The notes below the pieces were generated by a model. That model worked only from the letters and a program-made list of their open reading frames with translations. It was not told the origin of the DNA and did not search any database. Of a stretch of DNA of 64,000 nt, positions 1 to 64,000 are shown piece after piece. The position numbers and the translations under genes are program-made. How positions within the stretch are numbered: position 1 is the first letter of the stretch; each line of letters starts with the position of its first letter. The stretch lies in the IMG/VR virus record IMGVR_UViG_3300037484_000235, positions 64,001-128,000 of that record; one strand, given 5' to 3'. The stretch comes from a virus. Lineage: Duplodnaviria; Caudoviricetes.

Positions 1-67
1 CGGACTGCATCCCCAGGGATCTTCCCCCTTGGGGATGAATTTTGATAGGCGAGAGAGGATGAGTACA

Positions 68-316
68 TCAGACATGGGAACCACCGGGTAGGTGTGGAAG
101 GAGTCCGTTCTCTCGAAGCCACGCTTTCTCGTCTTGCTCAAACTTGTCGCTGTCCATTCGAATCAGGTACAGGGCCTGGTCGTACCCATCTTGAGCAGTG
201 ACGACAGATCCATCCCAGCTCACTGGGGATCTCATTGCCCCGATCGCCTTGTTGAGAACCGGGTGATTTCGATTCTCGTTGTAGGCTTCCAGCTTGGAGA
301 GCAGGCCGTCCATCAC
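68..316 (-). CDS. hypothetical protein
   Basis: 82-aa ORF in an ATGA-overlapped minus-strand string. Confidence 0.55.
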   Translation of the reverse strand: MMDGLLSKLEAYNENRNHPVLNKAIGAMRSPVSWDGSVVTAQDGYDQALYLIRMDSDKFEQDEKAWLRENGLLPHLPGGSHV

Positions 317-489
317 CCCTCCTTAAACATCTCGTCGGCCAGCCTTCGAACAGCACTGGCTGAAAGCTCGTAAGCGATTGCGCAGCCGTCATCGAAGTCA
401 CCTTCCGCGTTCTGCCTGGAGGACTTGGCGTCATGCTCCAGCTTGGCAGCGAGAGCTTCGAGCTTCTTCACGGTCTTGAACTTGTCCAT
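313..489 (-). CDS. hypothetical protein (MDKFKTVKKLEAL...)
   Basis: ATG at 489 overlaps the stop of the upstream ORF; helical sequence. Confidence 0.55.
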   Translation of the reverse strand: MDKFKTVKKLEALAAKLEHDAKSSRQNAEGDFDDGCAIAYELSASAVRRLADEMFKEG

Positions 490-908
490 CAGCAGTGCTC
501 CCAATCGTAGGCCACTAGGCGGCCATCCTTGGTTGTCCCGACTTGCCCGCAGTCCACCGACCACGTCCAATCAGCTTTCTCCGACCAACCTACGTGCTTG
601 ACGGACTCCATGCGTAAAATCGGCAATCCGAACCTCGTGGACAGTTCCTGGTCGAACCAAGCACGGGCCCGAGGCTCCCACTGGTTATCACACGTATGTT
701 CCTCGTAGCAGTTGGCATCGATCCCACTCAGGACGGTGGGAACCTTGATTACAGTGTCACCATCACGGAAGACTGCCCGGTGACGACCCACCATAGGCTC
801 TCCAAAGACCTGGGTGAGTGCGGCACGGGCCTGCTCAAAGAGACATGGGTCCGGCTCGATGCACACCTCGACTGGGCGGGGCTTGGGGCGTTGCTTGGGC
901 GGATGCAC
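489..908 (-). CDS. small protein-kinase-like fold protein
   Basis: RAVF..G..VIKVP....G..AN..E, then DCGQVG...DGRLVAYDW; resembles VAIK, alphaC-Glu, catalytic-loop and DFG positions. Confidence 0.5.
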   Translation of the reverse strand: MHPPKQRPKPRPVEVCIEPDPCLFEQARAALTQVFGEPMVGRHRAVFRDGDTVIKVPTVLSGIDANCYEEHTCDNQWEPRARAWFDQELSTRFGLPILRMESVKHVGWSEKADWTWSVDCGQVGTTKDGRLVAYDWEHC

Positions 909-912
909 AGGA

Positions 913-1107
913 TCACTCCTTCAGGGCACGGAGGGCCACGCATGCCATGCGAAGTTCCTCCCGCTCAAGCGACGTGCGGTGCCTCAGGACGACCTTGTTG
1001 CGCCGCGCAGACTTCAGCGTCGAGTAGGTCGGACGGTGGCGAAAGCCCATCGTGACCTTGTACTCGAAGTGCTCGATCGCTTCCAGGGTCTTCTTGGTGG
1101 GGGTCAC
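913..1107 (-). CDS. hypothetical basic protein
   Basis: GTG at 1107 with GAGGAAG SD, downstream of promoter-like GATCGTGTAA (1158-1149). Confidence 0.5.
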   Translation of the reverse strand: MTPTKKTLEAIEHFEYKVTMGFRHRPTYSTLKSARRNKVVLRHRTSLEREELRMACVALRALKE

Positions 1108-1166
1108 GGTGTCTTCCTCGTCTAGATAACGGGTGACCCACCCATAGATTACACGATCGGTAACCC

Positions 1167-1493
1167 CTATTCGTCGTTGGATTCGGATCCGAAGAGTTCG
1201 TCCAGACGAAACTTCAGTGTGCGGGGCATGGCACAGTACTCGACCAACTTCCTGGTTTCTGGCTTGGACTTGAACGCATCCGAACCAGGCAAAGCTCCAC
1301 GCTCCCCACGGAGGTCTACCTCCCAGGTCCAGATGTCTTCCAAAAGCTTTTCCATGAGCTTTGCCCGAGCAAGCTCTTCCGCCAGATTCTCTAGGGTTGG
1401 GAATGTGTTGTCGCTGCGCATTTGGTCTGTCCCTCCATCTAGACAACGGGTGGGGGCCCAGAGTTTATATGCTTGAGGACACCAGACGGTCAT
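1167..1493 (-). CDS. hypothetical protein (alternative start 1421)
   Basis: ORF track; ATGA overlap with the upstream gene. Confidence 0.55.
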   Translation of the reverse strand: MTVWCPQAYKLWAPTRCLDGGTDQMRSDNTFPTLENLAEELARAKLMEKLLEDIWTWEVDLRGERGALPGSDAFKSKPETRKLVEYCAMPRTLKFRLDELFGSESNDE

Positions 1494-1984
1494 TCCTTTG
1501 ATGGATCTGGACCTACACCCAAGTCAACGAGATTCGATCCGGCAAATTGAAGAGATACCCGAGGTGTACCTTCAATTTCCTCGATTGCTGACAACACAGA
1601 TGATCGGACCTCCTTTTTGAGGCCCGATATACGACGCACTATGTTAGGGTGGCACTCGTAAGTGCAGGTCTCCTCAAACAGGGCGCTAAACACCATTGGG
1701 GTGATGGATCTCTTCAAGGCAGCAATGTCGGTTTTTTTGGACACTTGGAGGATGCTTTTTGGGAGAGTCACCATGGCACGGGTCATTCCCGTTCCTTCGA
1801 TGACTACAGTCCCAGGTATCTTGCGCTTGAGCTTAGCCTGGTTGCGTAGCTCGTCTTTCAATGGCACAAGAGCTTCATTTGCACGCTTGATGACATCCCA
1901 AAGGCGTGCCCCCGCTGCAATCCGGACCTCTAGTGGGAGGTTCGGATCTTTAGCAGCAAGCATGTCACGATCAGGATCGTCCAC
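1490..1984 (-). CDS. hypothetical protein
   Basis: 164-aa ORF in an operon-like string. Confidence 0.65.
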   Translation of the reverse strand: MDDPDRDMLAAKDPNLPLEVRIAAGARLWDVIKRANEALVPLKDELRNQAKLKRKIPGTVVIEGTGMTRAMVTLPKSILQVSKKTDIAALKRSITPMVFSALFEETCTYECHPNIVRRISGLKKEVRSSVLSAIEEIEGTPRVSLQFAGSNLVDLGVGPDPSKE

Positions 1985-1988
1985 AGCG

Positions 1989-2876
1989 CTACTTAGACGG
2001 GAAGCTTTCGGCGCGCACTACACCCTCACCAGGGATGTAGTAGCAAGCGTCCCCTTCCTTGATCTGGCTCCCGGATCTTGCACAGATCCCATCGTGTTGA
2101 GCAACCATCTTTTTCCCCTCAGGGGCAGGAGTCACACGTGCGACGGTCTGTGTATCTGAGAGAACAGACCCAATGATCGGCCTCAATTTGTCGATAGCCC
2201 TTTGGTTCTCTTTCGAGGATCCAGATGCAGCGACTGCGGCTATTCTGGCTGAGAGATTCGACAGCCCCTTAGCCAGGGTAGTTCCACACGGACTCGCAAG
2301 GGGGCAGTTAGTACAAGCTGGATCCTTCGAAGACCAGTATCCGTAACAGGGCGTATTGCCCTTGACGAGACTTCGAATGTAAGGATCCTGCATCCAGGCA
2401 GGTGCCCCGGTATCCTCTTGGGGGATTGGGGACCTGACAACAATAGGTTCCAGAGCCACTACAGGAATGGACTCCTTGACGTGTTGTGTGACTGACGGCA
2501 CTTCAGGTGAAACCACTGCCTTGGGCTCCTTCGGTGCCTTGGGCTCCTTCGGTGCCTCAGGTGCAGACTTCAGTCCGTTGAACTTCGTCCAATCCGCGAC
2601 CACTTCCCATCCTAGGGGGGTCAACCTCGTTGCCGTTGGACCGGGACCTGTGATGAGTCCCTTCTTGCGGAGGTGTGAAACCGCGTTGCTCATCGGGATG
2701 AGGACCGCAGGTCGCTTGTCCTTGAGACCCATGCAGTCACGCGTGAGTCCTAGATTGGCTAGTGCAAGATCCGAGAATACCGGGTAAGGATGACACGCAT
2801 CTTTGTCATCCTTACCGAGGGCGGCCAGAGCGTTGCAGATCGGTTTGTGCAGTTCGGAACCAGAAACGTTGGTCAT
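1989..2876 (-). CDS. Mrr_N-like winged-helix protein with APKEPK linker and two Cys-rich C-terminal motifs
   Basis: N-terminal KPIC.AL..L...SNA.S.LRKKGLI...LT.LGW is shared with 2956-3492 and 33138-34418; CYG..CTNCPLASPC and AQHDGICARSGSQI motifs. Confidence 0.65.
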   Translation of the reverse strand: MTNVSGSELHKPICNALAALGKDDKDACHPYPVFSDLALANLGLTRDCMGLKDKRPAVLIPMSNAVSHLRKKGLITGPGPTATRLTPLGWEVVADWTKFNGLKSAPEAPKEPKAPKEPKAVVSPEVPSVTQHVKESIPVVALEPIVVRSPIPQEDTGAPAWMQDPYIRSLVKGNTPCYGYWSSKDPACTNCPLASPCGTTLAKGLSNLSARIAAVAASGSSKENQRAIDKLRPIIGSVLSDTQTVARVTPAPEGKKMVAQHDGICARSGSQIKEGDACYYIPGEGVVRAESFPSK

Positions 2877-2955
2877 TGTGTGCGCGGTTCATCCCCATTT
2901 GCACAGGGAATACCTTTCTGGTTCTGTAACTCTTGGGATCGCCCTGTTTTCACGA

Positions 2956-3492
2956 TCAGATCGTCGGAACAGTCGGTTCCGCGGATTCCTCAGCTACCAC
3001 AGGGGCGACAGCCTTGGGCGCCTTCGGTGCCTTGGGCGCCTTGGGGGCCTTCGGTGCCTTGGGGGCCTTCGGTGCCTTGGGGGCCTTCGGTGCCTTGGGG
3101 GCCTTCGGTGCCTTGGGTGCCTTGGGTGCCTTGGGTGCCTTGGGCTCCTTCGGTGCCTTCGGTGCCTTGACAGGCATCTTCGGGAGTTCCGCACGTCCCT
3201 CTGCCACATCCCATCCAAGTGAAGTCAACTTGGACTTGCGACCATCGGATACGATGACACCACGCTGACGGAGGCTGAAAAGTGCGTTGCTCATCGGGAT
3301 GAGAACCGCAGCTCTCTTGTCCTTGAGACCCATGCAATCGAGCGTGAGGTTCAGGGACGCCAGTGCGTGATTTGCGAAGTCCATGAACTGGTGCCAGGAA
3401 TCCCTGTCGGCCTTGCCGAGTTCGGCTAGGGAGGCGTAGATTGGCTTGATGAGATCGCCCTGCGAAACCGTCTTTGTCGTTGTATTCGTCAT
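2956..3492 (-). CDS. winged-helix protein with (PKA)n tail, histone H1-like architecture
   Basis: same N-terminal domain as its paralogs, followed by about 17 PKA/PKE triplets. Confidence 0.7.
   Translation of the reverse strand: MTNTTTKTVSQGDLIKPIYASLAELGKADRDSWHQFMDFANHALASLNLTLDCMGLKDKRAAVLIPMSNALFSLRQRGVIVSDGRKSKLTSLGWDVAEGRAELPKMPVKAPKAPKEPKAPKAPKAPKAPKAPKAPKAPKAPKAPKAPKAPKAPKAPKAPKAVAPVVAEESAEPTVPTI
3011..3169. repeat. 9-bp tandem coding repeat (GCCTTGGGN/GCCTTCGGT) encoding PKA
   Basis: directly visible; an 18-bp sub-block also appears twice at about 2517-2556 in the paralog. Confidence 0.95.
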
Positions 3493-3555
3493 GATATTTC
3501 TCCGGATCTGAACACGAACTGTTTGGTGTTTACTGCATTGATTATGACAGGCCGC

Positions 3556-4743
3556 TCACCAACCATCGGTTAGTGGTCTGTCAGAAATGTGAGAGGTGTC
3601 CCCCTCATTGACCAGGCCCCCCTTGATATGTGGGTCCATGATCCTCTTGACGTTCTCCCTAGTGTCAGCATCTGGCATTCCGTCGAGAACGACCCGGGCG
3701 GCACGTTTGAGAAGTACCTCAAGCGCTACTGTACGTGGTAGGATCTCCAGAAGATCCTCAGCCGCACTTGCCCACGAGCAGACTGTACGGTGGCTCCACT
3801 CACAGTAGACTTCTTCCTTCTCTACACCTTCACGTACTGCAAATGTAGCACGCATCATAGTGCTGATTGCATTCGGAGCACGTTCCGCGAGCAGGGGGAA
3901 CTTTGCTTTCGCGATTGGCTCTTCGTCACGTAGATCCATTGAGTGGAACTGAATCTTACGCTCGAAGCGATCCAAAATGGATGCATCAATTGGATTTGAT
4001 GAGATGCATCGTCCCGTAGTGTCTCCGGCACCCGATGAATTTGCGGTGGCTACGATGGTTGTACCAGGAAACACCGGATAGATTTCACCGGTTGGCCCGC
4101 TGATGCGACCCTGGATTGAATCCAGTATCTGACGAAGCTCCTCCGCTTGTTGGCGTGTGGCCCGATCAAAATCTGAGAGGATAATCAGGTAAGGTACGCG
4201 CCTTCCACTACCGGTCAAGTAACCGTCTCGGAGAGCCTTGAGAAGAACTCCCTCTTCCCACTTCGTTCCTTGGGCGTCAAAGCTTCGTGTGAACTTCCAG
4301 GATTGGAGATCAGCACCCTGGACGACAGAAAAGAGAAGCGAGGGACGCCTGGTCATAGCACAGAGTGCCGACACGGCTGCGTCTTTGCCAACTCCAGGGG
4401 CGCCCCACACCCAAATCGAACGGCATTTCTTGACTGCTACAGCTACGTCCTGTACATCCCTGGCGAGAGGGCCGTGGGTTGGAACAGTGTAATGTGCTGG
4501 CATTGGCAAACAGGCGGATGCAGGAACCTCTATGTCAACTGGAAATGTCACCCCCGCGAACTTCAGAGAGAGCCCCTCTACAGTAGCTTCTTTCCGCTTC
4601 CCTGTGGTGGCCTCCGGGTACTGCACTAGGTACCCATCGAGTGACAGATCGTGTTCGTTGACGAGGTGATCCCCAAGCCAATGGGCTTCTATGCCACAGA
4701 TACGGCACTTGGCGAGACCAGATTGGGTAGCGATCATGTTCAT
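3556..4743 (-). CDS. MoxR/CobS-like AAA+ ATPase with N-terminal C2H2 zinc finger
   Basis: CRICG..HWLGDHLVNEH; Walker A WGAPGVGKD; Walker B IILSDFDR; VATANS; DASILDRF. Confidence 0.85.
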   Translation of the reverse strand: MNMIATQSGLAKCRICGIEAHWLGDHLVNEHDLSLDGYLVQYPEATTGKRKEATVEGLSLKFAGVTFPVDIEVPASACLPMPAHYTVPTHGPLARDVQDVAVAVKKCRSIWVWGAPGVGKDAAVSALCAMTRRPSLLFSVVQGADLQSWKFTRSFDAQGTKWEEGVLLKALRDGYLTGSGRRVPYLIILSDFDRATRQQAEELRQILDSIQGRISGPTGEIYPVFPGTTIVATANSSGAGDTTGRCISSNPIDASILDRFERKIQFHSMDLRDEEPIAKAKFPLLAERAPNAISTMMRATFAVREGVEKEEVYCEWSHRTVCSWASAAEDLLEILPRTVALEVLLKRAARVVLDGMPDADTRENVKRIMDPHIKGGLVNEGDTSHISDRPLTDGW

Positions 4744-4969
4744 TTGAGGACTAGATTGAGCGGCAGCCAATCACTGATTGATTCCTTACGCTTTCCAAAC
4801 GAACGAGGCGACTCATCTTACACGTTATGGGCAATCTTTCTCATAACCAATCGAAATTGCTGCATATTTTATTTCAACACACAGCTACCAATTGGGGACA
4901 GTACCCGGTAGGATTGCTGGATCGTGAAAAACTACTTTACCCAAACGTTGGGTGTGTAAGAAGGAGAAG

Positions 4970-7042
4970 ATGACCTCTACTACAGGTAAGGACATGATGG
5001 CAGGTTCGATTTCAGGGGCACGGGTGCGCTCGGGTCATCGGGCAAGCCTGTTTGGGATCTTGGGCAGAAAGATGATCCCCATCCACAGCAGTGGAACCGG
5101 ATTCATGATGCGGGGGCACTTCCCGTTCCGCCAGGTGCTCCAGAAGATAGTTGCGCACTCTAAAATCTCGGTTGACCCCCCCACTGATCTTATCTTCCGC
5201 AAGTGGGCCAGTCAAATCTCCAAGGACTCGAAGGTCAAACCGAGTATCCAAATCGCAGAGACAGGGGACCTGCTCACACGTCGTGAGTACATGGCACTGA
5301 TCGGAGGAGCGAATCATGAGGGGTGGCATCATCTCTACACTGCTCAGGGACCTGTGACAGGGGAAGAGTTGTCTCAATCTATCCTACCTGGCTATAGGGT
5401 CGGTGTACCGTACCACTTGTACCCCGATCTGTTGAGTGCATCCCAAAATGTCTTTGAGGACATCCACATTGAAAGGATTGGATGCGCGGAGTTTCCTGGT
5501 GCCTACACGAAGATGGCGGATCTGGCAGATTTCATTCTGGACCAGGAATCCAAAGCTCTCAAATCGAATCCTGAAACGAAAGAGTCTGCGGCTGGTACTG
5601 CGTTGTGTTTGATCCGTGAAGTTGGTTTCGGCTACAACACGGTGAAAACCAGAGCAGCGATGGATCACTATCGCTCGACGCACCCGGAAATCGTTGATCT
5701 TGTACTCAACGGTGCACTTTCGCCAGTCCTACGTGAGGCCATTCCGGATGTGTCCACACCGGCTGCAATCCTTCAAGCCAAAGAAAACAAGGGATTGTCT
5801 ACAACTCTTGCCCTTCGGTTTATTGCGCTGCTTCACGAACTGGTCGTGGCCCCACCTACCCCACCTGAACCGGAAAATCAAGGGGAGACACAACAGAACG
5901 ATCCAGAACAGGATCCAGAACAGGATGATCTGAAAGATCCGGAATCGAGTAATGGAGACCCGGTAGACCTCAGCAAGGAAGAAAGACCTGGAGGCACCTC
6001 CCCGGACGGTTCTGGTGAGGCTGCGGCGGCGATTCTCCAGTCTATACCCGATGGCGTGTTAGATTATGCGAGTGCTCTAGAGCAGGCTGTCTCAAATGCA
6101 CTCAAAGCGGAGGACAAGACCCAGGAAGCTGGCGAGATGCCCTACCGACCCTACACCACAACTCAAGATCAGACACTCAAACCTACGGAAAATGAGCCTG
6201 AAGCTCGTCTTCTAATCAAGAAGGTCATTGCCGGAACCAAGAGGGAGACATCGTTCCTTCGATCCAAGCTTCGACTCATGTTTCGTGCACTAGAGGATGG
6301 TGCCAGGTTCCATGGTGTTCGAAAAGGGACTGGGCTCTCTGAACGATTTCTGGTGGACACATTGGCTTCAATCCAAGATGGAAAGGACCCCTCTCGGGCT
6401 TTCTACGAGGACTCCACGTCGATGGACACATCGATAGCTGTTTGCATCGTAGTGGATGAGAGTTCCTCAATGTCTAGAAAGCTCAAAGACACAAGCGCAA
6501 TCCTCTACACCCTGTGTCAGTCCCTAGATTCGATTGAGGCTAACTTCTCTGTAGTGGGATTCCGTGACAGAGATATTGGCTATGTTCAGGGGGCGAAGAC
6601 CAATGTCGTTTACCACCGTCACGGTCCTATCACATACGACATTTTCAAGAGTTTTGAAGAAAAGTTCCGTAGCGTTTCATGGCGACTTGGGAACATCAAA
6701 GCAACCGGAGGCACTCCAATGGCCGATGGTATCGAGTTCGCCCTCAACGCTCTTTCAACACGACGGGAGGGGCACCGAATCCTTTTTGTAGTCACTGACG
6801 GTCAACCAAATCCAAACCACAGGCCAATCATTAAGGGTCAAATTCGCCGCGCCCAAGCGGCTGGTATTCTTGTCATCGGTGTGGGACTTGGAAAAGACGC
6901 CAGGTACGTTCAAACAACCTTCCCAGACAACGTGTGGGCCATGACCCTATCGAGTATCCCTGCTCTCCTTGTTGCCAAACTTCACGAAATGGTCAGAAAG
7001 ATTGGTACCTCTAAGCGAGGGATTCGAGTCAAGTCTGTCTGA
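4970..7042 (+). CDS. CobT-like vWA domain protein
   Basis: MIDAS motif VVDESSSM, ATGGTPM, VVTDGQP, VIGVGLG; acidic linker; AAGGAG SD. Confidence 0.85.
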   Translation: MTSTTGKDMMAGSISGARVRSGHRASLFGILGRKMIPIHSSGTGFMMRGHFPFRQVLQKIVAHSKISVDPPTDLIFRKWASQISKDSKVKPSIQIAETGDLLTRREYMALIGGANHEGWHHLYTAQGPVTGEELSQSILPGYRVGVPYHLYPDLLSASQNVFEDIHIERIGCAEFPGAYTKMADLADFILDQESKALKSNPETKESAAGTALCLIREVGFGYNTVKTRAAMDHYRSTHPEIVDLVLNGALSPVLREAIPDVSTPAAILQAKENKGLSTTLALRFIALLHELVVAPPTPPEPENQGETQQNDPEQDPEQDDLKDPESSNGDPVDLSKEERPGGTSPDGSGEAAAAILQSIPDGVLDYASALEQAVSNALKAEDKTQEAGEMPYRPYTTTQDQTLKPTENEPEARLLIKKVIAGTKRETSFLRSKLRLMFRALEDGARFHGVRKGTGLSERFLVDTLASIQDGKDPSRAFYEDSTSMDTSIAVCIVVDESSSMSRKLKDTSAILYTLCQSLDSIEANFSVVGFRDRDIGYVQGAKTNVVYHRHGPITYDIFKSFEEKFRSVSWRLGNIKATGGTPMADGIEFALNALSTRREGHRILFVVTDGQPNPNHRPIIKGQIRRAQAAGILVIGVGLGKDARYVQTTFPDNVWAMTLSSIPALLVAKLHEMVRKIGTSKRGIRVKSV

Positions 7043-7046
7043 GCAC

Positions 7047-7553
7047 GTGGTAGAGTCCAGGGTGCGTGCATGTCCCGATTGCGGTCTTTCCTACCAAGAC
7101 CCAAAAACAGTCTCCGAGAAGAACGCTCCGTTCGTATGCCCTGCATGTCTACGAAAGGCCGCACCGCGCCCCCCTGGGGGTTGGCCCATCGAACCCAGAT
7201 GGGTGAATGATTCCCGAGGAAGGGGCGTATTTGCCTCCCGTGACATCCTCAAGGGGGAAACGGTCGAACGCTGTTGGGTGATGCCACTCCCGGTCGAAGA
7301 GTCCAAGATGACTCTCACCATTCCCACAATCAATCGCTATCTGTTTCCATGGTCGGATGGTCAGCGAGCAATGCTTTCGGGTGAGGGACTACTCTACAAC
7401 TTTGACTCATTGGAGGCCACCAGACGCCAGCCCAACATGGAGTGTGTCCTGCGCAGAGGGATTGCCGCCATCGAGTTCCGGGCGATTCGGGACATCCGAG
7501 AAAACGAAGAGTTGACTTGGAATTACAAACGGGCGGTGTCTCGCAGGGAGTAA
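7047..7553 (+). CDS. Zn-ribbon plus SET domain protein (putative lysine methyltransferase)
   Basis: CPDC/CPAC; RGRGVFASRDI.KGE.VE; LYN...PN; FRAIRDIRENEELTWNY. Confidence 0.85.
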   Translation: MVESRVRACPDCGLSYQDPKTVSEKNAPFVCPACLRKAAPRPPGGWPIEPRWVNDSRGRGVFASRDILKGETVERCWVMPLPVEESKMTLTIPTINRYLFPWSDGQRAMLSGEGLLYNFDSLEATRRQPNMECVLRRGIAAIEFRAIRDIRENEELTWNYKRAVSRRE

Positions 7554-7563
7554 GTCCCCTGAT

Positions 7564-8034
7564 ATGGCACCACCCATCTCCAAGTTCTCTGGGCGGTACC
7601 GATTTCTGTCCAACTTCTTCCCAGCCCCGATTGTCATGAGCTTCGTCCATGAGGGCAAGAGATACAGATTCCTCATGCCCACCGTCGAGAATGCTTTTCA
7701 GGCTGCAAAGGTGGACACTCACATCATTGGACGTGTGGCTCGCATCCGGGCCTTTGTGGACCTCACGGCTGGGGAGGCAAAGAGGGCCGGTCGAAAAGTT
7801 GCCCTCCGATCTGATTGGGAGGGGATCAAATTATCAATCATGCACGCTCTTCTGGTCCAGAAGTTCTCCCATGCGGATCTTCGGGCCAGGCTCCTTGCAA
7901 CGGGGGACACTGAGCTGATCGAGGGAAATACTTGGGGGGATACTTGGTGGGGTGTTGATTTGCGAACAGGTGAAGGCGAAAATCATCTTGGGAAGACGCT
8001 AATGCGGGTTCGAGCCGAGATTCAGAGCGCCTAA
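7564..8034 (+). CDS. NADAR/YbiA family protein
   Basis: FLSNFFP; PTVENAFQAAK; AKRAGR; RSDWE; KF; LLATG..ELIEGN.WGD.WWG; GENHLGK.LM.VR. Confidence 0.9.
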   Translation: MAPPISKFSGRYRFLSNFFPAPIVMSFVHEGKRYRFLMPTVENAFQAAKVDTHIIGRVARIRAFVDLTAGEAKRAGRKVALRSDWEGIKLSIMHALLVQKFSHADLRARLLATGDTELIEGNTWGDTWWGVDLRTGEGENHLGKTLMRVRAEIQSA

Positions 8035-8057
8035 TCCATCTATTGGCCCCTAGAAGC

Positions 8058-8744
8058 ATGTCGAACCTTCGTTCTGGCCTCATCCGCCTCGCTCATAGCA
8101 AGCCAGAGTTTCGGCCTGCGATCCTGCCTCTGCTCAAGGAAGCCGGTTGTGAGAAACTCCCCGAAGGGGGTATGAGGGACAATTGCGAAAAGAAGGTCGA
8201 AGAGGGCAAGAAGGCATCCTCCTACCTCACTGAAGAGCAGTTTCGAGACAACAACCACACGCGCAACATGCGTTATCTAAACACGGCTCTTAAAGCGTTG
8301 TTGACGATTTCACGTTCTGTGAAATCCATTTACACCTCGGATGAGGGGGCACAACCGACGCGAGAGCAGTCGGCAGAGATGCTGATGACGGCTCAAGCCA
8401 TTGCGCTCAATGCTGGGGACATCGTCAAACTGGTGGGGCGTTCATCACGGACCACTAGAAGTAGGTCTTTCACCGCGAGTGCACGCCAAGAACTATTGTC
8501 CAAAACAGCCGCTTCGGAGATCCCTTTTTCGGAACTCCCAGAGCCTCAGATGGAACTCGTGAAGATCGTAGATCTGTCCCCGGTTACCATTTGGGATGGA
8601 GTCCACGGGTACATTGTGTCGTTCAAGAGCAGCTCACAAAGTGGGGCTCGGTTAGAGCGGGACACGCTCAAGAAGATTGTCGACCACAAGGACTTCCGTT
8701 GGATCTCCCCCTCTGGTAGGGGTAGCTTCTACATCGGGATGTGA
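8058..8744 (+). CDS. putative virion cargo protein with LRSxLIxLAHxxP motif
   Basis: begins MSNLRSGLIRLAHSKPEFRPAILPLLKEA; contains KxA junctions. Confidence 0.6.
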   Translation: MSNLRSGLIRLAHSKPEFRPAILPLLKEAGCEKLPEGGMRDNCEKKVEEGKKASSYLTEEQFRDNNHTRNMRYLNTALKALLTISRSVKSIYTSDEGAQPTREQSAEMLMTAQAIALNAGDIVKLVGRSSRTTRSRSFTASARQELLSKTAASEIPFSELPEPQMELVKIVDLSPVTIWDGVHGYIVSFKSSSQSGARLERDTLKKIVDHKDFRWISPSGRGSFYIGM

Positions 8745-8755
8745 GGACACCAATC

Positions 8756-9217
8756 ATGGAACCCAAGAGTCAATCCAATCAGTCAAGTCTTGCTCAGCTA
8801 CTTGCCGTTCTCAGGGCAATCCACTGGAGTCATTGGACGGCTCACTGGCAAGTCAAGGGGACACCATCGTATAGCGATCACATCCTCTTCGATAGCCTAT
8901 ACACGGGGATCCCGGCTGAGATAGATGCTCTGGCCGAGAAGATGGTTGCCTATTTTGGCGCGGAGGCAGTTGCACCAATACCCAGCATGGCCCTCTCGCA
9001 GCAATTCCTTGCGACCCATAGCAGTGAGCCCAACGTGTACCGGCGCGCGTTGAAGATGGAACTCCAACTTCAACGGACGCTTAAGCAGGTATACGAGTCA
9101 ATTGAAGACTCCAATGAAATGAGCCTTGGGCTTGACGACTTTCTCATGGCTGTTTCAAACACCCATGAGACCTCAATCTATCTCCTCCGCCAGAGGTTGC
9201 GACCGTCAGCCGTCTGA
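8756..9217 (+). CDS. ferritin/Dps-like four-helix protein
   Basis: HW.AHWQVKG..SY.DH.LF..LY...EID.LAE; final helix HE...YLL. Confidence 0.8.
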   Translation: MEPKSQSNQSSLAQLLAVLRAIHWSHWTAHWQVKGTPSYSDHILFDSLYTGIPAEIDALAEKMVAYFGAEAVAPIPSMALSQQFLATHSSEPNVYRRALKMELQLQRTLKQVYESIEDSNEMSLGLDDFLMAVSNTHETSIYLLRQRLRPSAV

Positions 9218-9853
9218 GTCCGGAGTAGATTCTTCCGCAGGACCGTTGATACCAGACATCTGCGATGCAGTGTCAGCGAGTGCTCTGGGTAGTAACTCCC
9301 CGTACTGCTCAACGGGGAGCAAGAACTTGCCGTCCTTTGTCTTCCCTGAGGCATCAAGTCCCTTGAGGAATTCCCCCATGACCGTGTAGAGGAAGTGCCA
9401 GACCTCGGGATTGCCCTGGGCGACAGGGTCCCCCTTCGCTGCCCAGACGAACTTCTTGGCGCGATTGACCAAGGCGAACATCTCCCGGGGCTTCAGGGAA
9501 CACCACAGGATGGTTCGGGTGCCCGAGGGGGATAGCTGATTCGTCGTGGCATCAAGGTGTGCTTCCAGCACGCGCTTGAAGAGTGCGGTGCGGGTGACGG
9601 TCTTCCCCTCATAGATCTCCGGGAACGCAGGGCTCCACACCCCCTGCTCGTAGGAGGACAGGAGGAAGTTCGATCCGTGAATCAGCCAGAACTCGTAGCC
9701 CGTCTGCGGATTCAAGGTGAAGTGTTCCAGGGAGTGCTTCTTCTTCTCCCGAAACTTGGTGGCTTCGCGGGCCTTTTCGATTTGTCGGTCTTTGGACCTG
9801 GCACTTGCCTTTTTTGCTCGTGTGCCTGCCTTCTGTGCTTTGTTCTTTGACAT
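9206..9853 (-). CDS. hypothetical protein with basic N-terminus
   Basis: 215-aa ORF; GGTGTAAGG motif just upstream. Confidence 0.7.
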   Translation of the reverse strand: MSKNKAQKAGTRAKKASARSKDRQIEKAREATKFREKKKHSLEHFTLNPQTGYEFWLIHGSNFLLSSYEQGVWSPAFPEIYEGKTVTRTALFKRVLEAHLDATTNQLSPSGTRTILWCSLKPREMFALVNRAKKFVWAAKGDPVAQGNPEVWHFLYTVMGEFLKGLDASGKTKDGKFLLPVEQYGELLPRALADTASQMSGINGPAEESTPDSDG

Positions 9854-9888
9854 TCCCACACCTTACACCCGGCGTAACGTACAACGTG

Positions 9889-11466
9889 ATGAATCCTGTT
9901 CTTGATCAGCAGAGGGCGTGGGAGCTTCTTTCGAGTGGCGCCCATGAAGTTGCACGCGTCGTGTCCAAGACCTTCGGCCCTGCGGGCGGCAAGGTCATGA
10001 TAGAGAAGGCAGGGTCGGTCCTTGTAACGACTGATGGGGCCGCACTCACACGCGAGACTCAGCTTGACGGTGCGAAGAGACTGGGTGCGACCCTCATCCG
10101 ATCTGCCGCAATCAAGACCGATGAGCAAGTTGGAGATGGGACTTCCACAACGGTGATCTTGGCGGACGCTCTCATCCGGGAGATTGGAAAGAGGGCTTGT
10201 GTGCACGGCTGGGATCCGGTGTGCACGGTAGCTCAAATCCGAGAAGCTCATCTGGAGGCAGAGGGTCAGATTCAGCATATGTCCCGCCTCGCAGATCGTG
10301 AGTGTTTGGATCGGATAGCCCTCATGGCTTCCCATGAAGACCCACTCATTGCCGAGAAGGTAGTTGAGGCGGTGCTTGCAGTAGGCGAGGGCGGGTCCGT
10401 GGTGATCTCGCCCTACGAGGGGACGGGGATTGTCCTTGAGCAGAAGGCCGGACTTTATCTCAATCAAGGGTGGACCTCCTTCGATATGGCACCGGCAGAC
10501 GGATCCACCGAGCGGGAGATGGATGGGCCTCTCGTGGCCGTGTTCCGCCAAGGACTTCGACGGGTGGGTGACATTGCGACTGCGATGGAGCAAGCGAGTC
10601 AGTGGCCGGGTCGTGGTCTCGTGGTGTTTGCGCCCAGTATCCAGGGGGATGCCCTCAAGACCCTCTTGGTCAATGACAAGAAGGGCGTGCTCTCGTGTGT
10701 GGGTGTCGAGTACTCGGGGTCATCTGCGGACCTGGACGACTGGCTTGAGGACATCTCGGCAGTCACCAATTCGATGATCGTGGATACAGGGACAGGGATG
10801 TCCCCTGAGAAGTTCGAGGGGTCGTGGTTGGGTTCCGCTCGAAGAGTGACCCTGACTCGGGAACACACACTCGTCGTCTCCTACCTGGATGGGGATATTC
10901 CCCAGAAGATTGATCTGAGAGTTGCCCAGCTTCGGGCGCGAGCCGAGGTCTCCCCCTACCCCTACGAGAAGGCCAAGCTCACGGAGCGTGCTTCGGCGAT
11001 CGATGGGGGCCTCTGTACGCTGCGGATCGGTGGACTCACCAAGCAGGAGGGTCAGGACCGTCGCTCACGGGTCGAGGATGCCCTCAAGGCTGTGCAGACG
11101 TGTCTGAGGGGCGGCGTGGTTCCTGGAGCGGGCTACGCGCTGTTCAGGGCCTGTGTGTGGCTCCCTCAGACCGAGGGCGGCGTGATACTGGACAGGGCTC
11201 TCATGTCGGTCCTGGGCACGCTGGCGAGCCGGGCGGGGGCAGAGCCTCAGACCGTTTTTCGGGAGGGCATGGAGGTCACTCTGTACGATCCCGATGGGTG
11301 GTACGGGTGGGATCCACTGCTTGGGGATTGGCGAGACTTCTGGGTGACGGCCCCACGAATCGTAGACCCCACTGAAGTCGTGTTGGCAGCTCTTAGGAAT
11401 GCCGTATCCGTTGCTTGTCAGATCGCTTTGTGCGGGGTGGTCCTTGGAGTGCACCCAAAACGATAA
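9889..11466 (+). CDS. groEL: GroEL-like chaperonin (divergent)
   Basis: KTFGP.G; TTDG; VGDGTSTT; LRIGG.T; RVEDAL.A; GGVVPGAG; IVDPTEV...AL.NA.SVA. Confidence 0.9.
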   Translation: MNPVLDQQRAWELLSSGAHEVARVVSKTFGPAGGKVMIEKAGSVLVTTDGAALTRETQLDGAKRLGATLIRSAAIKTDEQVGDGTSTTVILADALIREIGKRACVHGWDPVCTVAQIREAHLEAEGQIQHMSRLADRECLDRIALMASHEDPLIAEKVVEAVLAVGEGGSVVISPYEGTGIVLEQKAGLYLNQGWTSFDMAPADGSTEREMDGPLVAVFRQGLRRVGDIATAMEQASQWPGRGLVVFAPSIQGDALKTLLVNDKKGVLSCVGVEYSGSSADLDDWLEDISAVTNSMIVDTGTGMSPEKFEGSWLGSARRVTLTREHTLVVSYLDGDIPQKIDLRVAQLRARAEVSPYPYEKAKLTERASAIDGGLCTLRIGGLTKQEGQDRRSRVEDALKAVQTCLRGGVVPGAGYALFRACVWLPQTEGGVILDRALMSVLGTLASRAGAEPQTVFREGMEVTLYDPDGWYGWDPLLGDWRDFWVTAPRIVDPTEVVLAALRNAVSVACQIALCGVVLGVHPKR

Positions 11467-11498
11467 ACACCCTATCACCTAGACAAGGTGACGGGATT

Positions 11499-12737
11499 AT
11501 GCCCACCCCAAGAAATCTGTATGCTGCAATCGGGGGGACTCAGGAGAGTGCCCGTTCCGCAATCGGGGCGCTGGGTGAGGTCCAATCTGGAAACTCGTTG
11601 TATGTGGACTCCGTCTACGGTTCAAATGACACAGCGGCTCGGGGGCGCATTGACAAACCCTACCTGGCAGTTGCAGCGGCATTGGCCGCAGCCCAAGCAG
11701 GGGATGTTGTCCACGTTCGACCTGGAACATACCCCGTCACACCGTTCACAATTCCTGCCAATGTTTCCCTCGTTGGTGACATTAAACGGAGGACGCATCT
11801 GACATATACGGCTACGGGAAATGCCGCCATGATCACGATGGGTGTAGGGTCCAGCCTTAGGGAGATTACTATCGAGTTGTCGAGCGTTGGCCACCACACC
11901 CTCACTGGTGTTTGGTTTGACGACGCTACGGTTCAAACCGCGTATCTCAGGTCCGTTCATGTCCATGTGGACAACGCAGGGGCTGGTGCAGGTGCCAGCG
12001 ATGTTACTGGGGTTTTGGTCCAGTCTCTAGGAACCCAGGTGGTGGACAGCATCATGTTTGAGTCCACAATCACCGTGGATACGGTTGGGACGGGCCGTAA
12101 AAGATGCTTCCTAATGGACACATCGGTAGCGGATGCCAATCTGCAACACGTAGATATGCTGCTGAGTGCGCCTGCGTCCATCGATGCAATCGGGGCAGAG
12201 ATCAATATTGCGGGGGGTACGCTCCGCTATCTATCTGGTTTGGTGTCTGTCATTGCGGCGGTGTCCCCCACGACAAATGCCGACATATCTCAAACGGCGG
12301 GATTCCTACGGATGGGGGCGGTGACGCTTCTAGACAGTAGTTGTAAGGGTTTGGCATTTACAACCGTGGGGCAGAACTCCCCTGTCATCTTTGGGGATCC
12401 TGGGGGCATCACAGGCAACTTGTTCCTGCGTCCAGGTGGTGGATCAGGCAGTATCACGGAAGCTGACAATCAGCTGTATGTGGCCACGAGGTCCATCATT
12501 CAGGCGTTGTCAGCTCACGCAAATACTGGTCCAGGCGGGGTACTAACTTGCGTAGTCACTGTGCGCGTCAACGGGGTTCCCACCACATTGACGCTGACAC
12601 TTACGGGTGTGCAAACCAGCGGGACTGACCTGGTGCACGCTGTTGAAGTGCCTGCCGGTTCCCTTGTCTCCGTGCACGCGGCGGACGCTGGTGCAACTAC
12701 TGATCTCAATGTGTCCTTCCTAATCTCAGGCTGGTAA
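11499..12737 (+). CDS. beta-helix/pectin-lyase-like structural protein (tail spike-like)
   Basis: LYVDSVYGSNDT..G....PY.....AL..A..GD.V.V.PGTY; Gly/Thr/Ala-rich. Confidence 0.7.
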   Translation: MPTPRNLYAAIGGTQESARSAIGALGEVQSGNSLYVDSVYGSNDTAARGRIDKPYLAVAAALAAAQAGDVVHVRPGTYPVTPFTIPANVSLVGDIKRRTHLTYTATGNAAMITMGVGSSLREITIELSSVGHHTLTGVWFDDATVQTAYLRSVHVHVDNAGAGAGASDVTGVLVQSLGTQVVDSIMFESTITVDTVGTGRKRCFLMDTSVADANLQHVDMLLSAPASIDAIGAEINIAGGTLRYLSGLVSVIAAVSPTTNADISQTAGFLRMGAVTLLDSSCKGLAFTTVGQNSPVIFGDPGGITGNLFLRPGGGSGSITEADNQLYVATRSIIQALSAHANTGPGGVLTCVVTVRVNGVPTTLTLTLTGVQTSGTDLVHAVEVPAGSLVSVHAADAGATTDLNVSFLISGW

Positions 12738-12747
12738 AAGGATCCCA

Positions 12748-13416
12748 ATGGCTGTTACTTTTCTTGACCTGACGGGGGAATCCCGAAACCCACCACCACC
12801 CAAGACGGCGTCAGATGGCTCCAAGAATCCTATCTGTCGGCTTAAGAACAGCAAAGTTCTCGTTCGAGACCCTAAGACCATCACTGGCATTGGCATCCAC
12901 CAGACCGCTTGTGTCTTTGGACCAGCGGACAACTTGATCAAGAGGCATCGCAGAGCGTTCGACGTGCCATCCCACGCTCTGGCCTTTAGGGATGGTGTGG
13001 TGGCTACCGCGTTCCCGATGCTCTGGTACATGTACCACGGACACCGACTTAACGCCTTCACCTACGGCCTGGAAATCGAGGGACAGTACCCAGGTCTTCT
13101 CGATGACCCAGCGACTCCACAGCGTGAGGACATTCAGACTGCTTGGAAGGGCATCACCCCACTCGATGATCTCACGATTGAGACAGCACGAGCCGCACTC
13201 AAATACCTCTATGAAGAGGGGTTGAAGCTCGGGTCGCCTGTCCAGTATGTATGGGCGCACCGGCAGTCCAACGACAAGAAGATTCACGACCCTGGGGCTG
13301 GGATTTGGAAGCATGTTGTTCTGGACTACGCAGTGGCTGTCCTGGGGCTCAAGGTCGAACCCAACAGGAAGTGGAACGATGGTAATCCTATCCCCGCCGC
13401 ATGGGGAAAGCCATGA
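12748..13416 (+). CDS. N-acetylmuramoyl-L-alanine amidase (Amidase_2) endolysin
   Basis: GIGIHQT; SH; HG..LN....GLEIEG; AHRQ; DPG zinc-ligand pattern. Confidence 0.8.
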   Translation: MAVTFLDLTGESRNPPPPKTASDGSKNPICRLKNSKVLVRDPKTITGIGIHQTACVFGPADNLIKRHRRAFDVPSHALAFRDGVVATAFPMLWYMYHGHRLNAFTYGLEIEGQYPGLLDDPATPQREDIQTAWKGITPLDDLTIETARAALKYLYEEGLKLGSPVQYVWAHRQSNDKKIHDPGAGIWKHVVLDYAVAVLGLKVEPNRKWNDGNPIPAAWGKP

Positions 13417-14180
13417 CCGTAAAGATCGCACGAGCCAACGTTCGCCCCCAACGCCAGCCAAATCAGTACTCATGCTGTACCACAAGTTTAAGTATGAGCC
13501 TGGAGGCTTTGGGTCTCCCGTTGTCAGAGGTGGGTGTAGAGCAGGTGAACAAGGTGCTCGGAGCCCAGCCTCTTCAGGGCGCAAGTTGGGACCAGGTTGC
13601 GGGCGCGGCTTCGCACTTCGGTTGTAGGGCGACGCTCGTGGTCCCGTCCACTTTGGCCCAGGTACGGGCTTGGACAGATGCGGGAACCCCCGTTCTAATC
13701 GGTTGGAACACGGGTAGCGAGTGGAGCCACGCAAGTCTGATTTTCGACGTGACGGACACCCACGTTTACATTGCGGACCCCAACATCACCAATCCGGAAC
13801 GGACCACACACGTTCTGCCTCACGATGAGTTCTACGAGAAGTGGTACGAGAAGGCGGCACCCGGATATAAGATCCGACGCTCAGCCATGGCAATCGAGCG
13901 TGAGATCACACCAGACGGGAGACAGGTCATGGCCAGTTCTATTCACTCAAAGTTGGCATCCAAGGTTGCAACCCGATTCGTCGCCGGCAAGAAGCTCCCT
14001 GAAGTGTGGGCTGTGATGATGCCCAAGAACACATCGGAACTGGAAGACATTTGGTTCAATGCGGGGGAGTTCATTCAGTCTCAGTTCCAGGACCATGGGG
14101 GTGTTGTTCACCTCTTCGACAATCGTATGCAAGCTAGAGACGTAGCGAAGTTGCTTTTGAAGACTCTTCCGAGAGTCTAA
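13413..14180 (+). CDS. C39-like cysteine peptidase with C-terminal KVATRF module
   Basis: QRQPNQYSCC; WSHASLI; VYIADP. Confidence 0.8.
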   Translation: MTVKIARANVRPQRQPNQYSCCTTSLSMSLEALGLPLSEVGVEQVNKVLGAQPLQGASWDQVAGAASHFGCRATLVVPSTLAQVRAWTDAGTPVLIGWNTGSEWSHASLIFDVTDTHVYIADPNITNPERTTHVLPHDEFYEKWYEKAAPGYKIRRSAMAIEREITPDGRQVMASSIHSKLASKVATRFVAGKKLPEVWAVMMPKNTSELEDIWFNAGEFIQSQFQDHGGVVHLFDNRMQARDVAKLLLKTLPRV

Positions 14181-14217
14181 GTTAGACCCCCTATAATCCC
14201 CCGGTGGGAGAACCCAT

Positions 14218-17200
14218 ATGCCCACCGCCGGAAAGCGCGAACGTCGTCAGATGAAGGACCGGGAAATGTCCCGGACCATCAAGTATGGTCCTCCGAGTCA
14301 TGAGGGACCTAGCGAAGATCAGTCTGCCATTTCAGGGGTCGGCTGGCGTGAACGTAAAGAACAAGGGCAAGCTGGGATGGCGGGTGCCGGACGAGGAGGT
14401 CGACACAAGTCTCCTCTTGACTACCAGCGCAATCCCAAGCACCGGGACCAAGCCGAAGAGCGCTACGCGGATGTGGGGAGCCCACTCTCAACCCGTCGGG
14501 ACTATGGGGAGAAGACAGCTCGGGCGCCTAAGACCATGGAAGACTTCGCAGGACACATTAGTGTCCTTGTGGGGGGCATCAAGGACTTACAGCGTGCAAC
14601 GAAGCGCCTCAAGCCTCAGTTGCTTGAGCTGAGTCAGTCCGTGGATTTTCTGCCAGACATGCTGGGGTCTGCCCCCACGATGTCTGGGGACATGTTCGGG
14701 AAGGAACTCGACCTCATCTCGCGGTCCACCGAGGAGATTGAGAACTTCATCGACGAGGCACAGCGGTCGGCCGCGCTCTTGGAGCGCGTGTTGACCTCTG
14801 ACCGAAATCTTCGATTGGCTGCGACCGAAGTACCTCCCGGCCTAAAGAAGGGTGACTACATCGAAGTCATCGTATGGGATCGGAAAGACGCGGATGCTGA
14901 TCGGGCGGGAAACGTTCACAGCACTTACCGTGTGGTTCGCATTGAGGGTCCGAAGATCCTTGGTGTGGATTTTGAAGGACACAAAGCCTTCATTGATGTG
15001 GGCGACCGAAACGTAAAGTCTGTTCACGTACTAGATGACGATGCTGTTCACAAATTCGGGGGGGCTGCGACCCTTACAATCGTAGACGGACACCTGGAGA
15101 AGCTCATGATCACTGCCTCTGATTTCGAAGACGCGCTCAAAGAGTCCAAGTTCGAGGAAGGCAAGCCAGCCGACCCCACGAAGAACATGAGTAAGGAAGA
15201 CGCCGCTGAATGGAAGCGTCAGACCGAAGAGCACAAGGATGAGTTTAAGACGGCCGGGGTGCCCGAGGACCATCAGTTGAAGATCCTCAAGGACACCGTG
15301 AAGAACCCAATGAAGGGGAAGTTCCTGGGAGGGCCCTCTGCGGAAGAGGCTGAGAAAACTCTGCGCGAGAAGTTTCACTTCACGGATAAGCAGATTACTA
15401 CTCTGAAGAAGGCGTCCGTTGGCAAGATCGCAAGTGTAACCGTAGGTGCCATTGCTAGCTTGGTGGCAGAGGAACTAGGTGCTTTCTCGTCAGCTATCAA
15501 GAAGACCGAGGATACTCTTGAGACCATCAAGGACAGCGACACAGATTGGAAGATCTGGGGCAAGAATTCTGAGGGAGAAGACTTTGAAGCTACTCTCACA
15601 GTCACTGGAAATGGCTACTACAGCCTCTATGTCTCTACTCAACTTGGGTCTCGAATGGGATTTTACATCATAGGCCCGCACGAGAGAGACCCATCGAAGA
15701 TCAACGGGGCCCTACGTGGGTACACTGATCTTACTTGGGACATGCAGGGGTCGACACGGCCTCGCTTGGCATCGATTAAGGACTACGAGGTTGCCCTGCG
15801 CGTTGCTTCCCCAGGGGACAGCAAGGAGTCCAAGTTTGAAGAGGGCAAGCCAGCGGATCCAACCGAGAACATGTCCAAGGAAGATGCTGCCGAGTGGAAG
15901 CGTCAGAATGAAGAGCACAAGGACGAGTTTAAGACCGCCAAGGCAACCTATGTAGACCCCTCCATCGTTGGGGCGAAGCGAGTTGTCGATGAAGCTCGTA
16001 AAGAACTTGATCTTCTTTGGAGTAAGGGGCCTATTGTGTCTGGGTCGCCGGAGGCAAATAAGGCTAAGGACGCGTACAGGAAGTTTGAGGAGGCCAGTAG
16101 GGATCTCATGGATACCTACAAGTCTCTCCAAAATTGGAGATCAGCAACTCTGTCGGTAGACGACTACGCTGAGAGCTTGCGCGAAGCGAAGTTCCCCAAG
16201 GACAAGTCCATGACCGTGGACGAGGTGTCCGAGGTTGTGGGCCCTGAATTCAAAGAGATGAACGAGGACCCCCCGGAGTCTGTCAAGAAGCTTCAGAAGG
16301 AAATGCAGGGCAAGTCTGCTAGTGAGAAGATTGCGTTCCACTCCAAGCCTGCAATCAAGGCCATCCGCGATTATTACCTCGAAGCCATGTCTAAGCCCCT
16401 TCAGGAGTCTCTGGGTAAGGCGCTCTCAGAGCTGTACTCAGGACCGGGGTCCGCTGGTGATGACGAGGACGGCTGGACCTACAGCAAGGCCCTACGCGAC
16501 CTAGGGCGTTGGTGGGACTCCGTGGGGACCACGCTCTACTACGACACCCAGAGTGGCTTGGTGGAAGAGAGCCTACCCACAGCCTATCAGGATGGCGATG
16601 AGATGGTTGAACCCATGCTTGAGGACTACATGGAGTTCTCCGAGCGTGATGGTGCAAAAGCAATCTTTGGAGCGCTGATCACCGATGGTGGGATGCGTCT
16701 GGGGTCTCAGAAGGCCTCCAGGTCATCCGATGTTTCGAAGCGGGAGTGGCAGCGTGCCCTCAAGACCGATGAGGACATGCTCGTGAGTCTCAATGCCAAC
16801 ATCAAGAAATTGGAGTCCGGGGAGACGGTCGAAAACCTCACCCTGGAAAACGCGAAGCTGATCAAGGGTGGCCTTGAGCAGGTCATTGAGAACAAGAAGA
16901 ACCTCATCAAGAAGTTCGCGAACCTGTCGGACGAGACCACAGACAAGACTGCCGAGTGGAAGGGCTGGGACGAGGACATGCCTGTCCAGGTCGCGTCTGA
17001 ACACGGCAGTGAGGTCTTCGAGAACCTTGCGGATGCTCGTCGCAAGTACCCCGAACTTGACCCTAAGAAGGGTGGTGGAGGCTTTCACTGGGCTATGCGT
17101 GGTGAGGTGAAGGGTCGCCCTGCCATCCGATTTGAGAGCCACGGCCTATACAGGGCCATCTCGCGTGATGCCTCAGTGCATGAGGCGGCGGCTGGCCTCT

Positions 17201-18000
17201 ACGGTTTCACGAAGGAAGCTGAACGGGTCTGTGGGTCGGCCACGAACAAGCTCGCCAAGTTCACGGCGAAGCTCGCCAAGGACATCTACTCGAAGGACGC
17301 CGAGACCCCAGGCTTTCTAGAGGAACACACGACACGCACTGCGTCCAAGGCCGCTCGGATGCTCCGTGCATCCATGGCTGACATCGGCCCAGGCAAACCC
17401 TCCAAGACCGCAGCCTACAATCCGTGGATCAAAGAGCTAGGTGGGACTACAGACTTTTCCTCCATCGAGGTAGGCAAGTCATTTTCGTTCCCCAAGAGCG
17501 AAGAGGTTCTCACGAAGATTAGCCCTCGGAAATACAGGGACTCCTCAGGCCACTCCTTTGCAACGGGTTCTGGAACATCCGTTGTCCAGATTAAGACCGC
17601 AGCCAAGAGCGGCAAGGGGCGCTATGGGTTCTCTGCGAAGACCGCCAAGCTAGCCCTTGAGGCTTGCCACGAAGTAGAGCACCAGGCGGGTGTGGTCGCA
17701 AGTGACCTGCACACGCGCATGGGTGCAAAGCACGCCAGCATCACGGGCTTCCTTAACAAGCACGCGAAGCGCGCTAAGTGTGGTTGGAGCGACATGATCC
17801 TCGAAGCGTATCCGACTCCGGATGAGGCTGAGGTTCTGGCTTCGAAGTCTGCATCCCTAGAGAGCTACAAGATCCACCCAACGGTGGATGAGATTCTCTC
17901 GTGGGACGGTAAGGGTGGACGCCTGGCCGCTTCGTTCCTTGCTTCTGAGGAAGAGGGGTCCGAGGATAAGCCTGAGAACGAGGATGACAATCTAGCCTGA
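14218..18000 (+). CDS. large modular putative inner-head protein with many K/R-x-A junctions
   Basis: 1260 aa, charged; internal 39-aa duplication; about 20 KTA/RLA/KIA/KSA junctions. Confidence 0.7.
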   Translation: MPTAGKRERRQMKDREMSRTIKYGPPSHEGPSEDQSAISGVGWRERKEQGQAGMAGAGRGGRHKSPLDYQRNPKHRDQAEERYADVGSPLSTRRDYGEKTARAPKTMEDFAGHISVLVGGIKDLQRATKRLKPQLLELSQSVDFLPDMLGSAPTMSGDMFGKELDLISRSTEEIENFIDEAQRSAALLERVLTSDRNLRLAATEVPPGLKKGDYIEVIVWDRKDADADRAGNVHSTYRVVRIEGPKILGVDFEGHKAFIDVGDRNVKSVHVLDDDAVHKFGGAATLTIVDGHLEKLMITASDFEDALKESKFEEGKPADPTKNMSKEDAAEWKRQTEEHKDEFKTAGVPEDHQLKILKDTVKNPMKGKFLGGPSAEEAEKTLREKFHFTDKQITTLKKASVGKIASVTVGAIASLVAEELGAFSSAIKKTEDTLETIKDSDTDWKIWGKNSEGEDFEATLTVTGNGYYSLYVSTQLGSRMGFYIIGPHERDPSKINGALRGYTDLTWDMQGSTRPRLASIKDYEVALRVASPGDSKESKFEEGKPADPTENMSKEDAAEWKRQNEEHKDEFKTAKATYVDPSIVGAKRVVDEARKELDLLWSKGPIVSGSPEANKAKDAYRKFEEASRDLMDTYKSLQNWRSATLSVDDYAESLREAKFPKDKSMTVDEVSEVVGPEFKEMNEDPPESVKKLQKEMQGKSASEKIAFHSKPAIKAIRDYYLEAMSKPLQESLGKALSELYSGPGSAGDDEDGWTYSKALRDLGRWWDSVGTTLYYDTQSGLVEESLPTAYQDGDEMVEPMLEDYMEFSERDGAKAIFGALITDGGMRLGSQKASRSSDVSKREWQRALKTDEDMLVSLNANIKKLESGETVENLTLENAKLIKGGLEQVIENKKNLIKKFANLSDETTDKTAEWKGWDEDMPVQVASEHGSEVFENLADARRKYPELDPKKGGGGFHWAMRGEVKGRPAIRFESHGLYRAISRDASVHEAAAGLYGFTKEAERVCGSATNKLAKFTAKLAKDIYSKDAETPGFLEEHTTRTASKAARMLRASMADIGPGKPSKTAAYNPWIKELGGTTDFSSIEVGKSFSFPKSEEVLTKISPRKYRDSSGHSFATGSGTSVVQIKTAAKSGKGRYGFSAKTAKLALEACHEVEHQAGVVASDLHTRMGAKHASITGFLNKHAKRAKCGWSDMILEAYPTPDEAEVLASKSASLESYKIHPTVDEILSWDGKGGRLAASFLASEEEGSEDKPENEDDNLA
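15139..15939 (+). repeat. two copies of the KESKFEEGKPADPT.NMSKEDAAEWKRQ.EEHKDEFKTA module (15139-15255, 15823-15939)
   Basis: near-identical protein, synonymous DNA differences. Confidence 0.9.
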
Positions 18001-18408
18001 TCCGTCAGGTTTATTGTTCTCGTCCGTGTGCTTCTTGATTGCTGCTAGCACGACCTTCCTCAGGTCGGGCCCGGAACGCAGGTGGCAGTTGCACTTTTGT
18101 CCCCCGCGGGTGCCACACCATTCTCCGTGCGGCACCCCCTCACGAGCCGCCGCAAAGACGGCCCGTGCTATAGCCATCTCGTAACGCAGAGGCAGCTCTG
18201 GCTTCTCGGGCTTGGGGGGAAGCATCGGCGTATCCCTCGTGTCCAGATTGATCTCCCGAAGCCGATCGAAGAAGATCACGAGAGACTGGGCTAGGGTATG
18301 CCTCAAGTCCATGGGGGTGTTAGGATCAAATCCTCCCCCCATCTCCATACGATGCATGACCTTGCGGTACGTCTTGTCGCCCTTGTAAGTCATGATCTCT
18401 TTGCTCAC
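17992..18408 (-). CDS. hypothetical protein
   Basis: 138-aa ORF with a Cys cluster. Confidence 0.6.
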   Translation of the reverse strand: MSKEIMTYKGDKTYRKVMHRMEMGGGFDPNTPMDLRHTLAQSLVIFFDRLREINLDTRDTPMLPPKPEKPELPLRYEMAIARAVFAAAREGVPHGEWCGTRGGQKCNCHLRSGPDLRKVVLAAIKKHTDENNKPDGSG

Positions 18409-18450
18409 CTTGGTAACGGGTGGGCAAAGAGAGATTACATGATTTGCTTC

Positions 18451-19137
18451 TTACAAGGAATTGGGGTGCTGGGCGTTGTACGTCTCACTCTCCAGCTTCG
18501 AGATGCGTGCCCGATTCATCTCGGAGTTGATTCCCCCGCCGTACCAGGTATCGAGGAACTTGTAGAGGTACGTGAAGCCCTTGTCCTCTCGTTCGTCCCC
18601 CGAATAGAACGGGATGAGCTTGAGGCCCGCCGCCTTTGCCTTGATGATCTCGTCGAGGCGTGCGAGGCGCTCTTCCATCGAGTTCTTGTTGCTCTTGAGG
18701 AACGCGATGACCTTGGCCCGCTCGTCCTTGCGCTTCTTGATTCCGGCCTGTCGATCCGCTTCGGCCTTCTCACGGGCTTTGTGCTCCACTCGGATCTCCT
18801 GCTCCATGGAATCGGGGTCGATTCCTGCGGCTAGGATCAGGTTGTGGATGAGGGCGTGGAAGGAACGCGCTGTGCCCTTGTCTCCGAAGAGGGGGTAGCT
18901 CCACGCCTGGCTTCCGAAGAATGGACGCCGGAGGCGTCTCTCTGCTGTATCCCCCTTCTGGATCCACTGGTTCTTGCGACCAGCCTTCATGAACTCCTTC
19001 GTCAGTCCCTCAGTGGCGAGCCCGCAGTCGGGCACCCACGCGAGAAGCGCACGGGCCGCCTTGCGTGTCTCATTGTGGCAGGCATGACTGACCACGTCAC
19101 CGCAGTCCGGACAGATTACACGTACGCCGTTGCTCAT
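18451..19137 (-). CDS. hypothetical protein (CPDC knuckle, coiled coil)
   Basis: ATG 19137 with GGAGAAG SD, ATGA overlap. Confidence 0.65.
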   Translation of the reverse strand: MSNGVRVICPDCGDVVSHACHNETRKAARALLAWVPDCGLATEGLTKEFMKAGRKNQWIQKGDTAERRLRRPFFGSQAWSYPLFGDKGTARSFHALIHNLILAAGIDPDSMEQEIRVEHKAREKAEADRQAGIKKRKDERAKVIAFLKSNKNSMEERLARLDEIIKAKAAGLKLIPFYSGDEREDKGFTYLYKFLDTWYGGGINSEMNRARISKLESETYNAQHPNSL

Positions 19138-19787
19138 CGCTTCTTCTCCTTGAACTTGTACTTGGTCAGGGTGACCTTGTGGATGCTGATAGTTCGGTTC
19201 TTTTCCGACCATTTGAGTACGGCCGACGCGTCCTTGCCCCTCTTGGGCAAGAGAACCCCCAACTCACTTTCCCCCGGGTCATTCCAGAAGATGCAAGTGT
19301 CCCCTACAGGTTCATCGAGCGTGAAAGAGGAAACTCCGTCCACCGAGTAGTACCCCTCACCCAGTTCCTTGACCCGGACCCAGACAAGATCCGTCTTCGG
19401 GAGTGCCTTGAGCTGACCCACGGTCATCACTCGTCCGCACGAGGAATAGGGCTCCCCTTCGACGAAGTACTGATTGATGTTGGGGGATGGGACGCGATGG
19501 TAGAGCCGTCGGAACCCACGCCACTGCCCAAGCCACTTCTCGGCTTCGCTTGCTTGCTCGTAGCGGCGTGACGTGTCCACCTCACACACTGGCTTACCCA
19601 TTCGCACGAGAGTCACCGTGAGCTTGAGCCCATTGCGACCCTTGCCGGGCCAGCGCAGGCGTGATCCTGAGATGTCAGAATCAGTGTTCGACCAACTCGA
19701 CTTGACCTCAGCCCGAAGGCCGAGTTCAGGGTGTGCGTTGATGTCCGCTGCAATGGCCTTAAGGGAGCGTTTTGTGGTGGCCAGCAT
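19134..19787 (-). CDS. hypothetical protein
   Basis: 217-aa ORF in string. Confidence 0.65.
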   Translation of the reverse strand: MLATTKRSLKAIAADINAHPELGLRAEVKSSWSNTDSDISGSRLRWPGKGRNGLKLTVTLVRMGKPVCEVDTSRRYEQASEAEKWLGQWRGFRRLYHRVPSPNINQYFVEGEPYSSCGRVMTVGQLKALPKTDLVWVRVKELGEGYYSVDGVSSFTLDEPVGDTCIFWNDPGESELGVLLPKRGKDASAVLKWSEKNRTISIHKVTLTKYKFKEKKR

Positions 19788-19788
19788 C

Positions 19789-20124
19789 CTAGAGCCCCTT
19801 CCGAGAAATCCCGAATCGCCAGGTAGGCCAGAACAGGTCGAAATTGGGGAGCGCCTCCACTAGCTCGTGGTGAATCTTGAGCGCCTTGACACGATCTCGA
19901 CTGGTTCCCTTCAGGAACGCCGTAGCCCGCCGAAGGAGCTTCTCGGTTGTGCTGCCTGTCGGCTTACACTTCTGCCGAGCTAGCTTCTCGATTATCTCGG
20001 CCTCTTCCGCGTTCAGCTGATCTCGCTTCATTTTGAGGAGATCCAGATCCGTCTTCAGTTCCAGACGCCTACGACACCGGTCACACACGCCACAGGAATG
20101 GGTCTTTGCCGTCTTGGTCGTCAT
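19789..20124 (-). CDS. hypothetical protein (CxxCxxC, coiled coil)
   Basis: ATG at 20124 within track ORF 19789-20277. Confidence 0.55.
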   Translation of the reverse strand: MTTKTAKTHSCGVCDRCRRRLELKTDLDLLKMKRDQLNAEEAEIIEKLARQKCKPTGSTTEKLLRRATAFLKGTSRDRVKALKIHHELVEALPNFDLFWPTWRFGISRKGL

Positions 20125-20137
20125 CAGAGGGCTTCCT

Positions 20138-20404
20138 TCAGGCAACCACACCGGATATGGTGGTGAAACACTCGGTCGATGGCACGAATCGAGATCGCGC
20201 GTGGGACAGCGTAGGTCGTACCCACTGAAAACCATCTGGTCGGACTTCCTGAAGTCCAACGTGTCCAGCGGGTTCACTGACGAGTCGTGCCTCTTCGATG
20301 ACCGGATCTCCGTTCTCGATTCGGGTCACGCAGTAGTTCCGACGGTCGTGCCCTGCAAAGAGGTGTCCTACCAGACTGGGGATCTTGTTGGTGATGGGTG
20401 CCAT
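20138..20404 (-). CDS. hypothetical protein
   Basis: 88-aa ORF; GGTGTAA motif upstream. Confidence 0.55.
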   Translation of the reverse strand: MAPITNKIPSLVGHLFAGHDRRNYCVTRIENGDPVIEEARLVSEPAGHVGLQEVRPDGFQWVRPTLSHARSRFVPSTECFTTISGVVA

Positions 20405-20464
20405 TTTGGTATCAGCCTTCTGCTGGTGTAACGGGTGAATCCAGGAGGATTACACCATTGGGGA

Positions 20465-20626
20465 TCAACTTTTCCAGAAAGGATCCATGGCCGCATAGTC
20501 TGCCGCCTTCTTCGCGGCTCGTGCCCGGCACATCTTCAAGTCCTTGCAGAGGATGCGCGCACCCACATAGAACTTGACCTTGCGGGCATCGAAGTGGGTG
20601 TACCCACACAGGTAGCAGCGGTTCAT
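20465..20626 (-). CDS. small Cys-rich protein MNRCYLCG... (53 aa, not in ORF track)
   Basis: hand-translated; ATGA overlap with the methyltransferase stop. Confidence 0.5.
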   Translation of the reverse strand: MNRCYLCGYTHFDARKVKFYVGARILCKDLKMCRARAAKKAADYAAMDPFWKS

Positions 20627-21249
20627 CGACGGCTCCGCGCCCAGGGGTCCCTCTTCTCACGAGCCTTATGGTACTCGCACTGAGAACGAGACCAGCTACC
20701 CTTCCAGTTTGCACGACGTCCAAACCGACGGCTGAGGGTCTTCATCTCCGCGAGATTGTCAGTGCAAATGTTATCCCAAATGTCGAACCAAGCCGTGTCC
20801 CACTTCTCCCCCTTGGGTGGGGTCCACGAGAGAATGTCCGCCTGGATGATCGTGACCCGGCCCGGGAACTTCTCCGTGAGCCAAGGGCCCGTCAGTGCGA
20901 TCACATCGCTCGAAAGCTCGATGATCGTGACGTGGGTGACCTCTGGCTTGTTGAGCATCGCCTGAGCAACCATGCCGATTCCGAGTCCCGCCACGAGACA
21001 GCGACCCCGGGCCTGACGGATGGCTTCCCGGTGGTCTCGAATCTCGTCCGGAGTATCACTCATGACCGTGGTGCCACCCCGCGAGAGCATCGTGTAGGTG
21101 CCCTCCGGCACCCCACGCCCGCCCCCACCGAAGACAGCCCGAAGGCGTTCCATCTCTGCGTCCTTGGGGGAAACGGTGAAGCGCTGGATGCTCCACGGAC
21201 CGGACTTGCCTTCCGGAACGTCGACTTGGTATCTGCTTGCTGTGTTCAT
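20623..21249 (-). CDS. class I SAM-dependent methyltransferase (spermidine-synthase-like fold)
   Basis: LVAGLGIGM; VTIIE.S.DVI; IIQADI; WD..WFDIW. Confidence 0.8.
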   Translation of the reverse strand: MNTASRYQVDVPEGKSGPWSIQRFTVSPKDAEMERLRAVFGGGGRGVPEGTYTMLSRGGTTVMSDTPDEIRDHREAIRQARGRCLVAGLGIGMVAQAMLNKPEVTHVTIIELSSDVIALTGPWLTEKFPGRVTIIQADILSWTPPKGEKWDTAWFDIWDNICTDNLAEMKTLSRRFGRRANWKGSWSRSQCEYHKAREKRDPWARSRR

Positions 21250-21287
21250 TGGTCTTCCTCACTTTTGAAACGAATGGGACCCCAAGG

Positions 21288-21323
21288 TTTACACGATCGG
21301 GCGTAACAATCGGATCGTGTAAA
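21288..21323. promoter_or_regulatory. divergent pair of GATCGTGTAAA motifs (11-bp inverted repeat)
   Basis: TTTACACGATC...GATCGTGTAAA, each about 40 nt upstream of a divergent start. Confidence 0.65.
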
Positions 21324-21362
21324 TGGTGGAGGGTCACTCGTTATACTAGTGAGAAATCGACC

Positions 21363-21641
21363 ATGGACCCCAAGAACACCGCCAAGCATGAATCCCAGCA
21401 CGCCAAGCAGATTGCTCTTCGTGAGCTGAAGGCTGCGAAGAACATACTCGGCACGGGCTGGAACCACGTCTCGGATGACGTTCGGTGGGGCCTTCTCTGT
21501 GCTGGCATCCTGGGCGTGATCGTCGGGCAGCATGCCATCGACAATGAAAATGCAACTCCCGGAGAGCTTGCTGCTGTGGCCATCTACGCGCACGAGCTTT
21601 GGAAGGCTGCCTACACCATTCGCGAAAACGGGTGGCGGTGA
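21363..21641 (+). CDS. hypothetical protein
   Basis: ATG 21363 after promoter motif. Confidence 0.6.
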   Translation: MDPKNTAKHESQHAKQIALRELKAAKNILGTGWNHVSDDVRWGLLCAGILGVIVGQHAIDNENATPGELAAVAIYAHELWKAAYTIRENGWR

Positions 21642-22078
21642 TGAGCCGCTTTGGGGAAGTCCGACGGAGTCATTACGCGGACGCTAGCGGGAAGCCCGTG
21701 TGTGCACCTGTCTTAGAGGGTCCCCACGCATGCGTTTCAGACCCGGTGTTGGTGAACTGCGCCCACTGCAAGCGTTGGCTGAAGGGGTACAAGGGTCCGG
21801 GGTGCATTGCAACCGTCGAGTCCGATGAGGGAGTCCCCAGCTACAGCATGCAGCGCATTCGAGTCACCCGTGCGAAGCGCTGTGACCGGAAGGCCACCAA
21901 GAAGATCGGTCACCTGGACCTGTGCACGGTCCACGCGAGAATGGCGCGTGAGGGATTCGTAGACGAGTTGGGCGGGGTGTCCTCGTCCAGTGACATCGCA
22001 AATGCCCGGAAGTACCCCAGGAATTTCCCCGGTGGGTTCAACAACTGGCACACCAAGTACCCGGAAAAGGACGACTGA
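21641..22078 (+). CDS. hypothetical Cys-rich protein
   Basis: ATG overlaps upstream TGA. Confidence 0.6.
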   Translation: MSRFGEVRRSHYADASGKPVCAPVLEGPHACVSDPVLVNCAHCKRWLKGYKGPGCIATVESDEGVPSYSMQRIRVTRAKRCDRKATKKIGHLDLCTVHARMAREGFVDELGGVSSSSDIANARKYPRNFPGGFNNWHTKYPEKDD

Positions 22079-22450
22079 ATGGCCAAGACCAAGATCTACA
22101 CCGTCCGCAAGCTGAATCCACAACTTCTGGCACTTGCCGTCGAAGCGTACCGCCTCGCCGTCCAGTACGACCGTAGAAACGAACTCAAGTGGGAGACCCG
22201 TGGTGCCGAACTGCGAAAGGCAGACGAGTTCTCGCGCGTGCGGTGCGCGTGGGAGAACTCGTCTTTCTTGGGTGAGCGGATAGTGGCCAGGGCTTCGGAC
22301 GTGCTCCTGGCCATCGTTCGAGCTGACCGGATCCTGCCGGGACAGAATCCGTTTGATCTCCAGTTCTTCGACAAGAGCAAAGACAGAGACTTCCTGCGTG
22401 CACGCAAGGCTGTCGACGCGACCGTTTTAGCCTTCGGAGGGTTGCGATGA
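22079..22450 (+). CDS. hypothetical protein
   Basis: adjacent ORF in string. Confidence 0.6.
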   Translation: MAKTKIYTVRKLNPQLLALAVEAYRLAVQYDRRNELKWETRGAELRKADEFSRVRCAWENSSFLGERIVARASDVLLAIVRADRILPGQNPFDLQFFDKSKDRDFLRARKAVDATVLAFGGLR

Positions 22451-22767
22451 GTGGTTGCCTCTGGTGTGACGATCCTACCGAAGGCCACAAGCTCTGCGAA
22501 CCCTGCCGGGCAGTCAATGAGCACCCCCCGTTTCACTGCCACAAGCCCCAGCATGCCGTGCCAACTCTAGGACCGTCTTGTGCCCAGTGTGACTCGGAGA
22601 AGGCCCGGGAAGAGGCTCGTAGAGAGCGGAACGCACCCATGATAGCTCAGCTTCTCCAGATTCGAGCGGGTCTGATCCAGGACTGGAACAAGCCGTGGCC
22701 CGGGATGAACTTCGCGAAGGGAATGCTTGGTCAAAGCATCGACGCGGTTCTGGCTGAACTGAGTTAG
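22447..22767 (+). CDS. hypothetical Zn-finger protein
   Basis: three CxxC/CxC pairs; ATGA overlap. Confidence 0.6.
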   Translation: MSGCLWCDDPTEGHKLCEPCRAVNEHPPFHCHKPQHAVPTLGPSCAQCDSEKAREEARRERNAPMIAQLLQIRAGLIQDWNKPWPGMNFAKGMLGQSIDAVLAELS

Positions 22768-22985
22768 GCTTTGACGACGCCTGTTGTGACCATCCACCAA
22801 TGAAACGCAAGAGCCTGACGGGAAGGGAGCAAGACTCTCATTTCCGTCGAGCGCTTGTTGCCTGAGGTGCGAAACGCGAGGACAACAAGCTCTTTTCTGT
22901 TTGGGTCAAAGTTAGTGGTCTCTGTTGGCGTGTCCATGTTCATGGACACGTTACGCTTATCGGCTGGTGGAATCCAGTGCGACAT
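22764..22985 (-). CDS. hypothetical protein
   Basis: 73-aa ORF. Confidence 0.45.
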   Translation of the reverse strand: MSHWIPPADKRNVSMNMDTPTETTNFDPNRKELVVLAFRTSGNKRSTEMRVLLPSRQALAFHWWMVTTGVVKA

Positions 22986-23138
22986 ATCACCTAGGGTAAC
23001 CTAGGATCTGCCGCAGCGCTAGTGGTGCCTCATCTGTTGTCACGCGTATTGGCCACCACCCATGATACATTTGGATGTTGTGATGAACAACACCCCCTCG
23101 GTGAGGCCCATCGATGCTGGCACCTTCTGGTGTTACGG

Positions 23139-23321
23139 TCAGTCCTCGTCTTCTGGTTCCATCGCCAGGTTTTTCTTCCACCATCCTGGACGCCCATTGT
23201 CTCTGAGCCTGCCACACGCCTCGTCCAACATGCCTACAGAACCGTGCTCCCATTGGCGGACCACCTCTGCGGCGTCTTCCAGAAGGGACTCGTAATTGGC
23301 CTTCAAGTTGTCGCTGGTCAC
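23139..23321 (-). CDS. hypothetical protein
   Basis: GTG start overlapping upstream stop. Confidence 0.5.
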   Translation of the reverse strand: MTSDNLKANYESLLEDAAEVVRQWEHGSVGMLDEACGRLRDNGRPGWWKKNLAMEPEDED

Positions 23322-23764
23322 GGATCCTCGCTAAGCAAGAGAGATTCCATAGCCTCATCCATAGCCTTATCGAAAGCCATCTCGTAACGCCTGTGGATTA
23401 CTAAGTCCTCAGCATCCATCTCTGCAAGCGTGTCTACACCACCATCCAACAGCGTACCGACAAGAGAGTCTATGGTAGTCTTGATTTCCTCAAGGGTTAA
23501 TGCTGTTTTAACGGTGGACACTGGAGAGCTTGTACCATGTTTTGCTTCCCACTCCAAGACGTATCCCAGACACTTGGGGCAGTTGGGGCGCCTCTTGGTG
23601 AGCCCCCGCTTGAAGTTCGCCCAGATTGTGCAGAGTGTCCACGCACCCCCATCTAGAAGTGAGGGGGGTGGTGAAAACTGACCTTGTATCAGGTGCCAAA
23701 CGTCCCCAACAAGGACGCAGTGGTACCCATCGCTGAAGAGCTTCTTCGGTGGGTCAGTAGCCAT
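23318..23764 (-). CDS. hypothetical protein
   Basis: ATG 23764. Confidence 0.55.
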   Translation of the reverse strand: MATDPPKKLFSDGYHCVLVGDVWHLIQGQFSPPPSLLDGGAWTLCTIWANFKRGLTKRRPNCPKCLGYVLEWEAKHGTSSPVSTVKTALTLEEIKTTIDSLVGTLLDGGVDTLAEMDAEDLVIHRRYEMAFDKAMDEAMESLLLSEDP

Positions 23765-23936
23765 CTTTGAACCATCCCCCACCCCTGAGAACGAATGACG
23801 GGGCCCCTGAGATCAGGCGGCGCACCTCTCCCTTGCACCCCTTCTTCCGGCACTTCTTCAGCGGGGGGTCTGAGATTTTCTGGTCTGCCTCAAAGGTCTT
23901 TTTGCACTTCGAGCACGCATAATCATAGAGAGGCAC
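23754..23936 (-). CDS. FmdB-family zinc-ribbon protein
   Basis: PLYDYAC.KC...FE..QKISDPPL..C...C.G.V.RLIS...F.L.G.GWF.DGY. Confidence 0.85.
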   Translation of the reverse strand: MPLYDYACSKCKKTFEADQKISDPPLKKCRKKGCKGEVRRLISGAPSFVLRGGGWFKDGY

Positions 23937-24216
23937 TAGTTCGCTCCGCCTTATCCACCCACCAGCGAATGTTCTGTTCGGCCTCAACCCTAGAAACACT
24001 CCTAGCACACCACGGCAGTGAGAGCTGGGAGTCTTCCGGAAGGCTCTTGCCCCGAGTGGCATCTACCACCAAAGCGTGAATCCCGTCGTGTGGGTCTTGG
24101 GACCACTCGCTCGGATGATCCTCCGCCCAGTACTCAGCATCCTTTGAGCTTTTCGCGACTACAAAAACCCGATAGTTGATCTCGACTTCGTAGAGCTTGT
24201 GGCCGTTGTCTTCCAT
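23923..24216 (-). CDS. hypothetical protein
   Basis: ATG 24216. Confidence 0.55.
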   Translation of the reverse strand: MEDNGHKLYEVEINYRVFVVAKSSKDAEYWAEDHPSEWSQDPHDGIHALVVDATRGKSLPEDSQLSLPWCARSVSRVEAEQNIRWWVDKAERTSASL

Positions 24217-24230
24217 TTGGACCCCAGCTC

Positions 24231-24515
24231 TCAGTTCAGGTTCTCGATGCGAACGGACTCTACCGCTTCCTGAACGCACTTCTCCAGATACTCAATGGCG
24301 CCGATCTCAGGCCAACCGCCTTCAAGAGCACGGTGCATACTTGCAGTGTAGTTCACTCGTCCATCCCACTTTTGACCACGAATCTGGTCCTTCATGTAAG
24401 CAACTAGCTTCTCACGTTCCTCAAAGCCAATGCTCACGTCAAGAAGCTTTCTCTTCTGACCGAGTTTCTGAGTCCTAAGCTTGAGCTTTCCGTCTTCAAT
24501 GTAGGCGTAGAGCAT
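24231..24515 (-). CDS. hypothetical protein
   Basis: 94-aa ORF. Confidence 0.55.
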   Translation of the reverse strand: MLYAYIEDGKLKLRTQKLGQKRKLLDVSIGFEEREKLVAYMKDQIRGQKWDGRVNYTASMHRALEGGWPEIGAIEYLEKCVQEAVESVRIENLN

Positions 24516-24589
24516 GGTGCGTCAACCTCCCATACACTGTGCGGGGTATGCCACCATCATCGCGGGACACGGCCGAAAGTTGCTTTTCA

Positions 24590-25420
24590 TCAGATGGCAA
24601 TTGGGAAGGAAATCGCCGGATGGGGGTCATACCCCACGAGCTTGGAATCGTCGTGCTTCCATAGAAAGATGGAGTTCGACGGCGCTACTGTCTCCAATGT
24701 CGGGAGCTGAAGCGATTCCCTAGAGAGCTGTTCTACAGCCCCCTCCATCTGATTGACGTAGATATGGGTGTCAGCCAGGAAGCCAATGAGCTTCCCCTCT
24801 AAAAGGCCACAGTGTCTCGCGATGAGGTGCAGCAAAAGAGCATACGACGCGATGTTGAACGGTAGGCCAAGCATGGTGTCGACAGATCGCTGAGACCACA
24901 GCAGGTCCAGTTTTCCATTGTTCACCAGAAGCTGGAACGCGAAGTGACATGGTGGTAGGGCCATTGCCGGTATGTCCGTTGGATTCCATGCAGAACAGAT
25001 GAGCCTGCGGTTCTTCGGATCGTCCTGGCAAAGGCGCAGGATGTTTGCAAGCTGGTCAATCCCGTTGAAGCTGCGCCACTGTGCACCATAAATGGGGCCC
25101 AGGTCTGGTTCGTTGCGCATCGCAAGGAAGGACTCCGAAGAGTGACCGTAAGGCACTTTGGCGGGGGAGCACCACTCGTCCCAGATGGTACACTTGCGCT
25201 CCTGATACCATCTCTTGTCTGTGACCCCGTTGATGAAACCCTCAAGCTCAACTTTTACGGATCGGAACGGGACCCTCTTCGTAGTCAACAGGGGGAATCC
25301 GTTCCCCATGTCGTGCTCAAAGAGAACCCCAGACAGCGAGCGGGTGTCAACCCCCGTGCGGTTGGGTTTTAGTTGCCCCTCACGGATGATGCGCCGCACT
25401 ATGGTCTGATAGGAATGCAT
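24590..25420 (-). CDS. thyA: thymidylate synthase
   Basis: RTGVDT; FPLLTTK; DLGPIYGAQWR; MALPPCH; QRSVD..LGLPFNIASY; DTHIY. Confidence 0.97.
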   Translation of the reverse strand: MHSYQTIVRRIIREGQLKPNRTGVDTRSLSGVLFEHDMGNGFPLLTTKRVPFRSVKVELEGFINGVTDKRWYQERKCTIWDEWCSPAKVPYGHSSESFLAMRNEPDLGPIYGAQWRSFNGIDQLANILRLCQDDPKNRRLICSAWNPTDIPAMALPPCHFAFQLLVNNGKLDLLWSQRSVDTMLGLPFNIASYALLLHLIARHCGLLEGKLIGFLADTHIYVNQMEGAVEQLSRESLQLPTLETVAPSNSIFLWKHDDSKLVGYDPHPAISFPIAI

Positions 25421-25439
25421 GATCCTCTGTATTTCTCTC

Positions 25440-25943
25440 TTATAACTTCAAACCCATCGCACGCATCTTGAGGAGTGCCTCAGCATTCCCCCGGGCATCA
25501 TCCAGAGGGTCATGCGTGTGCTTGGTTCCTCGAAGGTGCTTAAAGTTCTGACGGGTGTCATTCACCATCCCCTTGTAGAGGGATCCAAGATTTGTTGAGC
25601 TGAAACCAAATGGGCAGTGCCCCAAGAAGTGGTGAAAGTACCAGCAGACAAATTGCCAGTCAAATCCATTGTTGTCCGAGATGAACATCGGTCGGGGGAT
25701 TGTGGAGAGCCACTGGGAGAATGCCTCCATCCCATCTGTGGCAAATGGGAACTCAAGCGTCTCTTCCCTGGAATGTCCGCTGATGGCTAGTGCCTCGGGA
25801 ATCCACCTTTCGGAGATTGGTCGGAACCGAGCGGCAAAGGTCCGGTTGAGACCAGGCTCCACTACGATGGCCCCAAGGGAAATCATAGAGAAGTCCCCGG
25901 GGATCGGCCCATCGGTTTCCACGTCCACCATAACGTACGTCAT
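25440..25943 (-). CDS. DEDDh 3'-5' exonuclease
   Basis: VDVETDGP; DNNGFDWQF; HTHDPLDDA. Confidence 0.85.
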   Translation of the reverse strand: MTYVMVDVETDGPIPGDFSMISLGAIVVEPGLNRTFAARFRPISERWIPEALAISGHSREETLEFPFATDGMEAFSQWLSTIPRPMFISDNNGFDWQFVCWYFHHFLGHCPFGFSSTNLGSLYKGMVNDTRQNFKHLRGTKHTHDPLDDARGNAEALLKMRAMGLKL

Positions 25944-26134
25944 GGTGCCACCCACAGGTCGTGTGCCATTGCGTTAGCCCCACAGCGGGAACAGCTTGCA
26001 CTGTCCGAAAGGTCAGTCGATTGGGTAGGTCCATCCCAGACGTGCTCGCATGTACCCTCCGGGCACTTGCACTGGCAAGTTCTTGAAGATGGCCCACAGA
26101 AGAACAATGAAATGGCAGACTCAGTGGTGTTCAC
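25940..26134 (-). CDS. small Cys-rich protein
   Basis: GTG 26134; C.C.C...C.H.W and CSRCG. Confidence 0.5.
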   Translation of the reverse strand: MNTTESAISLFFCGPSSRTCQCKCPEGTCEHVWDGPTQSTDLSDSASCSRCGANAMAHDLWVAP

Positions 26135-26388
26135 TTGCGGCCTTTTTTCTCTGTGATGATAGTGATTGGAACCACCGTCTCGCACTCGATCTCACGGATG
26201 ATCCGACCAAGAGCCCGTCGAAGTTCCTTGGCATCCTCAACAGAGATGTGGGCGACCCCAGTTTTCTCATTGGATGAAGCCAGAATCTTGACCAACCCCT
26301 TACCATTTCCTGAATGGCCGATTTCCGCAATACCCTCTTGCCAGGCAGATACTATCCTCACAGACCACCTCCGCGCTCGGTCCTTCAC
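26131..26388 (-). CDS. hypothetical protein
   Basis: 85-aa ORF, overlapping start/stop. Confidence 0.55.
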   Translation of the reverse strand: MKDRARRWSVRIVSAWQEGIAEIGHSGNGKGLVKILASSNEKTGVAHISVEDAKELRRALGRIIREIECETVVPITIITEKKGRK

Positions 26389-27005
26389 TTGGACCCACCT
26401 GTCAGGGAGTCACCTGTGTGGAACAACGGCCAGCGAGATTCCCACCCGTAGTGATTGGACACCACCCGGTAGGCGTCCTTGAAGAGGATCACAAGCTCAG
26501 AGATTCTCGTGTCCATCTGAGGGCCCTCTGCGGCCAAGACGACTTCAAGCGCTGCATCTGAGTAGCCACGGATGGCCTTGAGACCCCATTTTGGTGGAGC
26601 GAGGAACAGGTCGAGGACATTTGATGTCTTGTCGGCGATCTTGATCGCCTGACCCTCGATGCCCATGCTTCGCATCTTGCCGAGCTGGAAGATGTGCTTC
26701 GCTTCCCGGTCTTTCTTGACGTCATCCGGAAGTGTGAGGTCGTGGACCAGCCCCGCTACGTGGACACCGAACTTGGTGTTGATCTGTTCGATTGTGACTC
26801 TGGTGTCCTCTACTGTGTCGTGTAGAAGAGCGGCAATCAATGTGCTCGGGTCATTGAATCCAGCCTGGGAGACCCGACTGGATACATCGAAGCAGTGATT
26901 GACGTATGGGGTCCGAATCTCCCCACCACGGACCTGATCGAGGTGTGCGTTTGTTGCGAACTTCACAGCTTCCATGAGCTGTGGTACTAGGATTTCTGGT
27001 TTCAT
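26385..27005 (-). CDS. HD-domain protein, SpoT/Mesh1-like (p)ppGpp hydrolase
   Basis: FA..AH..Q.R....PY..H; AALLHD.VED; IK.ADK..N. Confidence 0.85.
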   Translation of the reverse strand: MKPEILVPQLMEAVKFATNAHLDQVRGGEIRTPYVNHCFDVSSRVSQAGFNDPSTLIAALLHDTVEDTRVTIEQINTKFGVHVAGLVHDLTLPDDVKKDREAKHIFQLGKMRSMGIEGQAIKIADKTSNVLDLFLAPPKWGLKAIRGYSDAALEVVLAAEGPQMDTRISELVILFKDAYRVVSNHYGWESRWPLFHTGDSLTGGSK

Positions 27006-27016
27006 TTTGGAACCAC

Positions 27017-27304
27017 TTACGCCTTTTTGCCGGACTCCAAGTAAATCTCCGCCAGAGTCTTATTGGGCAGGGTGGGGTCTTGGATATCCCGTGCGAGCAT
27101 GTCTAGCTCGGCTGCGAACTTCTTGCGATTGGCACCGCGCATCAGATCCGCTAGGGTACTGACCATCCCTGCGCAACGGTTGCGTTCCGTCCTTTGGGCT
27201 TCTCGAACAAGGTCTTCATCCCGGGGGTCTAGGCGCTTGAGGTTCATCACATTGGCCCGCTCTTTCTGAACTGATCTTCGCAACACCACGTTCCGGTCGC
27301 CCAT
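27017..27304 (-). CDS. hypothetical protein
   Basis: 95-aa ORF. Confidence 0.55.
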   Translation of the reverse strand: MGDRNVVLRRSVQKERANVMNLKRLDPRDEDLVREAQRTERNRCAGMVSTLADLMRGANRKKFAAELDMLARDIQDPTLPNKTLAEIYLESGKKA

Positions 27305-27630
27305 TCAGTAAGGGGGAGAATTCGCCCCTGACAGAACGGGCAGGGCTTTACGATCCTGAGACCAGAGCTGGCTAGATCCAGAGTGGCCTGCACCTTGGCC
27401 GTCACGAGTCCGTACCACTCTCCGCCAGGTAGAGCGTTGCAAGCGGGGCAGAGGATGTCCCCGTGGTCCAAGTCAATCTTGAAGTCAGGGGCAGGTACAA
27501 TCACCCGACGGAATTCAAATGGGGCACCACCACATTTGGGATGCGAAAGATGTGGGTCGAAGACGCTGAGCCAGTGCCACACCCGATCGAAACCACGTGC
27601 CGCGAATCGCTTCTCTGGTTTGTCGCTCAT
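27247..27630 (-). CDS. hypothetical Zn-binding protein
   Basis: ATG 27630; CxxC pairs. Confidence 0.5.
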   Translation of the reverse strand: MSDKPEKRFAARGFDRVWHWLSVFDPHLSHPKCGGAPFEFRRVIVPAPDFKIDLDHGDILCPACNALPGGEWYGLVTAKVQATLDLASSGLRIVKPCPFCQGRILPLTEWATGTWCCEDQFRKSGPM

Positions 27631-27635
27631 GATAC

Positions 27636-27863
27636 TCAACTCTCTTGAAAGACACCCAGATTGGTCACGGGCTGGCAGGTTGCACTGCATGTCAGGCACC
27701 ACATTCCCTTCCGTACGTAGTCCCCAACCAACATTGCACAAAGATCCTTGGATACACGGTACCTACCCGTGGAAATGTGTCCGATGTGACCGCATTCAAG
27801 AGTCACGCGGATCTCACGGGGAGCTTTCTTTCTGGTTGCCACGCCGCCCCTAACCCTCTTCAT
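27636..27863 (-). CDS. hypothetical protein
   Basis: ATG 27863; LECGH and CLTC. Confidence 0.45.
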   Translation of the reverse strand: MKRVRGGVATRKKAPREIRVTLECGHIGHISTGRYRVSKDLCAMLVGDYVRKGMWCLTCSATCQPVTNLGVFQES

Positions 27864-28035
27864 TGGCGAGGAAGCGGACTGCAACCCGCGACACGCGACG
27901 GGTCTCACGAGCGTTGGCCTTCTTGGCATCCGACTTACGCCCCCGCACACAGCAAGAGCAGTTGAGCCCACCGGGTCCGTGCACCGAGTGTGTGTGGCAG
28001 ACACGACGAACACTACTACGGAGAGGGAGATACAT
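27850..28035 (-). CDS. small basic Cys/His protein
   Basis: ATG 28035. Confidence 0.4.
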   Translation of the reverse strand: MYLPLRSSVRRVCHTHSVHGPGGLNCSCCVRGRKSDAKKANARETRRVSRVAVRFLANEEG

Positions 28036-28046
28036 TTGCAGTCCTT

Positions 28047-28337
28047 TCAGTTCCACTCCAGAAGGATCCAGATTCCTCCCTGACGAAGGTCTACGACTCG
28101 CGAGAAGTAGTACAGGTTACCCGATCGAATGACCCAGTCGTGCCCGAAGTCTTCGAGGAACGCTGTATGAAGGTGGATCGGCATGAAGGGGAGAGTGGGG
28201 GACTTGCTTTCATCCGTAAAGAACTGGAGCGTCCAGACTCGGTTTGGGCGTCCGGGAAGAGTCGGCCCACCAGCGAAGGGCACATGTCCTCGCGCAGTTT
28301 CACTCTTGGGCATCCAGACCAGTTCTTGACGGGGCAT
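28047..28337 (-). CDS. hypothetical protein
   Basis: ATG with GAGG SD. Confidence 0.5.
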   Translation of the reverse strand: MPRQELVWMPKSETARGHVPFAGGPTLPGRPNRVWTLQFFTDESKSPTLPFMPIHLHTAFLEDFGHDWVIRSGNLYYFSRVVDLRQGGIWILLEWN

Positions 28338-28562
28338 GACGTGTTCCTCTTGGTGCCGGGTCAGGGAATTGAACCCTCAGATTTTAACCTGCCCCCAACC
28401 CTTGCGGGCCACCGCCTGGTGCTTCGAGGGGGTACCGACGTTGTGCTCTCTACACCCTAGTAACGGCAGGTAGGAGGATCATTACACGGTTCCCAGTCGA
28501 TTTTTCACTCGACGAATCGTGTAAAGAACCTTCCACCATACGTTACACAGGCGAGGATGCAC

Positions 28563-29348
28563 ATGACCACCAATGCAAAGTCGGTTCTGGTAGCGGGATG
28601 CCTGGCGGAGATGGTTGAGGACGCTGGGGGTTCCCCTCGCTTCATCAGCTTCGCAACCCGCCTTTCGGGGGAAGTCCGTGGCTCGGGGGCCAACCGGATG
28701 CGTCGTGGAGATCACGTCATGGAATACACGCTCCTGACGGGATTTAGCTACATGAACATGGTCCGGAGGTCCGCACGCATGTTGCAAGAAGCCCTGCTCA
28801 GCCCATACTTTGTGGGCGAGGTGGTTGCCCTTCTGGCAGAGACCGTCGATGAACAGACCGGAGAGCCCATCAACGACACCGACGTACTGGACGCCATCTT
28901 TGGTACTGAACGGGGGCGCAAGGGTTTGCTTACGGCCTACAGTGAAACCCTGGCTGAGTCCAACACCTCCAGCAACGACCACGTTTACGAGCCCCTCATG
29001 GTGGATGGGGAGGAAGTCTCTGGGTGCAAGGTCTACACGGGCGAGGGTGACCCCACGGACCCGAAGGCGCCGGTTCCGGGCACCATGTACCTGAAGGGTG
29101 TCGAGATCTCCAGCCGGTGCGTCGAGAAGAGCCCCAATGGGGACAAGATCCTGAGCAAGCGGGGCGCCGTGGCCCTCGCCAAGGACTTCATCGAAGCCCG
29201 TCTCGCTCTTCCTGCAAGCACCTACCGCACGTTCCGCCTGTTGCCTGGAGAGGCCCTGAGCCTCAAGTGCGGTGGGGTCTCTCTCCACGCCGCAGAGGGT
29301 GAAGAGGCGCAGCCGGGGGCTGCTCGGATCGGGACGTTGATCGCCTGA
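28563..29348 (+). CDS. hypothetical protein
   Basis: 261 aa with strong codon bias; CGTGTAAA motif upstream. Confidence 0.75.
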   Translation: MTTNAKSVLVAGCLAEMVEDAGGSPRFISFATRLSGEVRGSGANRMRRGDHVMEYTLLTGFSYMNMVRRSARMLQEALLSPYFVGEVVALLAETVDEQTGEPINDTDVLDAIFGTERGRKGLLTAYSETLAESNTSSNDHVYEPLMVDGEEVSGCKVYTGEGDPTDPKAPVPGTMYLKGVEISSRCVEKSPNGDKILSKRGAVALAKDFIEARLALPASTYRTFRLLPGEALSLKCGGVSLHAAEGEEAQPGAARIGTLIA

Positions 29349-29411
29349 CCGCGCATTTTGGTCTATATCTTCGGGTCTACGTCAGGAAATTTCTCCCTGC
29401 ACAGGCCCATC

Positions 29412-29966
29412 ATGAGTAATCCACGACAAGCCATCAATCTCCCGAAAGACGTAGAACGCTACGTCGAAGAGGGAAAAGACCAGGGTCTTACCGAAGACGT
29501 GGCCTGGCCAGTTGCTTGGAGTAGGTACTGCAAAAAGAATCCTGGCAGTGACCACTGCCACAAGTCCAAGGATGAGTATTTTCCTGGGCGAAAGGCTGAG
29601 GACGTGAGTTTAGCAAAGCGTGTGGCACAGCGGTATGCAACGCTCCAGAGCAACTCTGTTGTGGGTAGTCCAATTCGCCAGAGGATCAACTCTGAACTCA
29701 TCCGAGAGGGGATGGACGGTAACACCCGGTTCAAGTCTCCCGGAATGGCGTTGGCGAAAATCAACAGTGTGCTCCAGAAATTCAAGATTGAGTGGGATGA
29801 AGTCATCGATTCTTGGCGATTAAAGCAATCCAAAGGTCAAATGATGGTGACCTTGGCTACGCAGACAGCAGACCCTTTCTCCCCTGTTTCAATCGAGAAC
29901 ACAGCACTGTCGTTCCACTGGGACACACTTGAGTCTGGCATTGAAGTCATTGCCTATCTAGGATGA
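29412..29966 (+). CDS. putative virion protein with RVAQRY motif
   Basis: ATG 29412; motif shared with other cargo-like ORFs. Confidence 0.6.
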   Translation: MSNPRQAINLPKDVERYVEEGKDQGLTEDVAWPVAWSRYCKKNPGSDHCHKSKDEYFPGRKAEDVSLAKRVAQRYATLQSNSVVGSPIRQRINSELIREGMDGNTRFKSPGMALAKINSVLQKFKIEWDEVIDSWRLKQSKGQMMVTLATQTADPFSPVSIENTALSFHWDTLESGIEVIAYLG

Positions 29967-29968
29967 TC

Positions 29969-31072
29969 ATGTCAAATCTTCGATCTAAGCTCATCCGGCT
30001 TGCCCACGCCAACCCAGAGTTGCGTGCAGATCTCCTGCCCCTCTTGAAGAAGATCGCAGGGGAAGAGGATCCGAGAGTTCAAGGTCTCAGCTCAGCAGAT
30101 CGAAAGGTCTACGATCGGTGGCTCTCCGAGGGGGAACCCGAGCTTGCGGACCGTTGGCTCAACAGGGTCTCCCCCATCGAGGATTCTAGCTCTGTGCTGT
30201 GGGACAAGATTGACGCCATCGTGAAGAGTGCACGAGAACGCTCAATGAAAGAGGGAAAGACTGTCTGGAAAGATAACACACCCCAGCACCTTCCCCTGTT
30301 CCGGAAGTACCTTGAAGAGGGCCTGAAAAAGGTCTTCCCTGGGGTGTCTATCAAGCGACAGATTGACCACGTTGTTCATGACCCGCAGGATAGATTCAAG
30401 ACACGCATGGATATCACGGACTACCTCCACAGGTATCTGCAAGGTAACCCAGCGAAGTTCGCAAGTGACAAAGAGGCGGGCCTTCCCCGTTCGACCTACC
30501 TACCGAAGGACAACGACACCCTCACTGAGCGCATCAATACTCCAGAAGGCCTGGACATCTGGACTTGGGAGATGCCAATTAGAGGAAACCCAGCCTATAG
30601 TGCCATCGCTTTCGCTGGCAAAGCTGACAAGCCTCTTTGGCAGTTCAACTACTCAGATTTCTCACGACGAGAGCGCCAGATTCAAGACACCATCAAGAAC
30701 TACGAGGCCGGTGCTGAGGCCAAGCGCAAGCGCCAGGAAGAGCGCAAGCAGTTCCAGCACGGACTCCAAGTAGGGGACATTCTTGTGGCCTCGTGGGGCT
30801 ATGACCAAACAAATGTCAACTGGTACGCCGTAGTCGGGGTGCCTACCGTAAAGATGGTTCTGGTACGAGAGATTGGATCCAAGATCATCTCTTCCGATGG
30901 GTCTGGATCAGACAGAGTTGTCCCAGACCCCAGTAGGCCCATTGGCAGTGTTCTGAGACGCATTCCAGGAGGCACCGCAGGAAATCCCAGGGTCAAGATT
31001 GAAGACAGCATAGTGGCCCACAAGTGGGAGGGGAGGCCTGAGCGTGCAACTTCTAGTGGTTGGGGGCACTGA
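29969..31072 (+). CDS. putative virion cargo protein with LRSKLIRLAHANP motif
   Basis: N-terminus matches the 8058 ORF; KIA/KFA/KEA junctions. Confidence 0.65.
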   Translation: MSNLRSKLIRLAHANPELRADLLPLLKKIAGEEDPRVQGLSSADRKVYDRWLSEGEPELADRWLNRVSPIEDSSSVLWDKIDAIVKSARERSMKEGKTVWKDNTPQHLPLFRKYLEEGLKKVFPGVSIKRQIDHVVHDPQDRFKTRMDITDYLHRYLQGNPAKFASDKEAGLPRSTYLPKDNDTLTERINTPEGLDIWTWEMPIRGNPAYSAIAFAGKADKPLWQFNYSDFSRRERQIQDTIKNYEAGAEAKRKRQEERKQFQHGLQVGDILVASWGYDQTNVNWYAVVGVPTVKMVLVREIGSKIISSDGSGSDRVVPDPSRPIGSVLRRIPGGTAGNPRVKIEDSIVAHKWEGRPERATSSGWGH

Positions 31073-32307
31073 TGACATACAACGAAGCTGTGGCCCTCCA
31101 GGAGGCCCTCCTAAAAGAGCTTCGCAAGGAGGCTGTTAGGAAGGATAGATACGAGCCAGTCCTGTCCACTCCACGCAAGATTCCATTCAAACCCAAGAAG
31201 TACTTGAGTGGTGGAGATCTGGTCCTGCGTCGAATAGCACTCTCGGCTAAGCGAGATGCAAGACATCAGAATGAGACTCGGGCTATGGACCTGCCATTAC
31301 CCGAACGGTACACCAACGAGATCAACCATGCCCTCGGATACAGCACCCTTCCATCGGAGCGCCAAGAGATTCTTGTGGAAGCCACTCGTGTGTACAACGA
31401 GAAGTTCAACTCAGTGATCCAGGAAGAGGCCCAGATGAAGACCGCAGCAGAAGTCACCAAGTCCACCGTCAAGTCCTGGATGAAGAAGAACGTGGCCGAC
31501 CACGTTGATCCCAAGACTGACGAAGTCAATGCCACAGGTCTTGCTGAGGCAGCTGCCCAGGAGTTCGACAAGAAGGATCTTGGGGGATGGCTCGACGACG
31601 AGAGTCATTGGGTTTGGGAGATAGCATCAGACGTGGCTGAGGCCCATGAGAAGTCCTCGAAGAAGGCAGGCAGACTTCGCTCTGGTCTGATCCATCTCGC
31701 ACACGCTAATCCTGATCTGCGCCCACACCTACTTCCGCTTTTGGTGCGAAAGGAGTCGAACTTCGTCCAACCCATCCTTGAAGGGATGACACTCACGATC
31801 CTTGGAAAGCCACACAAGGTGATGGGGGTGACTCGCGGGACGGAGTGGGATCTGTACTCATTTGATGATGGGTTCAGCTTCAGAAACATCAAAAGCAATA
31901 GGGAAGACCCTGGATCCAAAGTGGGGGGTGACCTCTACAAGAATGGCAAGCCAGTAGGAAAGCACCTGTCCCCCATAGAAGTGAAGAGGATTCTCCAAGA
32001 GGCAGAGCCCCTGGGAAAGACTGCGGCGAAGGAAATGGATGACGCGGAGTTCCAGAAGCTCATCAAGAAGATCGCGAAGTTGACAGACGAGAATGCCCAC
32101 ATGGAAGCACTACAAATTCTCGCCGAGTCGTTCTTCTCGAAGAAGTTGGTGGGTGCCATGGATGCAATCAAGACCCTCCACGATTTCTTCGGGGACATTC
32201 CCTCAGGACTTCGCAAGGTTATCAATGAGCTGACCGATGGTATGTGGAGTGATCTAAAGCTCCGGCTTCCACCGGAACAGTATGCAGCTCTCCACGGAGT
32301 GTTCTGA
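31072..32307 (+). CDS. putative virion cargo protein with internal LRSGLIHLAHANP motif
   Basis: motif at 31672-31743; KTA junctions. Confidence 0.65.
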   Translation: MTYNEAVALQEALLKELRKEAVRKDRYEPVLSTPRKIPFKPKKYLSGGDLVLRRIALSAKRDARHQNETRAMDLPLPERYTNEINHALGYSTLPSERQEILVEATRVYNEKFNSVIQEEAQMKTAAEVTKSTVKSWMKKNVADHVDPKTDEVNATGLAEAAAQEFDKKDLGGWLDDESHWVWEIASDVAEAHEKSSKKAGRLRSGLIHLAHANPDLRPHLLPLLVRKESNFVQPILEGMTLTILGKPHKVMGVTRGTEWDLYSFDDGFSFRNIKSNREDPGSKVGGDLYKNGKPVGKHLSPIEVKRILQEAEPLGKTAAKEMDDAEFQKLIKKIAKLTDENAHMEALQILAESFFSKKLVGAMDAIKTLHDFFGDIPSGLRKVINELTDGMWSDLKLRLPPEQYAALHGVF

Positions 32308-32308
32308 G

Positions 32309-33184
32309 ATGAAAGTCGACCTGAGCAAGCTGGTCAGGGATTTTGTCCAAGACGGTATCTTCCCTGCGGACGTGAATCTACCGGCTTCCAGACAGAGATT
32401 GGGACTCTCGGTTGACTTCGTCAATTCGGAGTCAGAGCTTCGAAAAGAGCTGTTCAACTCTGACGGATCAACCAATTTCGTTGGGATTTGGACGTTTCCA
32501 GATCACATGGACAAGAACAGTGGTGGAGGGATAACTACTGATGATTGGTCCAGATCCCTCATCAACAAGTTCCTGAGGAGATTCCCTGGAACAGAAACGC
32601 TATTGGCTAAGGAGTTCACTGAGAAAGTGCGCCAACAGTGGGGCTTTCACATTCAGCACGAGGTTGAGGATTGGTTCAGGACTCAAACAGAGAAGCCGTT
32701 CAGTCAACTGGTGGGTTATCGGGAGTCCCAGGAATGGATCCCTACCACTCTCGTTAGAGTCTTGTCCTCAATCGTCGGTGACAACCCCTCATGGACCAGG
32801 AACAACGGCCTGGTGATGCCTTTCCGTGTGAAGGCCATAATCCAGGCCACCAAGAAGAAGCCAGTGGGCCACTCTGTCGGGCCATTTTCCAACATGTCTG
32901 ATCAGGAGTTGAATGTGTGGATCCTCGTGTGGAAAGAGGATGCTCCAGAGAACTTCTGGATGGACGGAGAGCTTCGTTTGACACTGAACCATGCCATTGC
33001 ATTCTACCGGAAACAGTGGCGTGCGAAGACTCCCAGAGAGCAGACAAACCTTCTAGAGTCACTCATGTCGTCGGGTCACCGTGTGGCGTCCCCCAAGAGA
33101 GTCGCCACACGGTTTGAGACAACGCGGGAGCCGGGGGTCAGTCGATCACATCTTCCTTACGAAGGAACTCTCGGATCTTCGTGA
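32309..33184 (+). CDS. putative virion protein with C-terminal RVATRF motif
   Basis: ATG 32309. Confidence 0.6.
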   Translation: MKVDLSKLVRDFVQDGIFPADVNLPASRQRLGLSVDFVNSESELRKELFNSDGSTNFVGIWTFPDHMDKNSGGGITTDDWSRSLINKFLRRFPGTETLLAKEFTEKVRQQWGFHIQHEVEDWFRTQTEKPFSQLVGYRESQEWIPTTLVRVLSSIVGDNPSWTRNNGLVMPFRVKAIIQATKKKPVGHSVGPFSNMSDQELNVWILVWKEDAPENFWMDGELRLTLNHAIAFYRKQWRAKTPREQTNLLESLMSSGHRVASPKRVATRFETTREPGVSRSHLPYEGTLGSS

Positions 33185-34418
33185 GCATCACGGCCATCTG
33201 ACTGCGGGATACCCCAGCCTGAGCCGCCAGACCAGTCCGCTTCTCCCCGTCAAGGGCAGCATCGAACAGGGCCATATATTTGGCCCCATTTCCCATCTTG
33301 CGGAGAATCAGACTGCGAGCATTCTCGATGGTTTCGGCGGAGATGATCTTGTCTTCCGCACTCTGGAGATTGGGATTGTAGAGTTCACCCACGAATTCGC
33401 CATCCTCGATCTCGTACCGACGCTCGATGACGCTGTCCACCGAGTGAATGACCACCGTGGGGAGCTTCCCTGCGTCAGCCATACGATCGCGATTGGTCTT
33501 GGCACCTCGTGAGGTTCGCAGACTAGCGTCCACACCCCAGCTACGCATCTCAGTGCAGGCAGAGTGATATGCCCAAACACGGAGCACGCCAATCTGGACC
33601 TTCTTGCCAGCCATCAGGTAGGGGGCGAGAGTGTCCCGCTCGATGAGCCGAAGGAGAAACACCTGAACGTGGTCCTTGATCACTCCCATTCGACGTGACA
33701 TTTCAAGCTTGCAGATCAGGTGCTGGACCAGGATGGGACCCAGATCATGGTGTTCGGCGATCCACCTGGAGGTAAGGTTTCTACGGTCGATTGCCTTGAA
33801 GACTGCCTTCCCCAAGTCACTCTGCACGTACTTGCTCAGGCCGTAGCCCTCGTCAGAAAATCCAGCGAGAAACTCTTGATCCTCCCGGAGGAAATCCGTA
33901 AGAGCCGATCGAACTGTGACCTCAGGATCCTTTGGATCCACCACGATTGCAGTGGTGGGAAGGGACATCTCAGGAACGACAGGTGCCGTTTCAGCCTGAA
34001 TGGGGGTGGGGGCGGTGACAGTCTTGGTGACCTTGGGCTCCCGAGGTGCCTTGGGGGCAGCCTTCCGTGTTCCCTTCAGGGCTGGGAACTTCGTCTCCCA
34101 ATCTGTCAGGGTGTCCCACCCAAGAGCCGTCAGCTTCGTTGCTGGGCTACCGACGAGAATCCCCATCTTTCGGAGATCTTGGGCGGCATTGCTCACCGCG
34201 TGAAGCACAGAGGGACGCCCGTTTCGGGTGCCCATGCAATCGATCGAGAGACCCTCAGCGGCTAGCACGCGCGCTGAGTACACTGCGTAGAGATGAACAG
34301 CCTCCTTGTCTCCCTTGCTGAGTTCCGCCAGAGCGGTACAGATTGGCCTGAGCAGGTCTGCGCTCAGGACTGTCTTCGTTACGACCCCCGAAAATGAGGA
34401 ATTCCCACGCTGTGACAT
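33138..34418 (-). CDS. winged-helix plus sigma70-like (region 2 and region 4) fusion protein
   Basis: N-terminal domain paralogous to 1989/2956 ORFs; RVWAYHSACTEMR; C-terminal HTH GEKRTGLAAQAGVSRSQM. Confidence 0.55.
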   Translation of the reverse strand: MSQRGNSSFSGVVTKTVLSADLLRPICTALAELSKGDKEAVHLYAVYSARVLAAEGLSIDCMGTRNGRPSVLHAVSNAAQDLRKMGILVGSPATKLTALGWDTLTDWETKFPALKGTRKAAPKAPREPKVTKTVTAPTPIQAETAPVVPEMSLPTTAIVVDPKDPEVTVRSALTDFLREDQEFLAGFSDEGYGLSKYVQSDLGKAVFKAIDRRNLTSRWIAEHHDLGPILVQHLICKLEMSRRMGVIKDHVQVFLLRLIERDTLAPYLMAGKKVQIGVLRVWAYHSACTEMRSWGVDASLRTSRGAKTNRDRMADAGKLPTVVIHSVDSVIERRYEIEDGEFVGELYNPNLQSAEDKIISAETIENARSLILRKMGNGAKYMALFDAALDGEKRTGLAAQAGVSRSQMAVMLTKIREFLRKEDVID

Positions 34419-34587
34419 TTTGAATCTCCGGTTTGGACCCTGAAGTCGAAGACTTACGGGTTAGGTTGGTGACCCACTCGCGTGGGCTGCCGGATGTATA
34501 CACGAGCCCCCAGGGGGAAGTAAAGGAGAAAGTTCGCCCCCCATGTCGATTTTTTTCACCCTATGAACCCAACACTTTCGGAACCCC

Positions 34588-36228
34588 ATGATGCACAATC
34601 TGAAAATCGCCGGTACCTGGGACGAGATGGACGTTGTGGCTCGGGCACAATTCTTCGAAGGCTACCTGCATGTACGCCCATTTGGCCTGATTCGAGGCGC
34701 CAAGGGCAAGACCCAGCTCCTGAGGATGATTGAGAAGTCGCTTCAAGAGGTGGGTGGGACCCCCAATCCGGAGTGGACCTCCAAGCTCGACACCAAGTTG
34801 TACAGGGCCGTGTTCAACTCCGTCAATAAGGTCATCCGGTCTCAGGGCGGAGAACGCTCAATGGAGTCGACGGACGTCCTTCAGAACATGATGGGCCTGA
34901 GCGGTTGGGAGGACGAAGAAGGTGAGACGATTGAGATGGGTGGCAAGTCTCCCTTCTGGCTGGCTGGGAAGTACATCTCGGAGCACAGCCCTGAGAATCT
35001 CTTGTCCGGGAAGATGACACCTAATGATGCGGCTGGTCTTGCGATCAAGATTGCATACCGTCGGGCATTGGATGTGGTCCGTCAAGAATCGGACCGCACT
35101 AAGAAGCGTCAGGAGAATGAGGAGACGATCCTCGATGAGACTACTGGCCTTTCGGATTCGGATGATGATGACTGGAGTCAGGTCGTCAATGCCATCTTTG
35201 CAAATCCGGACAATCAGATTTCCAAGCGCTTCTTCACTTGGCTCACGAACAAAATTTCAGTGATCATGCGTCGGGGTGAAGGTGCACGACTCATCACTCA
35301 GTACCTTGAGCTATTGAAGGCTGGGGTCGTGAAGACGGATACCGAAGCCGCAGAGGCCCTGGGGACATCTTCGTCTGGGATTTCCAACACCAAGAAGGTG
35401 TTCACCGAATCCATGATGGTGTACCTCAAGAACAATCCACAGGCTCGGGAAGAGCTAGAAGATATGTTCTCGGATGCGCAGTTCTTCAGTAAGCTCTTCC
35501 GTGGAGATGTTGGGTACAATCCAGCCAACTCCGCTCGAAGGTTCGAGCATCGGATGGCCAAGAAGATTGCAGCCAGGTATATGGCGCAGCTTGCTGAAAA
35601 GACCGCAGCGGACAGCTTCGAGCTGGTGTACTCAACCGGCGGCCATGGGGGTCCCTACCACAGTGAGAAGGAAGCCAAGGACCGAGCCGAGAAACTCCTT
35701 AAGGGTGGCCAGGACCGATGGATTGCGGTAGTCCCAGCAGCGCAAGTCACGAACTTGACCAAGGCCAAGGCGGCGTGGATTCTCTATCGTGACAAGGGAT
35801 GGAAGAAGGGCCCAGATCAACTTCCAAATGTGTCCTCACGGGACCACAACCGAGAGCAGGATTTGAAGTCGGCTTCCCAGAATTTCACACAGCACACAGG
35901 GAAGGTCTACAAGTTCAATAGGGATGTCAGACTCAAGGATACATCTACCATCCCCAAGGGCTGGGAAGTCACTGTCGAGTATGATGGTCGTTCGACAGAC
36001 ATTGCTTTGGTCTCAACTGTGGTCCCTTTCCTGGCGTCTCCCGTGAGGATGAAGATCACCACGCTCTCTAAGGTGCTCGATGGGTATCCAAAGATGCCAA
36101 GCGTATCTGCGTTGGAGAAGATGTCCATGAAGGGAACGGCAACGACCCCCTCAGGAAAGCGCACGGATCCGGATGGATTTGCGGACGACGGCTCGCCCAG
36201 CTGGCTTCTCGTTGCTGGCGTAATCTGA
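34588..36228 (+). CDS. sigma-factor-like protein fused to KxA-delimited modules
   Basis: IKIAYRRALDVVR (region 2-like); DTEAAEALGTSSSGIS (HTH); MAKKIAARY; EKTAA. Confidence 0.5.
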   Translation: MMHNLKIAGTWDEMDVVARAQFFEGYLHVRPFGLIRGAKGKTQLLRMIEKSLQEVGGTPNPEWTSKLDTKLYRAVFNSVNKVIRSQGGERSMESTDVLQNMMGLSGWEDEEGETIEMGGKSPFWLAGKYISEHSPENLLSGKMTPNDAAGLAIKIAYRRALDVVRQESDRTKKRQENEETILDETTGLSDSDDDDWSQVVNAIFANPDNQISKRFFTWLTNKISVIMRRGEGARLITQYLELLKAGVVKTDTEAAEALGTSSSGISNTKKVFTESMMVYLKNNPQAREELEDMFSDAQFFSKLFRGDVGYNPANSARRFEHRMAKKIAARYMAQLAEKTAADSFELVYSTGGHGGPYHSEKEAKDRAEKLLKGGQDRWIAVVPAAQVTNLTKAKAAWILYRDKGWKKGPDQLPNVSSRDHNREQDLKSASQNFTQHTGKVYKFNRDVRLKDTSTIPKGWEVTVEYDGRSTDIALVSTVVPFLASPVRMKITTLSKVLDGYPKMPSVSALEKMSMKGTATTPSGKRTDPDGFADDGSPSWLLVAGVI

Positions 36229-36233
36229 TCCGT

Positions 36234-36704
36234 ATGCAGCCAAGTGCACGGCGCGTAGCAGCCCGTCACCTGGCTGCTGAGGCAGAGGATGCGGAGCAGT
36301 TCCTGGAGGGATTTCTCCGTAGGCACCCTGTGATGCGCACCCTTGTGCCAAAGAGGGTACGGAACAAGATGCCAACATCGAGCCATCATCACCCAGAAGC
36401 GTCTCAGGAGGGTTTGGAGATCTGGCTCTTCCCGAAGTTCTGGGCCCTGGACAAATCCACCAGAGACTTCGTGATGGCCCATGAAATAGGCCACTTTGTC
36501 CTTTCTGAAAGAGGCGGCCTCATCAAGTTGGTCCCAACAGGGGCCGACCTCGGTCTAGATCTGTGGGACACGTCATCCCTTCCATTTGGTCAGGAAAACA
36601 TGGAAGAGGCATTTGCAGACTCTTTCGCGACGTACTACCTAGCTCGACAGGAACTCGCGCGGCGGTACCCTTTGTGGGTGAAACTCATTGAGGCCACGGT
36701 CTGA
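36234..36704 (+). CDS. zincin-like metallopeptidase with RVAARH N-terminus
   Basis: MAHEIGH; EEAFADSFA. Confidence 0.75.
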   Translation: MQPSARRVAARHLAAEAEDAEQFLEGFLRRHPVMRTLVPKRVRNKMPTSSHHHPEASQEGLEIWLFPKFWALDKSTRDFVMAHEIGHFVLSERGGLIKLVPTGADLGLDLWDTSSLPFGQENMEEAFADSFATYYLARQELARRYPLWVKLIEATV

Positions 36705-37459
36705 GGATGCCCCCGGCTGCTCGTAAGGCACCCAGATAGGCGGTCAGACGAGCTTGGACCACCAAGCAGTACCCATACGGATCGTCTACGGTTCTGGAGG
36801 CCCCTAGGGGCTCAGACGAATTTCGCACAAATTTCTGGACAGGTGCCGAAAGCTCCCGTATACAGGCATCGGTTCTCTCACCTGACTTCGCCCAACAGGG
36901 GGTTGCCAGGTAGCGAAATTCCCTCCCGGCTGGATCTTCCCCTTGATTTATCAAGGAAACGAATAGCCCGGGGTCAGATGAGCACCCTTCCAACAGGGAC
37001 TCTATGGGGTTCGGACCCGAAAGGGTTGCAGAGGTCAGTACCAATCCTGACCAGGGCGCTGCCGATAGAGCTTCCCGTCTGAGAAATCGTTCTCCAGGGG
37101 ATCACCACAAAGGACCCGTGACGAGATGGCCTACGTAAGAGGCCCTCAGAGGTAGTCCCTCTGGTTCTTCGGGACAGACCTGTCGCAGCTGTCAACCTCC
37201 CACTCCTGTTGGTGGTCCAACTCCCCTGAAAAGGAGAACAGACCAGAAGGAAAAGGGTCTTACCGTAAGGAAGACCCAGAAGGGAAGAAAGGTAGATAGT
37301 TGATCGTGTTAAGCCACTATGTGAATCCTGATTCGAATCCACATACCTACTCATATACCTCTTCCTCTTGTAGTAGCCACACACGCAACACGCCTTCAAC
37401 AAGCTGCATTCATCACACGTGGGATTCGAATAGCCTGTTAGTAGAGTCCTGTTAGCAGA

Positions 37460-37786
37460 ATGAGCCCTTACCGGTCGAACATCTCGTTTCTCAGACTGGC
37501 TACAGACTGCTGGGAGATCCTGCAAGAGAACAGGGAAGCCTCATTTCCTCATGGGAGTCGAGCAGCACCCTCACGAGTGGTCTTCGTGTTTCCCAGATTT
37601 GACATGGGGTACCCATGGGATTTCTGGGATCAAGTGATCGTACCAGTCCTCACGGCGCTGAAAGCGGATACACCTCCCTACTTGGGTGGGTGGGGTAACC
37701 CAGACAGTAAGACCCTCGTGGAAGCCGCACTCCTGTCAGCGATCGATTCTTCGACCTGGTCTGCCAAGGTAGACCGCACTTCTTGA
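37460..37786 (+). CDS. hypothetical protein
   Basis: 108-aa ORF. Confidence 0.45.
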   Translation: MSPYRSNISFLRLATDCWEILQENREASFPHGSRAAPSRVVFVFPRFDMGYPWDFWDQVIVPVLTALKADTPPYLGGWGNPDSKTLVEAALLSAIDSSTWSAKVDRTS

Positions 37787-37975
37787 GGTTTTTCAGAAAT
37801 CGTAGAGCAGATCGTGAAAGGGTACGGACCTCGTCCGTTAGCTAAATGAAGGAGAGAAGTAGCCCACTTTTACGAGGGGTGCACTTTTTCTCGAATAGTT
37901 CGGACAGAAGAGTGTAAGGTAGATGCGGGTCGAATCCCCCGCGAGAATCCACGGGCCGAAAAAAGATCGCACCTC

Positions 37976-38188
37976 ATGTCGATTTTTCTGGACAGCCCTC
38001 AAGAAGTCATCCAAGCTCCCATCCAGGTCAGAACAGCTACCGCAGCAGACGCCATGAAACCATCGTTCCAAATAAAGCCCACGCATTCGTATCCAGCGAC
38101 CTCGCTGAATACAATGGTGTGGTGCGCCTTGTCCGCAGAAGGATTCTCAGATAGCATTGAGAACCTCCGTCAGGGTACCACCGGGTGA
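37976..38188 (+). CDS. hypothetical protein
   Basis: 70-aa ORF after GTGTAAGG motif. Confidence 0.4.
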   Translation: MSIFLDSPQEVIQAPIQVRTATAADAMKPSFQIKPTHSYPATSLNTMVWCALSAEGFSDSIENLRQGTTG

Positions 38189-38219
38189 ACTAGAACTACA
38201 TCTACCATAGATGAGAACT

Positions 38220-38251
38220 AGGCCACCCAGCGGAAGCAGGGTGGCCTTTTT
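38220..38251 (+). terminator. intrinsic terminator
   Basis: AGGCCACCC/GGGTGGCCT stem followed by T-run. Confidence 0.75.
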
Positions 38252-38285
38252 CGTTCCATGGGTCGAAAATCAAATCTCTCCGAAT

Positions 38286-38293
38286 CGTGTAAA
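38286..38293 (+). promoter_or_regulatory. CGTGTAAA promoter-like motif heading the tRNA array
   Basis: recurrent motif about 43 nt upstream of the first tRNA. Confidence 0.55.
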
Positions 38294-38335
38294 GGGTCTA
38301 CAGCCAATCGTTACCAAGCAGAAGTTCAACTCCAT

Positions 38336-38420
38336 GGATCAGACGTAGCACTGGGAGCTACACCGGCCTGTAACACCGGCGCCTTCGGGCAAGTAGGTTC
38401 GATTCCTACCTGATCCACCA
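38336..38420 (+). tRNA. tRNA-Tyr(GTA)
   Basis: loop CT-GTA-AC, long V arm, T loop, CCA. Confidence 0.9.
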
Positions 38421-38506
38421 ACCACTACAACCCACGTTCCCTACAGAAATACGAGGCATCGATGATCAGCGACATTCCAAAAACCAGCGGTTCCGTGTTT
38501 CTATAC

Positions 38507-38581
38507 GGGATCGTAGCTCAGCGGTAGAGCAGACGGCTTTTAACCGTACGGTCGAGGGTTCAATCCCCTCCGATCCCACCA
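38507..38581 (+). tRNA. tRNA-Lys(TTT)
   Basis: loop CT-TTT-AA, CCA. Confidence 0.92.
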
Positions 38582-38604
38582 GGAGATGTCAGGTTCACGT
38601 TCAT

Positions 38605-38680
38605 GCTGCGGTAGCTCAGCTGGAAGAGCATTCGGCCCTTACCCGAAACGTCATGGGTTCGACCCCCATCCGCAGCACCA
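38605..38680 (+). tRNA. tRNA-Lys(CTT), C33 variant
   Basis: loop CC-CTT-AC, CCA. Confidence 0.8.
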
Positions 38681-38706
38681 AGCTCTAGTTCGGTTCGTGT
38701 TTCGAT

Positions 38707-38777
38707 TCGGGAATCGTCCAATGGCAGGACAGCGGCCTCTGACGCCGTGAATAGGAGTTCGACTCTCTTTTCCCGAA
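38707..38777 (+). tRNA. tRNA-Gln(CTG)
   Basis: loop CT-CTG-AC; no encoded CCA. Confidence 0.85.
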
Positions 38778-38904
38778 CTGCTGACTGGGTCTCTGACAAC
38801 TGAATAGGATTCCTTCAGGCGGTCCACCGAGGCCGCAGGATCAGGACTCGTCCGAGCGTTCAAGCCATCTTCATGGCGCGCTCGGACGAGGGCCTGTCCA
38901 CTTT

Positions 38905-38980
38905 TCCAGGGTAGCTCAGTGGAAGTAGCGTCCGGCTGTTAACCGGATGGTCGCAGGTTCGATCCCTGCCCCTGGAGCCA
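38905..38980 (+). tRNA. tRNA-Asn(GTT)
   Basis: loop CT-GTT-AA, CCA. Confidence 0.92.
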
Positions 38981-39047
38981 AGACGAATGCTCGGTCGGGA
39001 GTACATCAATCTTCGATACCCCCTCTCGGCCACTAAAATTGTCGTCT
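38981..39047 (+). ncRNA. minimal Y-RNA-like hairpin
   Basis: outer stem AGACGA/TCGTCT; GACGAATG; inner stem GGTCGGGAG/CTCTCGGCC; UACAU loop. Confidence 0.6.
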
Positions 39048-39053
39048 GTCTTT

Positions 39054-39125
39054 AGGTCGGATGCCGTGGCGGCAAACGAGATTCCAACACTCGTGGACAG
39101 GGTTCGATTCCTTGCCGACCTGCCG
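39054..39125 (+). tRNA. atypical tRNA-Trp(CCA), short D arm
   Basis: A1-U72, G73, loop centred on CCA, canonical T arm, ends GCCG. Confidence 0.6.
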
Positions 39126-39170
39126 CGTGGTGACCGAAAGGGACTCTTACCGGGGTCTCGGCTTTGGTTG

Positions 39171-39235
39171 CTCGTAGGGCGAATGCCGCTGAGAACTACA
39201 TTCTCCAAATCAGAAGGGCTTGCCGGAAGGCTGGC
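39171..39235 (+). ncRNA. minimal Y-RNA-like element
   Basis: GGCGAATG at 39178-85; CTGA/TCAG helix; ACTACAT loop. Confidence 0.45.
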
Positions 39236-39286
39236 TCGGGTCGTCGCAAGACGGCCACTGTTTTCAGCACTCTTGTCGCTCGAAAT

Positions 39287-39360
39287 GCCTCATGATGCGC
39301 TTGGAGCGCAGCCTCTCTGTCTAAGAGGTGAAGCCGGTTCGATTCCGACATGGGGCGCCA
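39287..39360 (+). tRNA. atypical tRNA-Asp(GTC), U37
   Basis: loop CT-GTC-TA, G73, CCA, odd D arm. Confidence 0.7.
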
Positions 39361-39516
39361 AGATTTCGTCGGACGCCAATCCGATTGGGCCTTAGACCAC
39401 GACCCTTGGCGGGGTGAAACAGCACGCAGGGCTCACTGCCCTGTTGTCCGAGATGGTCGCTCGGTGGTTGGGTGTAACAGCCCGCGCCATGATGTAAAGG
39501 GCCCGAGATCTTGACT

Positions 39517-39592
39517 GCCATCCAAGCTAATCTGGTGAAAGCGCCGGTCTGAAGAATCGGAGAGCCTGGATCAAAACCAGGGGATGGCACCA
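39517..39592 (+). tRNA. tRNA-Phe(GAA), variant T loop ATCAAAA
   Basis: loop CT-GAA-GA, ACCA. Confidence 0.8.
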
Positions 39593-39593
39593 T

Positions 39594-39679
39594 GCGTTGG
39601 TCGTCTAAATGCCGTAAAGACGCTAGGCACTGATCCGGATCGGTGCCTGGAAATGCAGTCTCGCAAACTGCACGACGCA
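39594..39679 (+). ncRNA. anticodon-less cloverleaf RNA
   Basis: acceptor, D arm, 12-bp arm with CCGG loop, T-like arm with 9-nt loop. Confidence 0.5.
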
Positions 39680-39685
39680 GAAAAT

Positions 39686-39760
39686 GTCCTGTTCGGCTAA
39701 CGGAAGGCCCTCTGACCCTCAATCAGATGACGGTGGGTTCAACTCCCCCATGGGACGCCA
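39686..39760 (+). tRNA. tRNA-Glu(CTC), C33 variant
   Basis: loop CC-CTC-AA, GCCA. Confidence 0.85.
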
Positions 39761-39762
39761 AT

Positions 39763-39837
39763 GCACTCGTAGCTCAGTGGAAGAGCTTCCGGCTTCGAAC
39801 CGGATGGCCGGGGGTTCAAATCCCTCCGGGTGCGCCA
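39763..39837 (+). tRNA. tRNA-Arg(TCG)
   Basis: loop CT-TCG-AA, CCA. Confidence 0.9.
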
Positions 39838-39849
39838 GTAGTGATCGAT

Positions 39850-39922
39850 GTCTTTGTAGCTCAGTGGATAGAGCAGGCGTTTCCTAAACGCAAGATCGGA
39901 GGTTCGATCCCTCCCAAAGACG
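39850..39922 (+). tRNA. tRNA-Arg(CCT)
   Basis: loop TT-CCT-AA; ends GCTA. Confidence 0.9.
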
Positions 39923-39925
39923 CTA

Positions 39926-40057
39926 GGGCAGATGCGGTGAGGACTACATAACAGGAACTCGGGGTCGCTGGTTCAAGTCCAGCCTGCCATCCTGGATGGC
40001 AGTAGCTCAGTCTGGTAGAGCACGAGTAAAAACCAATCTTCGCTAACCTTGCTGCCC
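39926..40057 (+). ncRNA. yrlA: YrlA-type Y RNA (circularly permuted class I tRNA module)
   Basis: order AC-3' strand, V loop GGGTC, T arm, loop-closed acceptor, D arm, AC-5' strand; outer GGGCAG/CTGCCC. Confidence 0.85.
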
Positions 40058-40066
40058 GAACTTTAT

Positions 40067-40142
40067 GGTGGCTGTAGCACAACGGTAGTGCGCCCGGCTG
40101 TGAACCGGGTTACGGAGGGTTCAACTCCCCCCAGTCACCCCA
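40067..40142 (+). tRNA. tRNA-His(GTG) with G-1
   Basis: loop CT-GTG-AA, C73, CCA. Confidence 0.92.
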
Positions 40143-40149
40143 GATGTAT

Positions 40150-40224
40150 TGGCTCGTAGCTCAACGGGAGAGCACCCGGCTGATAACCGGGAGGTCGTGG
40201 GTTCGACTCCCACTGGGCCAACCA
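40150..40224 (+). tRNA. tRNA-Ile(GAT)
   Basis: loop CT-GAT-AA, CCA. Confidence 0.92.
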
Positions 40225-40233
40225 GTTCGTTTG

Positions 40234-40306
40234 TGCGATGCGGCGGGGACGCCGTCCAGGCCTCATAAGCCAGGAATGCCAGGTTCAACTCCTGGGATCG
40301 CAACCA
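40234..40306 (+). tRNA. atypical tRNA(CAT), Met or Ile2
   Basis: loop CT-CAT-AA, short D loop, ACCA. Confidence 0.65.
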
Positions 40307-40312
40307 AGTGAT

Positions 40313-40387
40313 TGCCCTGTAGCTCAACGGAAGAGCGCTGTCTCGACAAGGCAGAGGCCGTGGGTTCAACTCCCACTAGGGCAACCA
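40313..40387 (+). tRNA. tRNA-Val(GAC), C33 variant
   Basis: loop TC-GAC-AA, ACCA. Confidence 0.85.
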
Positions 40388-40391
40388 ACGA

Positions 40392-40462
40392 TGTTCTGTC
40401 TAGTTGGAAGGGGGCCCTAATCGCGAGGGGCCGCGCAGGTTCAAGTCCTGCCAGAGCAGCCA
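40392..40462 (+). ncRNA. tRNA-like RNA without a valid anticodon loop
   Basis: acceptor TGTTCTG/CAGAGCA, canonical T arm, GCCA; D arm degenerate, loop AATCGCG. Confidence 0.55.
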
Positions 40463-40528
40463 AGCTCGCCTACCATGTGTGGGTGGAGTAACGGGGTCGT
40501 GTCCTCACGGGGACGGCCCCAGCTTTAT

Positions 40529-40603
40529 CGCGGGATGGAGAAGTGGTATCTCGTCGGGCTCATAACCCGGAGAACGCCGGTTCAAATCCGGCTCCCGCAA
40601 CCA
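40529..40603 (+). tRNA. initiator tRNA-fMet(CAT)
   Basis: C1:A72 mismatch, three G-C pairs in the anticodon stem, CCA. Confidence 0.92.
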
Positions 40604-40606
40604 AAT

Positions 40607-40683
40607 GGGGTCGTAGCTCAGTTGGGAGAAGCGCCTGCATCGCAAGCAGGAGGTCGTGAGTTCAAATCTCACCGATTCCACCA
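40607..40683 (+). tRNA. tRNA-Ala(CGC)
   Basis: G3-U70, loop AT-CGC-AA, ACCA. Confidence 0.9.
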
Positions 40684-40740
40684 TGTTTTAATAGTGGTTG
40701 ACTTACCATACTGAATGGTTCAACCTTCACCGTATCCACC

Positions 40741-41322
40741 ATGCTAGACACAGATCACCCTGAGGAAATTGTTTCCTCATCTTGGGATGGCCGTCCTCGA
40801 AGACTTGTTGCCAATCTTTGTGGTCATTGTCATGGCAGGTTCTTTGCCCCGAGACACACAACTGCAAAGTTCTGTTCTAAGACATGCTCCGACGAGTCAC
40901 AGAAGAACAAGACCGTTCTTGTTTGTGCCCAATGTAAAAGGTCTTTTGAGCGTGTTCCCAGTACCTTGAAGAACTCCCGGAGTGGGGTGAGATTCTGTCA
41001 GAGATCCTGTAAGGATGAGGCTCAAAGACTTGAGGGTCTCAAGGCCATACACCCTTCTCACTACGGGAGTGACATCACCCACAAGAAAGCTCTGATTAGG
41101 GATAGGGGACACAAGTGCGAGGTGTGTGGTTTCTCTCGGTGGCAAGGCAAGCCAATATCTCTGCACGTCGATCATGTCGACGGAAACCCTTATGACCACT
41201 CCCTAAGCAACCTTCGATTGATCTGTCCAAACTGTCATACCCAGACGCCAACTTATGGCGGCAGGAATAGAGGAAGGGGGAGAAAGTCGCGAAAGCTTCC
41301 GGATTGGAGTGACGTGAGGTGA
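40741..41322 (+). CDS. HNH endonuclease with N-terminal treble-clef Zn motifs
   Basis: CEVCG..W.G..ISLHVDHVDG...D....NLRLICPNCH.QT.TY. Confidence 0.9.
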   Translation: MLDTDHPEEIVSSSWDGRPRRLVANLCGHCHGRFFAPRHTTAKFCSKTCSDESQKNKTVLVCAQCKRSFERVPSTLKNSRSGVRFCQRSCKDEAQRLEGLKAIHPSHYGSDITHKKALIRDRGHKCEVCGFSRWQGKPISLHVDHVDGNPYDHSLSNLRLICPNCHTQTPTYGGRNRGRGRKSRKLPDWSDVR

Positions 41323-41334
41323 TGGGGTGTTTTT

Positions 41335-41407
41335 CGGGGTGTAGCTCAAATGGGAGAGCTTTGGCGAACAGCCAAAGATCAGGGTTCGAATCCCTGCTAC
41401 CCGGCCA
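41335..41407 (+). ncRNA. tRNA-like RNA with 5-nt anticodon loop (GAACA)
   Basis: canonical D and T arms, GCCA end, two acceptor mismatches. Confidence 0.6.
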
Positions 41408-41541
41408 GTGTTGTGGAAATACTCGATGGGGATTACATTACCTGCTAAGTAATCGATCTGGGTTCGACTCCCAGGCGCTCCCGTAAGGGGGCGAGCCAGG
41501 GGCTAGAAAAACATCTCTGTCATCACTTGTTTCACAGCACT
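41407..41541 (+). ncRNA. permuted tRNA-mimic Y-like RNA retaining a GCU anticodon arm
   Basis: 12-bp outer stem; GATTACAT; AC arm, T arm, GTAA-closed acceptor, D-like hairpin. Confidence 0.7.
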
Positions 41542-41551
41542 ACTTCTTTTC

Positions 41552-41692
41552 GTGGTGAATACCGCAGTGACTACATGGAAAACGGTTGCCGAAAGGCGTG
41601 TGGGCTTCGATACCCACCTCAGCCTCGCAAGGGCTGAGTGGCGGAATGGCAGACGCGACTGCAAATGTCACTGTGACCCCTCTTGTCACCAC
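41552..41692 (+). ncRNA. permuted tRNA-Leu-like (class II) Y-like RNA
   Basis: V arm GCCGAAAGGC, T arm, closed acceptor, Leu D arm; outer stems of 9 and 7 bp; GACTACAT. Confidence 0.8.
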
Positions 41693-41833
41693 ACTAACTT
41701 CGCATGGGCCCTACGGGGTCCATGTGCAGACGGGTCTCGTAGGTCGCGCCAGGCCCTACGAGCTGGAAGATAGGGGACGCCACCCGCGAAAGCGATCAGC
41801 GGCCCCGAGTCCTGTCCGTGTTCCTGGTATTCT

Positions 41834-41906
41834 GGGGCTGTAGCTCAGTTGGGAGAGCGTCTCCATGGCATGGAGAAGGTCAAGGGTTCGATTCCCTTCA
41901 GCTCCA
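41834..41906 (+). tRNA. tRNA-Ala(GGC)
   Basis: loop AT-GGC-AT; ends ACCG. Confidence 0.9.
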
Positions 41907-41907
41907 C

Positions 41908-42053
41908 CGTAAGGGTAGTTCAAGTTGCGGTCGCGTACCGCACGGGGACGTAGGACAACCACAAGTCTGTGCACAGGTCGGTGGGAAGATCACGCGACGT
42001 GAGAGCTGCCTTCCAATAGAAGGTGAACGCAGGCGGAAACCCTGCCCCTTACG
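41908..42053 (+). ncRNA. expanded tRNA-like RNA
   Basis: 8-bp closing stem CGTAAGGG/CCCTTACG; T-like arm GCAGG-CGGAAAC-CCTGC. Confidence 0.4.
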
Positions 42054-42067
42054 ACAATTTCAAACAT

Positions 42068-42143
42068 GGGGACGTAGCTCAGCTGGGAGAGCGCGGGCTT
42101 TGCAAGCCTGAGGTCGCAGGTTCAATCCCTGTCGTCTCCACCA
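42068..42143 (+). tRNA. tRNA-Ala(TGC)
   Basis: loop TT-TGC-AA, ACCA. Confidence 0.92.
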
Positions 42144-42144
42144 A

Positions 42145-42240
42145 GGTGTAGGATTGCTAATCGGTAGGCAGGGAGGCTACAGGCTGACGAGCCTGGTACG
42201 GCCACCCGTATTGCAGGTTCAACTCCTGCCCAGCACCCCG
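42145..42240 (+). ncRNA. tRNA-like RNA with elongated anticodon arm capped by GACG
   Basis: 8-bp acceptor with one mismatch, D arm, canonical T arm. Confidence 0.55.
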
Positions 42241-42243
42241 TGT

Positions 42244-42318
42244 GCCCTCGTAGCTCAGTGGGAGAGCACCACATTGGTAATGTGGGGGTCGCCGGTTCAA
42301 TCCCGGCCGAGGGCTCCA
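42244..42318 (+). tRNA. tRNA-Thr(GGT)
   Basis: loop TT-GGT-AA, TCCA. Confidence 0.92.
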
Positions 42319-42328
42319 AGTTCGTTTT

Positions 42329-42399
42329 GCGGGCATGGTCAAGTGGCTTGGCCCTAGGCTTCCAACCTAGAGACGCGAGTTCGATTCTCGCTGCCCGCT
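42329..42399 (+). tRNA. tRNA-Gly(TCC)
   Basis: loop CT-TCC-AA, U73, no CCA. Confidence 0.88.
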
Positions 42400-42406
42400 C
42401 AAATGT

Positions 42407-42509
42407 TCGTTCCGTTCGGAGGTGGTTTGATCAGGCCAAGTGACGCAAGACTAGCTCCGGGGCTATGATCTCGGTGCGTTACCGATTGAGCTACCTCCGA
42501 ACGGAACGA
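42407..42509 (+). ncRNA. long-hairpin RNA with 26-bp closing stem
   Basis: 42407-42432 pairs fully (with G-U) to 42484-42509; inner helices. Confidence 0.6.
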
Positions 42510-42514
42510 CGAGT

Positions 42515-42589
42515 GCGGGTGTGGCGCAGTGGTAGCGCATCAGCTTCCCATGCTGAATGTCGCGGGTTCGACTCCCGCCACCCGCTCCA
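42515..42589 (+). tRNA. tRNA-Gly(CCC)
   Basis: loop TT-CCC-AT, TCCA. Confidence 0.92.
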
Positions 42590-42643
42590 GGTTGAATGCC
42601 ACGTCGGGAGTACATCCCTATACGATAAACCCTCTCGACAACC
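42590..42643 (+). ncRNA. minimal Y-RNA-like hairpin (paralog of 38981-39047)
   Basis: GTTGAATGC..GTCGGGAGTACATC..CGATA..CTCTCGAC. Confidence 0.6.
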
Positions 42644-42680
42644 GTGCAGACTAGTGCTGCACACCTTGTCAACCTTTCAC

Positions 42681-42755
42681 GACGCGGTCCTTCTGGCGGA
42701 AGGCAGCAGATTGCAACCCTGCTTGAGGTGAGTTCGATTCTCACCCGCGTCTCCA
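42681..42755 (+). tRNA. tRNA-Cys(GCA)
   Basis: loop TT-GCA-AC, U73, CCA. Confidence 0.88.
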
Positions 42756-42760
42756 CCAAT

Positions 42761-42837
42761 GCGGCAATAGCTTAGTGGGAGAGCTACCCTGTCCTGAATA
42801 GGCGAGGGTGACATGGGTTCGATCCCCGTTTGCTGCA
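42761..42837 (+). ncRNA. tRNA-Phe(GAA)-like with 8-bp bulged anticodon stem
   Basis: canonical acceptor, D and T arms; arm ACCCTGTC-CTGAATA-GGCGAGGGT. Confidence 0.55.
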
Positions 42838-43246
42838 TCGGTTTCAACTATGGGGGCAGGGAGACCTGCTACCCTAGACACCGCCCTTAACTGGGCCAGC
42901 CTAGTTAGCAACTAGGTGGTGGTGTATGCTGGACGGTTGTGGGAGTACTAGTCCAGGGGAGAGCATGAACCCAACGAAGAGGATCGGGTAGACTCTGGTC
43001 CGCACAAGTTTGTATGGCGTGCGTCTCGGGGAACACCCAGGCAGATGCCTCCTGGCACGGTGATACACACCCTAGACGTGCCATCTAACGCCGTTCCCCT
43101 TCGGGGGTTCATGGAACCGAGTCCGTCTTCGGGCGGCTTGGGTGCGAGCGGATTCGCATAGGAAAAGATTCGAAGCGCCGCTGCTGTCGAAGACACAGGT
43201 CGGGGTGTCGACCGAGCCCTGACACGTAGCTAAAGAGTCGGTCTAT

Positions 43247-43321
43247 GCACTCGTAGTTCAGGGGAAGAACTCCCGTCTTCTAAGCGGGTTGTCGGGGGTT
43301 CGAATCCTCCCGGGTGCGCCA
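43247..43321 (+). tRNA. tRNA-Arg(TCT)
   Basis: loop CT-TCT-AA, CCA. Confidence 0.92.
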
Positions 43322-43331
43322 CAAGGTCAAT

Positions 43332-43407
43332 GTCCGTATAGTGAAACTGGATATCACGCATCTCTACGAAAGATGTATTGCAGGTTCGAATCCTGCTATG
43401 GGCGCCA
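43332..43407 (+). tRNA. tRNA-Arg(ACG)
   Basis: loop CT-ACG-AA, CCA. Confidence 0.9.
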
Positions 43408-43409
43408 AT

Positions 43410-43485
43410 GTCTCTGTAGTGAAACGGATCATCACGCGGGCCTCCGAAGCCCTTATTGCTGGTTCGAATCCAGCCAGAGACGCCA
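43410..43485 (+). tRNA. tRNA-Arg(CCG)
   Basis: loop CT-CCG-AA, CCA. Confidence 0.9.
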
Positions 43486-43493
43486 AGTACAAT

Positions 43494-43568
43494 CCCTCCG
43501 TCCAGCGGGTCTGGGGACGCGCTTCATAAGCGTGCTTGCGAGCGGTTCGAGTCCGCCCGGTGGGACCA
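43494..43568 (+). tRNA. atypical tRNA(CAT)
   Basis: loop TT-CAT-AA, ACCA, irregular D arm. Confidence 0.65.
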
Positions 43569-43903
43569 TTCTCTGTGCAGAGCCGCTGACGACACGTCAG
43601 CATGGCGCAGTACAAGTCTGCATAGACGGGTGTGGAACTCGGACTGGTCGGATGCTGGTGAGAAGACCAGCTAAGCGCAGAGGATGAACACGTTTGAGTG
43701 CGTCTTGACTGATTCAAGTTCAAGACAGCCTGCCAGCAATCAGTTGCTGACTGTCAACCTGCCGATCTCATACAAGGGACACCTAGTGTCGGCCTTCAGA
43801 TGCGTCGCTTTGCGGCTCCTCTGACTGGAAGCGTACTAGGGCGGTCACACAGTGACCGGGTGAGTGTTGTCTCAATCTATCCTAGATCATTCTCGGGATC
43901 TTT

Positions 43904-43978
43904 CGGGGTGTAGCGCAGTGGTAGCGCGTCTGTTTCGGGAACAGAAAGTCGTCGGTTCGATCCCGGCCACCCCGACCA
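43904..43978 (+). tRNA. tRNA-Pro(CGG)
   Basis: loop TT-CGG-GA, ACCA. Confidence 0.92.
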
Positions 43979-44077
43979 CAACATCGTCAGCCACTTCAGC
44001 GCCCCTCGGGGAAGTCTGTTGCGTGTTGATGATGGGTCACCCCCTGGGCGCGTCCGGGCTAGGGTGACTGTGTTTCT

Positions 44078-44152
44078 CTGGGTGTAGCGAAGTGGTATCG
44101 CGCTCGGTTTGGGGCCGAGAAATCGCTGGTTCGATCCCAGCCACTCAGACCA
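44078..44152 (+). tRNA. tRNA-Pro(TGG)
   Basis: loop TT-TGG-GG, ACCA. Confidence 0.9.
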
Positions 44153-44179
44153 CAACATCGCTCTCACCTCGGTTTGGGC

Positions 44180-44249
44180 GGTGGGCTTCACCTCTGTGTC
44201 GGCCGCACGGGGTGGGCTTCACCTCTGTGTCGGCCGCACGGGGTGGGCT
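44180..44249. repeat. 31-bp tandem repeat (2 copies plus 8 nt)
   Basis: GGTGGGCTTCACCTCTGTGTCGGCCGCACGG x2. Confidence 0.9.
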
Positions 44250-44259
44250 GTGATTTTCT

Positions 44260-44334
44260 CGGGGCGTGGCGAAGTGGTATCGCGCTCGGCTGGGGGTCGA
44301 GAGATCGCAGGTTCGATCCCTGTCGCCCCGACCA
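44260..44334 (+). tRNA. tRNA-Pro(GGG)
   Basis: loop CT-GGG-GG, ACCA. Confidence 0.9.
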
Positions 44335-44585
44335 CTCTGGTTCGATTGGATCCTCGACCAGAGCCCAACCCTGTCAGGAGTCTGCCGTTAGGAGACGGCA
44401 CAGAACAAGCCGGGACATAGTGTACGGCAACACAATCCGGCAAGTCCGGATAAAAGCGATTCAATTCCGCGCGTCTCGGGGAAGTCTGAGGTGTGTGCTA
44501 CACACCTGACGGGGAAGGGAACTTTTTGCTGGTGAATCATGTAATCTCCCGGGGGTCATCCGTTACACTGGTGAAGGAAGCAACC

Positions 44586-44747
44586 ATGAAGCCCTACGAC
44601 ATCGACCGAAAGCGCCACGAGACTTGCCGCTACGGGTGCTGCACGAACCCTCAGGGCAGCAAGAAGCACCTCGCGACACGTCGCCGTCAGAAGCGGTCTT
44701 CCAGGGCGCATGGGCGCCAGGAGATCCGGGAGACCACGGCGTCATGA
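44586..44747 (+). CDS. small Arg-rich protein (CRYGCC)
   Basis: ATG after AAGGAAG; strong codon bias. Confidence 0.6.
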   Translation: MKPYDIDRKRHETCRYGCCTNPQGSKKHLATRRRQKRSSRAHGRQEIRETTAS

Positions 44748-45073
44748 ACAACGACCGACCCACGACACTTGCAGAGTGGCTCGTTTCCGAAGAGAAGGCG
44801 CCTGACCAAAGTAAGCTGGCTGCGTGGCTCGTCTCTGACGAGGACGAGACGCCTGACCAAAGCAAGCACGCGTTCCACATGGGGTGGGTCCGGGCAGGTT
44901 GCTTGAAGAAGCATGGCATCACAGCAGCCACCCGGCGCCAGGCCCGTAAGGCTGCGGCCCGGTGCGAGGCAACGGACTTCATGGCCGGATGGTACGTCCG
45001 GCAGCTCGCTGACTTCCTGGGATGCTGGGGACCAATCTCCCAACTCGATGTACGGGGCGTGAACCGCTCCTGA
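44744..45073 (+). CDS. hypothetical protein with duplicated LA.WLVS.E...PDQSK unit
   Basis: ATGA overlap. Confidence 0.6.
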   Translation: MNNDRPTTLAEWLVSEEKAPDQSKLAAWLVSDEDETPDQSKHAFHMGWVRAGCLKKHGITAATRRQARKAAARCEATDFMAGWYVRQLADFLGCWGPISQLDVRGVNRS

Positions 45074-45102
45074 ACCGCTCCTGACGTGTTCGGATGTTCC
45101 AT

Positions 45103-45326
45103 ACCTCTGTAGCGCAACGGAAGCGCGTCGGAAAAACGAAGCCGATATCGTAAAAGACGCCGTACCACCTGCTACCCTGAATCCAAATGGGATAGGGGGT
45201 GTGGGGAACCCCCAAAGGTTGCAGAAGCACCGAATGGCTTGGAGACAGGTCACTAGGGAAGCGCGGTTTCCTAAGAAGGGGGTTTGGGTGTGGATGAAGT
45301 GGGTTCGACTCCCACCAGGGGTGCTA
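45103..45326 (+). ncRNA. about 220-nt expanded tRNA-like RNA
   Basis: acceptor ACCTCTG/CAGGGGT, canonical D arm and T arm, about 170-nt insert. Confidence 0.6.
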
Positions 45327-45330
45327 AAAA

Positions 45331-45406
45331 CCGCTCTTAGTTCAATCGGACTCAGAACCCCCGTCTCATAAACGGGTATGTCTCGGTTCGAATCCGGGAG
45401 AGCGGA
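45331..45406 (+). tRNA. tRNA(CAT), Met or Ile2
   Basis: loop CT-CAT-AA; no CCA. Confidence 0.85.
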
Positions 45407-45419
45407 CAAATAGGGTGCT

Positions 45420-45614
45420 GTGATGATCGACTTCAATGCAGAGTACAGGCATCGACGGAAGGGTTTCCGTGTGATCGTAGGGGAGCCCGCTTGGTGGGAC
45501 ACCATGGAAGCTAACCGGGTTGTGGTCTACAAGTTGGGGGCCATGTCTGGACCTCTGCACTGGGTGATGAAACGATCGTCGTTCGAGCGGTTGTACGAAG
45601 TCATGCGCGCGTAA
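45420..45614 (+). CDS. DUF1653-like small protein
   Basis: YRH.RKG.RV; VVVYK; WV.KRSSF. Confidence 0.6.
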   Translation: MMIDFNAEYRHRRKGFRVIVGEPAWWDTMEANRVVVYKLGAMSGPLHWVMKRSSFERLYEVMRA

Positions 45615-45679
45615 CTCAGTGGAAGAGTGTCTCCTTTACACGGAGAATGTCGGGGGTTCGATCCCCTCCGCGCGTACCA
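45605..45679 (+). tRNA. tRNA-Val(TAC)
   Basis: loop TT-TAC-AC, ACCA. Confidence 0.92.
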
Positions 45680-45764
45680 AAAGACCACCCTTTGGTGGCA
45701 AAGTACCGGACGGGAGGTAGGTCTCCGGGGAATACCTCGGGGACTCCTTCCGATCTTGGAACAT

Positions 45765-45849
45765 GTGAGAGTGGTGGAATGGCAGTCACGCTGGGCTAAG
45801 GACCCAGTGCCCCCAACGGGGCGTGCGGGTTCGACTCCCGCCTTTCACA
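45765..45849 (+). tRNA. tRNA-Leu(AAG)
   Basis: stem CTGGG/CCCAG, loop CT-AAG-GA, long V arm, A73. Confidence 0.88.
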
Positions 45850-45867
45850 CAAAGTGCAGTGCAACAT

Positions 45868-45955
45868 GCTGGGGTGGCGAAATGGCAGACGCACCAGGTT
45901 CAGAACCTGGCGGGGTTTAAACCTCATGGGGGTTCAAGTCCCCCCCTCAGCACCA
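45868..45955 (+). tRNA. tRNA-Leu(CAG)
   Basis: loop TT-CAG-AA, V arm, ACCA. Confidence 0.92.
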
Positions 45956-45967
45956 AAGAGTACACAT

Positions 45968-46052
45968 GCAAGATTGGCGAAACTGGCAGACGCTACGGGC
46001 TGAGAGTCCGTCGGGTAATACCGTGAGGGTTCGACTCCCTCATCTTGCACCA
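45968..46052 (+). tRNA. tRNA-Leu(GAG)
   Basis: loop CT-GAG-AG, V arm, ACCA. Confidence 0.92.
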
Positions 46053-46059
46053 GTAGTGA

Positions 46060-46135
46060 GGGAGCGTAGCCCAACGGCAGAGGCAGTGCATTTAGGGTGC
46101 ACTCAGTGTGGGTTCGAATCCCACCGTTCCTACCA
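46060..46135 (+). tRNA. tRNA-Leu(TAG), short variable loop
   Basis: loop TT-TAG-GG, 5-nt V loop, ACCA. Confidence 0.88.
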
Positions 46136-46138
46136 AAT

Positions 46139-46223
46139 GCCCCGGTGGCGAAACGGCAAACGCGGTGGATTTAAAATCCGCTGCCGAAAGGTGTTGCGGG
46201 TTCGACTCCCGCTCGGGGCACCA
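46139..46223 (+). tRNA. tRNA-Leu(TAA)
   Basis: loop TT-TAA-AA, V arm, ACCA. Confidence 0.92.
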
Positions 46224-46231
46224 AGATGTAT

Positions 46232-53692: not shown

Positions 53693-54340
53693 ATGAATCA
53701 GCACGGGGGTTCTTCAGCCATCTTGTTTCACGGCCCTGGGGCCGAGAGCGCGGCTCACACCGCAGCTAAACTACATGGCCTCGTGGTGCCCTTTGGGGCC
53801 TCTGGAGAGGCTTTGAAGAAGGATGACGCCCGAGAGCTGGTTGCATTGCTTACGCAGACTCCAGTGGGGTCTAGGGCCTGGGCAGTGGCCGTTGGGCCCT
53901 TGGACGAGATTTCCCCGGCAGTAGCTGATGTGCTTCTCAAGACGCTTGAGGACTTCAACCCAGCTGGTATTCGTCCATTCCTGTGGGCTTGGGACTTGGG
54001 TGGGGTCATTCCCACGATTCGATCCAGGTGCTTGCAGGAGTTTGTGCCTGGTGAGGATGAACGCATTGTATCCAGTCGGACCCAAGCTGAAAAGCTCGTC
54101 TCGGCATACATCCAGAAAAACTGGACTGACCTGGTGACTGAGCTGAAGGAATCCAAGGGGGACGAGGAATTCGTGCTGCTGGCCACCGTGGAAGTCCTCC
54201 AATCCAGACTGGGGGAAGAGCCCATCAAGGAAGATCTCCTTCGTCTTTGGGGATCCCTCCGCAATGTCTTCATGACGCGGGAAGCCCCATTCACACCCGC
54301 TCGTGTGCTGTCTGCGTTCATGGTGGGACTCAAAACATGA
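53693..54340 (+). CDS. holB: DNA polymerase III delta-prime-like clamp-loader subunit
   Basis: AILFHGP; DEIS....DVLLKTLED; IPTIRSRC. Confidence 0.75.
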   Translation: MNQHGGSSAILFHGPGAESAAHTAAKLHGLVVPFGASGEALKKDDARELVALLTQTPVGSRAWAVAVGPLDEISPAVADVLLKTLEDFNPAGIRPFLWAWDLGGVIPTIRSRCLQEFVPGEDERIVSSRTQAEKLVSAYIQKNWTDLVTELKESKGDEEFVLLATVEVLQSRLGEEPIKEDLLRLWGSLRNVFMTREAPFTPARVLSAFMVGLKT

Positions 54341-55299
54341 GCGAGGAGAACACCACACCCGTTCTTCTCGTGGGCGGTTCCGATGAGTATCAGCGTCGAA
54401 GGCTGGTCAACAAGGTCGTAAGCACTCGGCGTGGCGAGGGGTGGAGCGTCATGCCTGTCGACGGCAAGGAAGAGGGGGCGTTGAACCCCGTGTTCGCCAT
54501 GTCTTCGATGTTCGAGGGGTCGACCTTGTGTGTGGTGAGCAATCCAGAGAAGCTTCCGGTGGCCGTTGTAGCCGACCACATACAGTCCCCGGATCCTAAG
54601 GTGGTGTTGCTCCTGGTGGCTGAGGGCGACAAGCTTTCCGGACCCATCTTTGATCTGGTGCCCAAGGGGTGTGTGAAGACCTTTGCCCTTCCCCCGTTCT
54701 ACAAGCTCGACGAACATGCTGCGGCCTTCGTGCAGAACGAGGTAAAGGCCCGGGGGAGCAAGATCGAATCGGGGCTGGCTTCCTCCTGGGTTCGACGCGT
54801 CGGGAATGACCTTGGGGTGTTGTCGTTTGAGGTGCAGAAGGCCGTGCTGTTTGCGGGTGATGGGGTTGAACTAACTGCTTCCCACCTGAGAGAGACCCTC
54901 GCGGCTCTTTCAGAGACGGATGGATCTGCGGTCTTGGAAGCTCTTGGAAGGAAAGATTCTAAGCACCTATCCATGGAGATGCAGAAGTACCGTCAGTCCA
55001 GGGGCGGGGACCCTACGATCGAGCTGTGTGGACGTACTTTGACTCCGTCCCTTACTCGTTGGCTTCAAGCTGCACACCTTGCCCAAGCCGGAATGTCCTC
55101 GGCAGCAGCAGCTGGAAGTGTGGGGGCAAACCCTTGGTACTGGGAGCACAAGATTCTTCCTTACGCAATGCGTTCTGGGGTCGTTGGGTGTGCTCGCATG
55201 CTCGGTATCGTGGCAGACGCACAGACCCTGGTCTTCCGTGGCGGGATCAATCCGTTTGCCTATCTGGAAGCCTCTTTTCTGGCCTTTTTTCAGGGGTGA
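54337..55299 (+). CDS. holA: DNA polymerase III delta-like clamp-loader subunit
   Basis: LL.GG.DEY; SMF; G.DLG.L..E.QK; adjacent to the holB-like gene. Confidence 0.7.
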   Translation: MSEENTTPVLLVGGSDEYQRRRLVNKVVSTRRGEGWSVMPVDGKEEGALNPVFAMSSMFEGSTLCVVSNPEKLPVAVVADHIQSPDPKVVLLLVAEGDKLSGPIFDLVPKGCVKTFALPPFYKLDEHAAAFVQNEVKARGSKIESGLASSWVRRVGNDLGVLSFEVQKAVLFAGDGVELTASHLRETLAALSETDGSAVLEALGRKDSKHLSMEMQKYRQSRGGDPTIELCGRTLTPSLTRWLQAAHLAQAGMSSAAAAGSVGANPWYWEHKILPYAMRSGVVGCARMLGIVADAQTLVFRGGINPFAYLEASFLAFFQG

Positions 55300-55459
55300 C
55301 GGTTCTCCCTCTCATTTTCCTATAGACCTCCCTTCTTACGAACCCAGTGCCGAGTTCGGGGTGTCAGCCTGGTGCAGTTCTCTTGGAGTGGCGGAGAGAA
55401 CTGCGGCTGAGATTCAGATGACAACGCCACGATTCCGCATCCGCACAAATGGAGCCCCC

Positions 55460-57445
55460 ATGAGCGACGCAGGTTCTCTTTTCCCTAATCTCCAAATCGC
55501 AAACGGGGTTCACATGAAGAGCGATGGTGCGTTTTCGTTTCCCAATCTCTTGAGTGAGTTTGTCTACACTCGAACGTATGCACGATGGATGGAGTCGGAA
55601 AAGAGGCGGGAGAATTGGCCCGAGACGGTGGACCGCTACGTCGATTGGATCTTCCGGGGAAAGAACGTTCCCAGCTACCTTCCAGAGCGGGTGCGTCACG
55701 CGATCTTGAACCTCGATGTGCTCCCCTCGATGAGAGCTTTGTGGTGTGCTGGAGAGGCGATGGAGCGAGACAACACCTGCGGGTACAACTGCTCATTCCT
55801 TCCAATCGACAATCTCAAGGCATTCAGTGAGGCACTCTACATTCTCATGCAGGGTACAGGGATTGGCTACTCTGTCGAGAGCACTTTCATCGACAATCTC
55901 CCAGTGATATCGGAGTCCACTGGGGAGTCCGTCGACTACATGATCGGGGACTCCACTGAGGGTTGGGCGGATTCAGTGTACTTCGGTATCACTGCTTTCC
56001 ATCGTGGTCAGGACGTCAAGTTCCATTACGACAAGATCCGACCCAAGGGCTCACGTCTCAAGATCAAGGGCGGCCGTGCATCGGGCCCTGAGCCCCTTAA
56101 GAGGGTTCTCGATTTCGCGAAGGCTACGATTCAGGGTGCTGCGGGCCGTCACCTCAAGCCAATCGAAGCACATGACATCATGTGCATGATTGCAGAGATC
56201 GTGATGGTTGGTGGATTCCGTCGTGCAAGTCTGATCTCGTTCTCGGATCCAGATGATACCGAGATGCGTCATGCGAAGGATTGGAGCCTTGGGCAGTTCC
56301 CAGAGATTCGCTACATGGCGAACAACTCCGCTCTCTACACGGAGAAGCCCACCCGAGAGCAGTACGACCGGGATTGGAAGGCTCTTGCAGAGAGTGGTAG
56401 TGGCGAGCGCGGGTTCTACATCGCTTCGGAGGAAAAACGCCAGAAGCGGGGTGGTGATTTCCGGAGCAATCCATGTGGTGAGATCCTTCTCCGCTTCAAG
56501 CGTGCCAATGACCCCTGGACCGGTGAGGGTGGTGGGGGCCAGTTCTGCAACCTGGCAGCTACGGTTATGCGTGCCCACGACACGTTGGAGACCATGGCCG
56601 AGAAGGTCAAGCTTGCGACTTGGATTGGCGCAGTCCAGTCGAGCTACACACACTTCCCGTACCTTCGCCCTGCTTGGGCGGATCTGTGCAACGAGGACCG
56701 CCTCCTTGGTGTAGATATCACGGGCCAGTGTGATAACCCGGCCCTCTCTGGCGACGAAGAGGCGATGAGCTACCTGAACGCCACGGCGCGTGCTACAGCG
56801 ATCATCGCTGCGGATGCCCTTGGCATCAATCGTCCTGCGGCAGTTTCGTGTGGTAAGCCCAGCGGCAACAGCTCCCAGTTCGTGGACTGTGCGAGTGGGT
56901 TCCACTCTCGCTACTCGAAGTTTTATCATCGGCACGTTCGGATCTCAGCAAAGGATCCTCTCTTCCATCTCATCCGTGACGCGGGTGTGCCCGTCTTCAA
57001 GGAAAACGGTCAGGCTCATTTGGAGGATCACGAGGTCGATGTCTGGGTGGCTAGATTCCCTGTGAAGGCCCCTGAATCGGCCATGACTCGGAATGACGAG
57101 AAGACCCTGGAACAGCTCGAACGCTACCTGAAGATCATGCGTTCGTGGTGTGGTGACAAAGGTCACAACCAGTCCGCTACAATCTACGTCCGTGAAGGCG
57201 AGTGGGAAGCGGTTGGGGAGTGGCTGTGGGAGCACTTCGATGAGGTGACGGGCCTGTCGTTCCTTCCGTATGATGGCGGAAATTACACTCTCGCTCCCTA
57301 CGAGGAACTCACAGAAGCTGAGTACCTCCAGTCGGTTTCGGAGATGCCCAATCTCAACTTCAAGAAGCTAGCTCGATACGAGGCAATGGACTTGGGCGAA
57401 GGTGCTCAGGAGCCCGCGTGCATGGGTGGAGCTTGTCTAATCTAG
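55460..57445 (+). CDS. nrdJ: class II (adenosylcobalamin) ribonucleotide reductase
   Basis: RTYARW; PSMRALW; YNCSF; GTGIGYS; GGFRRAS; NPCGEI; FCNL; RLLGV; KPSGN; C-terminal CMGGAC. Confidence 0.92.
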   Translation: MSDAGSLFPNLQIANGVHMKSDGAFSFPNLLSEFVYTRTYARWMESEKRRENWPETVDRYVDWIFRGKNVPSYLPERVRHAILNLDVLPSMRALWCAGEAMERDNTCGYNCSFLPIDNLKAFSEALYILMQGTGIGYSVESTFIDNLPVISESTGESVDYMIGDSTEGWADSVYFGITAFHRGQDVKFHYDKIRPKGSRLKIKGGRASGPEPLKRVLDFAKATIQGAAGRHLKPIEAHDIMCMIAEIVMVGGFRRASLISFSDPDDTEMRHAKDWSLGQFPEIRYMANNSALYTEKPTREQYDRDWKALAESGSGERGFYIASEEKRQKRGGDFRSNPCGEILLRFKRANDPWTGEGGGGQFCNLAATVMRAHDTLETMAEKVKLATWIGAVQSSYTHFPYLRPAWADLCNEDRLLGVDITGQCDNPALSGDEEAMSYLNATARATAIIAADALGINRPAAVSCGKPSGNSSQFVDCASGFHSRYSKFYHRHVRISAKDPLFHLIRDAGVPVFKENGQAHLEDHEVDVWVARFPVKAPESAMTRNDEKTLEQLERYLKIMRSWCGDKGHNQSATIYVREGEWEAVGEWLWEHFDEVTGLSFLPYDGGNYTLAPYEELTEAEYLQSVSEMPNLNFKKLARYEAMDLGEGAQEPACMGGACLI

Positions 57446-57502
57446 TCACGTGACTGAGGAACGACCAAGAGGGTCCGGCTATCAGTCGGATCCCTCTTCT
57501 CG

Positions 57503-58846
57503 TCAGGACCACTTTGTCTCTGCAATCTCAAGAAGCATATTTTCCCTCTCCCCATATGGGTCCCCAACGCTTCTTATTTTGCTCTCCAGTTTTGCCAAAC
57601 TCTTGATTGGAATGGCGTCCTGGGTCAACCAGGCATAGTCATCCTTCTGTTCAACATGTGGGGTTCCCTCCAACTCCAATGTGTCACCGTAGCCAGAACC
57701 TACATACAGCTTTTCCCCTTCATCTTTGGCCATCTGCAAAGCAATCAGATTTACCTGCTGTTGGTAGGATCTCTCGTAGTCTATCCGGTAGAGGAATAGC
57801 CCCACGTGTGGGTTGTCCCGGAAGAATCCGTATCCAAGGATGTACTTCTCATCCGGATCGTTGAGGAACTCGGATTTGTAGACTACAAATACGGAATCCT
57901 TGGCATACAGAAGAGTCTTGTCCCCATTCATTGGCTTCGGAGTCTCCAATGGGGTCTCAACTGGTTTGGTTCCTCTCAATCCGGAGAGGATTTCTTTGAC
58001 TTGATTTGTGGTGAGTCTCTTTTGACGGATCAATTCGGAATACCATCCGCGTGATAGGAACTCCCGAACTCGGTCTTCCCATAGACGAATGGCGTTTCTC
58101 TCTCCACTTTGAGTGAATCCTCCAGAGGTGAAGGATGGGTTCAATTCGTACCAGGTTCGTCCAATCACTTGCCCGAGTCCGAGCTTCCGGTACTCCTGAG
58201 CTACAGTGAGAAGGGTGGCGCCCCACTCGTTGGTGGCTCTGGCTACGATCTCTCCAAGAGGGTTGAGTATCGCGATGGCCACGCCAGCATCCTGAGTGGG
58301 GGTACCTTCCGATCTGATTTGGAGTGGGCTCCCCTTGATCAGGATGTTTTGCAAAAGGTGGTTGTAGGTTTTTCTGTTGTAGTCAGCTATCTTGCTCACT
58401 AGCGGGACATACTCACCAATGTATTTGACCAGTTTCGATTTCTTGATCTCTTCGGGACTCTTTCCCTTTGTGTACTCCCAGATGATCCGGCTCTTGATTT
58501 GGTCCAGTCGTATCTTGCTGGTGTAGTAAATTACCCCGTTGGATATCACAGCTACTGGGGTATCCTCTTGTTCAATGACCTTCCCATCACTGGTCGGGGA
58601 GGCCAGGACCCGGTATTTGTACCCGTCTATGGTGAACGAGTTGGTGATAGGATACAGGCTCGGATTCAATCCAACCAATGTGTAGTCGTAGGACTCATTG
58701 GGGTGGTGCTTATCCTTTGGGTTCCTGAACTTGAGGAAGATCTCTTTGGTCATCAGCCCTGTTTCATTTGCAGGAAACGACTTGGGCAGAGGGGTTGTAA
58801 CAGCCTCTATAAATCTTTGGGACACTCTGATTGCACTTGGAACCAT
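57503..58846 (-). CDS. RVSQRF-motif protein with GNAT-like segment
   Basis: V..EYRKLGLG..I..W..SGGFT..G; opposite strand, AT-richer than neighbours. Confidence 0.55.
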   Translation of the reverse strand: MVPSAIRVSQRFIEAVTTPLPKSFPANETGLMTKEIFLKFRNPKDKHHPNESYDYTLVGLNPSLYPITNSFTIDGYKYRVLASPTSDGKVIEQEDTPVAVISNGVIYYTSKIRLDQIKSRIIWEYTKGKSPEEIKKSKLVKYIGEYVPLVSKIADYNRKTYNHLLQNILIKGSPLQIRSEGTPTQDAGVAIAILNPLGEIVARATNEWGATLLTVAQEYRKLGLGQVIGRTWYELNPSFTSGGFTQSGERNAIRLWEDRVREFLSRGWYSELIRQKRLTTNQVKEILSGLRGTKPVETPLETPKPMNGDKTLLYAKDSVFVVYKSEFLNDPDEKYILGYGFFRDNPHVGLFLYRIDYERSYQQQVNLIALQMAKDEGEKLYVGSGYGDTLELEGTPHVEQKDDYAWLTQDAIPIKSLAKLESKIRSVGDPYGERENMLLEIAETKWS

Positions 58847-58920
58847 ATCTGTGGTTCTCGATAGTCGGATTCTTGTGTTGTCTCATAAGGCGTAAGGTAC
58901 TTCTGGGCACCTGAATAGCT

Positions 58921-61305
58921 ATGATTCTAGACGACTCCAATTACTTCTCCGGTCGGGTTCACAGCATTGTTTTCGAGAACGAGTCCAAGGCATTCTACAT
59001 CCTAAGGCTCATTTTGGACGGCGGACTTGAGGCACCGGAACTCGATGGCATAGATAAGAATGGGGCCGTCACGGTCCGTGGAGATGTCCCTGGTCTCCCT
59101 ATTGATGTTGGGACATGGTTCGGGTTTGAGGGTAGCTGGGTTACCAATCCTAAGTATGGGAGACAGATTCAGATCACTCGTGCTCCCGTCATGAAGAAGG
59201 ATTGGGATGCTGATACCGCAGAGAAGATCCTTCTGTCCAATGGCATCGGGCTGACCATTGCAGCAAAGCTCAAGGCGCACTTTGGAGAAGACCTTACTGC
59301 TGCTCTTATGGATCCGGAGAAGATTCGTTCCGTTCCAGGAATGACTGAGTTCACTGCCCTTCACGTTCACAACAAATGGCAGGCAGCCAGAGCCCACTTC
59401 CTAGCCTTAGAATTTCTGAATGACCTTGGACTCCCACAGGGTCGTGTTCGTCAGATATGGTCTACGTTCGGAGACCAGGCCCAGGAGATCTTGTCAGTCA
59501 ATCCGTGGGCTCTAGTACGTATTGAAGGTGTGACGTTTCGCGATGCGGACGTGGTGGCCCAGAGGCTTCACCTAGACACGTCGGCTACAAACATGGCTCG
59601 TATCGAGGGGGCGGTACTTCACGCTTGTCGATCGGGTAGGGGCTTCGGGCATCTCTACTCTTCAAGTGGCGAGATGCTGGGGGCAGTTCGTGCAATCGAC
59701 TTTGACTTCTTGGACAAAGATGTGGCTACAGCGGTCAGGAATCTTGCGGACCAGGATTTACTCATTGTGGACCGTTCTGTCCAACATGGGACCACTGCGA
59801 TTTATGATCCTTGGTCATTCAAGATTGAGTCAGAGTCAGCGGAGATCTTGCTGGAACGGCAGACACAGGCTCGTATCACACCAGACAATTGGAAGATCTA
59901 CTCCCGTAATCTCTCCAGCGGTGAAGGCGAGGGGTCGCTTCTGAATGCTGTGAATCTTGCCCTTAGTCGTTTGAGTACGTCTGGGACAATAACGCTTTCT
60001 TCGGCGCAGTCCCAGGGTGTTCGTAATGCTCTGTGTGAGCCCATATCAATCATCTCTGGTCTACCTGGTACGGGAAAGACCAGGAGCCTTCGTGTGGCTG
60101 TAGATATGCTCAGAGACGCAGAGATCCCGTTTCTTCTTGTGGCACCGACCGGCATTGCGGCTAAACGGGCGTCTTCCGTAACTGGAGAACCAGCATTCAC
60201 GATCCACAGGGCATTCAAGGCCAAGGGCAGCTCCGACAACGATCGAGAGTCCACCTATGCTGGGATCGTCGGGGACAGTGATGGACTCTCTGGGTTGGAT
60301 GGGGCGTCAGAGATGTGGGGTTACTCAGAAGCGAATCCACATCCTGCTGAGGTCATCATTTGTGATGAGAGTTCGATGGTGGATCAGCACCTCCTCTACA
60401 GGATCCTGACCTGTACCCGGAAGGATGCCAGGCTCGTGTTTGTAGGGGACGCAGCCCAGCTCCCCTCTGTTGGCCCAGGCAATGTGCTCAGGGACCTGAT
60501 TGCCTCTAAGTTGTTTCCGACGGTGTCCCTGACAGAGATCTACCGTCAGGCAGACACGTCTCCCATTGTCCATGCGGCACACGCTATTCATCGGGGGGAT
60601 ACGCCCGACGCCCCAGCGGGAAGTGACTTCTCTCTTATCGAGGTTTCCGATGAGGAAAAGGTCGCTGCGGTAGTCATCTCAGCTGCGACCAAGCTATTCA
60701 AGTCACACGACAAAACCTTTCAGGTGTTGTCCCCACGTCATTCAGGGAATGTCGGTGTGACTGCACTCAACGCTAAACTCAGGGAGATCCTCAATCCGAA
60801 AAAGGCTTCTCTTCACGAGATGAGGATTGGGTCGGAGGTTCTTCGAGAGGACGACCGCATCATGGTTGTCCGCAATGACTACAAATTGGGCGTCTTCAAC
60901 GGAGACGTTGGTAAGGTAGCCACAATTGACAAGAGGAACAAAGAGGTGGAGATCAAAATTCACGGCCCCCCGGTCATGAACTTTAGGATCCCATTCGCCA
61001 AGGCCCCCGCACTTCTTCGGCTCGCATACGCAGTTACCGTGCACAAATCACAGGGGCAAGAATTCGATGTGATTGTGATGCCTATTGTCAACTCGTTCAG
61101 TCATCAGCTACAGAGAAACCTTCTCTACACAGCGATTACACGTGCTCGTAAGAAGGTGATTCTGATCGGTACCAGATCTGCTTTGGTTCGAGCTGTAGCC
61201 AATGAGAGGGAGAGTTCCAGAAACACGCTCCTCAAACAGAGGTTGCTTGAGGAGTCTGCATCGGAAGGCGTAGTACATACCGAGGCCGACCATGAGCAAC
61301 GATGA
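58921..61305 (+). CDS. recD2: RecD2-like SF1B helicase
   Basis: N-terminal OB/HhH; SGLPGTGKT; DESSM; GDAAQLPSVGPG; IYRQ; AYAVTVHKSQGQE. Confidence 0.93.
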   Translation: MILDDSNYFSGRVHSIVFENESKAFYILRLILDGGLEAPELDGIDKNGAVTVRGDVPGLPIDVGTWFGFEGSWVTNPKYGRQIQITRAPVMKKDWDADTAEKILLSNGIGLTIAAKLKAHFGEDLTAALMDPEKIRSVPGMTEFTALHVHNKWQAARAHFLALEFLNDLGLPQGRVRQIWSTFGDQAQEILSVNPWALVRIEGVTFRDADVVAQRLHLDTSATNMARIEGAVLHACRSGRGFGHLYSSSGEMLGAVRAIDFDFLDKDVATAVRNLADQDLLIVDRSVQHGTTAIYDPWSFKIESESAEILLERQTQARITPDNWKIYSRNLSSGEGEGSLLNAVNLALSRLSTSGTITLSSAQSQGVRNALCEPISIISGLPGTGKTRSLRVAVDMLRDAEIPFLLVAPTGIAAKRASSVTGEPAFTIHRAFKAKGSSDNDRESTYAGIVGDSDGLSGLDGASEMWGYSEANPHPAEVIICDESSMVDQHLLYRILTCTRKDARLVFVGDAAQLPSVGPGNVLRDLIASKLFPTVSLTEIYRQADTSPIVHAAHAIHRGDTPDAPAGSDFSLIEVSDEEKVAAVVISAATKLFKSHDKTFQVLSPRHSGNVGVTALNAKLREILNPKKASLHEMRIGSEVLREDDRIMVVRNDYKLGVFNGDVGKVATIDKRNKEVEIKIHGPPVMNFRIPFAKAPALLRLAYAVTVHKSQGQEFDVIVMPIVNSFSHQLQRNLLYTAITRARKKVILIGTRSALVRAVANERESSRNTLLKQRLLEESASEGVVHTEADHEQR

Positions 61306-61693
61306 GATCCGTGATTTGGTGAAACGGGTTAGGGCCGGTTTGAGAATCACAAAGGTGGTTGCAACCCGTTCTGTAAAGGGCAAGAATGGGGACACGTTCG
61401 TTGGGTTCTCCGCCGCCTGGGATACAGTGCAGGAAGACTCAGGGCATGACCTGCTGCCAACATCTGACGTGGATGACTCTCACAACATGGGAACCATGAC
61501 CATGAGGGAGGCCATTGTGGCTTCCTGCCTATTGGCGCGAGAAGCTGATTTGGCGGCCTATCGAAATGCTATGGCTGGTGGCAACATCAGTCCACAGCAC
61601 TGCGTAGACGCTACTGCGGCCATCAAATCTAACTACTCCAAGCTCATCGTAGAGGCCCTTTCTGAGGGTGGGCCTGACAAGGCTAGGGAATGA
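61292..61693 (+). CDS. hypothetical protein
   Basis: 133-aa ORF in the replication operon. Confidence 0.65.
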   Translation: MSNDEIRDLVKRVRAGLRITKVVATRSVKGKNGDTFVGFSAAWDTVQEDSGHDLLPTSDVDDSHNMGTMTMREAIVASCLLAREADLAAYRNAMAGGNISPQHCVDATAAIKSNYSKLIVEALSEGGPDKARE

Positions 61694-61706
61694 GGTATTG
61701 TAAACC

Positions 61707-62498
61707 ATGAGTGACGCCCCCTCAGTAGAACCATCTCGCATCGAGAGGTTCTATCAGGAACTCGCGGATATGCAGGTAGTGCTTGACGCAGACCCGCTTG
61801 CGCTTGGTCCAAAACGGATGAACGCAAAGACGGCGGAATGCCGGGCTCTGCTTTCGCGCACAGAGCGAATCTTTCTGGAGGTCTCCCAAGATCTGTACTG
61901 GTATAAACGGGAGCATCGCCGGGCTCTTGCTGACTTCGAGCTAGCGGTTAAGGACTTGCTGTCTAATGACCCCGTGGTTCGGTCCAACAGGAGCGCTACT
62001 GATCGAGAGGCCGTGTGCCATACAAAGCTTCGTACAGACAAGGAGAAGATCAGCACCCTCCAGTTTGCATGCGAGGATTTGGAAGCGGTTCTGTCGGTTG
62101 TGAAGACGAAACGAAACGACTTGAAAGACATTGCATCACGATTGCGAGACCAGCTCAAAATCTGTCAGGAGGAGATTGGACTCGGGGCCAGGTGGAGTCG
62201 TGGTAAGTCCAGAGATACAGAATCCCATGGTTCTGAATCCACACCCAACTCTTCTACAGATAGTGTGGTGGCTGCCATGGATGAGATTCTTGCTAGGATG
62301 GACACATCTGTGACTACGGAAGAACTTGAAGCCTCCGACGATGAGGGGTCAGATCCTATACCTCCTGTCACAACCCAGAGTGACCAGGAGATTGACTCTT
62401 TTCTGGGTAACATTACTGACAGCATTCAGGAGCCTGATATTGTGGTACCAAAAATCGACCTTCACCTAGACGAATTACTGGACCTTTTTGACTCTTGA
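61707..62498 (+). CDS. coiled-coil protein with acidic tail (possibly a recombination mediator)
   Basis: helical N-terminal half, D/E-rich C-terminus. Confidence 0.6.
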   Translation: MSDAPSVEPSRIERFYQELADMQVVLDADPLALGPKRMNAKTAECRALLSRTERIFLEVSQDLYWYKREHRRALADFELAVKDLLSNDPVVRSNRSATDREAVCHTKLRTDKEKISTLQFACEDLEAVLSVVKTKRNDLKDIASRLRDQLKICQEEIGLGARWSRGKSRDTESHGSESTPNSSTDSVVAAMDEILARMDTSVTTEELEASDDEGSDPIPPVTTQSDQEIDSFLGNITDSIQEPDIVVPKIDLHLDELLDLFDS

Positions 62499-62595
62499 AG
62501 GTGTAAGGAATACCATCCTCACTCACACGGGGATCCACACACTGTCTGTCACTCGTTAGAGACGACCATCACATCAACATTAGGAGACGGCGACC

Positions 62596-63333
62596 ATGAG
62601 CAATAACATGCAAGAGTTCGGGTTTGGAGACGGCGACGAGAAGGTTGGTGCCAAGAGCAAGCGCTTCAAGGCCAAGGAAGGCGAGAAGTATCGCGTCTCT
62701 TTCGTTTGGTGGCCGGAGGTTGATGGAAAACCCAACATGGACGCGCCTACTCCCAAGTTCATTGGTTGTAAGCGCCTGTACCTTCAGGGTGTGGGTTACT
62801 TCATCGACAAGGGCGCAGAGTTTACGAAGCTCGCTGGTGCACAATCAAAGATGTATGCCGCGACTCTGATTTGCCTGTGGCCTGTTGACCAGAATGGCGA
62901 GCTTGACAAGGGTCGTTTCCAGAGTGGTGAGTTCCACGTTGTTCCCTGGGTCATGTCCATCGACAAGTACAGGACTATCGAGCAAAACCACAATGAGTTT
63001 CCTCTTGGGACGCATGATCTCAAGCTCACTTGCACGGATACCACGTACCAGAAGCTCACCATGTCCCCAGCCCGTGAGAATCTTCTTCGGAGGCTTTACG
63101 AGAGTGAGAAGCCTGCGACGAAGGAGATCGTTGCCGCAATCCTTGCAGCAACCAAGGAAGGCATCTCTGAGATTGGTGGCGAGCTAGCTCAGGATCTGAC
63201 CATCGAGGAGATTCGAGAGCGCCTTGGTCGTCAGGCGGGCGGCGCAGGTGGACATGGACCCGGGCCTGGGAGTGCTGTCACCCAATCGGATAACAAGCAG
63301 TTCGACTCAATGCTGGACGATATTCTCGGATGA
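62596..63333 (+). CDS. putative single-stranded DNA-binding protein
   Basis: beta-rich core, Gly-rich linker, acidic-hydrophobic tail FDSMLDDILG; replication context. Confidence 0.55.
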   Translation: MSNNMQEFGFGDGDEKVGAKSKRFKAKEGEKYRVSFVWWPEVDGKPNMDAPTPKFIGCKRLYLQGVGYFIDKGAEFTKLAGAQSKMYAATLICLWPVDQNGELDKGRFQSGEFHVVPWVMSIDKYRTIEQNHNEFPLGTHDLKLTCTDTTYQKLTMSPARENLLRRLYESEKPATKEIVAAILAATKEGISEIGGELAQDLTIEEIRERLGRQAGGAGGHGPGPGSAVTQSDNKQFDSMLDDILG

Positions 63334-63460
63334 TCCTCGTCTCCCGTTGCGGTCTGCAACGGACTCGGATACGAGTGAAGAGGGCGCCCCCTCAACAGAC
63401 CAATCTTGTGGTACCCAATTCTCTAGATCGGGTACCTCGCCCGCCATCTGAGGTGACCTC

Positions 63461-64000: not shown

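What the first reader, a model, noticed from the sequence alone, without database searches (positions are those of the whole stretch)
1989..7553. Histone H1-like winged-helix/PKA-tail proteins encoded near a SET lysine methyltransferase
ORF 2956-3492 is a winged-helix-like domain plus about 17 PKA repeats. That matches the globular domain plus K/A/P-rich tail layout of linker histone H1. Its neighbour 1989-2876 is a paralog with a shorter tail. A SET-domain gene, uncommon in phages, lies 3.5 kb away; its NH-motif is altered (LYNFDS). Hypothesis: a phage nucleoid-condensing system regulated by lysine methylation.
Basis: inference. Interest (0 to 1): 0.68.

Follow-up and report, generated by a model that had tools for sequence, protein, structure and literature searches.

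The report
Phage winged-helix proteins with lysine tail
Two neighbouring genes of a giant uncultured phage are recent copies of a DNA-reader-like protein that always travels with a CobS-like motor ATPase; one copy has grown a histone-H1-like lysine tail, but nothing ties it specifically to the nearby SET methyltransferase.

Summary
ORF 2956-3492 is a winged helix followed by about 17 Pro-Lys-Ala units. ORF 1989-2876 is its paralog. A Pfam-significant SET gene with NF in place of NH lies 3.5 kb away.

The winged helix is Mrr_N-like. It resembles the H1 globular domain no more than dozens of other winged helices do.

The family's usual form is winged helix, Pro-rich spacer and a Cys-rich C-domain, which ORF 1989-2876 also carries. 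In every related contig long enough (at least 10 lineages) this gene sits between a CobS-like AAA+ ATPase gene and a ~150-165-aa gene. That trio stays together when the VWA and SET genes move 8-18 kb away.

The window's three copies (the third, 33138-34418, is fused to a sigma-like domain) arose inside this lineage. The pure PKA tail is a recent expansion of an older PK[E/A] repeat. A tail-only copy arose independently in another lineage.

SET belongs to a separate conserved block with a Dps-like gene, a Lys/Arg-tailed protein and GroEL.

Best reading: a DNA-anchoring subunit of the ATPase module, plus a derived, convergently H1-like, strongly cationic copy. DNA binding and any methylation are untested.

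The parts
2956..3492 (-). P0002, 178 aa: Mrr_N-like winged helix (res 1-104), then 16 KAP + KEP + KAV units (+17 charge), then a short acidic end. It is a tail-only derived paralog.
   Evidence: tree
3011..3169 (-). The 9-bp tandem repeat that encodes the PKA tail: 17.7 copies, 82% matches. Variation among KAP units is synonymous.
1989..2876 (-). P0003, 295 aa: the family's usual architecture. It has a winged helix (res 1-100), a short PKE/PKA stretch, an acidic Pro/Val-rich spacer and a Cys-rich C-domain (res ~155-295). The C-domain has invariant CX10CX2CX5C, a further invariant Cys and a C-terminal YxPGxG hairpin.
1490..1984 (-). g164, a 164-aa protein of unknown fold. It starts 4 nt after P0003 ends and follows the winged-helix gene in every related locus.
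   Evidence: AF2 model of low confidence
3556..4770 (-). CobS-like AAA+ ATPase (Pfam AAA_5) with an N-terminal C-x2-C...H-x5-H extension. It lies directly upstream of the winged-helix gene in all related loci that reach far enough.
4952..7042 (+). CobT-like VWA protein with an acidic Pro-rich linker, divergent from the ATPase gene. It is adjacent in some lineages and 10 kb away or absent in others.
7062..7553 (+). Zn-ribbon + SET methyltransferase. The ORF is open from TTG 6969; the likely start is GTG 7062, giving 163 aa. N of the NH motif is kept and H is replaced by F.
33138..34418 (-). P0001, 426 aa: the third paralog. Winged helix and K/P/A linker are fused to a ~250-aa domain with a weak sigma-70/ECF match. 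Its homologs in other huge phages lack the winged helix.
8741..9859 (.). Dps-like gene (8741-9217, +) and g217 (9206-9859, -; K/R-rich N-terminal tail). With GroEL (9805-11466) these are the constant neighbours of SET in related phages.

Best explanation
The two ORFs are recent, lineage-specific copies of one gene family confined to a clade of 250-500-kb uncultured phages. The usual family member has a Mrr_N-type winged helix, a long Pro-rich spacer and a Cys-rich, probably metal-binding, C-domain. It is encoded as the middle gene of a fixed trio: CobS-like AAA+ ATPase, winged-helix protein, ~160-aa protein. I read it as the nucleic-acid-anchoring subunit of that ATPase module, and P0003 (1989-2876) still has this form.

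P0002 (2956-3492) is a truncated duplicate. It kept the winged helix and turned the spacer's older PK[E/A] repeat into 17 pure PKA units with +17 charge. That gives it a linker-histone-like layout by convergence, not by descent. P0002 most likely binds DNA strongly and with little sequence preference through the cationic, probably polyproline-II-like arm, while the winged helix supplies the family's site or modification preference. It then either coats DNA or competes with P0003 at the same sites.

The same winged-helix plus arm module was also fused to a sigma-like protein (P0001), as expected of a portable DNA-targeting module. The SET gene belongs to a different conserved block and is not a dedicated partner.

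Shown here: gene structure, paralogy, fold class, synteny and duplication history. Inferred: DNA binding, metal binding, and physical association with the ATPase.
For: Paralogy and fold.

Rarity of the family: 9 proteins at E <= 1e-3 among 1.84 billion representatives. The usual architecture with the C-domain is seen in P0006-P0009, P0011, P0013 and P0014.

The trio ATPase -> winged helix -> g164 occurs in every locus long enough. ATPase identity to the window ranges from 82% down to 49% over the full protein, and is 38% where only a fragment is held. The trio survives where VWA is 10 kb away and SET 18 kb away. The winged-helix and g164 pair survives in LR745208.1, where no ATPase is found.

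Duplication history: the three window copies form one clade with support 98/93, and the tail-only P0010 of another lineage falls elsewhere. The nearest relative (ATPase 82%) has a single 344-aa gene with ~15 PK[E/A] repeats.

In both lineages with a tail-only copy, that copy holds the long Lys-rich arm and its Cys-domain neighbour has only a short one.

Protein-level conservation of the repeat. Uniqueness in the contig.

P0001 fusion. Its closest relative's genome has the sigma-like protein (P0019) but only one winged-helix match.

Precedent for K/A/P tails that raise DNA binding: mycobacterial HupB and Ku (PMC5676037, PMC3553676).
Against: No DNA-binding test exists, and a winged helix can also be a protein-docking domain.

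The more distant family members have Thr/Pro/Val-rich or acidic spacers without a Lys arm. The nearest relative's repeat is mixed-charge PKE/PKA. So the ancestral role of this segment looks like a spacer, not a DNA-binding arm.

With Pro at every third residue, the tail cannot form the helices I recall being reported for the DNA-bound H1 tail (own knowledge, not checked here).

The C-domain and g164 have no recognisable fold or family, so the module's activity is unknown.

The ATPase is only remotely CobS-like (23% identity), and what viral CobS/CobT pairs do is itself unsettled (PMC8651126).

P0002 could be a young duplicate on its way to loss.
Confidence: 0.55

Rival explanations
1. First reader's model. 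P0002, with P0003, is a phage linker-histone analogue that condenses phage or host DNA, and the neighbouring SET enzyme methylates lysines of the PKA tail to tune binding.
For: The layout is winged helix plus a tail of K 32%, A 30%, P 32%. SET is intact and under strong constraint. SET lies in the same 0-8-kb neighbourhood as the winged-helix gene in four lineages: the window; L013/L028/the P0006 contig; LR745208.1 if that record is circular; and L034. There is a precedent: Chlamydia pneumoniae cpnSET binds Hc1 and Hc2 and methylates the H1-like Hc1, and Methanosarcina Go1-SET methylates MC1-alpha (PMC3980110).
Against: Tail-only, Lys-rich copies exist in only two lineages and arose late, whereas SET is conserved at 54-81% identity in at least 72 clusters. 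No SET lies within 10 kb of the trio in L005, L008 or L010, and the distance is 18 kb in L035. SET's invariant neighbours are the Dps-like gene, g217 with a conserved K/R-rich N-tail, and GroEL, which offer other candidate substrates. There is no sequence membership in the H1 family.
Confidence: 0.1
2. The PKx repeat is only a stiff polyproline-II spacer, like the XPZ region of streptococcal surface proteins or the TonB rod. P0002 is then a decoy, a regulator, or a decaying duplicate that titrates the winged helix's target without delivering the Cys-rich domain.
For: The repeat in the nearest relative is mixed-charge PKE/PKA. Distant members have non-basic Pro-rich spacers. The only NCBIfam hit of the tail is the Pro-periodic repeat region of the group B streptococcus IgA-binding protein. 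P0002 lacks the effector domain.
Against: The E-to-A purification to +17 charge and the expansion are specific to the copy that lost the C-domain. The same split of a long Lys-rich arm in the tail-only copy and a short arm in the Cys-domain copy arose a second time, in the L005/L007 lineage. All differences among KAP units are synonymous, and the ORF is intact with a GGAG upstream.
Confidence: 0.2
3. The winged helix is a protein-docking domain, for example onto the CobS-like hexamer or RNA polymerase, and the family has nothing to do with DNA. The trio would be a chaperone or metal-insertion system with the Cys-rich protein as its client.
For: From established knowledge, MoxR/CobS-class AAA+ proteins with VWA partners mature metal centres (NorQD, CbbQO, CoxD, chelatases). 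The C-domain has five invariant cysteines. Winged helices in cullins, cohesin kleisins and MukE/F are protein-binding modules and appear among the fold matches.
Against: The best family-level similarity is to Mrr_N, the N-terminal domain of Mrr-type restriction endonucleases. The most conserved residues lie in the recognition helix (S-N-A/G...L-R..G) and in the wing (T..G). The module was fused to a sigma-like protein, which makes sense for DNA targeting.
Confidence: 0.1

Closest known systems
Mrr_N winged helix (Pfam PF14338), the N-terminal domain of Mrr-type restriction endonucleases
   Same: Same fold and helix/wing pattern. ESM Atlas structural matches reach TM 0.69-0.73, and 5 of 11 members give weak Pfam hits.
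   Different: All hits are below the Pfam threshold. There is no nuclease domain. The winged helix is followed by a Pro-rich spacer and a new Cys-rich domain, or by a Lys tail only.
Linker histone H1/H5
   Same: Winged-helix globular domain followed by a K/A/P-rich cationic tail. H1.8 and H1x globular domains align at Z 7.8 and 7.6.
   Different: No sequence family match. The fold match is tied with many unrelated winged helices. The tail is a strict 3-residue Pro-periodic repeat of 56 residues, and it is a recent derivative of a spacer. No nucleosomes are present.
Bacterial DNA-binding proteins with H1-like K/A/P repeat tails (mycobacterial HupB/MDP1, M. smegmatis Ku PAKKA repeats; Chlamydia Hc1/Hc2)
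   Same: A low-complexity Lys/Ala/Pro repeat is appended to a DNA-binding fold. In those proteins the tail raises or modulates DNA binding (PMC5676037, PMC3553676, PMC2932737). The review PMC3980110 reports that Hc1 is methylated by a SET enzyme.
   Different: A different globular fold (winged helix rather than HU or Ku), a different repeat unit, a phage origin, and no biochemical data.
Viral cobS/cobT two-gene cluster (AAA+ ATPase plus VWA protein) of tailed phages and archaeal viruses (PMC8651126; phrog_249)
   Same: An AAA_5 ATPase whose nearest known relative is CobS, with a divergently encoded VWA protein that has an acidic Pro-rich linker.
   Different: Only ~23% identical to phage CobS and far below the NCBIfam CobS cut-off. 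It carries an N-terminal Cys/His extension. It is always followed by the winged-helix/Cys-rich gene and g164, which I did not find described for cobST clusters. The VWA partner is not always adjacent.
Small bacterial and fungal SET lysine methyltransferases (S. pombe Set7, PDB 5h6z)
   Same: The SET fold matches over the whole domain. The GxG motif, the Asn of the NH motif and the C-terminal Tyr are present.
   Different: There is an N-terminal CxxC...CxxC zinc ribbon. The His of NH is replaced by F, L or Y throughout the clade, with a 6-residue insert before the PN motif.

Membership tests
Linker histone H1/H5 (Pfam Linker_histone) | Globular domain matches the family's sequence profile | tested here: not met
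   No Pfam Linker_histone hit for P0002 or P0003 at E <= 0.1. None for any of 11 N-domains at E <= 10.
Linker histone H1/H5 (Pfam Linker_histone) | Globular domain has the H1/H5 winged-helix structure specifically | tested here: inconclusive
   H1.8 (7kbf_K) gives Z 7.8, rmsd 2.6, 71 aligned; H1x (2lso) gives Z 7.6. Both are tied with MarR, PadR, ORC, TubR and others at Z 7.5-9.7.
Linker histone H1/H5 (Pfam Linker_histone) | Long C-terminal tail rich in Lys, Ala and Pro | tested here: met
   56 residues with K 32%, P 32%, A 30% and net +17. However, it is strictly Pro-periodic and recently derived.
Linker histone H1/H5 (Pfam Linker_histone) | Binds and compacts DNA or chromatin | not testable with these tools
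   Needs gel-shift and compaction assays.
Mrr_N winged helix (PF14338) | Match to the family profile above the curated threshold | tested here: not met
   5 of 11 members hit, best E 0.0011, none reported at the default threshold. P0002 itself has no hit.
Mrr_N winged helix (PF14338) | Same three-dimensional fold | tested here: met
   The ESM Atlas model of P0002 residues 6-104 matches Mrr_N clusters at TM 0.69-0.73, 91-92 residues aligned. The AF2 model of the paralog is confident, pLDDT 80-93.
SET-domain lysine methyltransferase (PF00856) | Profile match above the Pfam gathering score | tested here: met
   43.1 bits against 22.4, E 6.1e-11. Also 44.5 bits in the genome search.
SET-domain lysine methyltransferase (PF00856) | Catalytic and cofactor motifs: GxG, Asn-His, C-terminal Tyr | tested here: inconclusive
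   GRG, Asn and the Tyr of ELTWNY are invariant. His is replaced by F, L or Y in all 18 aligned homologs. Activity is not testable here.
Cobaltochelatase subunit CobS (NCBIfam TIGR01650) | Equivalog-level profile match | tested here: not met
   25 bits against a cut-off of 558.55. 23% identity to phage CobS. PDB CobS E 1.6e-5 over 169 residues. Pfam AAA_5 is met at 31.6 against 22.
CobT-type VWA subunit | VWA domain with CobT_C profile | tested here: inconclusive
   VWA scores 41 bits against 23.8 (met). CobT_C scores 19.3 against 21, just below.
Sigma-70 family (for the third paralog P0001) | Match to sigma-70/ECF profile above threshold | tested here: not met
   TIGR02937 scores 16.8 bits against 42.9, E 0.004. 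No Pfam hit. 28 homologs have no Pfam domains on record. The resemblance to sigma regions 2 and 4 is by eye only.
[4Fe-4S] cluster motif of DNA enzymes (EndoIII/MutY C-X6-C-X2-C-X5-C; AddB/Cas4/Dna2 C-Xn-C-X2-C-X5-C) | Four Cys with the C-X2-C-X5-C spacing that bind an iron-sulfur cluster | tested here: inconclusive
   C-X10-C-X2-C-X5-C is invariant in 8 members. The comparison with the known motifs is from memory. There is no profile or fold match. The metal content is not testable here.

The most novel reading that the evidence does not exclude
Huge phages have twice, independently, made a linker-histone-like protein by truncating the DNA-anchoring subunit of a CobS-like AAA+ module and expanding its Pro-Lys repeat. 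These tail-only proteins coat or condense DNA during infection. The conserved trio would then show that the widespread viral CobS/CobT-like motors act on DNA-bound complexes rather than in cobalamin synthesis. Methylation by the conserved SET enzyme remains possible.
Probability: 0.15. Interest if true: 0.65.

Novelty: new variant of a known kind. Interest (0 to 1): 0.4.

Why it matters
Viral CobS/CobT-like gene pairs are common in tailed phages and archaeal viruses. They are usually assumed to boost host cobalamin synthesis (PMC8651126), without a test that I know of. In this clade the ATPase gene is inseparable from a gene for a winged-helix, probably DNA-binding, Cys-rich protein and a small partner. 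This gives a concrete, testable alternative for what such motors act on.

The tail-only copies show, caught in the act, how a linker-histone-like architecture can arise in a virus from a spacer repeat. The result also removes a tempting but unsupported 'phage chromatin writer plus substrate' story. It points to better-linked candidate substrates for the phage SET enzyme, namely the Dps-like protein and the K/R-tailed g217.

Tried and rejected
- **DNA and protein searches in deposited phages.** Megablast of 1400-9300 and tblastn of P0002 found nothing.
- **First protein searches.** The word-index search with the N-domain found nothing. The first IMG/VR pattern scan built from the window's own paralogs also found nothing.
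- **PDB sequence searches.** Searches with the N-domain, the C-domain and the C-part of P0001 gave only chance-level rows.
- **Foldseek against PDB.** It gave only generic winged helices, none at E <= 1e-3 and no H1/H5 in the top 50. I do not count this absence as evidence.
- **C-domain.** The AF2 model is below pLDDT 65. ESM Atlas feature and structure matches are all weak, TM <= 0.40. Per-member Pfam hits are scattered (DUF3331 twice, TP2 twice, GcrA once). No fold is assigned.
- **g164.** The AF2 model has mean pLDDT 51 and there is no family hit, so I ran no fold search on it.
- **Complex prediction of P0003 with g164.** No verdict: score 0.00 against a mark of 0.32. This is not evidence either way.
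- **Sigma-70 promoter and terminator scan of 1300-7700.** No more sites than in shuffles.
- **Searching whole metagenome contigs behind L005, L008 and L010 for SET.** Not possible, as those records are not held. Absence of SET is therefore stated only for +/-10 kb.
- **An idea I dropped.** I first thought SET is far more widespread than the winged-helix family. I dropped this after L034 and L035 showed diverged family members that the profile had missed.
- **Protease-junction idea.** I considered that the PKA repeat might hold the Lys/Arg-x-Ala junctions noted elsewhere in this genome. The spacing does not fit, because K is followed directly by A.

Full report
**Setting.** The window is bases 64001-128000 of a 252.5-kb IMG/VR virus record that CheckV rates 57% complete. 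It is a huge phage. Its only relative among 50,697 deposited phage records is the 485-kb uncultured phage LR745208.1. The region of the finding reads as follows.
- On the minus strand: a CobS-like AAA+ ATPase (4770-3556), P0002 (3492-2956), P0003 (2876-1989) and g164 (1984-1490).
- Divergently on the plus strand: a VWA/CobT-like protein (4952-7042), SET (to 7553), NADAR, an unknown gene and a Dps-like gene.
- Then g217 on the minus strand, and GroEL.

**Checking the observation.**
- P0002 and P0003 share an N-terminal ~97 residues at 55% identity, E 2e-30.
- The tail of P0002 is a 9-bp tandem repeat of 17.7 copies. It encodes 16 KAP units plus KEP and KAV, net charge +17, followed by a short acidic end.
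- The KAP units use four different DNA words that differ only at synonymous positions.
- No other ORF in the 252-kb contig has such a stretch.
- SET is a significant Pfam match. It reads YNFDS where S. pombe Set7 reads FNHD.

P0003 has a further ~140-residue Cys-rich domain. A third paralog, P0001 (33138-34418), exists. SET probably starts at GTG 7062, which gives the 163 aa typical of its homologs.

**What the N-domain is.**
- AF2 on a six-sequence alignment models residues 1-100 with pLDDT 80-93 as helix-strand-helix-helix plus a beta-hairpin wing.
- The ESM Atlas model of P0002 matches Mrr_N clusters at TM 0.69-0.73.
- Five of eleven family members give weak Pfam Mrr_N hits, best E 0.0011. 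No other family is hit by more than one member, and Linker_histone is never hit.
- An exhaustive structural comparison finds winged helices of every kind at Z 7.5-9.7. H1.8 and H1x fall in the middle of that tie.

The domain is therefore a Mrr_N-like winged helix. Its likeness to the H1 globular domain is generic.

**What the family is.** A profile search of 1.84 billion representative proteins found only nine proteins at E <= 1e-3. A C-domain profile scan of metagenome contigs added more.
- The usual member has a winged helix, a Pro-rich spacer (Lys-rich next to the winged helix in the window's subclade, then acidic) and a C-domain.
- The C-domain has invariant C-X10-C-X2-C-X5-C, a further invariant Cys and a C-terminal Y-x-P-G-x-G hairpin. 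P0003 has this form.
- From memory, the C-X2-C-X5-C spacing recalls the iron-sulfur motifs of EndoIII/MutY and AddB/Cas4. No profile or fold search supports a family assignment.

**Gene neighbourhood.** In every related contig that reaches far enough, the winged-helix gene lies directly downstream of the CobS-like ATPase gene and directly upstream of a g164 homolog. These contigs are the P0006 and P0007 contigs, L005/6/7/30, L008, L009, L010/11, L013/L027/L028, L025, L031, L034 and L035. ATPase identity to the window runs from 82% down to 49% over the full protein, and is 38% where only a fragment is held.
- In L035 the VWA gene is 10 kb away and SET 18 kb away, yet the trio is intact.
- In LR745208.1 no ATPase or VWA gene is found. 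A degenerate winged-helix/Cys gene is still followed by g164.

The ATPase's nearest known relatives are phage and bacterial CobS, at about 23% identity and far below the NCBIfam cut-off. It is CobS-like, not CobS. Viral cobST clusters are known and widespread, and their role is presumed rather than shown (PMC8651126).

**History of the copies.**
- On a tree of N-domains, the window's three copies form one supported clade (98/93). P0010, the tail-only protein of the L005/L007 lineage, falls elsewhere.
- The nearest relative (L025, ATPase 82%) has a single 344-aa gene. Its spacer holds about fifteen PK[E/A] units of mixed charge.
- So the window's phage duplicated the gene recently. One copy lost the C-domain and purified and expanded the repeat to PKA. 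The other kept the C-domain with a short, nearly neutral PKE/PKA stretch.
- The same split into a tail-only copy with a long Lys-rich arm and a Cys-domain copy with a short arm arose independently in the L005/L007 lineage, in the same gene order.
- A further duplication fused the winged helix and its K/P/A linker to a ~250-aa domain that weakly resembles ECF sigma factors. That domain's 28 homologs in other huge phages carry other N-termini. The closest relative's genome has the sigma-like protein but only one winged-helix match.
- More distant family members have Thr/Pro/Val-rich or acidic spacers with no Lys arm. The ancestral role of the segment therefore looks like a spacer.

**The SET gene.** It belongs to a well-conserved family of ~163-aa zinc-ribbon-plus-SET proteins: at least 72 clusters at 54-81% identity, many on contigs of 90-350 kb.
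- The Asn of the NH motif, the GRG motif and the C-terminal Tyr are invariant. The residue after Asn is F, L or Y in all 18 aligned sequences. The 'altered' motif is thus a stable clade feature, not decay.
- In seven SET contexts examined beyond the window (L013, L028, LR745208.1 and L020 to L023), SET is followed by a Dps-like gene, a g217 homolog and GroEL. The P0006 contig shows SET, the Dps-like gene and GroEL by Pfam.
- The window is unusual in having NADAR and one more gene inserted between SET and the Dps-like gene.
- g217 homologs keep a Lys/Arg-rich N-terminal tail.
- SET lies 0-8 kb from the trio in four lineages and 18 kb away in L035. It is not within 10 kb in L005, L008 and L010.

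This is the pattern of two conserved blocks on a shared genome backbone, not of a dedicated enzyme-substrate pair. It does not exclude methylation of P0002. Precedents exist in Chlamydia (cpnSET and Hc1) and Methanosarcina (PMC3980110).

**Mechanism proposed.** I read the family as the nucleic-acid-anchoring subunit of a CobS-like AAA+ module.
- The conserved recognition-helix motif (S-N-A/G...L-R..G) and wing motif (T..G), the Mrr_N likeness and the fusion to a sigma-like protein all fit a DNA-targeting module.
- P0002 is a derived stand-alone version whose +17 arm should bind DNA strongly. With Pro at every third residue, the arm probably forms an extended polyproline-II rod with all lysines on one edge.
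- P0002 would act either as a coating protein or as a competitor of P0003.
- K/A/P repeat tails are known to raise or modulate DNA binding in mycobacterial HupB and Ku (PMC5676037, PMC3553676).
- DNA binding, metal binding and contact with the ATPase are all inferences.
- An earlier, unchecked note of this scan (e1-914891) reports a winged helix fused directly to a viral CobS-like ATPase in another genome. That would fit, but I could not test it.

**Verdict.** The H1 analogy is an architectural convergence in a recent derivative. The SET-regulated condensation system is not supported. What is new is the conserved trio and the repeated birth of tail-only, Lys-rich copies. Interest is moderate.

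Noticed in passing
window 33138-34418 (-): A third paralog (P0001, 426 aa). The same winged helix and K/P/A linker are fused to a ~250-aa domain with a weak ECF sigma-factor match (TIGR02937, E 0.004). 28 homologs in other huge-phage contigs carry other N-terminal extensions, some with 'LGGEHT..LGQA' repeats or Lys-rich stretches.
   Followed up: partly
window 7062-11466; L013, L014, L020-L023, L028, L035: A conserved block of SET, a Dps-like gene (DUF5856/ferritin-like), g217 and GroEL in every SET-bearing contig examined. g217 homologs keep a Lys/Arg-rich N-terminal tail, which makes g217 or the Dps-like protein better-linked candidate SET substrates than the PKA-tail protein.
   Followed up: partly
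window 7564-8744: A NADAR gene (Pfam 85.5 bits) and an unknown 233-aa gene sit between SET and the Dps-like gene in this phage only. In L013, L028 and LR745208.1, SET and the Dps-like gene are adjacent.
   Followed up: no
window 8043-8744 (residues 4-34 of the product): The first ~30 residues of this protein match, at 62-65% identity, short stretches elsewhere in related phages (L019 15183-15275, L021 11961-12041, L034 18969-19049). This is probably the portable N-terminal tag described in earlier notes on this genome.
   Followed up: no
window 3556-4770 (-), residues ~20-45: The CobS-like ATPase has an N-terminal extension with a C-x2-C...H-x5-H pattern that is conserved in L005 and L031. It may be a zinc finger, and I do not recall one in canonical CobS (not checked here).
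   Followed up: no
window 55079-57445 (+): Ribonucleotide reductase with weak class II (B12-dependent) hints: RNR_Alpha domain, and the RNR-II insertion domain below its cut-off. It is relevant to the usual idea that viral CobS/CobT serve cobalamin supply.
   Followed up: no
LR745208.1 (L019 1-5516; L014 1-3800): In this 485-kb phage the place of the CobS-like and VWA genes, taken across the record ends, holds a TnpB-like transposase gene, RtcB and a LAGLIDADG-like ORF. The winged-helix/Cys gene there has lost its C-terminal hairpin and has no Lys arm.
   Followed up: partly
L005 7841-8760 versus L007 3750-4709: The Cys-domain gene is read in two frames in L005/L006 but is intact (319 aa) in L007, which is from a related sample. 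This is either a frameshift or an assembly difference.
   Followed up: no
P0005 (79 aa, from another sample): A protein identical to P0002 over the first 55 of 56 residues and then unrelated. It is probably a contig break or frameshift near the repeat, and it hints that the phage or a near twin occurs in a second sample.
   Followed up: no

What the first reader, a model, noticed from the sequence alone, without database searches (positions are those of the whole stretch)
38981..39047. Duplicated minimal Y-like hairpins directly 3' of tRNA CCA ends (also 42590-42643)
Both read GAATGC-N3-GTCGGGAG-TACATC-N6-CGATA-N4-5-CTCTCG. Their outer stems differ in sequence but both pair (AGACGA/TCGTCT and GGTTG/CAACC), which looks like compensatory change. 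Each starts immediately after an encoded CCA (tRNA-Asn, tRNA-Gly). They have the Ro-type stem and UACAU loop but no tRNA module, so they may be gate-only Y RNAs released by tRNA 3' processing.
Basis: partly seen in the sequence, partly recalled or inferred. Interest (0 to 1): 0.72.

Follow-up and report, generated by a model that had tools for sequence, protein, structure and literature searches.

The report
Short Y RNAs in phage tRNA array
Two small hairpin RNAs wedged between tRNA genes of a huge uncultured phage are stripped-down Y RNAs, probable partners of the phage's own Ro60 protein; they extend a known RNA family and are not a new kind of element.

Summary
The 23-nt core GAATGC-N3-GTCGGGAGTACATC occurs exactly twice in the window (0 expected), each time flush against the CCA of a tRNA. 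Copy 2 does not end at 42643. It runs to 42674, closed by GGUUGA/UCAACC, and carries an extra side hairpin.

Both copies belong to a Y RNA-like family:
- The window encodes a Ro60 homolog on the same strand, inside a 46-tRNA array.
- Four longer RNAs in the array share the same stem. One of them scores 59 bits against Rfam YrlA.
- Copy 1 aligns end to end with Rfam YrlB, though at a low score.
- Related Ro60-encoding phage contigs carry short hairpins in the same two tRNA slots (Asn-Trp and Gly-Cys).
- Across 16 short RNAs, 96% of stem cells pair and 11 of 14 pairs change on both sides. Shifted controls pair at 36-60%.

Y-like RNAs of every size sit 0-4 nt after one tRNA and 3-16 nt before the next. 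Release by tRNA-processing enzymes is therefore a reasonable inference. The CCA contact is not special, because 37 of 46 tRNAs here encode CCA.

Ro60 binding, expression and a "gate-only" role were not tested. Hairpin-type Y RNAs are already known (Salmonella and M. smegmatis YrlB, D. radiodurans Yrn2, Thermus phage phiLo Yrl2). An earlier follow-up in this scan had already reported six Y RNAs in this array.

The parts
38905..38980 (+). tRNA-Asn(GTT) with encoded CCA. Its last base abuts short Y RNA 1.
   Evidence: ARAGORN; Rfam tRNA 60.7 bits
38981..39047 (+). Short Y RNA 1 (67 nt, YrlB-like). Outer stem 38981-86/39042-47. GNCGAANG motif 38982-89. Inner stem 38993-39001/39023-31. UAC 39002-04. 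Apical stem 39005-07/39015-17 with a 7-nt loop. 3' internal loop ending in UUG, 39032-41.
   Evidence: Motif; fold; Rfam YrlB 22.5 bits, full length; model R1 64.1 bits; orthologs L004:4241-4308, L007:1137-1200, L008:2694-2757
39054..39124 (+). tRNA-Trp(CCA anticodon), starting 6 nt after short Y RNA 1
   Evidence: ARAGORN
42515..42589 (+). tRNA-Gly(CCC) with encoded CCA. Its last base abuts short Y RNA 2.
   Evidence: ARAGORN; Rfam tRNA 71.8 bits
42590..42674 (+). Short Y RNA 2 (85 nt; corrected 3' end). Outer stem 42590-95/42669-74. GUUGAAUG motif 42591-98. Inner stem 42603-10/42632-39. UAC 42611-13. Apical stem 42614-16/42624-26. CUUG at 42665-68.
   Evidence: Fold -25.1 kcal/mol, z -3.0; R1 60.7 bits, full length; orthologs L004:6363-6428, L005:5666-5729, L006:6156-6222 in the same Gly(ccc)-Cys slot
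42644..42662 (+). Side hairpin (GUGCAG...CUGCAC) inserted in the 3' internal loop of short Y RNA 2. The orthologs lack it.
   Evidence: Fold; comparison with the orthologs
42681..42755 (+). tRNA-Cys(GCA), starting 6 nt after short Y RNA 2
   Evidence: ARAGORN
39177..39281 (+). 105-nt Y-like RNA with the same stem (GGGCGAAUGC...CUUGUCGCUC) and a three-hairpin head that is not tRNA-like. It ends 5 nt before tRNA-Asp.
   Evidence: Stem scan; R1 36.4 bits; fold
39926..40057 (+). YrlA-type Y RNA with a tRNA-like module, lying between tRNA-Arg(cct) and tRNA-His
   Evidence: Rfam RF02553 59 bits, E 1.8e-11, below the gathering score of 69
41410..41538 (+). Y-like RNA with a T-arm-like hairpin and GAAAUAC in place of GAAUGC, starting 2 nt after tRNA-Val(aac)
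   Evidence: R1 14.3 bits, a weak match; sequence; fold
41552..41693 (+). Y-like RNA (GUGGUGAAUAC...CUCUUGUCACCAC) with a T-arm-like hairpin
49692..51359 (+). Ro60/Rsr homolog (555 aa), the presumed protein partner
   Evidence: Pfam vWA_Ro60 7.7e-18 and TROVE 2.1e-7; PDB 2NVO (D. radiodurans Rsr) 1e-20 and 9KOP/9L5Y (phage phiLo Ro60) 6.9e-19

Best explanation
The two elements are hairpin-type Y RNAs. They are the phage counterpart of Salmonella and M. smegmatis YrlB and of D. radiodurans Yrn2. They keep the Y RNA stem and have no tRNA-like or other effector module.

Each RNA has three tiers. A 6-bp closing stem contains the GNCGAAN0-1G motif. An asymmetric internal loop follows, with AAUGC on the 5' side and a 3' side ending in (C)UUG. 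Above it lies an 8-9 bp helix with a conserved GGGA(G/C)/(C/G)UCUC core and a conserved G-U pair. The helix is topped by UAC, a 3-5 bp apical stem and a small loop.

Proposed mechanism, all inferred. The RNAs are transcribed as part of the polycistronic tRNA array. RNase P cutting at the next tRNA, 6 nt downstream, defines the 3' end. The endonuclease that makes the upstream tRNA's 3' end defines the 5' end. Because there is no spacer, one cut serves both molecules. The phage Ro60 encoded 7-10.7 kb downstream then binds the conserved stem. With no effector-binding head, the RNAs would occupy or regulate Ro60, acting as a gate or as a competitor of the four module-bearing Y RNAs. Alternatively they could offer only a small apical hairpin to another partner.
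For: Shown here:
- The shared 23-nt core occurs twice against 0 expected.
- A Ro60 homolog lies on the same strand within the array.
- Copy 1 aligns over the whole Rfam YrlB model with every helix matched. The array's YrlA-type RNA and three other RNAs carry the same stem.
- Orthologous short hairpins occupy the same tRNA-Asn/Trp and tRNA-Gly(ccc)/Cys slots in contigs whose Ro60 is 71-83% identical.
- On 16 short RNAs, 96.4% of stem cells pair, against 36-60% when the partners are slid, and 11 of 14 pairs change on both sides. RNAalifold finds the same two helices on its own. On 43 family members the figure is 96.2%, with 12 of 14 pairs changing on both sides. The apical stem also covaries in the Gly-Cys slot: AUC/GAU, ACC/GGU, AUC/GGU.
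- Four of seven contigs found by RNA motif alone encode Ro60.
- 27 of 49 Y-like RNAs start within 4 nt of a tRNA end, and 24 are also within 16 nt of the next tRNA. Every hit in the Ro60-oriented loci lies on the Ro60 strand.

From the literature:
[quoted passage not shown] 2014 (PMC4201824).
- A phage Ro60 binds a one-hairpin Y-like RNA in vitro (PMC12135203).
Against:
- Ro60 binding is untested.
- The Rfam YrlB score is far below the gathering score (22.5 against 97), and copy 2 gets no Rfam hit at all.
- Copy 2 has UGAA where the motif has CGAA, with a compensating A in the 3' arm.
- The distance to Ro60 (7-10.7 kb) exceeds the 4 kb within which Chen et al. found nearly all their best matches.
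- The outer-stem pairing was a selection criterion for the sequences found by my regex scan. Only the inner helix and the orthologs found by synteny are unbiased.
- An encoded CCA is an anti-determinant for RNase Z in some bacteria (my own knowledge), so the enzyme that would cut at the junction is unclear.
- One complete phage contig carries such a hairpin and no Ro60.
Confidence: 0.7

Rival explanations
1. They are structured spacers, or decayed Y RNAs. On this view they descend from Y RNAs and now serve only as punctuation in the array, for example by blocking exonucleases or positioning the processing cuts, without any working link to Ro60.
For: They sit flush between tRNAs just as tRNAs sit next to each other. 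They lack an effector module. Other spacers in the array also fold strongly without Y features. One complete phage contig carries a similar hairpin and no Ro60.
Against: The invariant bases (GAAU.C, G..UACA, GU) and the conserved G-U pair lie in loops and at fixed helix positions. That pattern is typical of a protein-binding site and not of a generic hairpin. The same core is kept in the module-bearing Y RNAs of the same arrays. Both slots are conserved across phages whose Ro60 has diverged to 71% identity.
Confidence: 0.13
2. They are Ro60 landing pads that act in cis. The hairpin stays attached to the 3' end of pre-tRNA-Asn or pre-tRNA-Gly, so that Ro60 is recruited to those precursors for quality control or timed maturation, and no free small RNA is released.
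For: There is no spacer between the CCA and the stem in this phage. Ro60 is known to handle misfolded RNA precursors (literature background cited in PMC12135203). The phage encodes its own CCA-type nucleotidyltransferase.
Against: The upstream partner varies across the family: Asn, Gly, Ala, Pro, Trp, Phe, Arg, Leu and Ile tRNAs all occur, and some family members have no tRNA nearby. Module-bearing Y RNAs show the same flush placement, so the spacing reflects array packing and not a link to particular tRNAs. In L004 the Gly-Cys ortholog lies 9 nt from the tRNA.
Confidence: 0.08
3. They are self-cleaving ribozymes that release the upstream tRNA's 3' end, in the manner of the HDV-like ribozymes found after tRNAs in some phages.
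For: Only the position directly 3' of a tRNA.
Against: No ribozyme family matches either site even at E up to 10. The fold is a simple nested hairpin with no pseudoknot requirement. The conserved bases are those of the Y RNA stem.
Confidence: 0.02
4. They are intrinsic terminators or attenuators within the array.
For: They are stable hairpins on the transcribed strand.
Against: No U tract follows either hairpin. The terminator scan finds none at these sites, and its count over the region is at the chance level (5 found, 4.8 expected). tRNA genes continue 6 nt downstream.
Confidence: 0.01

Closest known systems
YrlB of Salmonella Typhimurium (Rfam RF02565; Chen et al. 2013 and 2014)
   Same: It is an Rsr-bound Y RNA of about 80 nt with no tRNA-like domain. 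[quoted passage not shown] Copy 1 aligns to the full model helix by helix.
   Different: The score is only 22.5 bits against a gathering score of 97. YrlB lies in the rsr-yrlBA-rtcBA operon next to rsr, not in a tRNA array. Chen et al. found YrlB homologs only in Salmonella serovars. The phage RNAs are flush with tRNAs, and Ro60 lies 7-10.7 kb away.
M. smegmatis YrlB and D. radiodurans Yrn2, the hairpin-type second Y RNAs (PMC4201824)
   Same: [quoted passage not shown] M. smegmatis YrlA and YrlB are cut from one precursor.
   Different: I did not compare sequences with these RNAs here. They are bacterial, they are not embedded in tRNA arrays, and each genome has only one or two.
Yrl1 and Yrl2 of Thermus phage phiLo (PMC12135203)
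   Same: They are phage-encoded hairpin Y-like RNAs with the CGAA motif, lie upstream of the phage's Ro60 gene, and were shown by gel shift to bind it. That Ro60 (9KOP) is among the closest solved relatives of the window's protein.
   Different: The paper identified them from the CGAA motif and predicted folds. The sections I read describe no tRNA-array context, no covariation and no multi-member family. I did not compare sequences.
YrlA (Rfam RF02553), tRNA-like Y RNAs reported in 254 bacteria and 22 phages
   Same: It has the same closing stem, AUGC loop, inner helix and CUAC junction. One YrlA-type RNA sits in the same array at 39926-40057.
   Different: YrlA carries a tRNA-like module with T, D and acceptor-like arms. 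The two hairpins have only a 3-bp apical stem in its place.

Membership tests
Bacterial/phage Y RNA (Ro60-associated ncRNA) | Encoded near a Ro60/Rsr ortholog and on the same strand | tested here: met
   Ro60 lies at 49692-51359 on the + strand. The hairpins lie 10.7 and 7.1 kb upstream, on the same strand and in the same tRNA array. This is farther than the 4 kb within which Chen et al. found most of their matches.
Bacterial/phage Y RNA (Ro60-associated ncRNA) | The 5' and 3' ends pair into a stem that carries the GNCGAAN0-1G motif near the 5' end | tested here: met
   Copy 1 has GACGAAUG at 38982-89. Copy 2 has GUUGAAUG, where C is replaced by U and the paired base changes to compensate. Stem covariation is shown.
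Bacterial/phage Y RNA (Ro60-associated ncRNA) | Physically bound by Ro60 | not testable with these tools
   This needs a gel-shift or co-immunoprecipitation experiment. There is indirect support only: four of seven contigs found by RNA motif alone encode Ro60.
Bacterial/phage Y RNA (Ro60-associated ncRNA) | Accumulates as a discrete small RNA | not tested
YrlB (Rfam RF02565) | Score at or above Rfam's gathering threshold (97 bits) | tested here: not met
   Copy 1 scores 22.5 bits over the full length. Copy 2 has no hit. Chen et al. found YrlB homologs only in Salmonella serovars, so the model is probably narrow.
YrlB (Rfam RF02565) | Architecture: closing stem, AUGC internal loop, long helix, UA bulge, 4-bp apical stem with a small loop, and no tRNA-like domain | tested here: met
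   The alignment matches every helix. The folds of 24 short family members show the same three tiers.
YrlA (Rfam RF02553) | A tRNA-like module (T arm, D arm and acceptor-like stem) inside the Y stem | tested here: not met
   Only 21 nt lie between the two inner-helix strands. They form a 3-bp stem with a 7-nt loop. There is no YrlA or tRNA hit at either site.
Self-cleaving ribozymes (HDV-like, hammerhead, twister, hatchet, pistol and others in Rfam) | Match to a ribozyme covariance model or its conserved catalytic core | tested here: not met
   No ribozyme family appears at either site at E up to 10.

The most novel reading that the evidence does not exclude
Huge phages of this group treat the Y RNA stem as a cassette that fits into a tRNA slot. 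Several Y RNAs per genome (six here, seven in L004) would be excised by the host's tRNA-processing enzymes. They would range from bare hairpins to several kinds of tRNA mimic and would form a switchable panel. The bare hairpins would be the 'off' or gate state, competing with the module-bearing tethers for the phage's or the host's Ro60. In this way the phage would tune RNA decay or tRNA surveillance during infection.
Probability: 0.2. Interest if true: 0.7.

Novelty: new member of a known kind. Interest (0 to 1): 0.42.

Why it matters
Hairpin-type Y RNAs had eluded sequence searches. Chen et al. found YrlB homologs only in Salmonella serovars. This phage family supplies dozens of covarying examples. 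They define a conserved core that is larger than the GNCGAA motif: the AAUGC loop, the GGGA(G/C)-UACA junction, a fixed G-U pair and the (C)UUG loop. The core gives a ready covariance model and concrete mutants for studying how Ro60 recognises its RNA.

The flush packing between tRNAs also makes a specific, testable prediction about biogenesis: one endonucleolytic cut makes both the tRNA 3' end and the Y RNA 5' end. The biology of Ro60 in phages is almost unexplored, and Myxococcus phage Mx1 offers a cultured relative in which to test these ideas.

Tried and rejected
- An exact-core scan of IMG/VR found nothing outside this genome. Megablast of the array against GenBank phages found only a 64-nt tRNA match.
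- A broad pattern, CGAATGC-N8-13-ACTACAT, returned 80 loci. The covariance model accepted hits in only four of them, so most were chance matches.
- Several of the 21 loci from the first degenerate pattern were one conserved coding sequence and not RNA genes.
- Copy 2 has no Rfam hit.
- Model R1 found nothing convincing around the Ro genes of mycobacteriophage Alice or Streptomyces phage Daubenski. The model is specific to this phage group.
- A recent duplication is rejected. The two copies are 69% identical over aligned columns, no closer to each other than to orthologs in other phages.
- Terminator and promoter readings are rejected.
- No RtcB gene is present in the 252 kb held.
- Two reviews (PMC10870794 and PMC6047535) are not in the library, and the supplements of Chen 2014 are not held.

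Full report
**Context.** The window is bases 64001-128000 of a 252.5 kb IMG/VR virus record that CheckV estimates to be 57% complete. Between 38336 and 52928 the + strand carries 46 tRNA genes. The same stretch holds a weak tmRNA-like match, three HNH endonuclease ORFs and a 555-aa Ro60/Rsr homolog at 49692-51359. The Ro60 homolog matches Pfam vWA_Ro60 (7.7e-18) and TROVE (2.1e-7). Its closest solved relatives are D. radiodurans Rsr (2NVO, 1e-20) and the Ro60 of Thermus phage phiLo (9KOP/9L5Y, 6.9e-19). The closest named phage by Ro60 is Myxococcus phage Mx1, at 45% identity.

**The observation.** The core GAATGC-N3-GTCGGGAGTACATC occurs exactly twice, at 38985 and 42594, with none in 100 shuffles. 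It occurs nowhere else in the record. Each element begins at the base after an encoded CCA, of tRNA-Asn and of tRNA-Gly(ccc).

- A second UCAACC at 42669-74, preceded by CUUG, pairs with GGUUGA. This gives an 85-nt RNA (-25.1 kcal/mol, z -3.0) with a side hairpin at 42644-62.
- The long form matches the family model end to end. It ends 6 nt before tRNA-Cys, just as copy 1 ends 6 nt before tRNA-Trp.
- The CCA contact is not special. 37 of 46 tRNAs encode CCA, and tRNAs in the array are often only 2-17 nt apart.

**What they are.** Rfam places a YrlA-type Y RNA at 39926-40057 (59 bits, E 1.8e-11, gathering score 69). Copy 1 aligns to the whole YrlB model (RF02565) with every helix matched, although at only 22.5 bits. 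Copy 2 has no Rfam hit.

I scanned for six bases followed by ATGC, with TTG plus the complement of those six bases downstream. Requiring TACAT soon after the ATGC as well picked out four elements in the whole record, all inside this array: 38981, 39177, 39926 and 42590. Two more, with GAAUAC in place of GAAUGC, lie at 41410-41538 and 41552-41693. The second came from a lead in an earlier scan note. The array therefore holds six RNAs with one common stem. Four carry larger heads and two are bare hairpins.

**Comparative evidence.** Fifteen virus contigs encode Ro60 relatives. In those with 71-83% identical Ro60 the order of tRNAs is conserved, and short hairpins occupy the same two slots.

| Slot | Orthologous short hairpins |
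|---|---|
| tRNA-Asn to tRNA-Trp | L004:4241-4308, L007:1137-1200, L008:2694-2757 |
| tRNA-Gly(ccc) to tRNA-Cys | L004:6363-6428, L005:5666-5729, L006:6156-6222 |

The Gly-Cys orthologs lack the side hairpin and their tRNAs do not encode CCA.

- An alignment of 16 short RNAs has invariant GAAU.C, G..UACA and GU.
- With the two-helix structure, 96.4% of cells pair, against 36-60% when partners are slid. Eleven of 14 pairs change on both sides, and no shuffle out of 500 reaches the observed values.
- RNAalifold predicts the same helices on its own.
- A covariance model built from the alignment finds 43 family members in 21 loci. On these, 96.2% of cells pair and 12 of 14 pairs covary. One G-U pair is kept in 36 of 43.
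- Single-sequence folds of 24 short members give the same three tiers.
- The apical stem covaries within the Gly-Cys slot: AUC/GAU, ACC/GGU and AUC/GGU.

One caveat applies. Outer-stem pairing was a search criterion for the sequences found by regex. The inner helix and the orthologs found by synteny are free of that bias.

The two window copies are 69% identical over aligned columns. That is no closer than each is to orthologs elsewhere, so they are old paralogs and not a recent duplication.

**Link to Ro60.** Every model hit in the Ro60-oriented loci lies on the Ro60 strand. Of seven contigs found by RNA pattern alone, four encode a Ro60 homolog. Two of the others are fragments. One complete 54.8 kb genome has a 56-nt hairpin and no TROVE protein.

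**Packing and biogenesis (inference).** Of 49 Y-like RNAs, 27 start within 4 nt of an upstream tRNA end and 29 end within 16 nt of the next tRNA. For 24, both hold. This applies to long and short forms alike, so Y RNAs occupy tRNA slots.

The simplest mechanism is transcription with the array followed by excision by tRNA-processing enzymes. RNase P at the downstream tRNA would leave a 6-nt trailer. The 3'-end endonuclease of the upstream tRNA would make the 5' end. With no spacer, a single cut must serve both RNAs.

RNase Z is inhibited by CCA in some bacteria and cuts after CCA in others (my own knowledge), so the responsible enzyme is open. The phage encodes a CCA-type nucleotidyltransferase, which could restore the CCA if the cut falls after the discriminator base. 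Chen et al. showed that M. smegmatis YrlA and YrlB come from one precursor and that RNase P cleaves YrlA. Processing of Y RNAs by tRNA enzymes therefore has precedent.

**Function (inference).** Conservation is concentrated in the internal loops and at fixed helix positions shared by all six RNAs. That pattern fits a common protein-binding platform, most likely for Ro60. The hairpins lack the head that tethers PNPase in YrlA and Yrn1. They would therefore occupy Ro60 without tethering it, or would present only a small apical hairpin.

**Rivals.** No ribozyme family matches either site. No terminator features are present. A role as mere spacers, or as decayed Y RNAs, is disfavoured by the conserved loop bases and by slot conservation. 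A role in cis on unprocessed pre-tRNAs is disfavoured because the upstream tRNA partner varies widely.

**What is known.**

- Chen et al. 2014 described the GNCGAAN0-1G motif, YrlA in 254 bacteria and 22 phages, and hairpin-type second Y RNAs: Salmonella YrlB, M. smegmatis YrlB and D. radiodurans Yrn2. They found YrlB homologs only in Salmonella serovars.
- A 2025 study showed that phage phiLo Ro60 binds two Y-like RNAs, one of them a single hairpin.
- An earlier follow-up in this scan reported six Y RNAs in this same array. My independent count agrees.

The two elements are therefore new members of a known kind. What is new:

- A covarying family of YrlB-like hairpins in phages.
- Their conserved slots in the tRNA array.
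- The shared-cut geometry with the upstream tRNA.

**Limits.** Expression, RNA ends and Ro60 binding were not tested.

Noticed in passing
window 42401-42514: The spacer between tRNA-Gly(tcc) and tRNA-Gly(ccc) forms a near-perfect long hairpin of about 26 bp (-59.7 kcal/mol, z -7.9). By eye, its interior read on the minus strand resembles a tRNA D-arm and anticodon segment.
   Followed up: partly
window 38779-38904: The spacer before tRNA-Asn folds strongly (z -4.3) and includes a 13-bp GC-rich hairpin. It has no Y RNA features.
   Followed up: partly
L039:8608-8709 (Myxococcus phage Mx1, OR576727.2, about 45522-45623): A 102-nt Y-like RNA (33.6 bits) lies flush between tRNA-Ile and tRNA-Asp in a cultured phage that encodes Ro60. 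GenBank annotates a 'hypothetical protein' CDS (WNM70101.1) over it.
   Followed up: partly
L075:1237-1292 (-): A 56-nt Y-like hairpin (41.9 bits) lies in a complete 54.8 kb phage contig that has no TROVE/Ro60 hit. It may use a host Ro60.
   Followed up: partly
L007:703-1200 and L008:2259-2757: An HNH endonuclease ORF sits between tRNA-Asn and a duplicated tRNA 3' half. The short Y RNA follows that 3' half by 2 nt. This looks like a homing-endonuclease insertion at a tRNA gene.
   Followed up: no
window 38336-52928 compared with L004, L005, L007: 37 of 46 tRNAs in this phage encode CCA. The tRNAs upstream of Y RNAs in the close relatives L004, L005 and L007 do not. The phage also encodes a PolyA_pol/CCA-type nucleotidyltransferase at G000:45866-46342.
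   Followed up: partly
L006:8033-8109; L009:1424-1497; L011:8539-8612: Related contigs carry suppressor-type tRNAs, with anticodons tta and cta. This hints at stop-codon recoding in some relatives.
   Followed up: no
window 47260-47343, 48992-49076, 49200-49300: Weak tRNA-Sec-like (33-34 bits) and tmRNA-like (26.8 bits) Rfam matches that ARAGORN did not call. They may be unusual long-arm tRNAs and a divergent tmRNA.
   Followed up: no

What the first reader, a model, noticed from the sequence alone, without database searches (positions are those of the whole stretch)
39926..40057. Canonical YrlA-type circularly permuted tRNA mimic
Arm order: ACTCG (39957-61), GGGTC, T arm GCTGG-TTCAAGT-CCAGC, acceptor CTGCCATC-CTG-GATGGCAG closed by a loop, TA, D arm GCTC-AGTCTGGTA-GAGC, A, CGAGT. 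CGAGT pairs perfectly with ACTCG, and the whole sits in an outer GGGCAG/CTGCCC stem. This is the YrlA effector architecture, 9.6 kb from the Ro60 gene rather than adjacent to it.
Basis: partly seen in the sequence, partly recalled or inferred. Interest (0 to 1): 0.72.

Follow-up and report, generated by a model that had tools for sequence, protein, structure and literature searches.

The report
Phage Y RNA inside a tRNA array
The flagged stretch is a real YrlA-type Y RNA (a small RNA with a stem expected to bind Ro60 and a tRNA-shaped head) carried by a huge uncultivated phage. This kind of RNA is already known from bacteria and phages; what is unusual here is that the gene sits wedged between two tRNA genes, 9.6 kb from the phage's Ro60 gene.

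Summary

Rfam YrlA (RF02553) matches it over the full model at 59 bits. That is E 7e-14 over the whole 252 kb phage record, but below Rfam's gathering score of 69, so a standard annotation run does not list it.

Eighteen homologues from related large phages keep all six helices: 94.8% of cells are paired, 31 of 35 pairs show compensatory changes, and slid controls give about 43%.

The gene lies between tRNA-Arg(CCU), which has no encoded CCA and ends 1 nt before it, and tRNA-His, which starts 9 nt after it. Four close relatives keep this synteny, so the RNA is probably cut out of a tRNA precursor by tRNA-processing enzymes (inferred).

An intact Ro60 gene (49692-51359) lies on the same strand, also inside the 46-tRNA array.

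Five further Y-like RNAs in the array share the same outer-stem module. Cultured Myxococcus phage Mx1 has the same layout.

Phage YrlAs were reported in 2014 and a phage Ro60-Y RNA complex in 2025, so I call this a new, divergent member of a known kind. Binding, expression and RNA ends are untested. The other first-reader notes on this genome cover the same DNA, not other DNA.

The parts
39850..39923 (+). tRNA-Arg(CCU) directly upstream. It has no encoded CCA, and its discriminator G (39922) lies 2-3 nt before the Y RNA.
   Evidence: ARAGORN; Rfam tRNA 63.5 bits; 3' ends listed; same junction in relatives
39925..40058 (+). YrlA-type Y RNA gene, whole element
   Evidence: RF02553 59 bits, full length; lineage model R1 115 bits; covariation
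39926..39931 (+). P1 5' strand GGGCAG (outer stem, closing the putative Ro60-binding module)
   Evidence: helix 1: all 7 pairs covary, 96% paired
40052..40057 (+). P1 3' strand CTGCCC, preceded by the conserved CUUG box at 40048-40051
39932..39935 (+). Conserved AUGC internal-loop box
   Evidence: matches the Rfam consensus AUGC; conserved in alignments
39936..39943 (+). P2 5' strand GGTGAGGA, followed by the invariant CUACAU box at 39944-39949
   Evidence: TACA invariant; helix 2: all 8 pairs covary
40037..40044 (+). P2 3' strand TCTTCGCT
39957..39961 (+). Anticodon-stem-like helix, 5' strand in the RNA (equivalent to the 3' strand of a tRNA anticodon stem)
   Evidence: helix 3
39962..39983 (+). 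Variable-loop equivalent GGGTC plus T arm (GCTGG-TTCAAGT-CCAGC)
   Evidence: helix 4, 100% paired
39984..40002 (+). Closed acceptor-stem hairpin, 8 bp with a CUG loop
   Evidence: helix 5: all 6 modelled pairs covary, 98% paired
40003..40022 (+). U8-A9 equivalents, D arm (GCTC-AGTCTGGTA-GAGC) and the A26 equivalent
   Evidence: helix 6
40023..40027 (+). Anticodon-stem-like helix, 3' strand in the RNA (CGAGT)
40068..40142 (+). tRNA-His(GUG) starting 9 nt after the Y RNA. RNase P cleavage at its 5' end would set the Y RNA 3' end (inferred).
   Evidence: conserved synteny
49692..51359 (+). Ro60 (Rsr) gene, 555 aa, intact, inside the same tRNA array
   Evidence: Pfam; D. radiodurans Rsr 2nvo at 1e-20 and phage phiLo Ro60 9kop/9l5y at 7e-19
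38981..39047 (+). Minimal Y-like RNA. It shares the P1/AUGC/P2/UACAU/UUGUC module and has no tRNA-like head.
   Evidence: fold; descriptor scan
39177..39281 (+). Y-like RNA with a three-hairpin head that is not tRNA-like
   Evidence: R1 26.8 bits; fold z -2.65
41412..41536 (+). Divergent YrlA-like RNA with T arm and closed acceptor hairpin but a degenerate D arm
   Evidence: R1 39.4 bits; fold z -3.2
41552..41692 (+). Divergent YrlA-like RNA with T arm, closed acceptor hairpin and a D arm of the class-II tRNA type
   Evidence: R1 46.3 bits
42590..42674 (+). Short Y-like RNA sharing the same outer module
   Evidence: fold z -3.05

Best explanation
Window 39925-40058 (+) encodes a YrlA-type bacterial/phage Y RNA.

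What the RNA looks like: its 5' and 3' ends pair into a two-stem module. This is P1, an AUGC / CUUG internal loop, P2 and a CUACAU box, and it matches the Ro60-binding end of known YrlA RNAs. Its apical part is a circularly permuted tRNA core: T arm, closed acceptor stem and D arm. The nucleotides that build the tRNA elbow are all present (U8, A14, G15-C48, G18 G19, U54 U55 C56, A58, G53-C61).

How it is probably made (inferred): it has no promoter of its own. It is transcribed as part of the phage's 46-tRNA array and released by tRNA processing. Cleavage just after the discriminator of the CCA-less tRNA-Arg(CCU) makes its 5' end. RNase P cleavage at the 5' end of tRNA-His leaves it with a 3' tail of about 9 nt.

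What it probably does (inferred by analogy with D. radiodurans, Salmonella and Thermus phage phiLo): the mature RNA binds the phage's own Ro60 ring, encoded 9.6 kb downstream in the same array. It then acts as a gate or tether. The tRNA-like head would couple Ro60 to host PNPase or another tRNA-recognising partner for degradation or surveillance of structured RNAs during infection, plausibly the phage's own large tRNA pool.
For: Identity (shown):
- RF02553 aligns over positions 1-114 of 114 at 59 bits, E 7.1e-14 for the whole genome. All other hits score 20.7 bits or less and are tRNAs.
- The minimum-energy fold gives the same six helices.

Conservation (shown):
- 11 of 15 related phage records found through Ro60 carry full-length homologues. 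The four without are fragments of 24 kb or less.
- In 18 aligned homologues 94.8% of cells pair, against 67.7% in shuffles and about 43% when the partners are slid. 31 of 35 pairs change on both sides.
- The window's own GA-to-AG swap in P1 is compensated on the 3' strand.

Context (shown):
- An intact Ro60 gene lies on the same strand. The homologues seen in the Ro60-oriented loci of 9 related records are all on the Ro60 strand.
- The order tRNA-Arg(CCU, no CCA), a 1-2 nt gap, YrlA, 9-11 nt, tRNA-His is conserved in the window, G002, G005 and G006. G003 has the same order but with the Y RNA directly abutting its tRNA-Arg.
- No promoter-like or terminator-like site flanks the element.
- The phage has a CCA-adding-type nucleotidyltransferase.

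From the literature:
- YrlA RNAs bind Rsr, carry tRNA modifications, and the M. smegmatis YrlA with a 7-bp acceptor stem is cut by RNase P and receives CCA (PMC4201824).
- Phage phiLo Ro60 binds two phage Y-like RNAs and host PNPase (PMC12135203).
Against: - The score is below Rfam's gathering cut-off (59 against 69), as for all 15 relatives.
- The GNCGAAN0-1G motif is not met letter for letter.
- Distance to Ro60 is 9.6 kb, not within 4 kb.
- Folding energy is not better than shuffles (z -1.23).
- No PNPase or RNase PH domain and no RtcB were found in the recovered 57% of the genome, so any nuclease partner would have to be the host's.
- The covariation alignment was fitted to the model structure, which favours that structure.
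Confidence: 0.8

Rival explanations
1. It is a tRNA-like element that works independently of Ro60. It could be a processing or punctuation signal for the tRNA array. Or it could be a decoy that soaks up host proteins recognising the tRNA elbow or acceptor stem, such as defence nucleases or modification enzymes.
For: - It is embedded in a tRNA array and abuts tRNAs on both sides.
- Its tRNA core nucleotides are intact.
- It is 9.6 kb from Ro60, and in one relative (G009) about 46 kb away.
Against: - The outer P1/AUGC/P2/CUACAU/CUUG module, which has nothing to do with tRNA, is the most conserved part. It is shared with five other elements that lack a tRNA-like head.
- All homologue-bearing records were found through a Ro60 gene, and in the 9 records with Ro60-oriented loci every homologue is on the Ro60 strand.
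- It has no anticodon loop, so it cannot be a decoy for anticodon nucleases.
Confidence: 0.1
2. It is a false positive of the YrlA model: the T arm of one tRNA and the D arm of the next (a tRNA dimer), or a decayed remnant of two tRNA genes.
For: Chen et al. 2014 warn that tandem tRNAs can score as YrlA (PMC4201824). This array produces many such weak hits at 10-21 bits.
Against: - The element does not overlap any tRNA call.
- The T and D arms are joined by a perfect 8-bp hairpin with a 3-nt loop.
- The score is 38 bits above the best tRNA-dimer hit.
- All helices, including the non-tRNA P1 and P2, covary across 18 homologues.
Confidence: 0.03
3. It is a circularly permuted tRNA gene that matures into a working tRNA through a circular intermediate, as in the red alga Cyanidioschyzon. 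This could fill the missing tRNA-Ser.
For: - The 3' half precedes the 5' half.
- No tRNA-Ser is found in the 252 kb record.
Against: - There is no anticodon loop. The anticodon-like stem opens into the conserved P2/P1 module instead.
- The D arm and variable loop are class I, not the class II type expected for tRNA-Ser.
- The acceptor ends are closed by a 3-nt loop with no CCA.
Confidence: 0.02

Closest known systems
YrlA (Rfam RF02553), Y RNA-like A of Salmonella Typhimurium, Mycobacterium smegmatis and 22 phages (Chen et al. 2014, PMC4201824)
   Same: - Same two-module architecture: a terminal stem module matching the Ro60-binding end, plus a permuted tRNA-like domain in the order T arm, closed acceptor stem, D arm.
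- Full-length match to the model.
- Same strand as Ro60.
- An acceptor stem of 7 bp or more, as in M. smegmatis YrlA.
   Different: - Scores below the Rfam gathering cut-off.
- The GNCGAA motif is altered to GGCAGA, with compensation on the other strand.
- Insertions of 12 and 6 nt in the junction loops.
- 9.6 kb from Ro60, against the 4 kb limit used in that paper.
- Wedged between tRNA genes inside a 46-tRNA array rather than next to rsr.
- That paper discarded hits overlapping tandem tRNA genes and reported only hits within 4 kb of Ro60. This locus fails the distance criterion.
Yrl1/Yrl2 of Thermus phage phiLo with phage Ro60 (PMC12135203; PDB 9KOP, 9L5Y)
   Same: - A phage-encoded Ro60 together with more than one phage-encoded Y-like RNA.
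- The phage lacks PNPase, so a host PNPase partner is expected.
- The window's Ro60 matches phiLo Ro60 at E 7e-19.
   Different: - The phiLo RNAs lie directly upstream of the Ro60 gene. The paper describes them as stem-bulge-stem RNAs with a CGAA motif, not as tRNA mimics.
- Here there are six Y-like RNAs, spread over 3.7 kb of a tRNA array.
Deinococcus radiodurans Yrn1 / Rsr / PNPase (RYPER)
   Same: The presumed mode of action: the Y RNA binds the outside of the Ro60 ring and tethers it to PNPase (as summarised in PMC4201824). The window's Ro60 matches Rsr 2nvo at E 1e-20.
   Different: Yrn1 has its T- and D-like arms in a different orientation and is thought to have evolved independently (PMC4201824). 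No PNPase gene is present in this phage record.
Myxococcus phage Mx1 (OR576727.2), unannotated locus
   Same: - Closest cultured relative by Ro60, at 45% identity.
- A homologous YrlA-like RNA scoring 63 bits with R1 lies in its tRNA array. It is 11.6 kb upstream of its TROVE gene and is followed 4 nt later by a tRNA.
   Different: More divergent: RF02553 gives no hit at E 1e-4 or better. Neither RNA is annotated, and a second Y-like element overlaps a CDS annotated as a hypothetical protein.

Membership tests
YrlA (RF02553) | Score at or above Rfam's curated gathering threshold (69 bits) | tested here: not met
   59 bits. This is an operational cut-off. The E-value is 7e-14 for the genome and the match is full length. 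None of the 15 related phage records reaches the cut-off either.
YrlA (RF02553) | All model helices present: terminal stem, second stem, junction stem, T arm, closed acceptor stem and D arm, in that permuted order | tested here: met
   Alignment covers positions 1-114 of 114, with only two non-standard pairs marked. The minimum-energy fold agrees. Covariation supports every helix.
YrlA (RF02553) | tRNA-core nucleotides that allow the D-loop/T-loop elbow (U8, A14, G18 G19, U54 U55 C56, A58, G53-C61) | tested here: met
   Read directly from the sequence; positions assigned by textbook tRNA numbering.
YrlA (RF02553) | GNCGAAN0-1G motif near the 5' end (Chen et al. 2014) | tested here: not met
   The window reads GGCAGAUG, which differs at two of eight positions. 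Both changes are compensated in P1. At the two P1 pairs covering that GA, 15 and 17 of the 18 homologues keep the commonest pair (G-C and A-U), and the window is the lone G-C at the second.
YrlA (RF02553) | Encoded on the same strand as a Ro60 gene and within 4 kb of it (criterion of Chen et al. 2014) | tested here: inconclusive
   Same strand: met. Distance: 9.6 kb, so not met. In relatives the distance ranges from 0.3 to about 46 kb.
YrlA (RF02553) | Bound by Ro60/Rsr in vivo | not testable with these tools
   Needs immunoprecipitation or gel-shift assays.
YrlA (RF02553) | [quoted passage not shown] | not testable with these tools
   Only the target nucleotides and an acceptor stem of 7 bp or more can be seen.
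Permuted tRNA gene (Cyanidioschyzon type) | Both halves together contain a complete anticodon arm with a 7-nt loop | tested here: not met
   The anticodon-like stem opens into P2/P1 and there is no loop. ARAGORN calls no tRNA here.

The most novel reading that the evidence does not exclude
This lineage of large phages, which includes cultured Myxococcus phage Mx1, may run a tRNA-punctuated Y RNA battery. Six different Y RNAs share one outer-stem module but carry different heads: one canonical tRNA mimic, two divergent mimics and three non-tRNA heads. All would be transcribed within the tRNA array and cut out by RNase P and tRNA 3'-end processing. They would then programme a single phage Ro60 for different partners or substrates, for example surveillance of the phage's own 46 tRNAs or capture of host PNPase. 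Neither Y RNA biogenesis coupled to tRNA processing nor so large a Y RNA set turned up in the papers I could search.
Probability: 0.35. Interest if true: 0.7.

Novelty: new member of a known kind. Interest (0 to 1): 0.45.

Why it matters
YrlA RNAs and phage Ro60 are already known, so the element itself is not a surprise. Three points still matter.

1. Annotation gap. This whole phage subfamily scores below Rfam's cut-off, so a default Rfam scan does not list it. This locus also lies beyond the 4 kb distance from Ro60 that the founding survey required. Y RNAs in phage tRNA arrays are therefore likely under-counted.

2. Biogenesis. The conserved junctions with flanking tRNAs give a concrete, testable route for making a Y RNA through RNase P and tRNA 3'-end processing.

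3. Function and tractability. Ro60, a tRNA-mimicking Y RNA and a full tRNA set sit in one transcription unit. This ties the unresolved question of why bacterial Y RNAs mimic tRNA to tRNA metabolism. Phage Mx1 on Myxococcus offers a culturable system to test it.

Tried and rejected
- Rfam at gathering thresholds lists only tRNAs. The YrlA hit appears only with an E-value threshold.
- Megablast of 38000-42000 against GenBank phages found no match.
- MAFFT alignments A1 and A2 mis-registered the 5' strand, so RNAalifold recovered only the tRNA-like helices. I solved this by building model R1 from eight equal-register seeds with a hand-checked structure.
- Folding energy against shuffles is not significant for the element.
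- I looked for a parent tRNA in the array. No isoacceptor stands out; Thr, Ala, Lys and Pro score alike, so recent derivation from a neighbouring tRNA is not supported.
- A 7-nt match between the acceptor hairpin and tRNA-Phe has the wrong polarity for descent, so I dismissed it as chance.
- RtcB and RNase PH/PNPase domains are absent from the 252 kb record, which is estimated 57% complete.
- The supplementary tables of Chen et al. 2014 and two reviews are not held.
- The pattern scan of viral contigs gave mostly chance matches. Only 7 of the 80 loci returned hold R1-type YrlAs, and one of those is the already known G006 record.
- RF02553 does not detect the Mx1 or mycobacteriophage Essence loci at E 1e-4 or better in a 41 kb search.
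- Complex prediction was not used because it does not take RNA.

Full report
**Where the window comes from.** The window is bases 64001-128000 of a 252.5 kb IMG/VR virus record, estimated 57% complete, so it comes from a very large uncultivated phage. Between 38336 and 52928 it carries 46 tRNA genes, all on the + strand (40 of them also pass Rfam's tRNA threshold). HNH endonuclease genes are interspersed among them.

**Checking the observation.**
- ACTCG at 39957-39961, pairing with CGAGT at 40023-40027
- a five-base variable-loop equivalent
- a T arm GCTGG-TTCAAGT-CCAGC
- an 8-bp hairpin CTGCCATC-CTG-GATGGCAG in the place of the acceptor stem
- TA
- a D arm GCTC-AGTCTGGTA-GAGC
- A
- an outer stem GGGCAG/CTGCCC at 39926-39931 and 40052-40057

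An unconstrained fold gives the same helices. It adds an 8-bp second stem (39936-43 with 40037-44) between the outer stem and the tRNA-like part. The folding energy is not unusual (z -1.23), so stability alone proves nothing.

**Is it beyond chance, and is it YrlA?**
- Rfam's default thresholds report nothing here.
- With an E-value threshold, the YrlA model RF02553 aligns over its whole length (1-114 of 114) at 59 bits. That is E 2.7e-13 locally and 7.1e-14 for the 252 kb genome. The gathering score is 69.
- The next-best hits in the genome score 20.7 bits or less. They are tRNAs or tRNA pairs.
- The shortfall comes from two insertions (12 and 6 nt) in the junction loops and a longer acceptor hairpin.
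- The conserved boxes of the outer module are present: AUGC, ACUAC(A) and CUUG.
- The GNCGAAN0-1G motif of Chen et al. 2014 (PMC4201824) reads GGCAGAUG here. The GA-to-AG change is matched by UC-to-CU on the 3' strand, so the helix is kept.

**Homologues and covariation.**
- The Ro60 protein (window 49692-51359) retrieved 15 related IMG/VR loci at 42-83% identity.
- 11 of those 15 records hold a full-length RF02553 match, none above the gathering score. The four without a match are fragments of 24 kb or less.
- Single-sequence folds of 16 homologues mostly give the same architecture.
- I built a lineage model, R1, from eight seeds with a hand-checked structure. It recovers ten further non-seed homologues at 72-98 bits.
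- On the 18-sequence alignment, 94.8% of cells are standard pairs, against 67.7% in shuffles and 40-46% when partners are slid. 31 of 35 pairs show changes on both sides, and every helix covaries, including P1 and P2.
- That alignment is fitted to the model, which favours the structure, but the margin is very large.
- A pattern scan of viral contigs followed by R1 added six more contigs of up to 424 kb.

**Genomic context.**
- Ro60 is an intact 555-aa ORF on the same strand, 9.6 kb downstream. It starts 38 nt after tRNA-Gly(GCC), so it too lies inside the array.
- It matches Pfam vWA_Ro60 and TROVE, D. radiodurans Rsr 2nvo at 1e-20 and Thermus phage phiLo Ro60 at 7e-19.
- The Y RNA starts 1 nt after the ARAGORN end of tRNA-Arg(CCU), 2-3 nt after that tRNA's discriminator. 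This is one of the minority of tRNAs in the array with no encoded CCA. The Y RNA ends 9 nt before tRNA-His(GUG).
- The same order and spacing recur in relatives G002, G005 and G006: tRNA-Arg(CCU) without CCA, a 1-2 nt gap, YrlA, 9-11 nt, tRNA-His. G003 has the same order, but its Y RNA directly abuts the tRNA-Arg.
- Other relatives have a different tRNA close by on one or both sides. G014 has tRNAs 0 and 2 nt away, and G015 and G009 have a tRNA 3-4 nt downstream.
- No sigma-70-like promoter or intrinsic terminator flanks the element.
- From this I infer, but have not shown, that the RNA is co-transcribed with the tRNAs and cut out by tRNA 3'-end processing and RNase P.
- The phage encodes a CCA-adding-type nucleotidyltransferase. 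It has no RtcB and no PNPase/RNase PH domain in the recovered part.
- Distance to Ro60 in relatives ranges from 0.3 kb to about 46 kb. In the Ro60-oriented loci of 9 related records, all homologues are on the Ro60 strand.

**How it probably works.** Published work underlies the mechanism:
- YrlA and Yrn1 bind the Ro60 ring and tether it to PNPase.
- Salmonella YrlA is modified by TruB and DusA.
- M. smegmatis YrlA, which has a 7-bp acceptor stem, is cleaved by RNase P and receives CCA (PMC4201824).
- Thermus phage phiLo Ro60 binds two phage Y-like RNAs and assembles with host PNPase (PMC12135203).

By analogy, I propose that this RNA binds the phage Ro60 through P1, the internal loop and P2, and presents a tRNA-shaped head to a host partner. 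Because its acceptor hairpin has 8 bp (7 or more in almost all homologues), RNase P opening with CCA addition is possible but speculative.

**Rival readings.**
- tRNA-dimer artefact. Excluded by the lack of overlap with tRNA calls, the closed 3-nt loop, the 38-bit margin over dimer hits, and covariation of the non-tRNA stems.
- Permuted true tRNA gene. Excluded by the absence of an anticodon loop.
- Ro60-independent decoy or processing signal. This cannot be excluded. It is disfavoured because the non-tRNA module is the best conserved part and the element co-occurs with Ro60.

**Beyond the finding.**
- R1 found two more full-length, divergent Y-like RNAs in tandem at 41412-41536 and 41552-41692.
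- Prompted by an earlier first-reader note, I folded three more elements at 38981-39047, 39177-39281 and 42590-42674. They share the same outer module.
- A descriptor for that module finds exactly these six in the whole genome on both strands, against 0.1 expected. The descriptor was written after seeing them, so only the absence of other hits and the null rate are informative.
- Four of the six start 0-4 nt after a tRNA, and four end 5-9 nt before one.
- Relatives also carry several such elements upstream of Ro60.
- Myxococcus phage Mx1 has the closest cultured Ro60 (45% identity). It has an unannotated YrlA-like RNA (63 bits with R1) in its tRNA array, 11.6 kb upstream of its TROVE gene, and a second Y-like element under an annotated hypothetical CDS.

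**Novelty.**
- YrlA RNAs in 254 bacteria and 22 phages (PMC4201824) and a phage Ro60-Y RNA complex (PMC12135203) are published. A jumbo-phage survey notes TROVE proteins with a tRNA-like partner (PMC7824862).
- The element is therefore a new, divergent member of a known kind.
- I found no paper in the searchable library describing Y RNAs embedded in phage tRNA arrays or released by tRNA processing. Two reviews were not available.
- Interest is moderate. The class is known, but the conserved tRNA junctions, the six-member set and the culturable relative make a testable story.

Noticed in passing
window 41412-41536 and 41552-41692 (+): Two tandem, divergent YrlA-like RNAs (R1 39 and 46 bits) that RF02553 misses. 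The first has a degenerate D arm. The second has a D arm of the class-II tRNA type (GGCGGAAUGGCAGACGC).
   Followed up: partly
window 38981-39047, 39177-39281, 42590-42674 (+): Three shorter Y-like RNAs with the same P1/AUGC/P2/UACAU/UUGUC module but no tRNA-like head. With the three above (including the flagged element), that makes six in 3.7 kb of the array.
   Followed up: partly
window 51360-51473 (+), just after Ro60: Very stable long hairpin (-56 kcal/mol, z -6.4) with GUCGAAG in its apical junction. It could be another Y RNA or a terminator-like element.
   Followed up: partly
window 49440-49578 (+), just before tRNA-Gly and Ro60: Long imperfect stem with a branched tip (z -4.1); unannotated.
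   Followed up: no
window 41693-41833 (+): A GC-rich 140-nt spacer after the tandem Y-like RNAs folds into several hairpins (-60 kcal/mol, z -1.9). There is no Rfam match.
   Followed up: no
whole record G000: ARAGORN finds 46 tRNAs and one tmRNA but no tRNA-Ser, while relatives G007, G009, G014 and G015 carry tRNA-Ser genes in their arrays. Several spacers of 100-160 nt in the array remain unexplained.
   Followed up: partly
window 40741-41322, 46417-46947, 47580-47966 (+): HNH endonuclease ORFs interspersed in the tRNA array, as in phage Mx1. They are likely homing elements.
   Followed up: no
L062 607-710 (Myxococcus phage Mx1 OR576727.2, about 45521-45624): A Y-like RNA (R1 35.5 bits) overlaps the annotated CDS WNM70101.1 'hypothetical protein'. 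That CDS is probably a mis-annotated RNA gene. The record also has unannotated tRNAs and a tmRNA (L062 1732-2109) under annotated CDSs.
   Followed up: partly
L096 6483-7028 (IMGVR_UViG_3300006056_000001, 190 kb): Four YrlA-like genes in direct tandem (R1 56-99 bits).
   Followed up: no
L025 2609-3017 (relative G004): A phage-encoded tmRNA (tag ANSNSYVPAAMAA) lies in the same tRNA array, a few hundred bases downstream of the tandem YrlAs.
   Followed up: no

Follow-up and report, generated by a model that had tools for sequence, protein, structure and literature searches.

A predicted YrlA-class Y RNA with an anticodon-arm-like hairpin in the tRNA array of a giant phage

Comparative sequence analysis indicates that an element of 135 bases within the tRNA cluster of a giant phage is a genuine, conserved small RNA of the YrlA/Y RNA class. 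It occupies positions 41407-41541 of the window, the whole stretch of 64,000 nucleotides analyzed here, which comprises bases 64001-128000 of a 252.5-kb IMG/VR record that CheckV scores as 57% complete. In our estimate, there is a probability of about three in four that the element is a phage-encoded YrlA-class Y RNA that is transcribed in the + strand tRNA array, released by the maturation enzymes of the flanking tRNAs, and docked on the phage Rsr protein.

In the proposed mechanism, the element would belong to the transcript of the + strand tRNA array, from which the enzymes that mature its neighbors would free it. Its terminal stem, with a GAAURC/YUUGUC internal loop, would then dock on the phage's own Ro60/Rsr ring. 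The distal module is predicted to fold like a tRNA, with a T arm, a closed acceptor, a mini D hairpin containing GG, and an anticodon-arm-like hairpin, and could offer an L-shaped surface to a tRNA-binding effector or gate Rsr. Such a module might recruit or occlude a tRNA-binding factor, or it might stabilize the RNA. The biological role could be RNA quality control or counter-defence.

Helices of the element and their conservation

The single-sequence minimum free energy (MFE) fold of 41407-41541 has an energy of -49.8 kcal/mol (z = -3.74 versus dinucleotide shuffles, 1 of 200 of which folds as stably). It shows the named arms, recovering the outer stem, the T arm, the GUAA-closed acceptor stem, and the small hairpin. 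Sequence and fold together place every helix described in an earlier note at its coordinates, and that note is upheld in that the RNA is Y-like and has a tRNA-like module, an acceptor stem closed by a loop, and an anticodon-arm-like hairpin. The 12-bp outer stem that it described is present here, two G-U pairs included, but only ~7 bp of it are conserved across the family. The parts are as follows.

41407-41418, + strand: 5' strand of the outer (terminal) stem, pairing with 41530-41541 over 12 bp
41412-41418, + strand: conserved core of the outer stem, in which all 7 pairs covary (13 members)
41419-41422, + strand: AUAC, 5' side of the internal loop; the family consensus is AUGC within GAAUGC
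41425-41433, + strand: 5' strand of connecting helix 2 (GA, then GGGGAU), pairing with 41513-41521
41433-41437, + strand: UUACA, the YUAY motif plus one A; TACA is invariant in the orthologue alignment
41437-41453, + strand: anticodon-arm-like hairpin AUUAC-CUGCUAA-GUAAU, at the site of the published YrlA V stem-loop
41454-41457, + strand: CGAU spacer, of class I tRNA variable-loop length
41458-41474, + strand: T arm CUGGG-UUCGACU-CCCAG, with 3 of 5 pairs covarying and 100% of cells paired
41476-41493, + strand: acceptor-like stem CGCUCCC-GUAA-GGGGGCG, closed by GUAA; 7 bp, all 7 pairs covarying
41494-41504, + strand: reduced D-like hairpin AGCCAGGGGCU with GG in its loop; 3 pairs, all covarying, 87% of cells paired
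41505-41521, + strand: A-rich linker AGAAAAAC, then the 3' strand of helix 2 (AUCUCU, UC); the AAAACRUCUC block is family-wide
41526-41541, + strand: CUUG (3' side of the internal loop) and the 3' strand of the outer stem; the family consensus is YUUG-UC, with UUGUC near-invariant

Homologues were sought in the flanks of Rsr homologues from viral contigs and then with nhmmer, which returned clear orthologues in six viral contigs (E values from 1e-14 to 1e-4); all contigs that yielded close orthologues had been fetched via their Rsr gene. In the orthologue alignment, GAAURC, GGGAYUACA, and AAAACRUCUC are invariant, as is the 3' YUUGUC, and the stems vary by compensatory changes; the closing pair of helix 2 (in which GGGGAU at 41428-41433 pairs with AUCUCU at 41513-41518) switches between U-A and C-G. 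RNAalifold applied to a MAFFT alignment of the seven closest sequences returned an identical set of six helices, in which both partners had changed in 18 of 34 pairs. The seven orthologue sequences then served to build a covariance model, which found 145 matches (116 distinct) across 60 loci. Among its 13 best distinct members, all from related viral contigs, 96.1% of cells pair, compared with 43-50% for slid partners, and double changes occur in 28 of 34 pairs, values reached by 0 of 500 shuffles; this alignment was fitted to the covariance model, which somewhat favors the structure, and the independent MAFFT/RNAalifold result agrees. All six helices have covariation support among the 13 members, including the 4-bp stem of the hairpin, in which all four core pairs covary.

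These changes bear on an explanation, also raised in the earlier note, that the element is a functionless, decaying tRNA remnant lacking conservation. Odd tRNA frames are abundant in the tRNA arrays of these phages, which speaks for it, but covariation in all six helices contradicts decay, and it has accumulated in contigs whose Rsr proteins, for the seven closest orthologues, are 50-83% identical to the Rsr of the window. We regard this explanation as extremely improbable. A coding reading was likewise set aside: a 55-aa open reading frame at 41319-41486 overlaps the element, and the substitutions follow the pattern of a paired RNA.

Beyond the orthologues, the signature GAAUGC...GGGAYUACAU...RUCUC...YUUGUC is common to the element, to a second element at 39925-40061, and to ~110 elements in related viral contigs. 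The shared handle is made up of a stem of 7 bp, the GAAUGC motif, a second helix whose end reads GGGAYUACAU, and the 3' RUCUC and YUUGUC, and its terminal stem with the internal loop is the most conserved feature common to the Y-like elements of the arrays. GAAUGC is near-invariant among 111 family matches and is likely a Ro60/Rsr-contact motif related to the GNCGAAN0-1G of YrlA. The strict form of the latter occurs in 26 of the 111 matches, the family consensus being N-GAAUGC. The window copy reads GGAAAUAC, in which strict GNCGAAN0-1G is absent and a compensated A-U replaces G-C; its outer-stem core ends with A-A at the position of the family G-A pair.

At least 120 contigs from bacterial genomes contain the degenerate pattern GGGAYUACAU-N18-32-GGUUCRANUCC; Sphingomonadales, Nannocystis, Planctomycetota, and Acinetobacter are among them, a broad spread of the kind reported for YrlA. 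A degenerate pattern was also needed to find viral copies by pattern scan, since no match was obtained when the exact hairpin and T arm of the window were used to scan the viral contigs. Several Nannocystis chromosomes (genomes L073, L101, L104, and L136) have the GGGAYUACAU/T-arm pattern three times in tandem within ~450 bp. Tandem YrlA-like genes in Myxococcota are consistent with myxobacteria as hosts of this phage group.

The element carries the YrlA marks of a GAAURC/CUUGU stem signature and a YUAC motif, with UUAC (41433-41436) and then the hairpin (41437-41453) lying 5' of the T arm in the order YUAY, V stem-loop. A T-arm-like stem-loop with a UUCRA loop, as in YrlA, is present. The near-invariant YrlA D stem GCUC/GAGC and the UA linker are both absent from the element and its orthologues, which have only a 3- to 4-bp hairpin whose loop GG is kept. 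The Rfam YrlA model (RF02553) gave no match at E ≤ 10 on 41395-41835 and its gathering threshold was not reached, and a blastn search of the locus against 50,697 phage records returned no match. Because Rfam YrlA is blind to the element, its D arm is reduced, its T stem differs, and its Ro motif is degenerate, we interpret it as a divergent YrlA subfamily, predicted to be paralogous to the canonical YrlA of the same array and overlooked by the public YrlA model. Against membership in the YrlA class stand the silence of Rfam, the missing strict Ro motif, and an Rsr gene 8 kb away, beyond the <4 kb of Chen et al.

The hairpin, its triplet, and likeness to tRNA

The earlier note read the hairpin as a Ser-GCU anticodon arm and suggested a homologue search for a conserved anticodon. 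None was found: the seven orthologues carry GCU, GAA, UAA, CAU, GUU, GGA, and GAU, each a different triplet, in a loop that is 7 nt long in six of the seven. The Ser assignment is further undercut by the absence of a class II long variable arm (the 4-nt CGAU stands in its place) and by an ordinary tRNA-Ser(GCU)-like gene at 48992-49076 in the same phage. The element also has no free acceptor end or CCA, the acceptor stem being closed by GUAA, and it is probably unable to be aminoacylated.

Across the family, 57 of 108 elements have, immediately after YUACA, a stem of at least 3 bp capped by a 7-nt loop, compared with 19% of shuffles. The loops of these hairpins favor C, U, A, and A at positions 1, 2, 6, and 7 (56-65% each), and the middle three positions are near uniform, with 34 different triplets among the 57. 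This bias is stronger in the window's real tRNAs (U33 in 41 of 46, A37 in 38 of 46). When viral and bacterial copies were compared with identical pattern-based selection, 24 of 46 viral copies had a 7-nt loop and 15 had the U2 plus R6 signature, versus 16 and 5, respectively, of 87 bacterial copies; the enrichment of the signature (Fisher p = 8e-5) ignores relatedness and is indicative only. A spacer of 4-6 nt is usual in viral copies. From these comparisons, the hairpin appears to be a recognizable anticodon arm in form, commoner in phage copies, with its triplet unconstrained. The V stem-loop of phages can thus be read as an anticodon arm followed by a variable loop, and the hairpin would be kept for its shape and not for its triplet.

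Could the loop nonetheless act through its anticodon, soaking up a nuclease directed at tRNA-Ser(GCU) or occupying the ribosomal A site uncharged? The canonical 7-nt loop with U33 and A37-A38 and the excess of the anticodon-loop signature in viral copies speak for such a role, as does the finding that a phage Ro60-like protein counters a defence system, ppl, in phage Bas63 (PMC11482910). Triplet variation among orthologues and across the family argues against a Ser-specific decoy, since no specific target is conserved. The element also lacks a long variable arm and a free CCA, a bulky carrier stem sits at its D/anticodon junction, and the ppl defence is proposed to act on DNA and not on tRNA (PMC11482910). 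With an ordinary tRNA-Ser(GCU)-like gene in the same phage as well, the anticodon-directed decoy or A-site mimic put forward in the earlier note is unlikely; a mimic of the anticodon loop at the level of shape is conceivable.

The tRNA likeness extends from the hairpin through the spacer into the T arm and is registered by two independent finders. The Rfam tRNA model aligned 41434-41474 locally to tRNA positions 8-63 (16.4 bits, not significant alone); in this alignment the hairpin falls on the anticodon arm and CGAU on the variable loop, with the T arm next (positions 27-63). Positions 29-65 of the family model match genuine tRNAs, such as the tRNA-Asn of Myxococcus phage Mx1 (28 bits), and with default settings, ARAGORN called the orthologue of contig L008 a tRNA-Ile(GAU). 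Relaxed ARAGORN settings called a linear tRNA over nucleotides ~3-74 in 6 of 13 members at a 90% threshold and in 9 of 13 at 80%, compared with 0-1 of 520 whole-sequence shuffles. We rejected the idea that the whole 5' 72 nt forms one intact tRNA: when the first 27 nt were shuffled, 28-39% of sequences were still called, which locates the signal in the stretch from the anticodon arm through the variable loop to the T arm. Only the segment corresponding to positions 27-65 therefore seems clearly tRNA-like, and the 5' part is at best weakly so. The hairpin, spacer, and T arm may be a relic or a mimic of tRNA positions 27-65, a likeness that fits the published tandem-tRNA origin of YrlA.

A circularly permuted or split tRNA-Ser precursor would account for the same arms in another way, with RNase P opening the acceptor loop, CCA being added, and the outer stem holding the halves together. 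[quoted passage not shown] Ser-like tRNA genes are nevertheless present at 47260-47343, ~47958-48047, ~48590-48675, and 48992-49076, the anticodon is not conserved among orthologues, and the element has no long variable arm, an acceptor loop of only 3-6 nt, and a rudimentary D arm. We consider this precursor highly improbable. The four Ser-like genes are of class II and, by eye, have the anticodons GGA, UGA, CGA, and GCU, and all end in CCGCCA; ARAGORN missed them and Rfam gave only weak tRNA-Sec-like scores. In two of them the D arm is unusually compact (AGCCAGGGGCU, GGCCAGGGGCC), and with the four counted, the array would cover all 20 amino acids. Derivation of the element from the phage's own tRNA-Ser was also rejected: blastn-short against the rest of the window gave only generic T-arm matches and one 11-nt identity between the D-like hairpin and a Ser-like gene (47970-47980, E = 1.5), which is no evidence of descent because it is absent from the orthologues.

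More speculatively, and with little confidence, phage YrlA-type Y RNAs, unlike most bacterial ones, may be under selection for an anticodon stem-loop mimic consisting of C-U-NNN-A-A, a 4- to 5-bp stem, and a class I variable loop, with fast turnover of the triplet. The hairpin would then be a working surface and not a relic, perhaps a bait, brought to phage Ro60 or shielded by it, for host factors that recognize anticodon loops, such as anticodon nucleases or modification enzymes; or it could be a living intermediate of the birth of Y RNAs from tandem tRNAs in phage arrays.

The tRNA array, its Rsr gene, and neighboring Y RNAs

Between 38.3 and 52.9 kb of the window, ARAGORN found 46 tRNAs on the + strand. 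The same array contains a Ro60/Rsr gene on the strand of the element and 8.2 kb downstream of it, whose product we presume to be the protein partner of the RNA. The closest Rsr from a cultured phage is the TROVE protein of Mx1 (45% identity). No RtcB RNA ligase was found near Rsr, where Salmonella has one, in the 57%-complete record. The features that accompany the element are these.

41335-41407, + strand: tRNA called Val-AAC, ending at the base where the Y RNA begins
49692-51359, + strand: phage Ro60/Rsr gene (Pfam vWA_Ro60 7.7e-18, TROVE 2.1e-7)
39925-40061: full-length canonical YrlA (Rfam YrlA 59 bits, E 2e-13, gathering score 69)
38978-39050, 39174-39284, and 41550-41694: further elements sharing the handle, from the covariance model
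42590-42680: look-alike of the 38978-39050 element, seen only in the fold of the spacers

Orthologues are sandwiched by tRNAs with spacers of 0-10 nt, the next tRNA lying 2-10 nt away in three of them. At the upstream position, three related phages have a tRNA-Pro(UGG), whose last base is the first base of the orthologue in contigs L003, L004, and L006. A tRNA-Ala(CGC) follows 2-8 nt after the orthologue in L003 and L006 and ~140 nt after it in L004, with another sequence between; the L005 orthologue has tRNA-Ala(GGC) on one side and tRNA-Glu on the other. In the window, the element is followed 8 nt later by another Y RNA, and the upstream tRNA Val(AAC) has a non-canonical anticodon loop, CGAACAG, with G at position 33. 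Scans of 40600-42100 for sigma-70 promoters and intrinsic terminators found none, which is consistent with polycistronic transcription but is no proof of it. From the abutting tRNAs and the lack of a promoter- or terminator-like site nearby, we infer that the enzymes of tRNA maturation would generate the ends of the element from a polycistronic transcript.

The same surroundings could suit a tRNA mimic that works independently of Rsr, either serving some other tRNA-binding protein (a modification enzyme, an RNA ligase, or a CCA-adding enzyme) as decoy or cofactor, or acting in the polycistronic tRNA transcript as an element for processing or insulation. Its distance of 8 kb from rsr, its reduced D arm and degenerate Ro motif, the tightly abutting tRNAs, and a CCA-adding-enzyme family protein encoded in the phage record are compatible with this possibility. 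Against it, the terminal stem and internal loop are what the Y-like elements of the arrays conserve most, and all close-orthologue contigs were fetched through their Rsr gene. We therefore hold an Rsr-independent role to be doubtful and favor a Y RNA that docks on Rsr.

Besides the element, the Y-RNA-like set of the window has at least five members: one canonical YrlA, minimal forms reduced to the handle, and an element whose module is of Leu type. Family members also occur in the cultured phage Mx1 (locus L063 of OR576727.2), at 3605-3712 and 3253-3382 of the locus, which correspond to about 45519-45626 and 45167-45296 of the accession. The first of these (46 bits) lies under a "hypothetical protein" coding sequence, WNM70101.1 (3610-3732), which is probably a mis-annotated RNA gene. 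Mx1-like jumbo phages combine one Ro60 gene with five or more different Y RNAs among their tRNAs, a natural panel in which many modules are attached to one handle, and because Mx1 is cultured and has family members, it is tractable for tests of Ro60 binding and function.

Several other features of these arrays were recorded. Genes for HNH endonucleases lie within the array at 40741-41322, 46417-46947, and 47580-47966 (the third by eye only) and are possible drivers of module shuffling. Just upstream of rsr, 49135-49300 holds a tmRNA-like or tRNA-like element with a large insert (Rfam tmRNA 26.8 bits, below threshold); contigs L004 and L005 and Mx1 have a full tmRNA instead. Related arrays contain tRNAs with the anticodons UUA, which reads ochre (L005 8033-8109), and CUA, for amber and called Pyl (L008 1424-1497), and one with a four-base anticodon, UCAA (L006 12186-12278), all of which are possible suppressor or frameshift tRNAs.

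Comparison with YrlA, Yrn1, and other phage systems

As described by Chen et al. (2014), YrlA consists of a 5' GNCGAAN0-1G and T and D stem-loops with a closed acceptor-like stem-loop between them; many YrlAs have a fourth stem-loop, V, between YUAY and the T arm, and in most the V loop begins with YUAY (PMC4201824). The element agrees with YrlA (RF02553; PMC4201824; 10.1101/312249) in its terminal stem, where a putative Ro60-contact motif, degenerate in this copy, lies close to the 5' end, in the arm order of YUAY, V, T, closed acceptor stem, and D, in its location on the same strand as Ro60/Rsr, and in an occurrence in bacteria and phages, sometimes beside tRNAs. It differs in its T stem (CUGGG, compared with GCGGG in YrlA), in a D arm of 3-4 bp lacking the near-invariant GCUC/GAGC, in a V hairpin shaped like an anticodon arm and followed by a class I variable loop, and in lying 8 kb from rsr inside a 46-tRNA array, whereas nearly all the best YrlA matches of Chen et al. 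fell within <4 kb of the Ro60 gene (PMC4201824).

A phage-borne YrlA was included by Chen et al. for mycobacteriophage ET08 (PMC4201824). The YrlA of mycobacteriophage Alice (JF704092.1) lies directly upstream of a Ro-like gene and is a partial match to the Rfam model (37 bits). At the place of the V hairpin it reads UUAC-CUC[AUUGAAA]GAG-AGAGGUC before the T arm, again with a 7-nt loop; it differs from the element in that its D arm is canonical (GCUCAGUGGUAGAGC), its acceptor-like stem is long, and its Ro motif reads GCCGAGAG. A carrier stem beside a closed hairpin is therefore the published YrlA layout with V (PMC4201824), seen in Alice as well, and not the third permutation topology announced in the earlier note.

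Deinococcus radiodurans Yrn1 has a T-arm-like stem-loop, and Chen et al. modelled a potential 5-bp anticodon arm in it; its loop has 6 nt, its arms are ordered differently relative to the ends, it has no V arm, and it was judged to be of independent origin (PMC4201824). Bacterial YrlA and Yrn1 are proposed to tether Rsr to PNPase and to act as a gate (PMC4201824; 10.1101/312249). In a model passed on by Wang et al. (2018), YrlA arose from a dimeric tRNA transcript, its T arm from the first tRNA and its D arm from the second (10.1101/312249). The element keeps an anticodon arm, a variable loop, a T arm, and the 3' strand of an acceptor, after which come a 5' acceptor strand and a D arm; this dimeric-tRNA model predicts such an arrangement where remodelling has gone less far. 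Since the D arm lacks the near-invariant YrlA stem, the proposal of an elbow-specific effector for YrlA (10.1101/312249) may not extend to the element. Circularly permuted tRNA genes of Cyanidioschyzon merolae and some archaea, cited in that paper (10.1101/312249), resemble the element in having a closed acceptor loop and ends paired elsewhere in the cloverleaf, but they mature to real tRNAs via a splicing endonuclease and conserve their anticodon, whereas the triplet of the element drifts and its carrier stem bears a putative Ro motif.

Phages of the Felix O1/Bas63 type belong to a different lineage and have a Ro60-like gene beside a tRNA cluster with suspected Y RNAs; these RNAs are uncharacterized in that study, and the likeness to our family is one of gene context (PMC11482910). 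With suspected Y RNAs near a Ro60-like gene whose product counters ppl in Bas63 (PMC11482910), a counter-defence role for the element is plausible by analogy.
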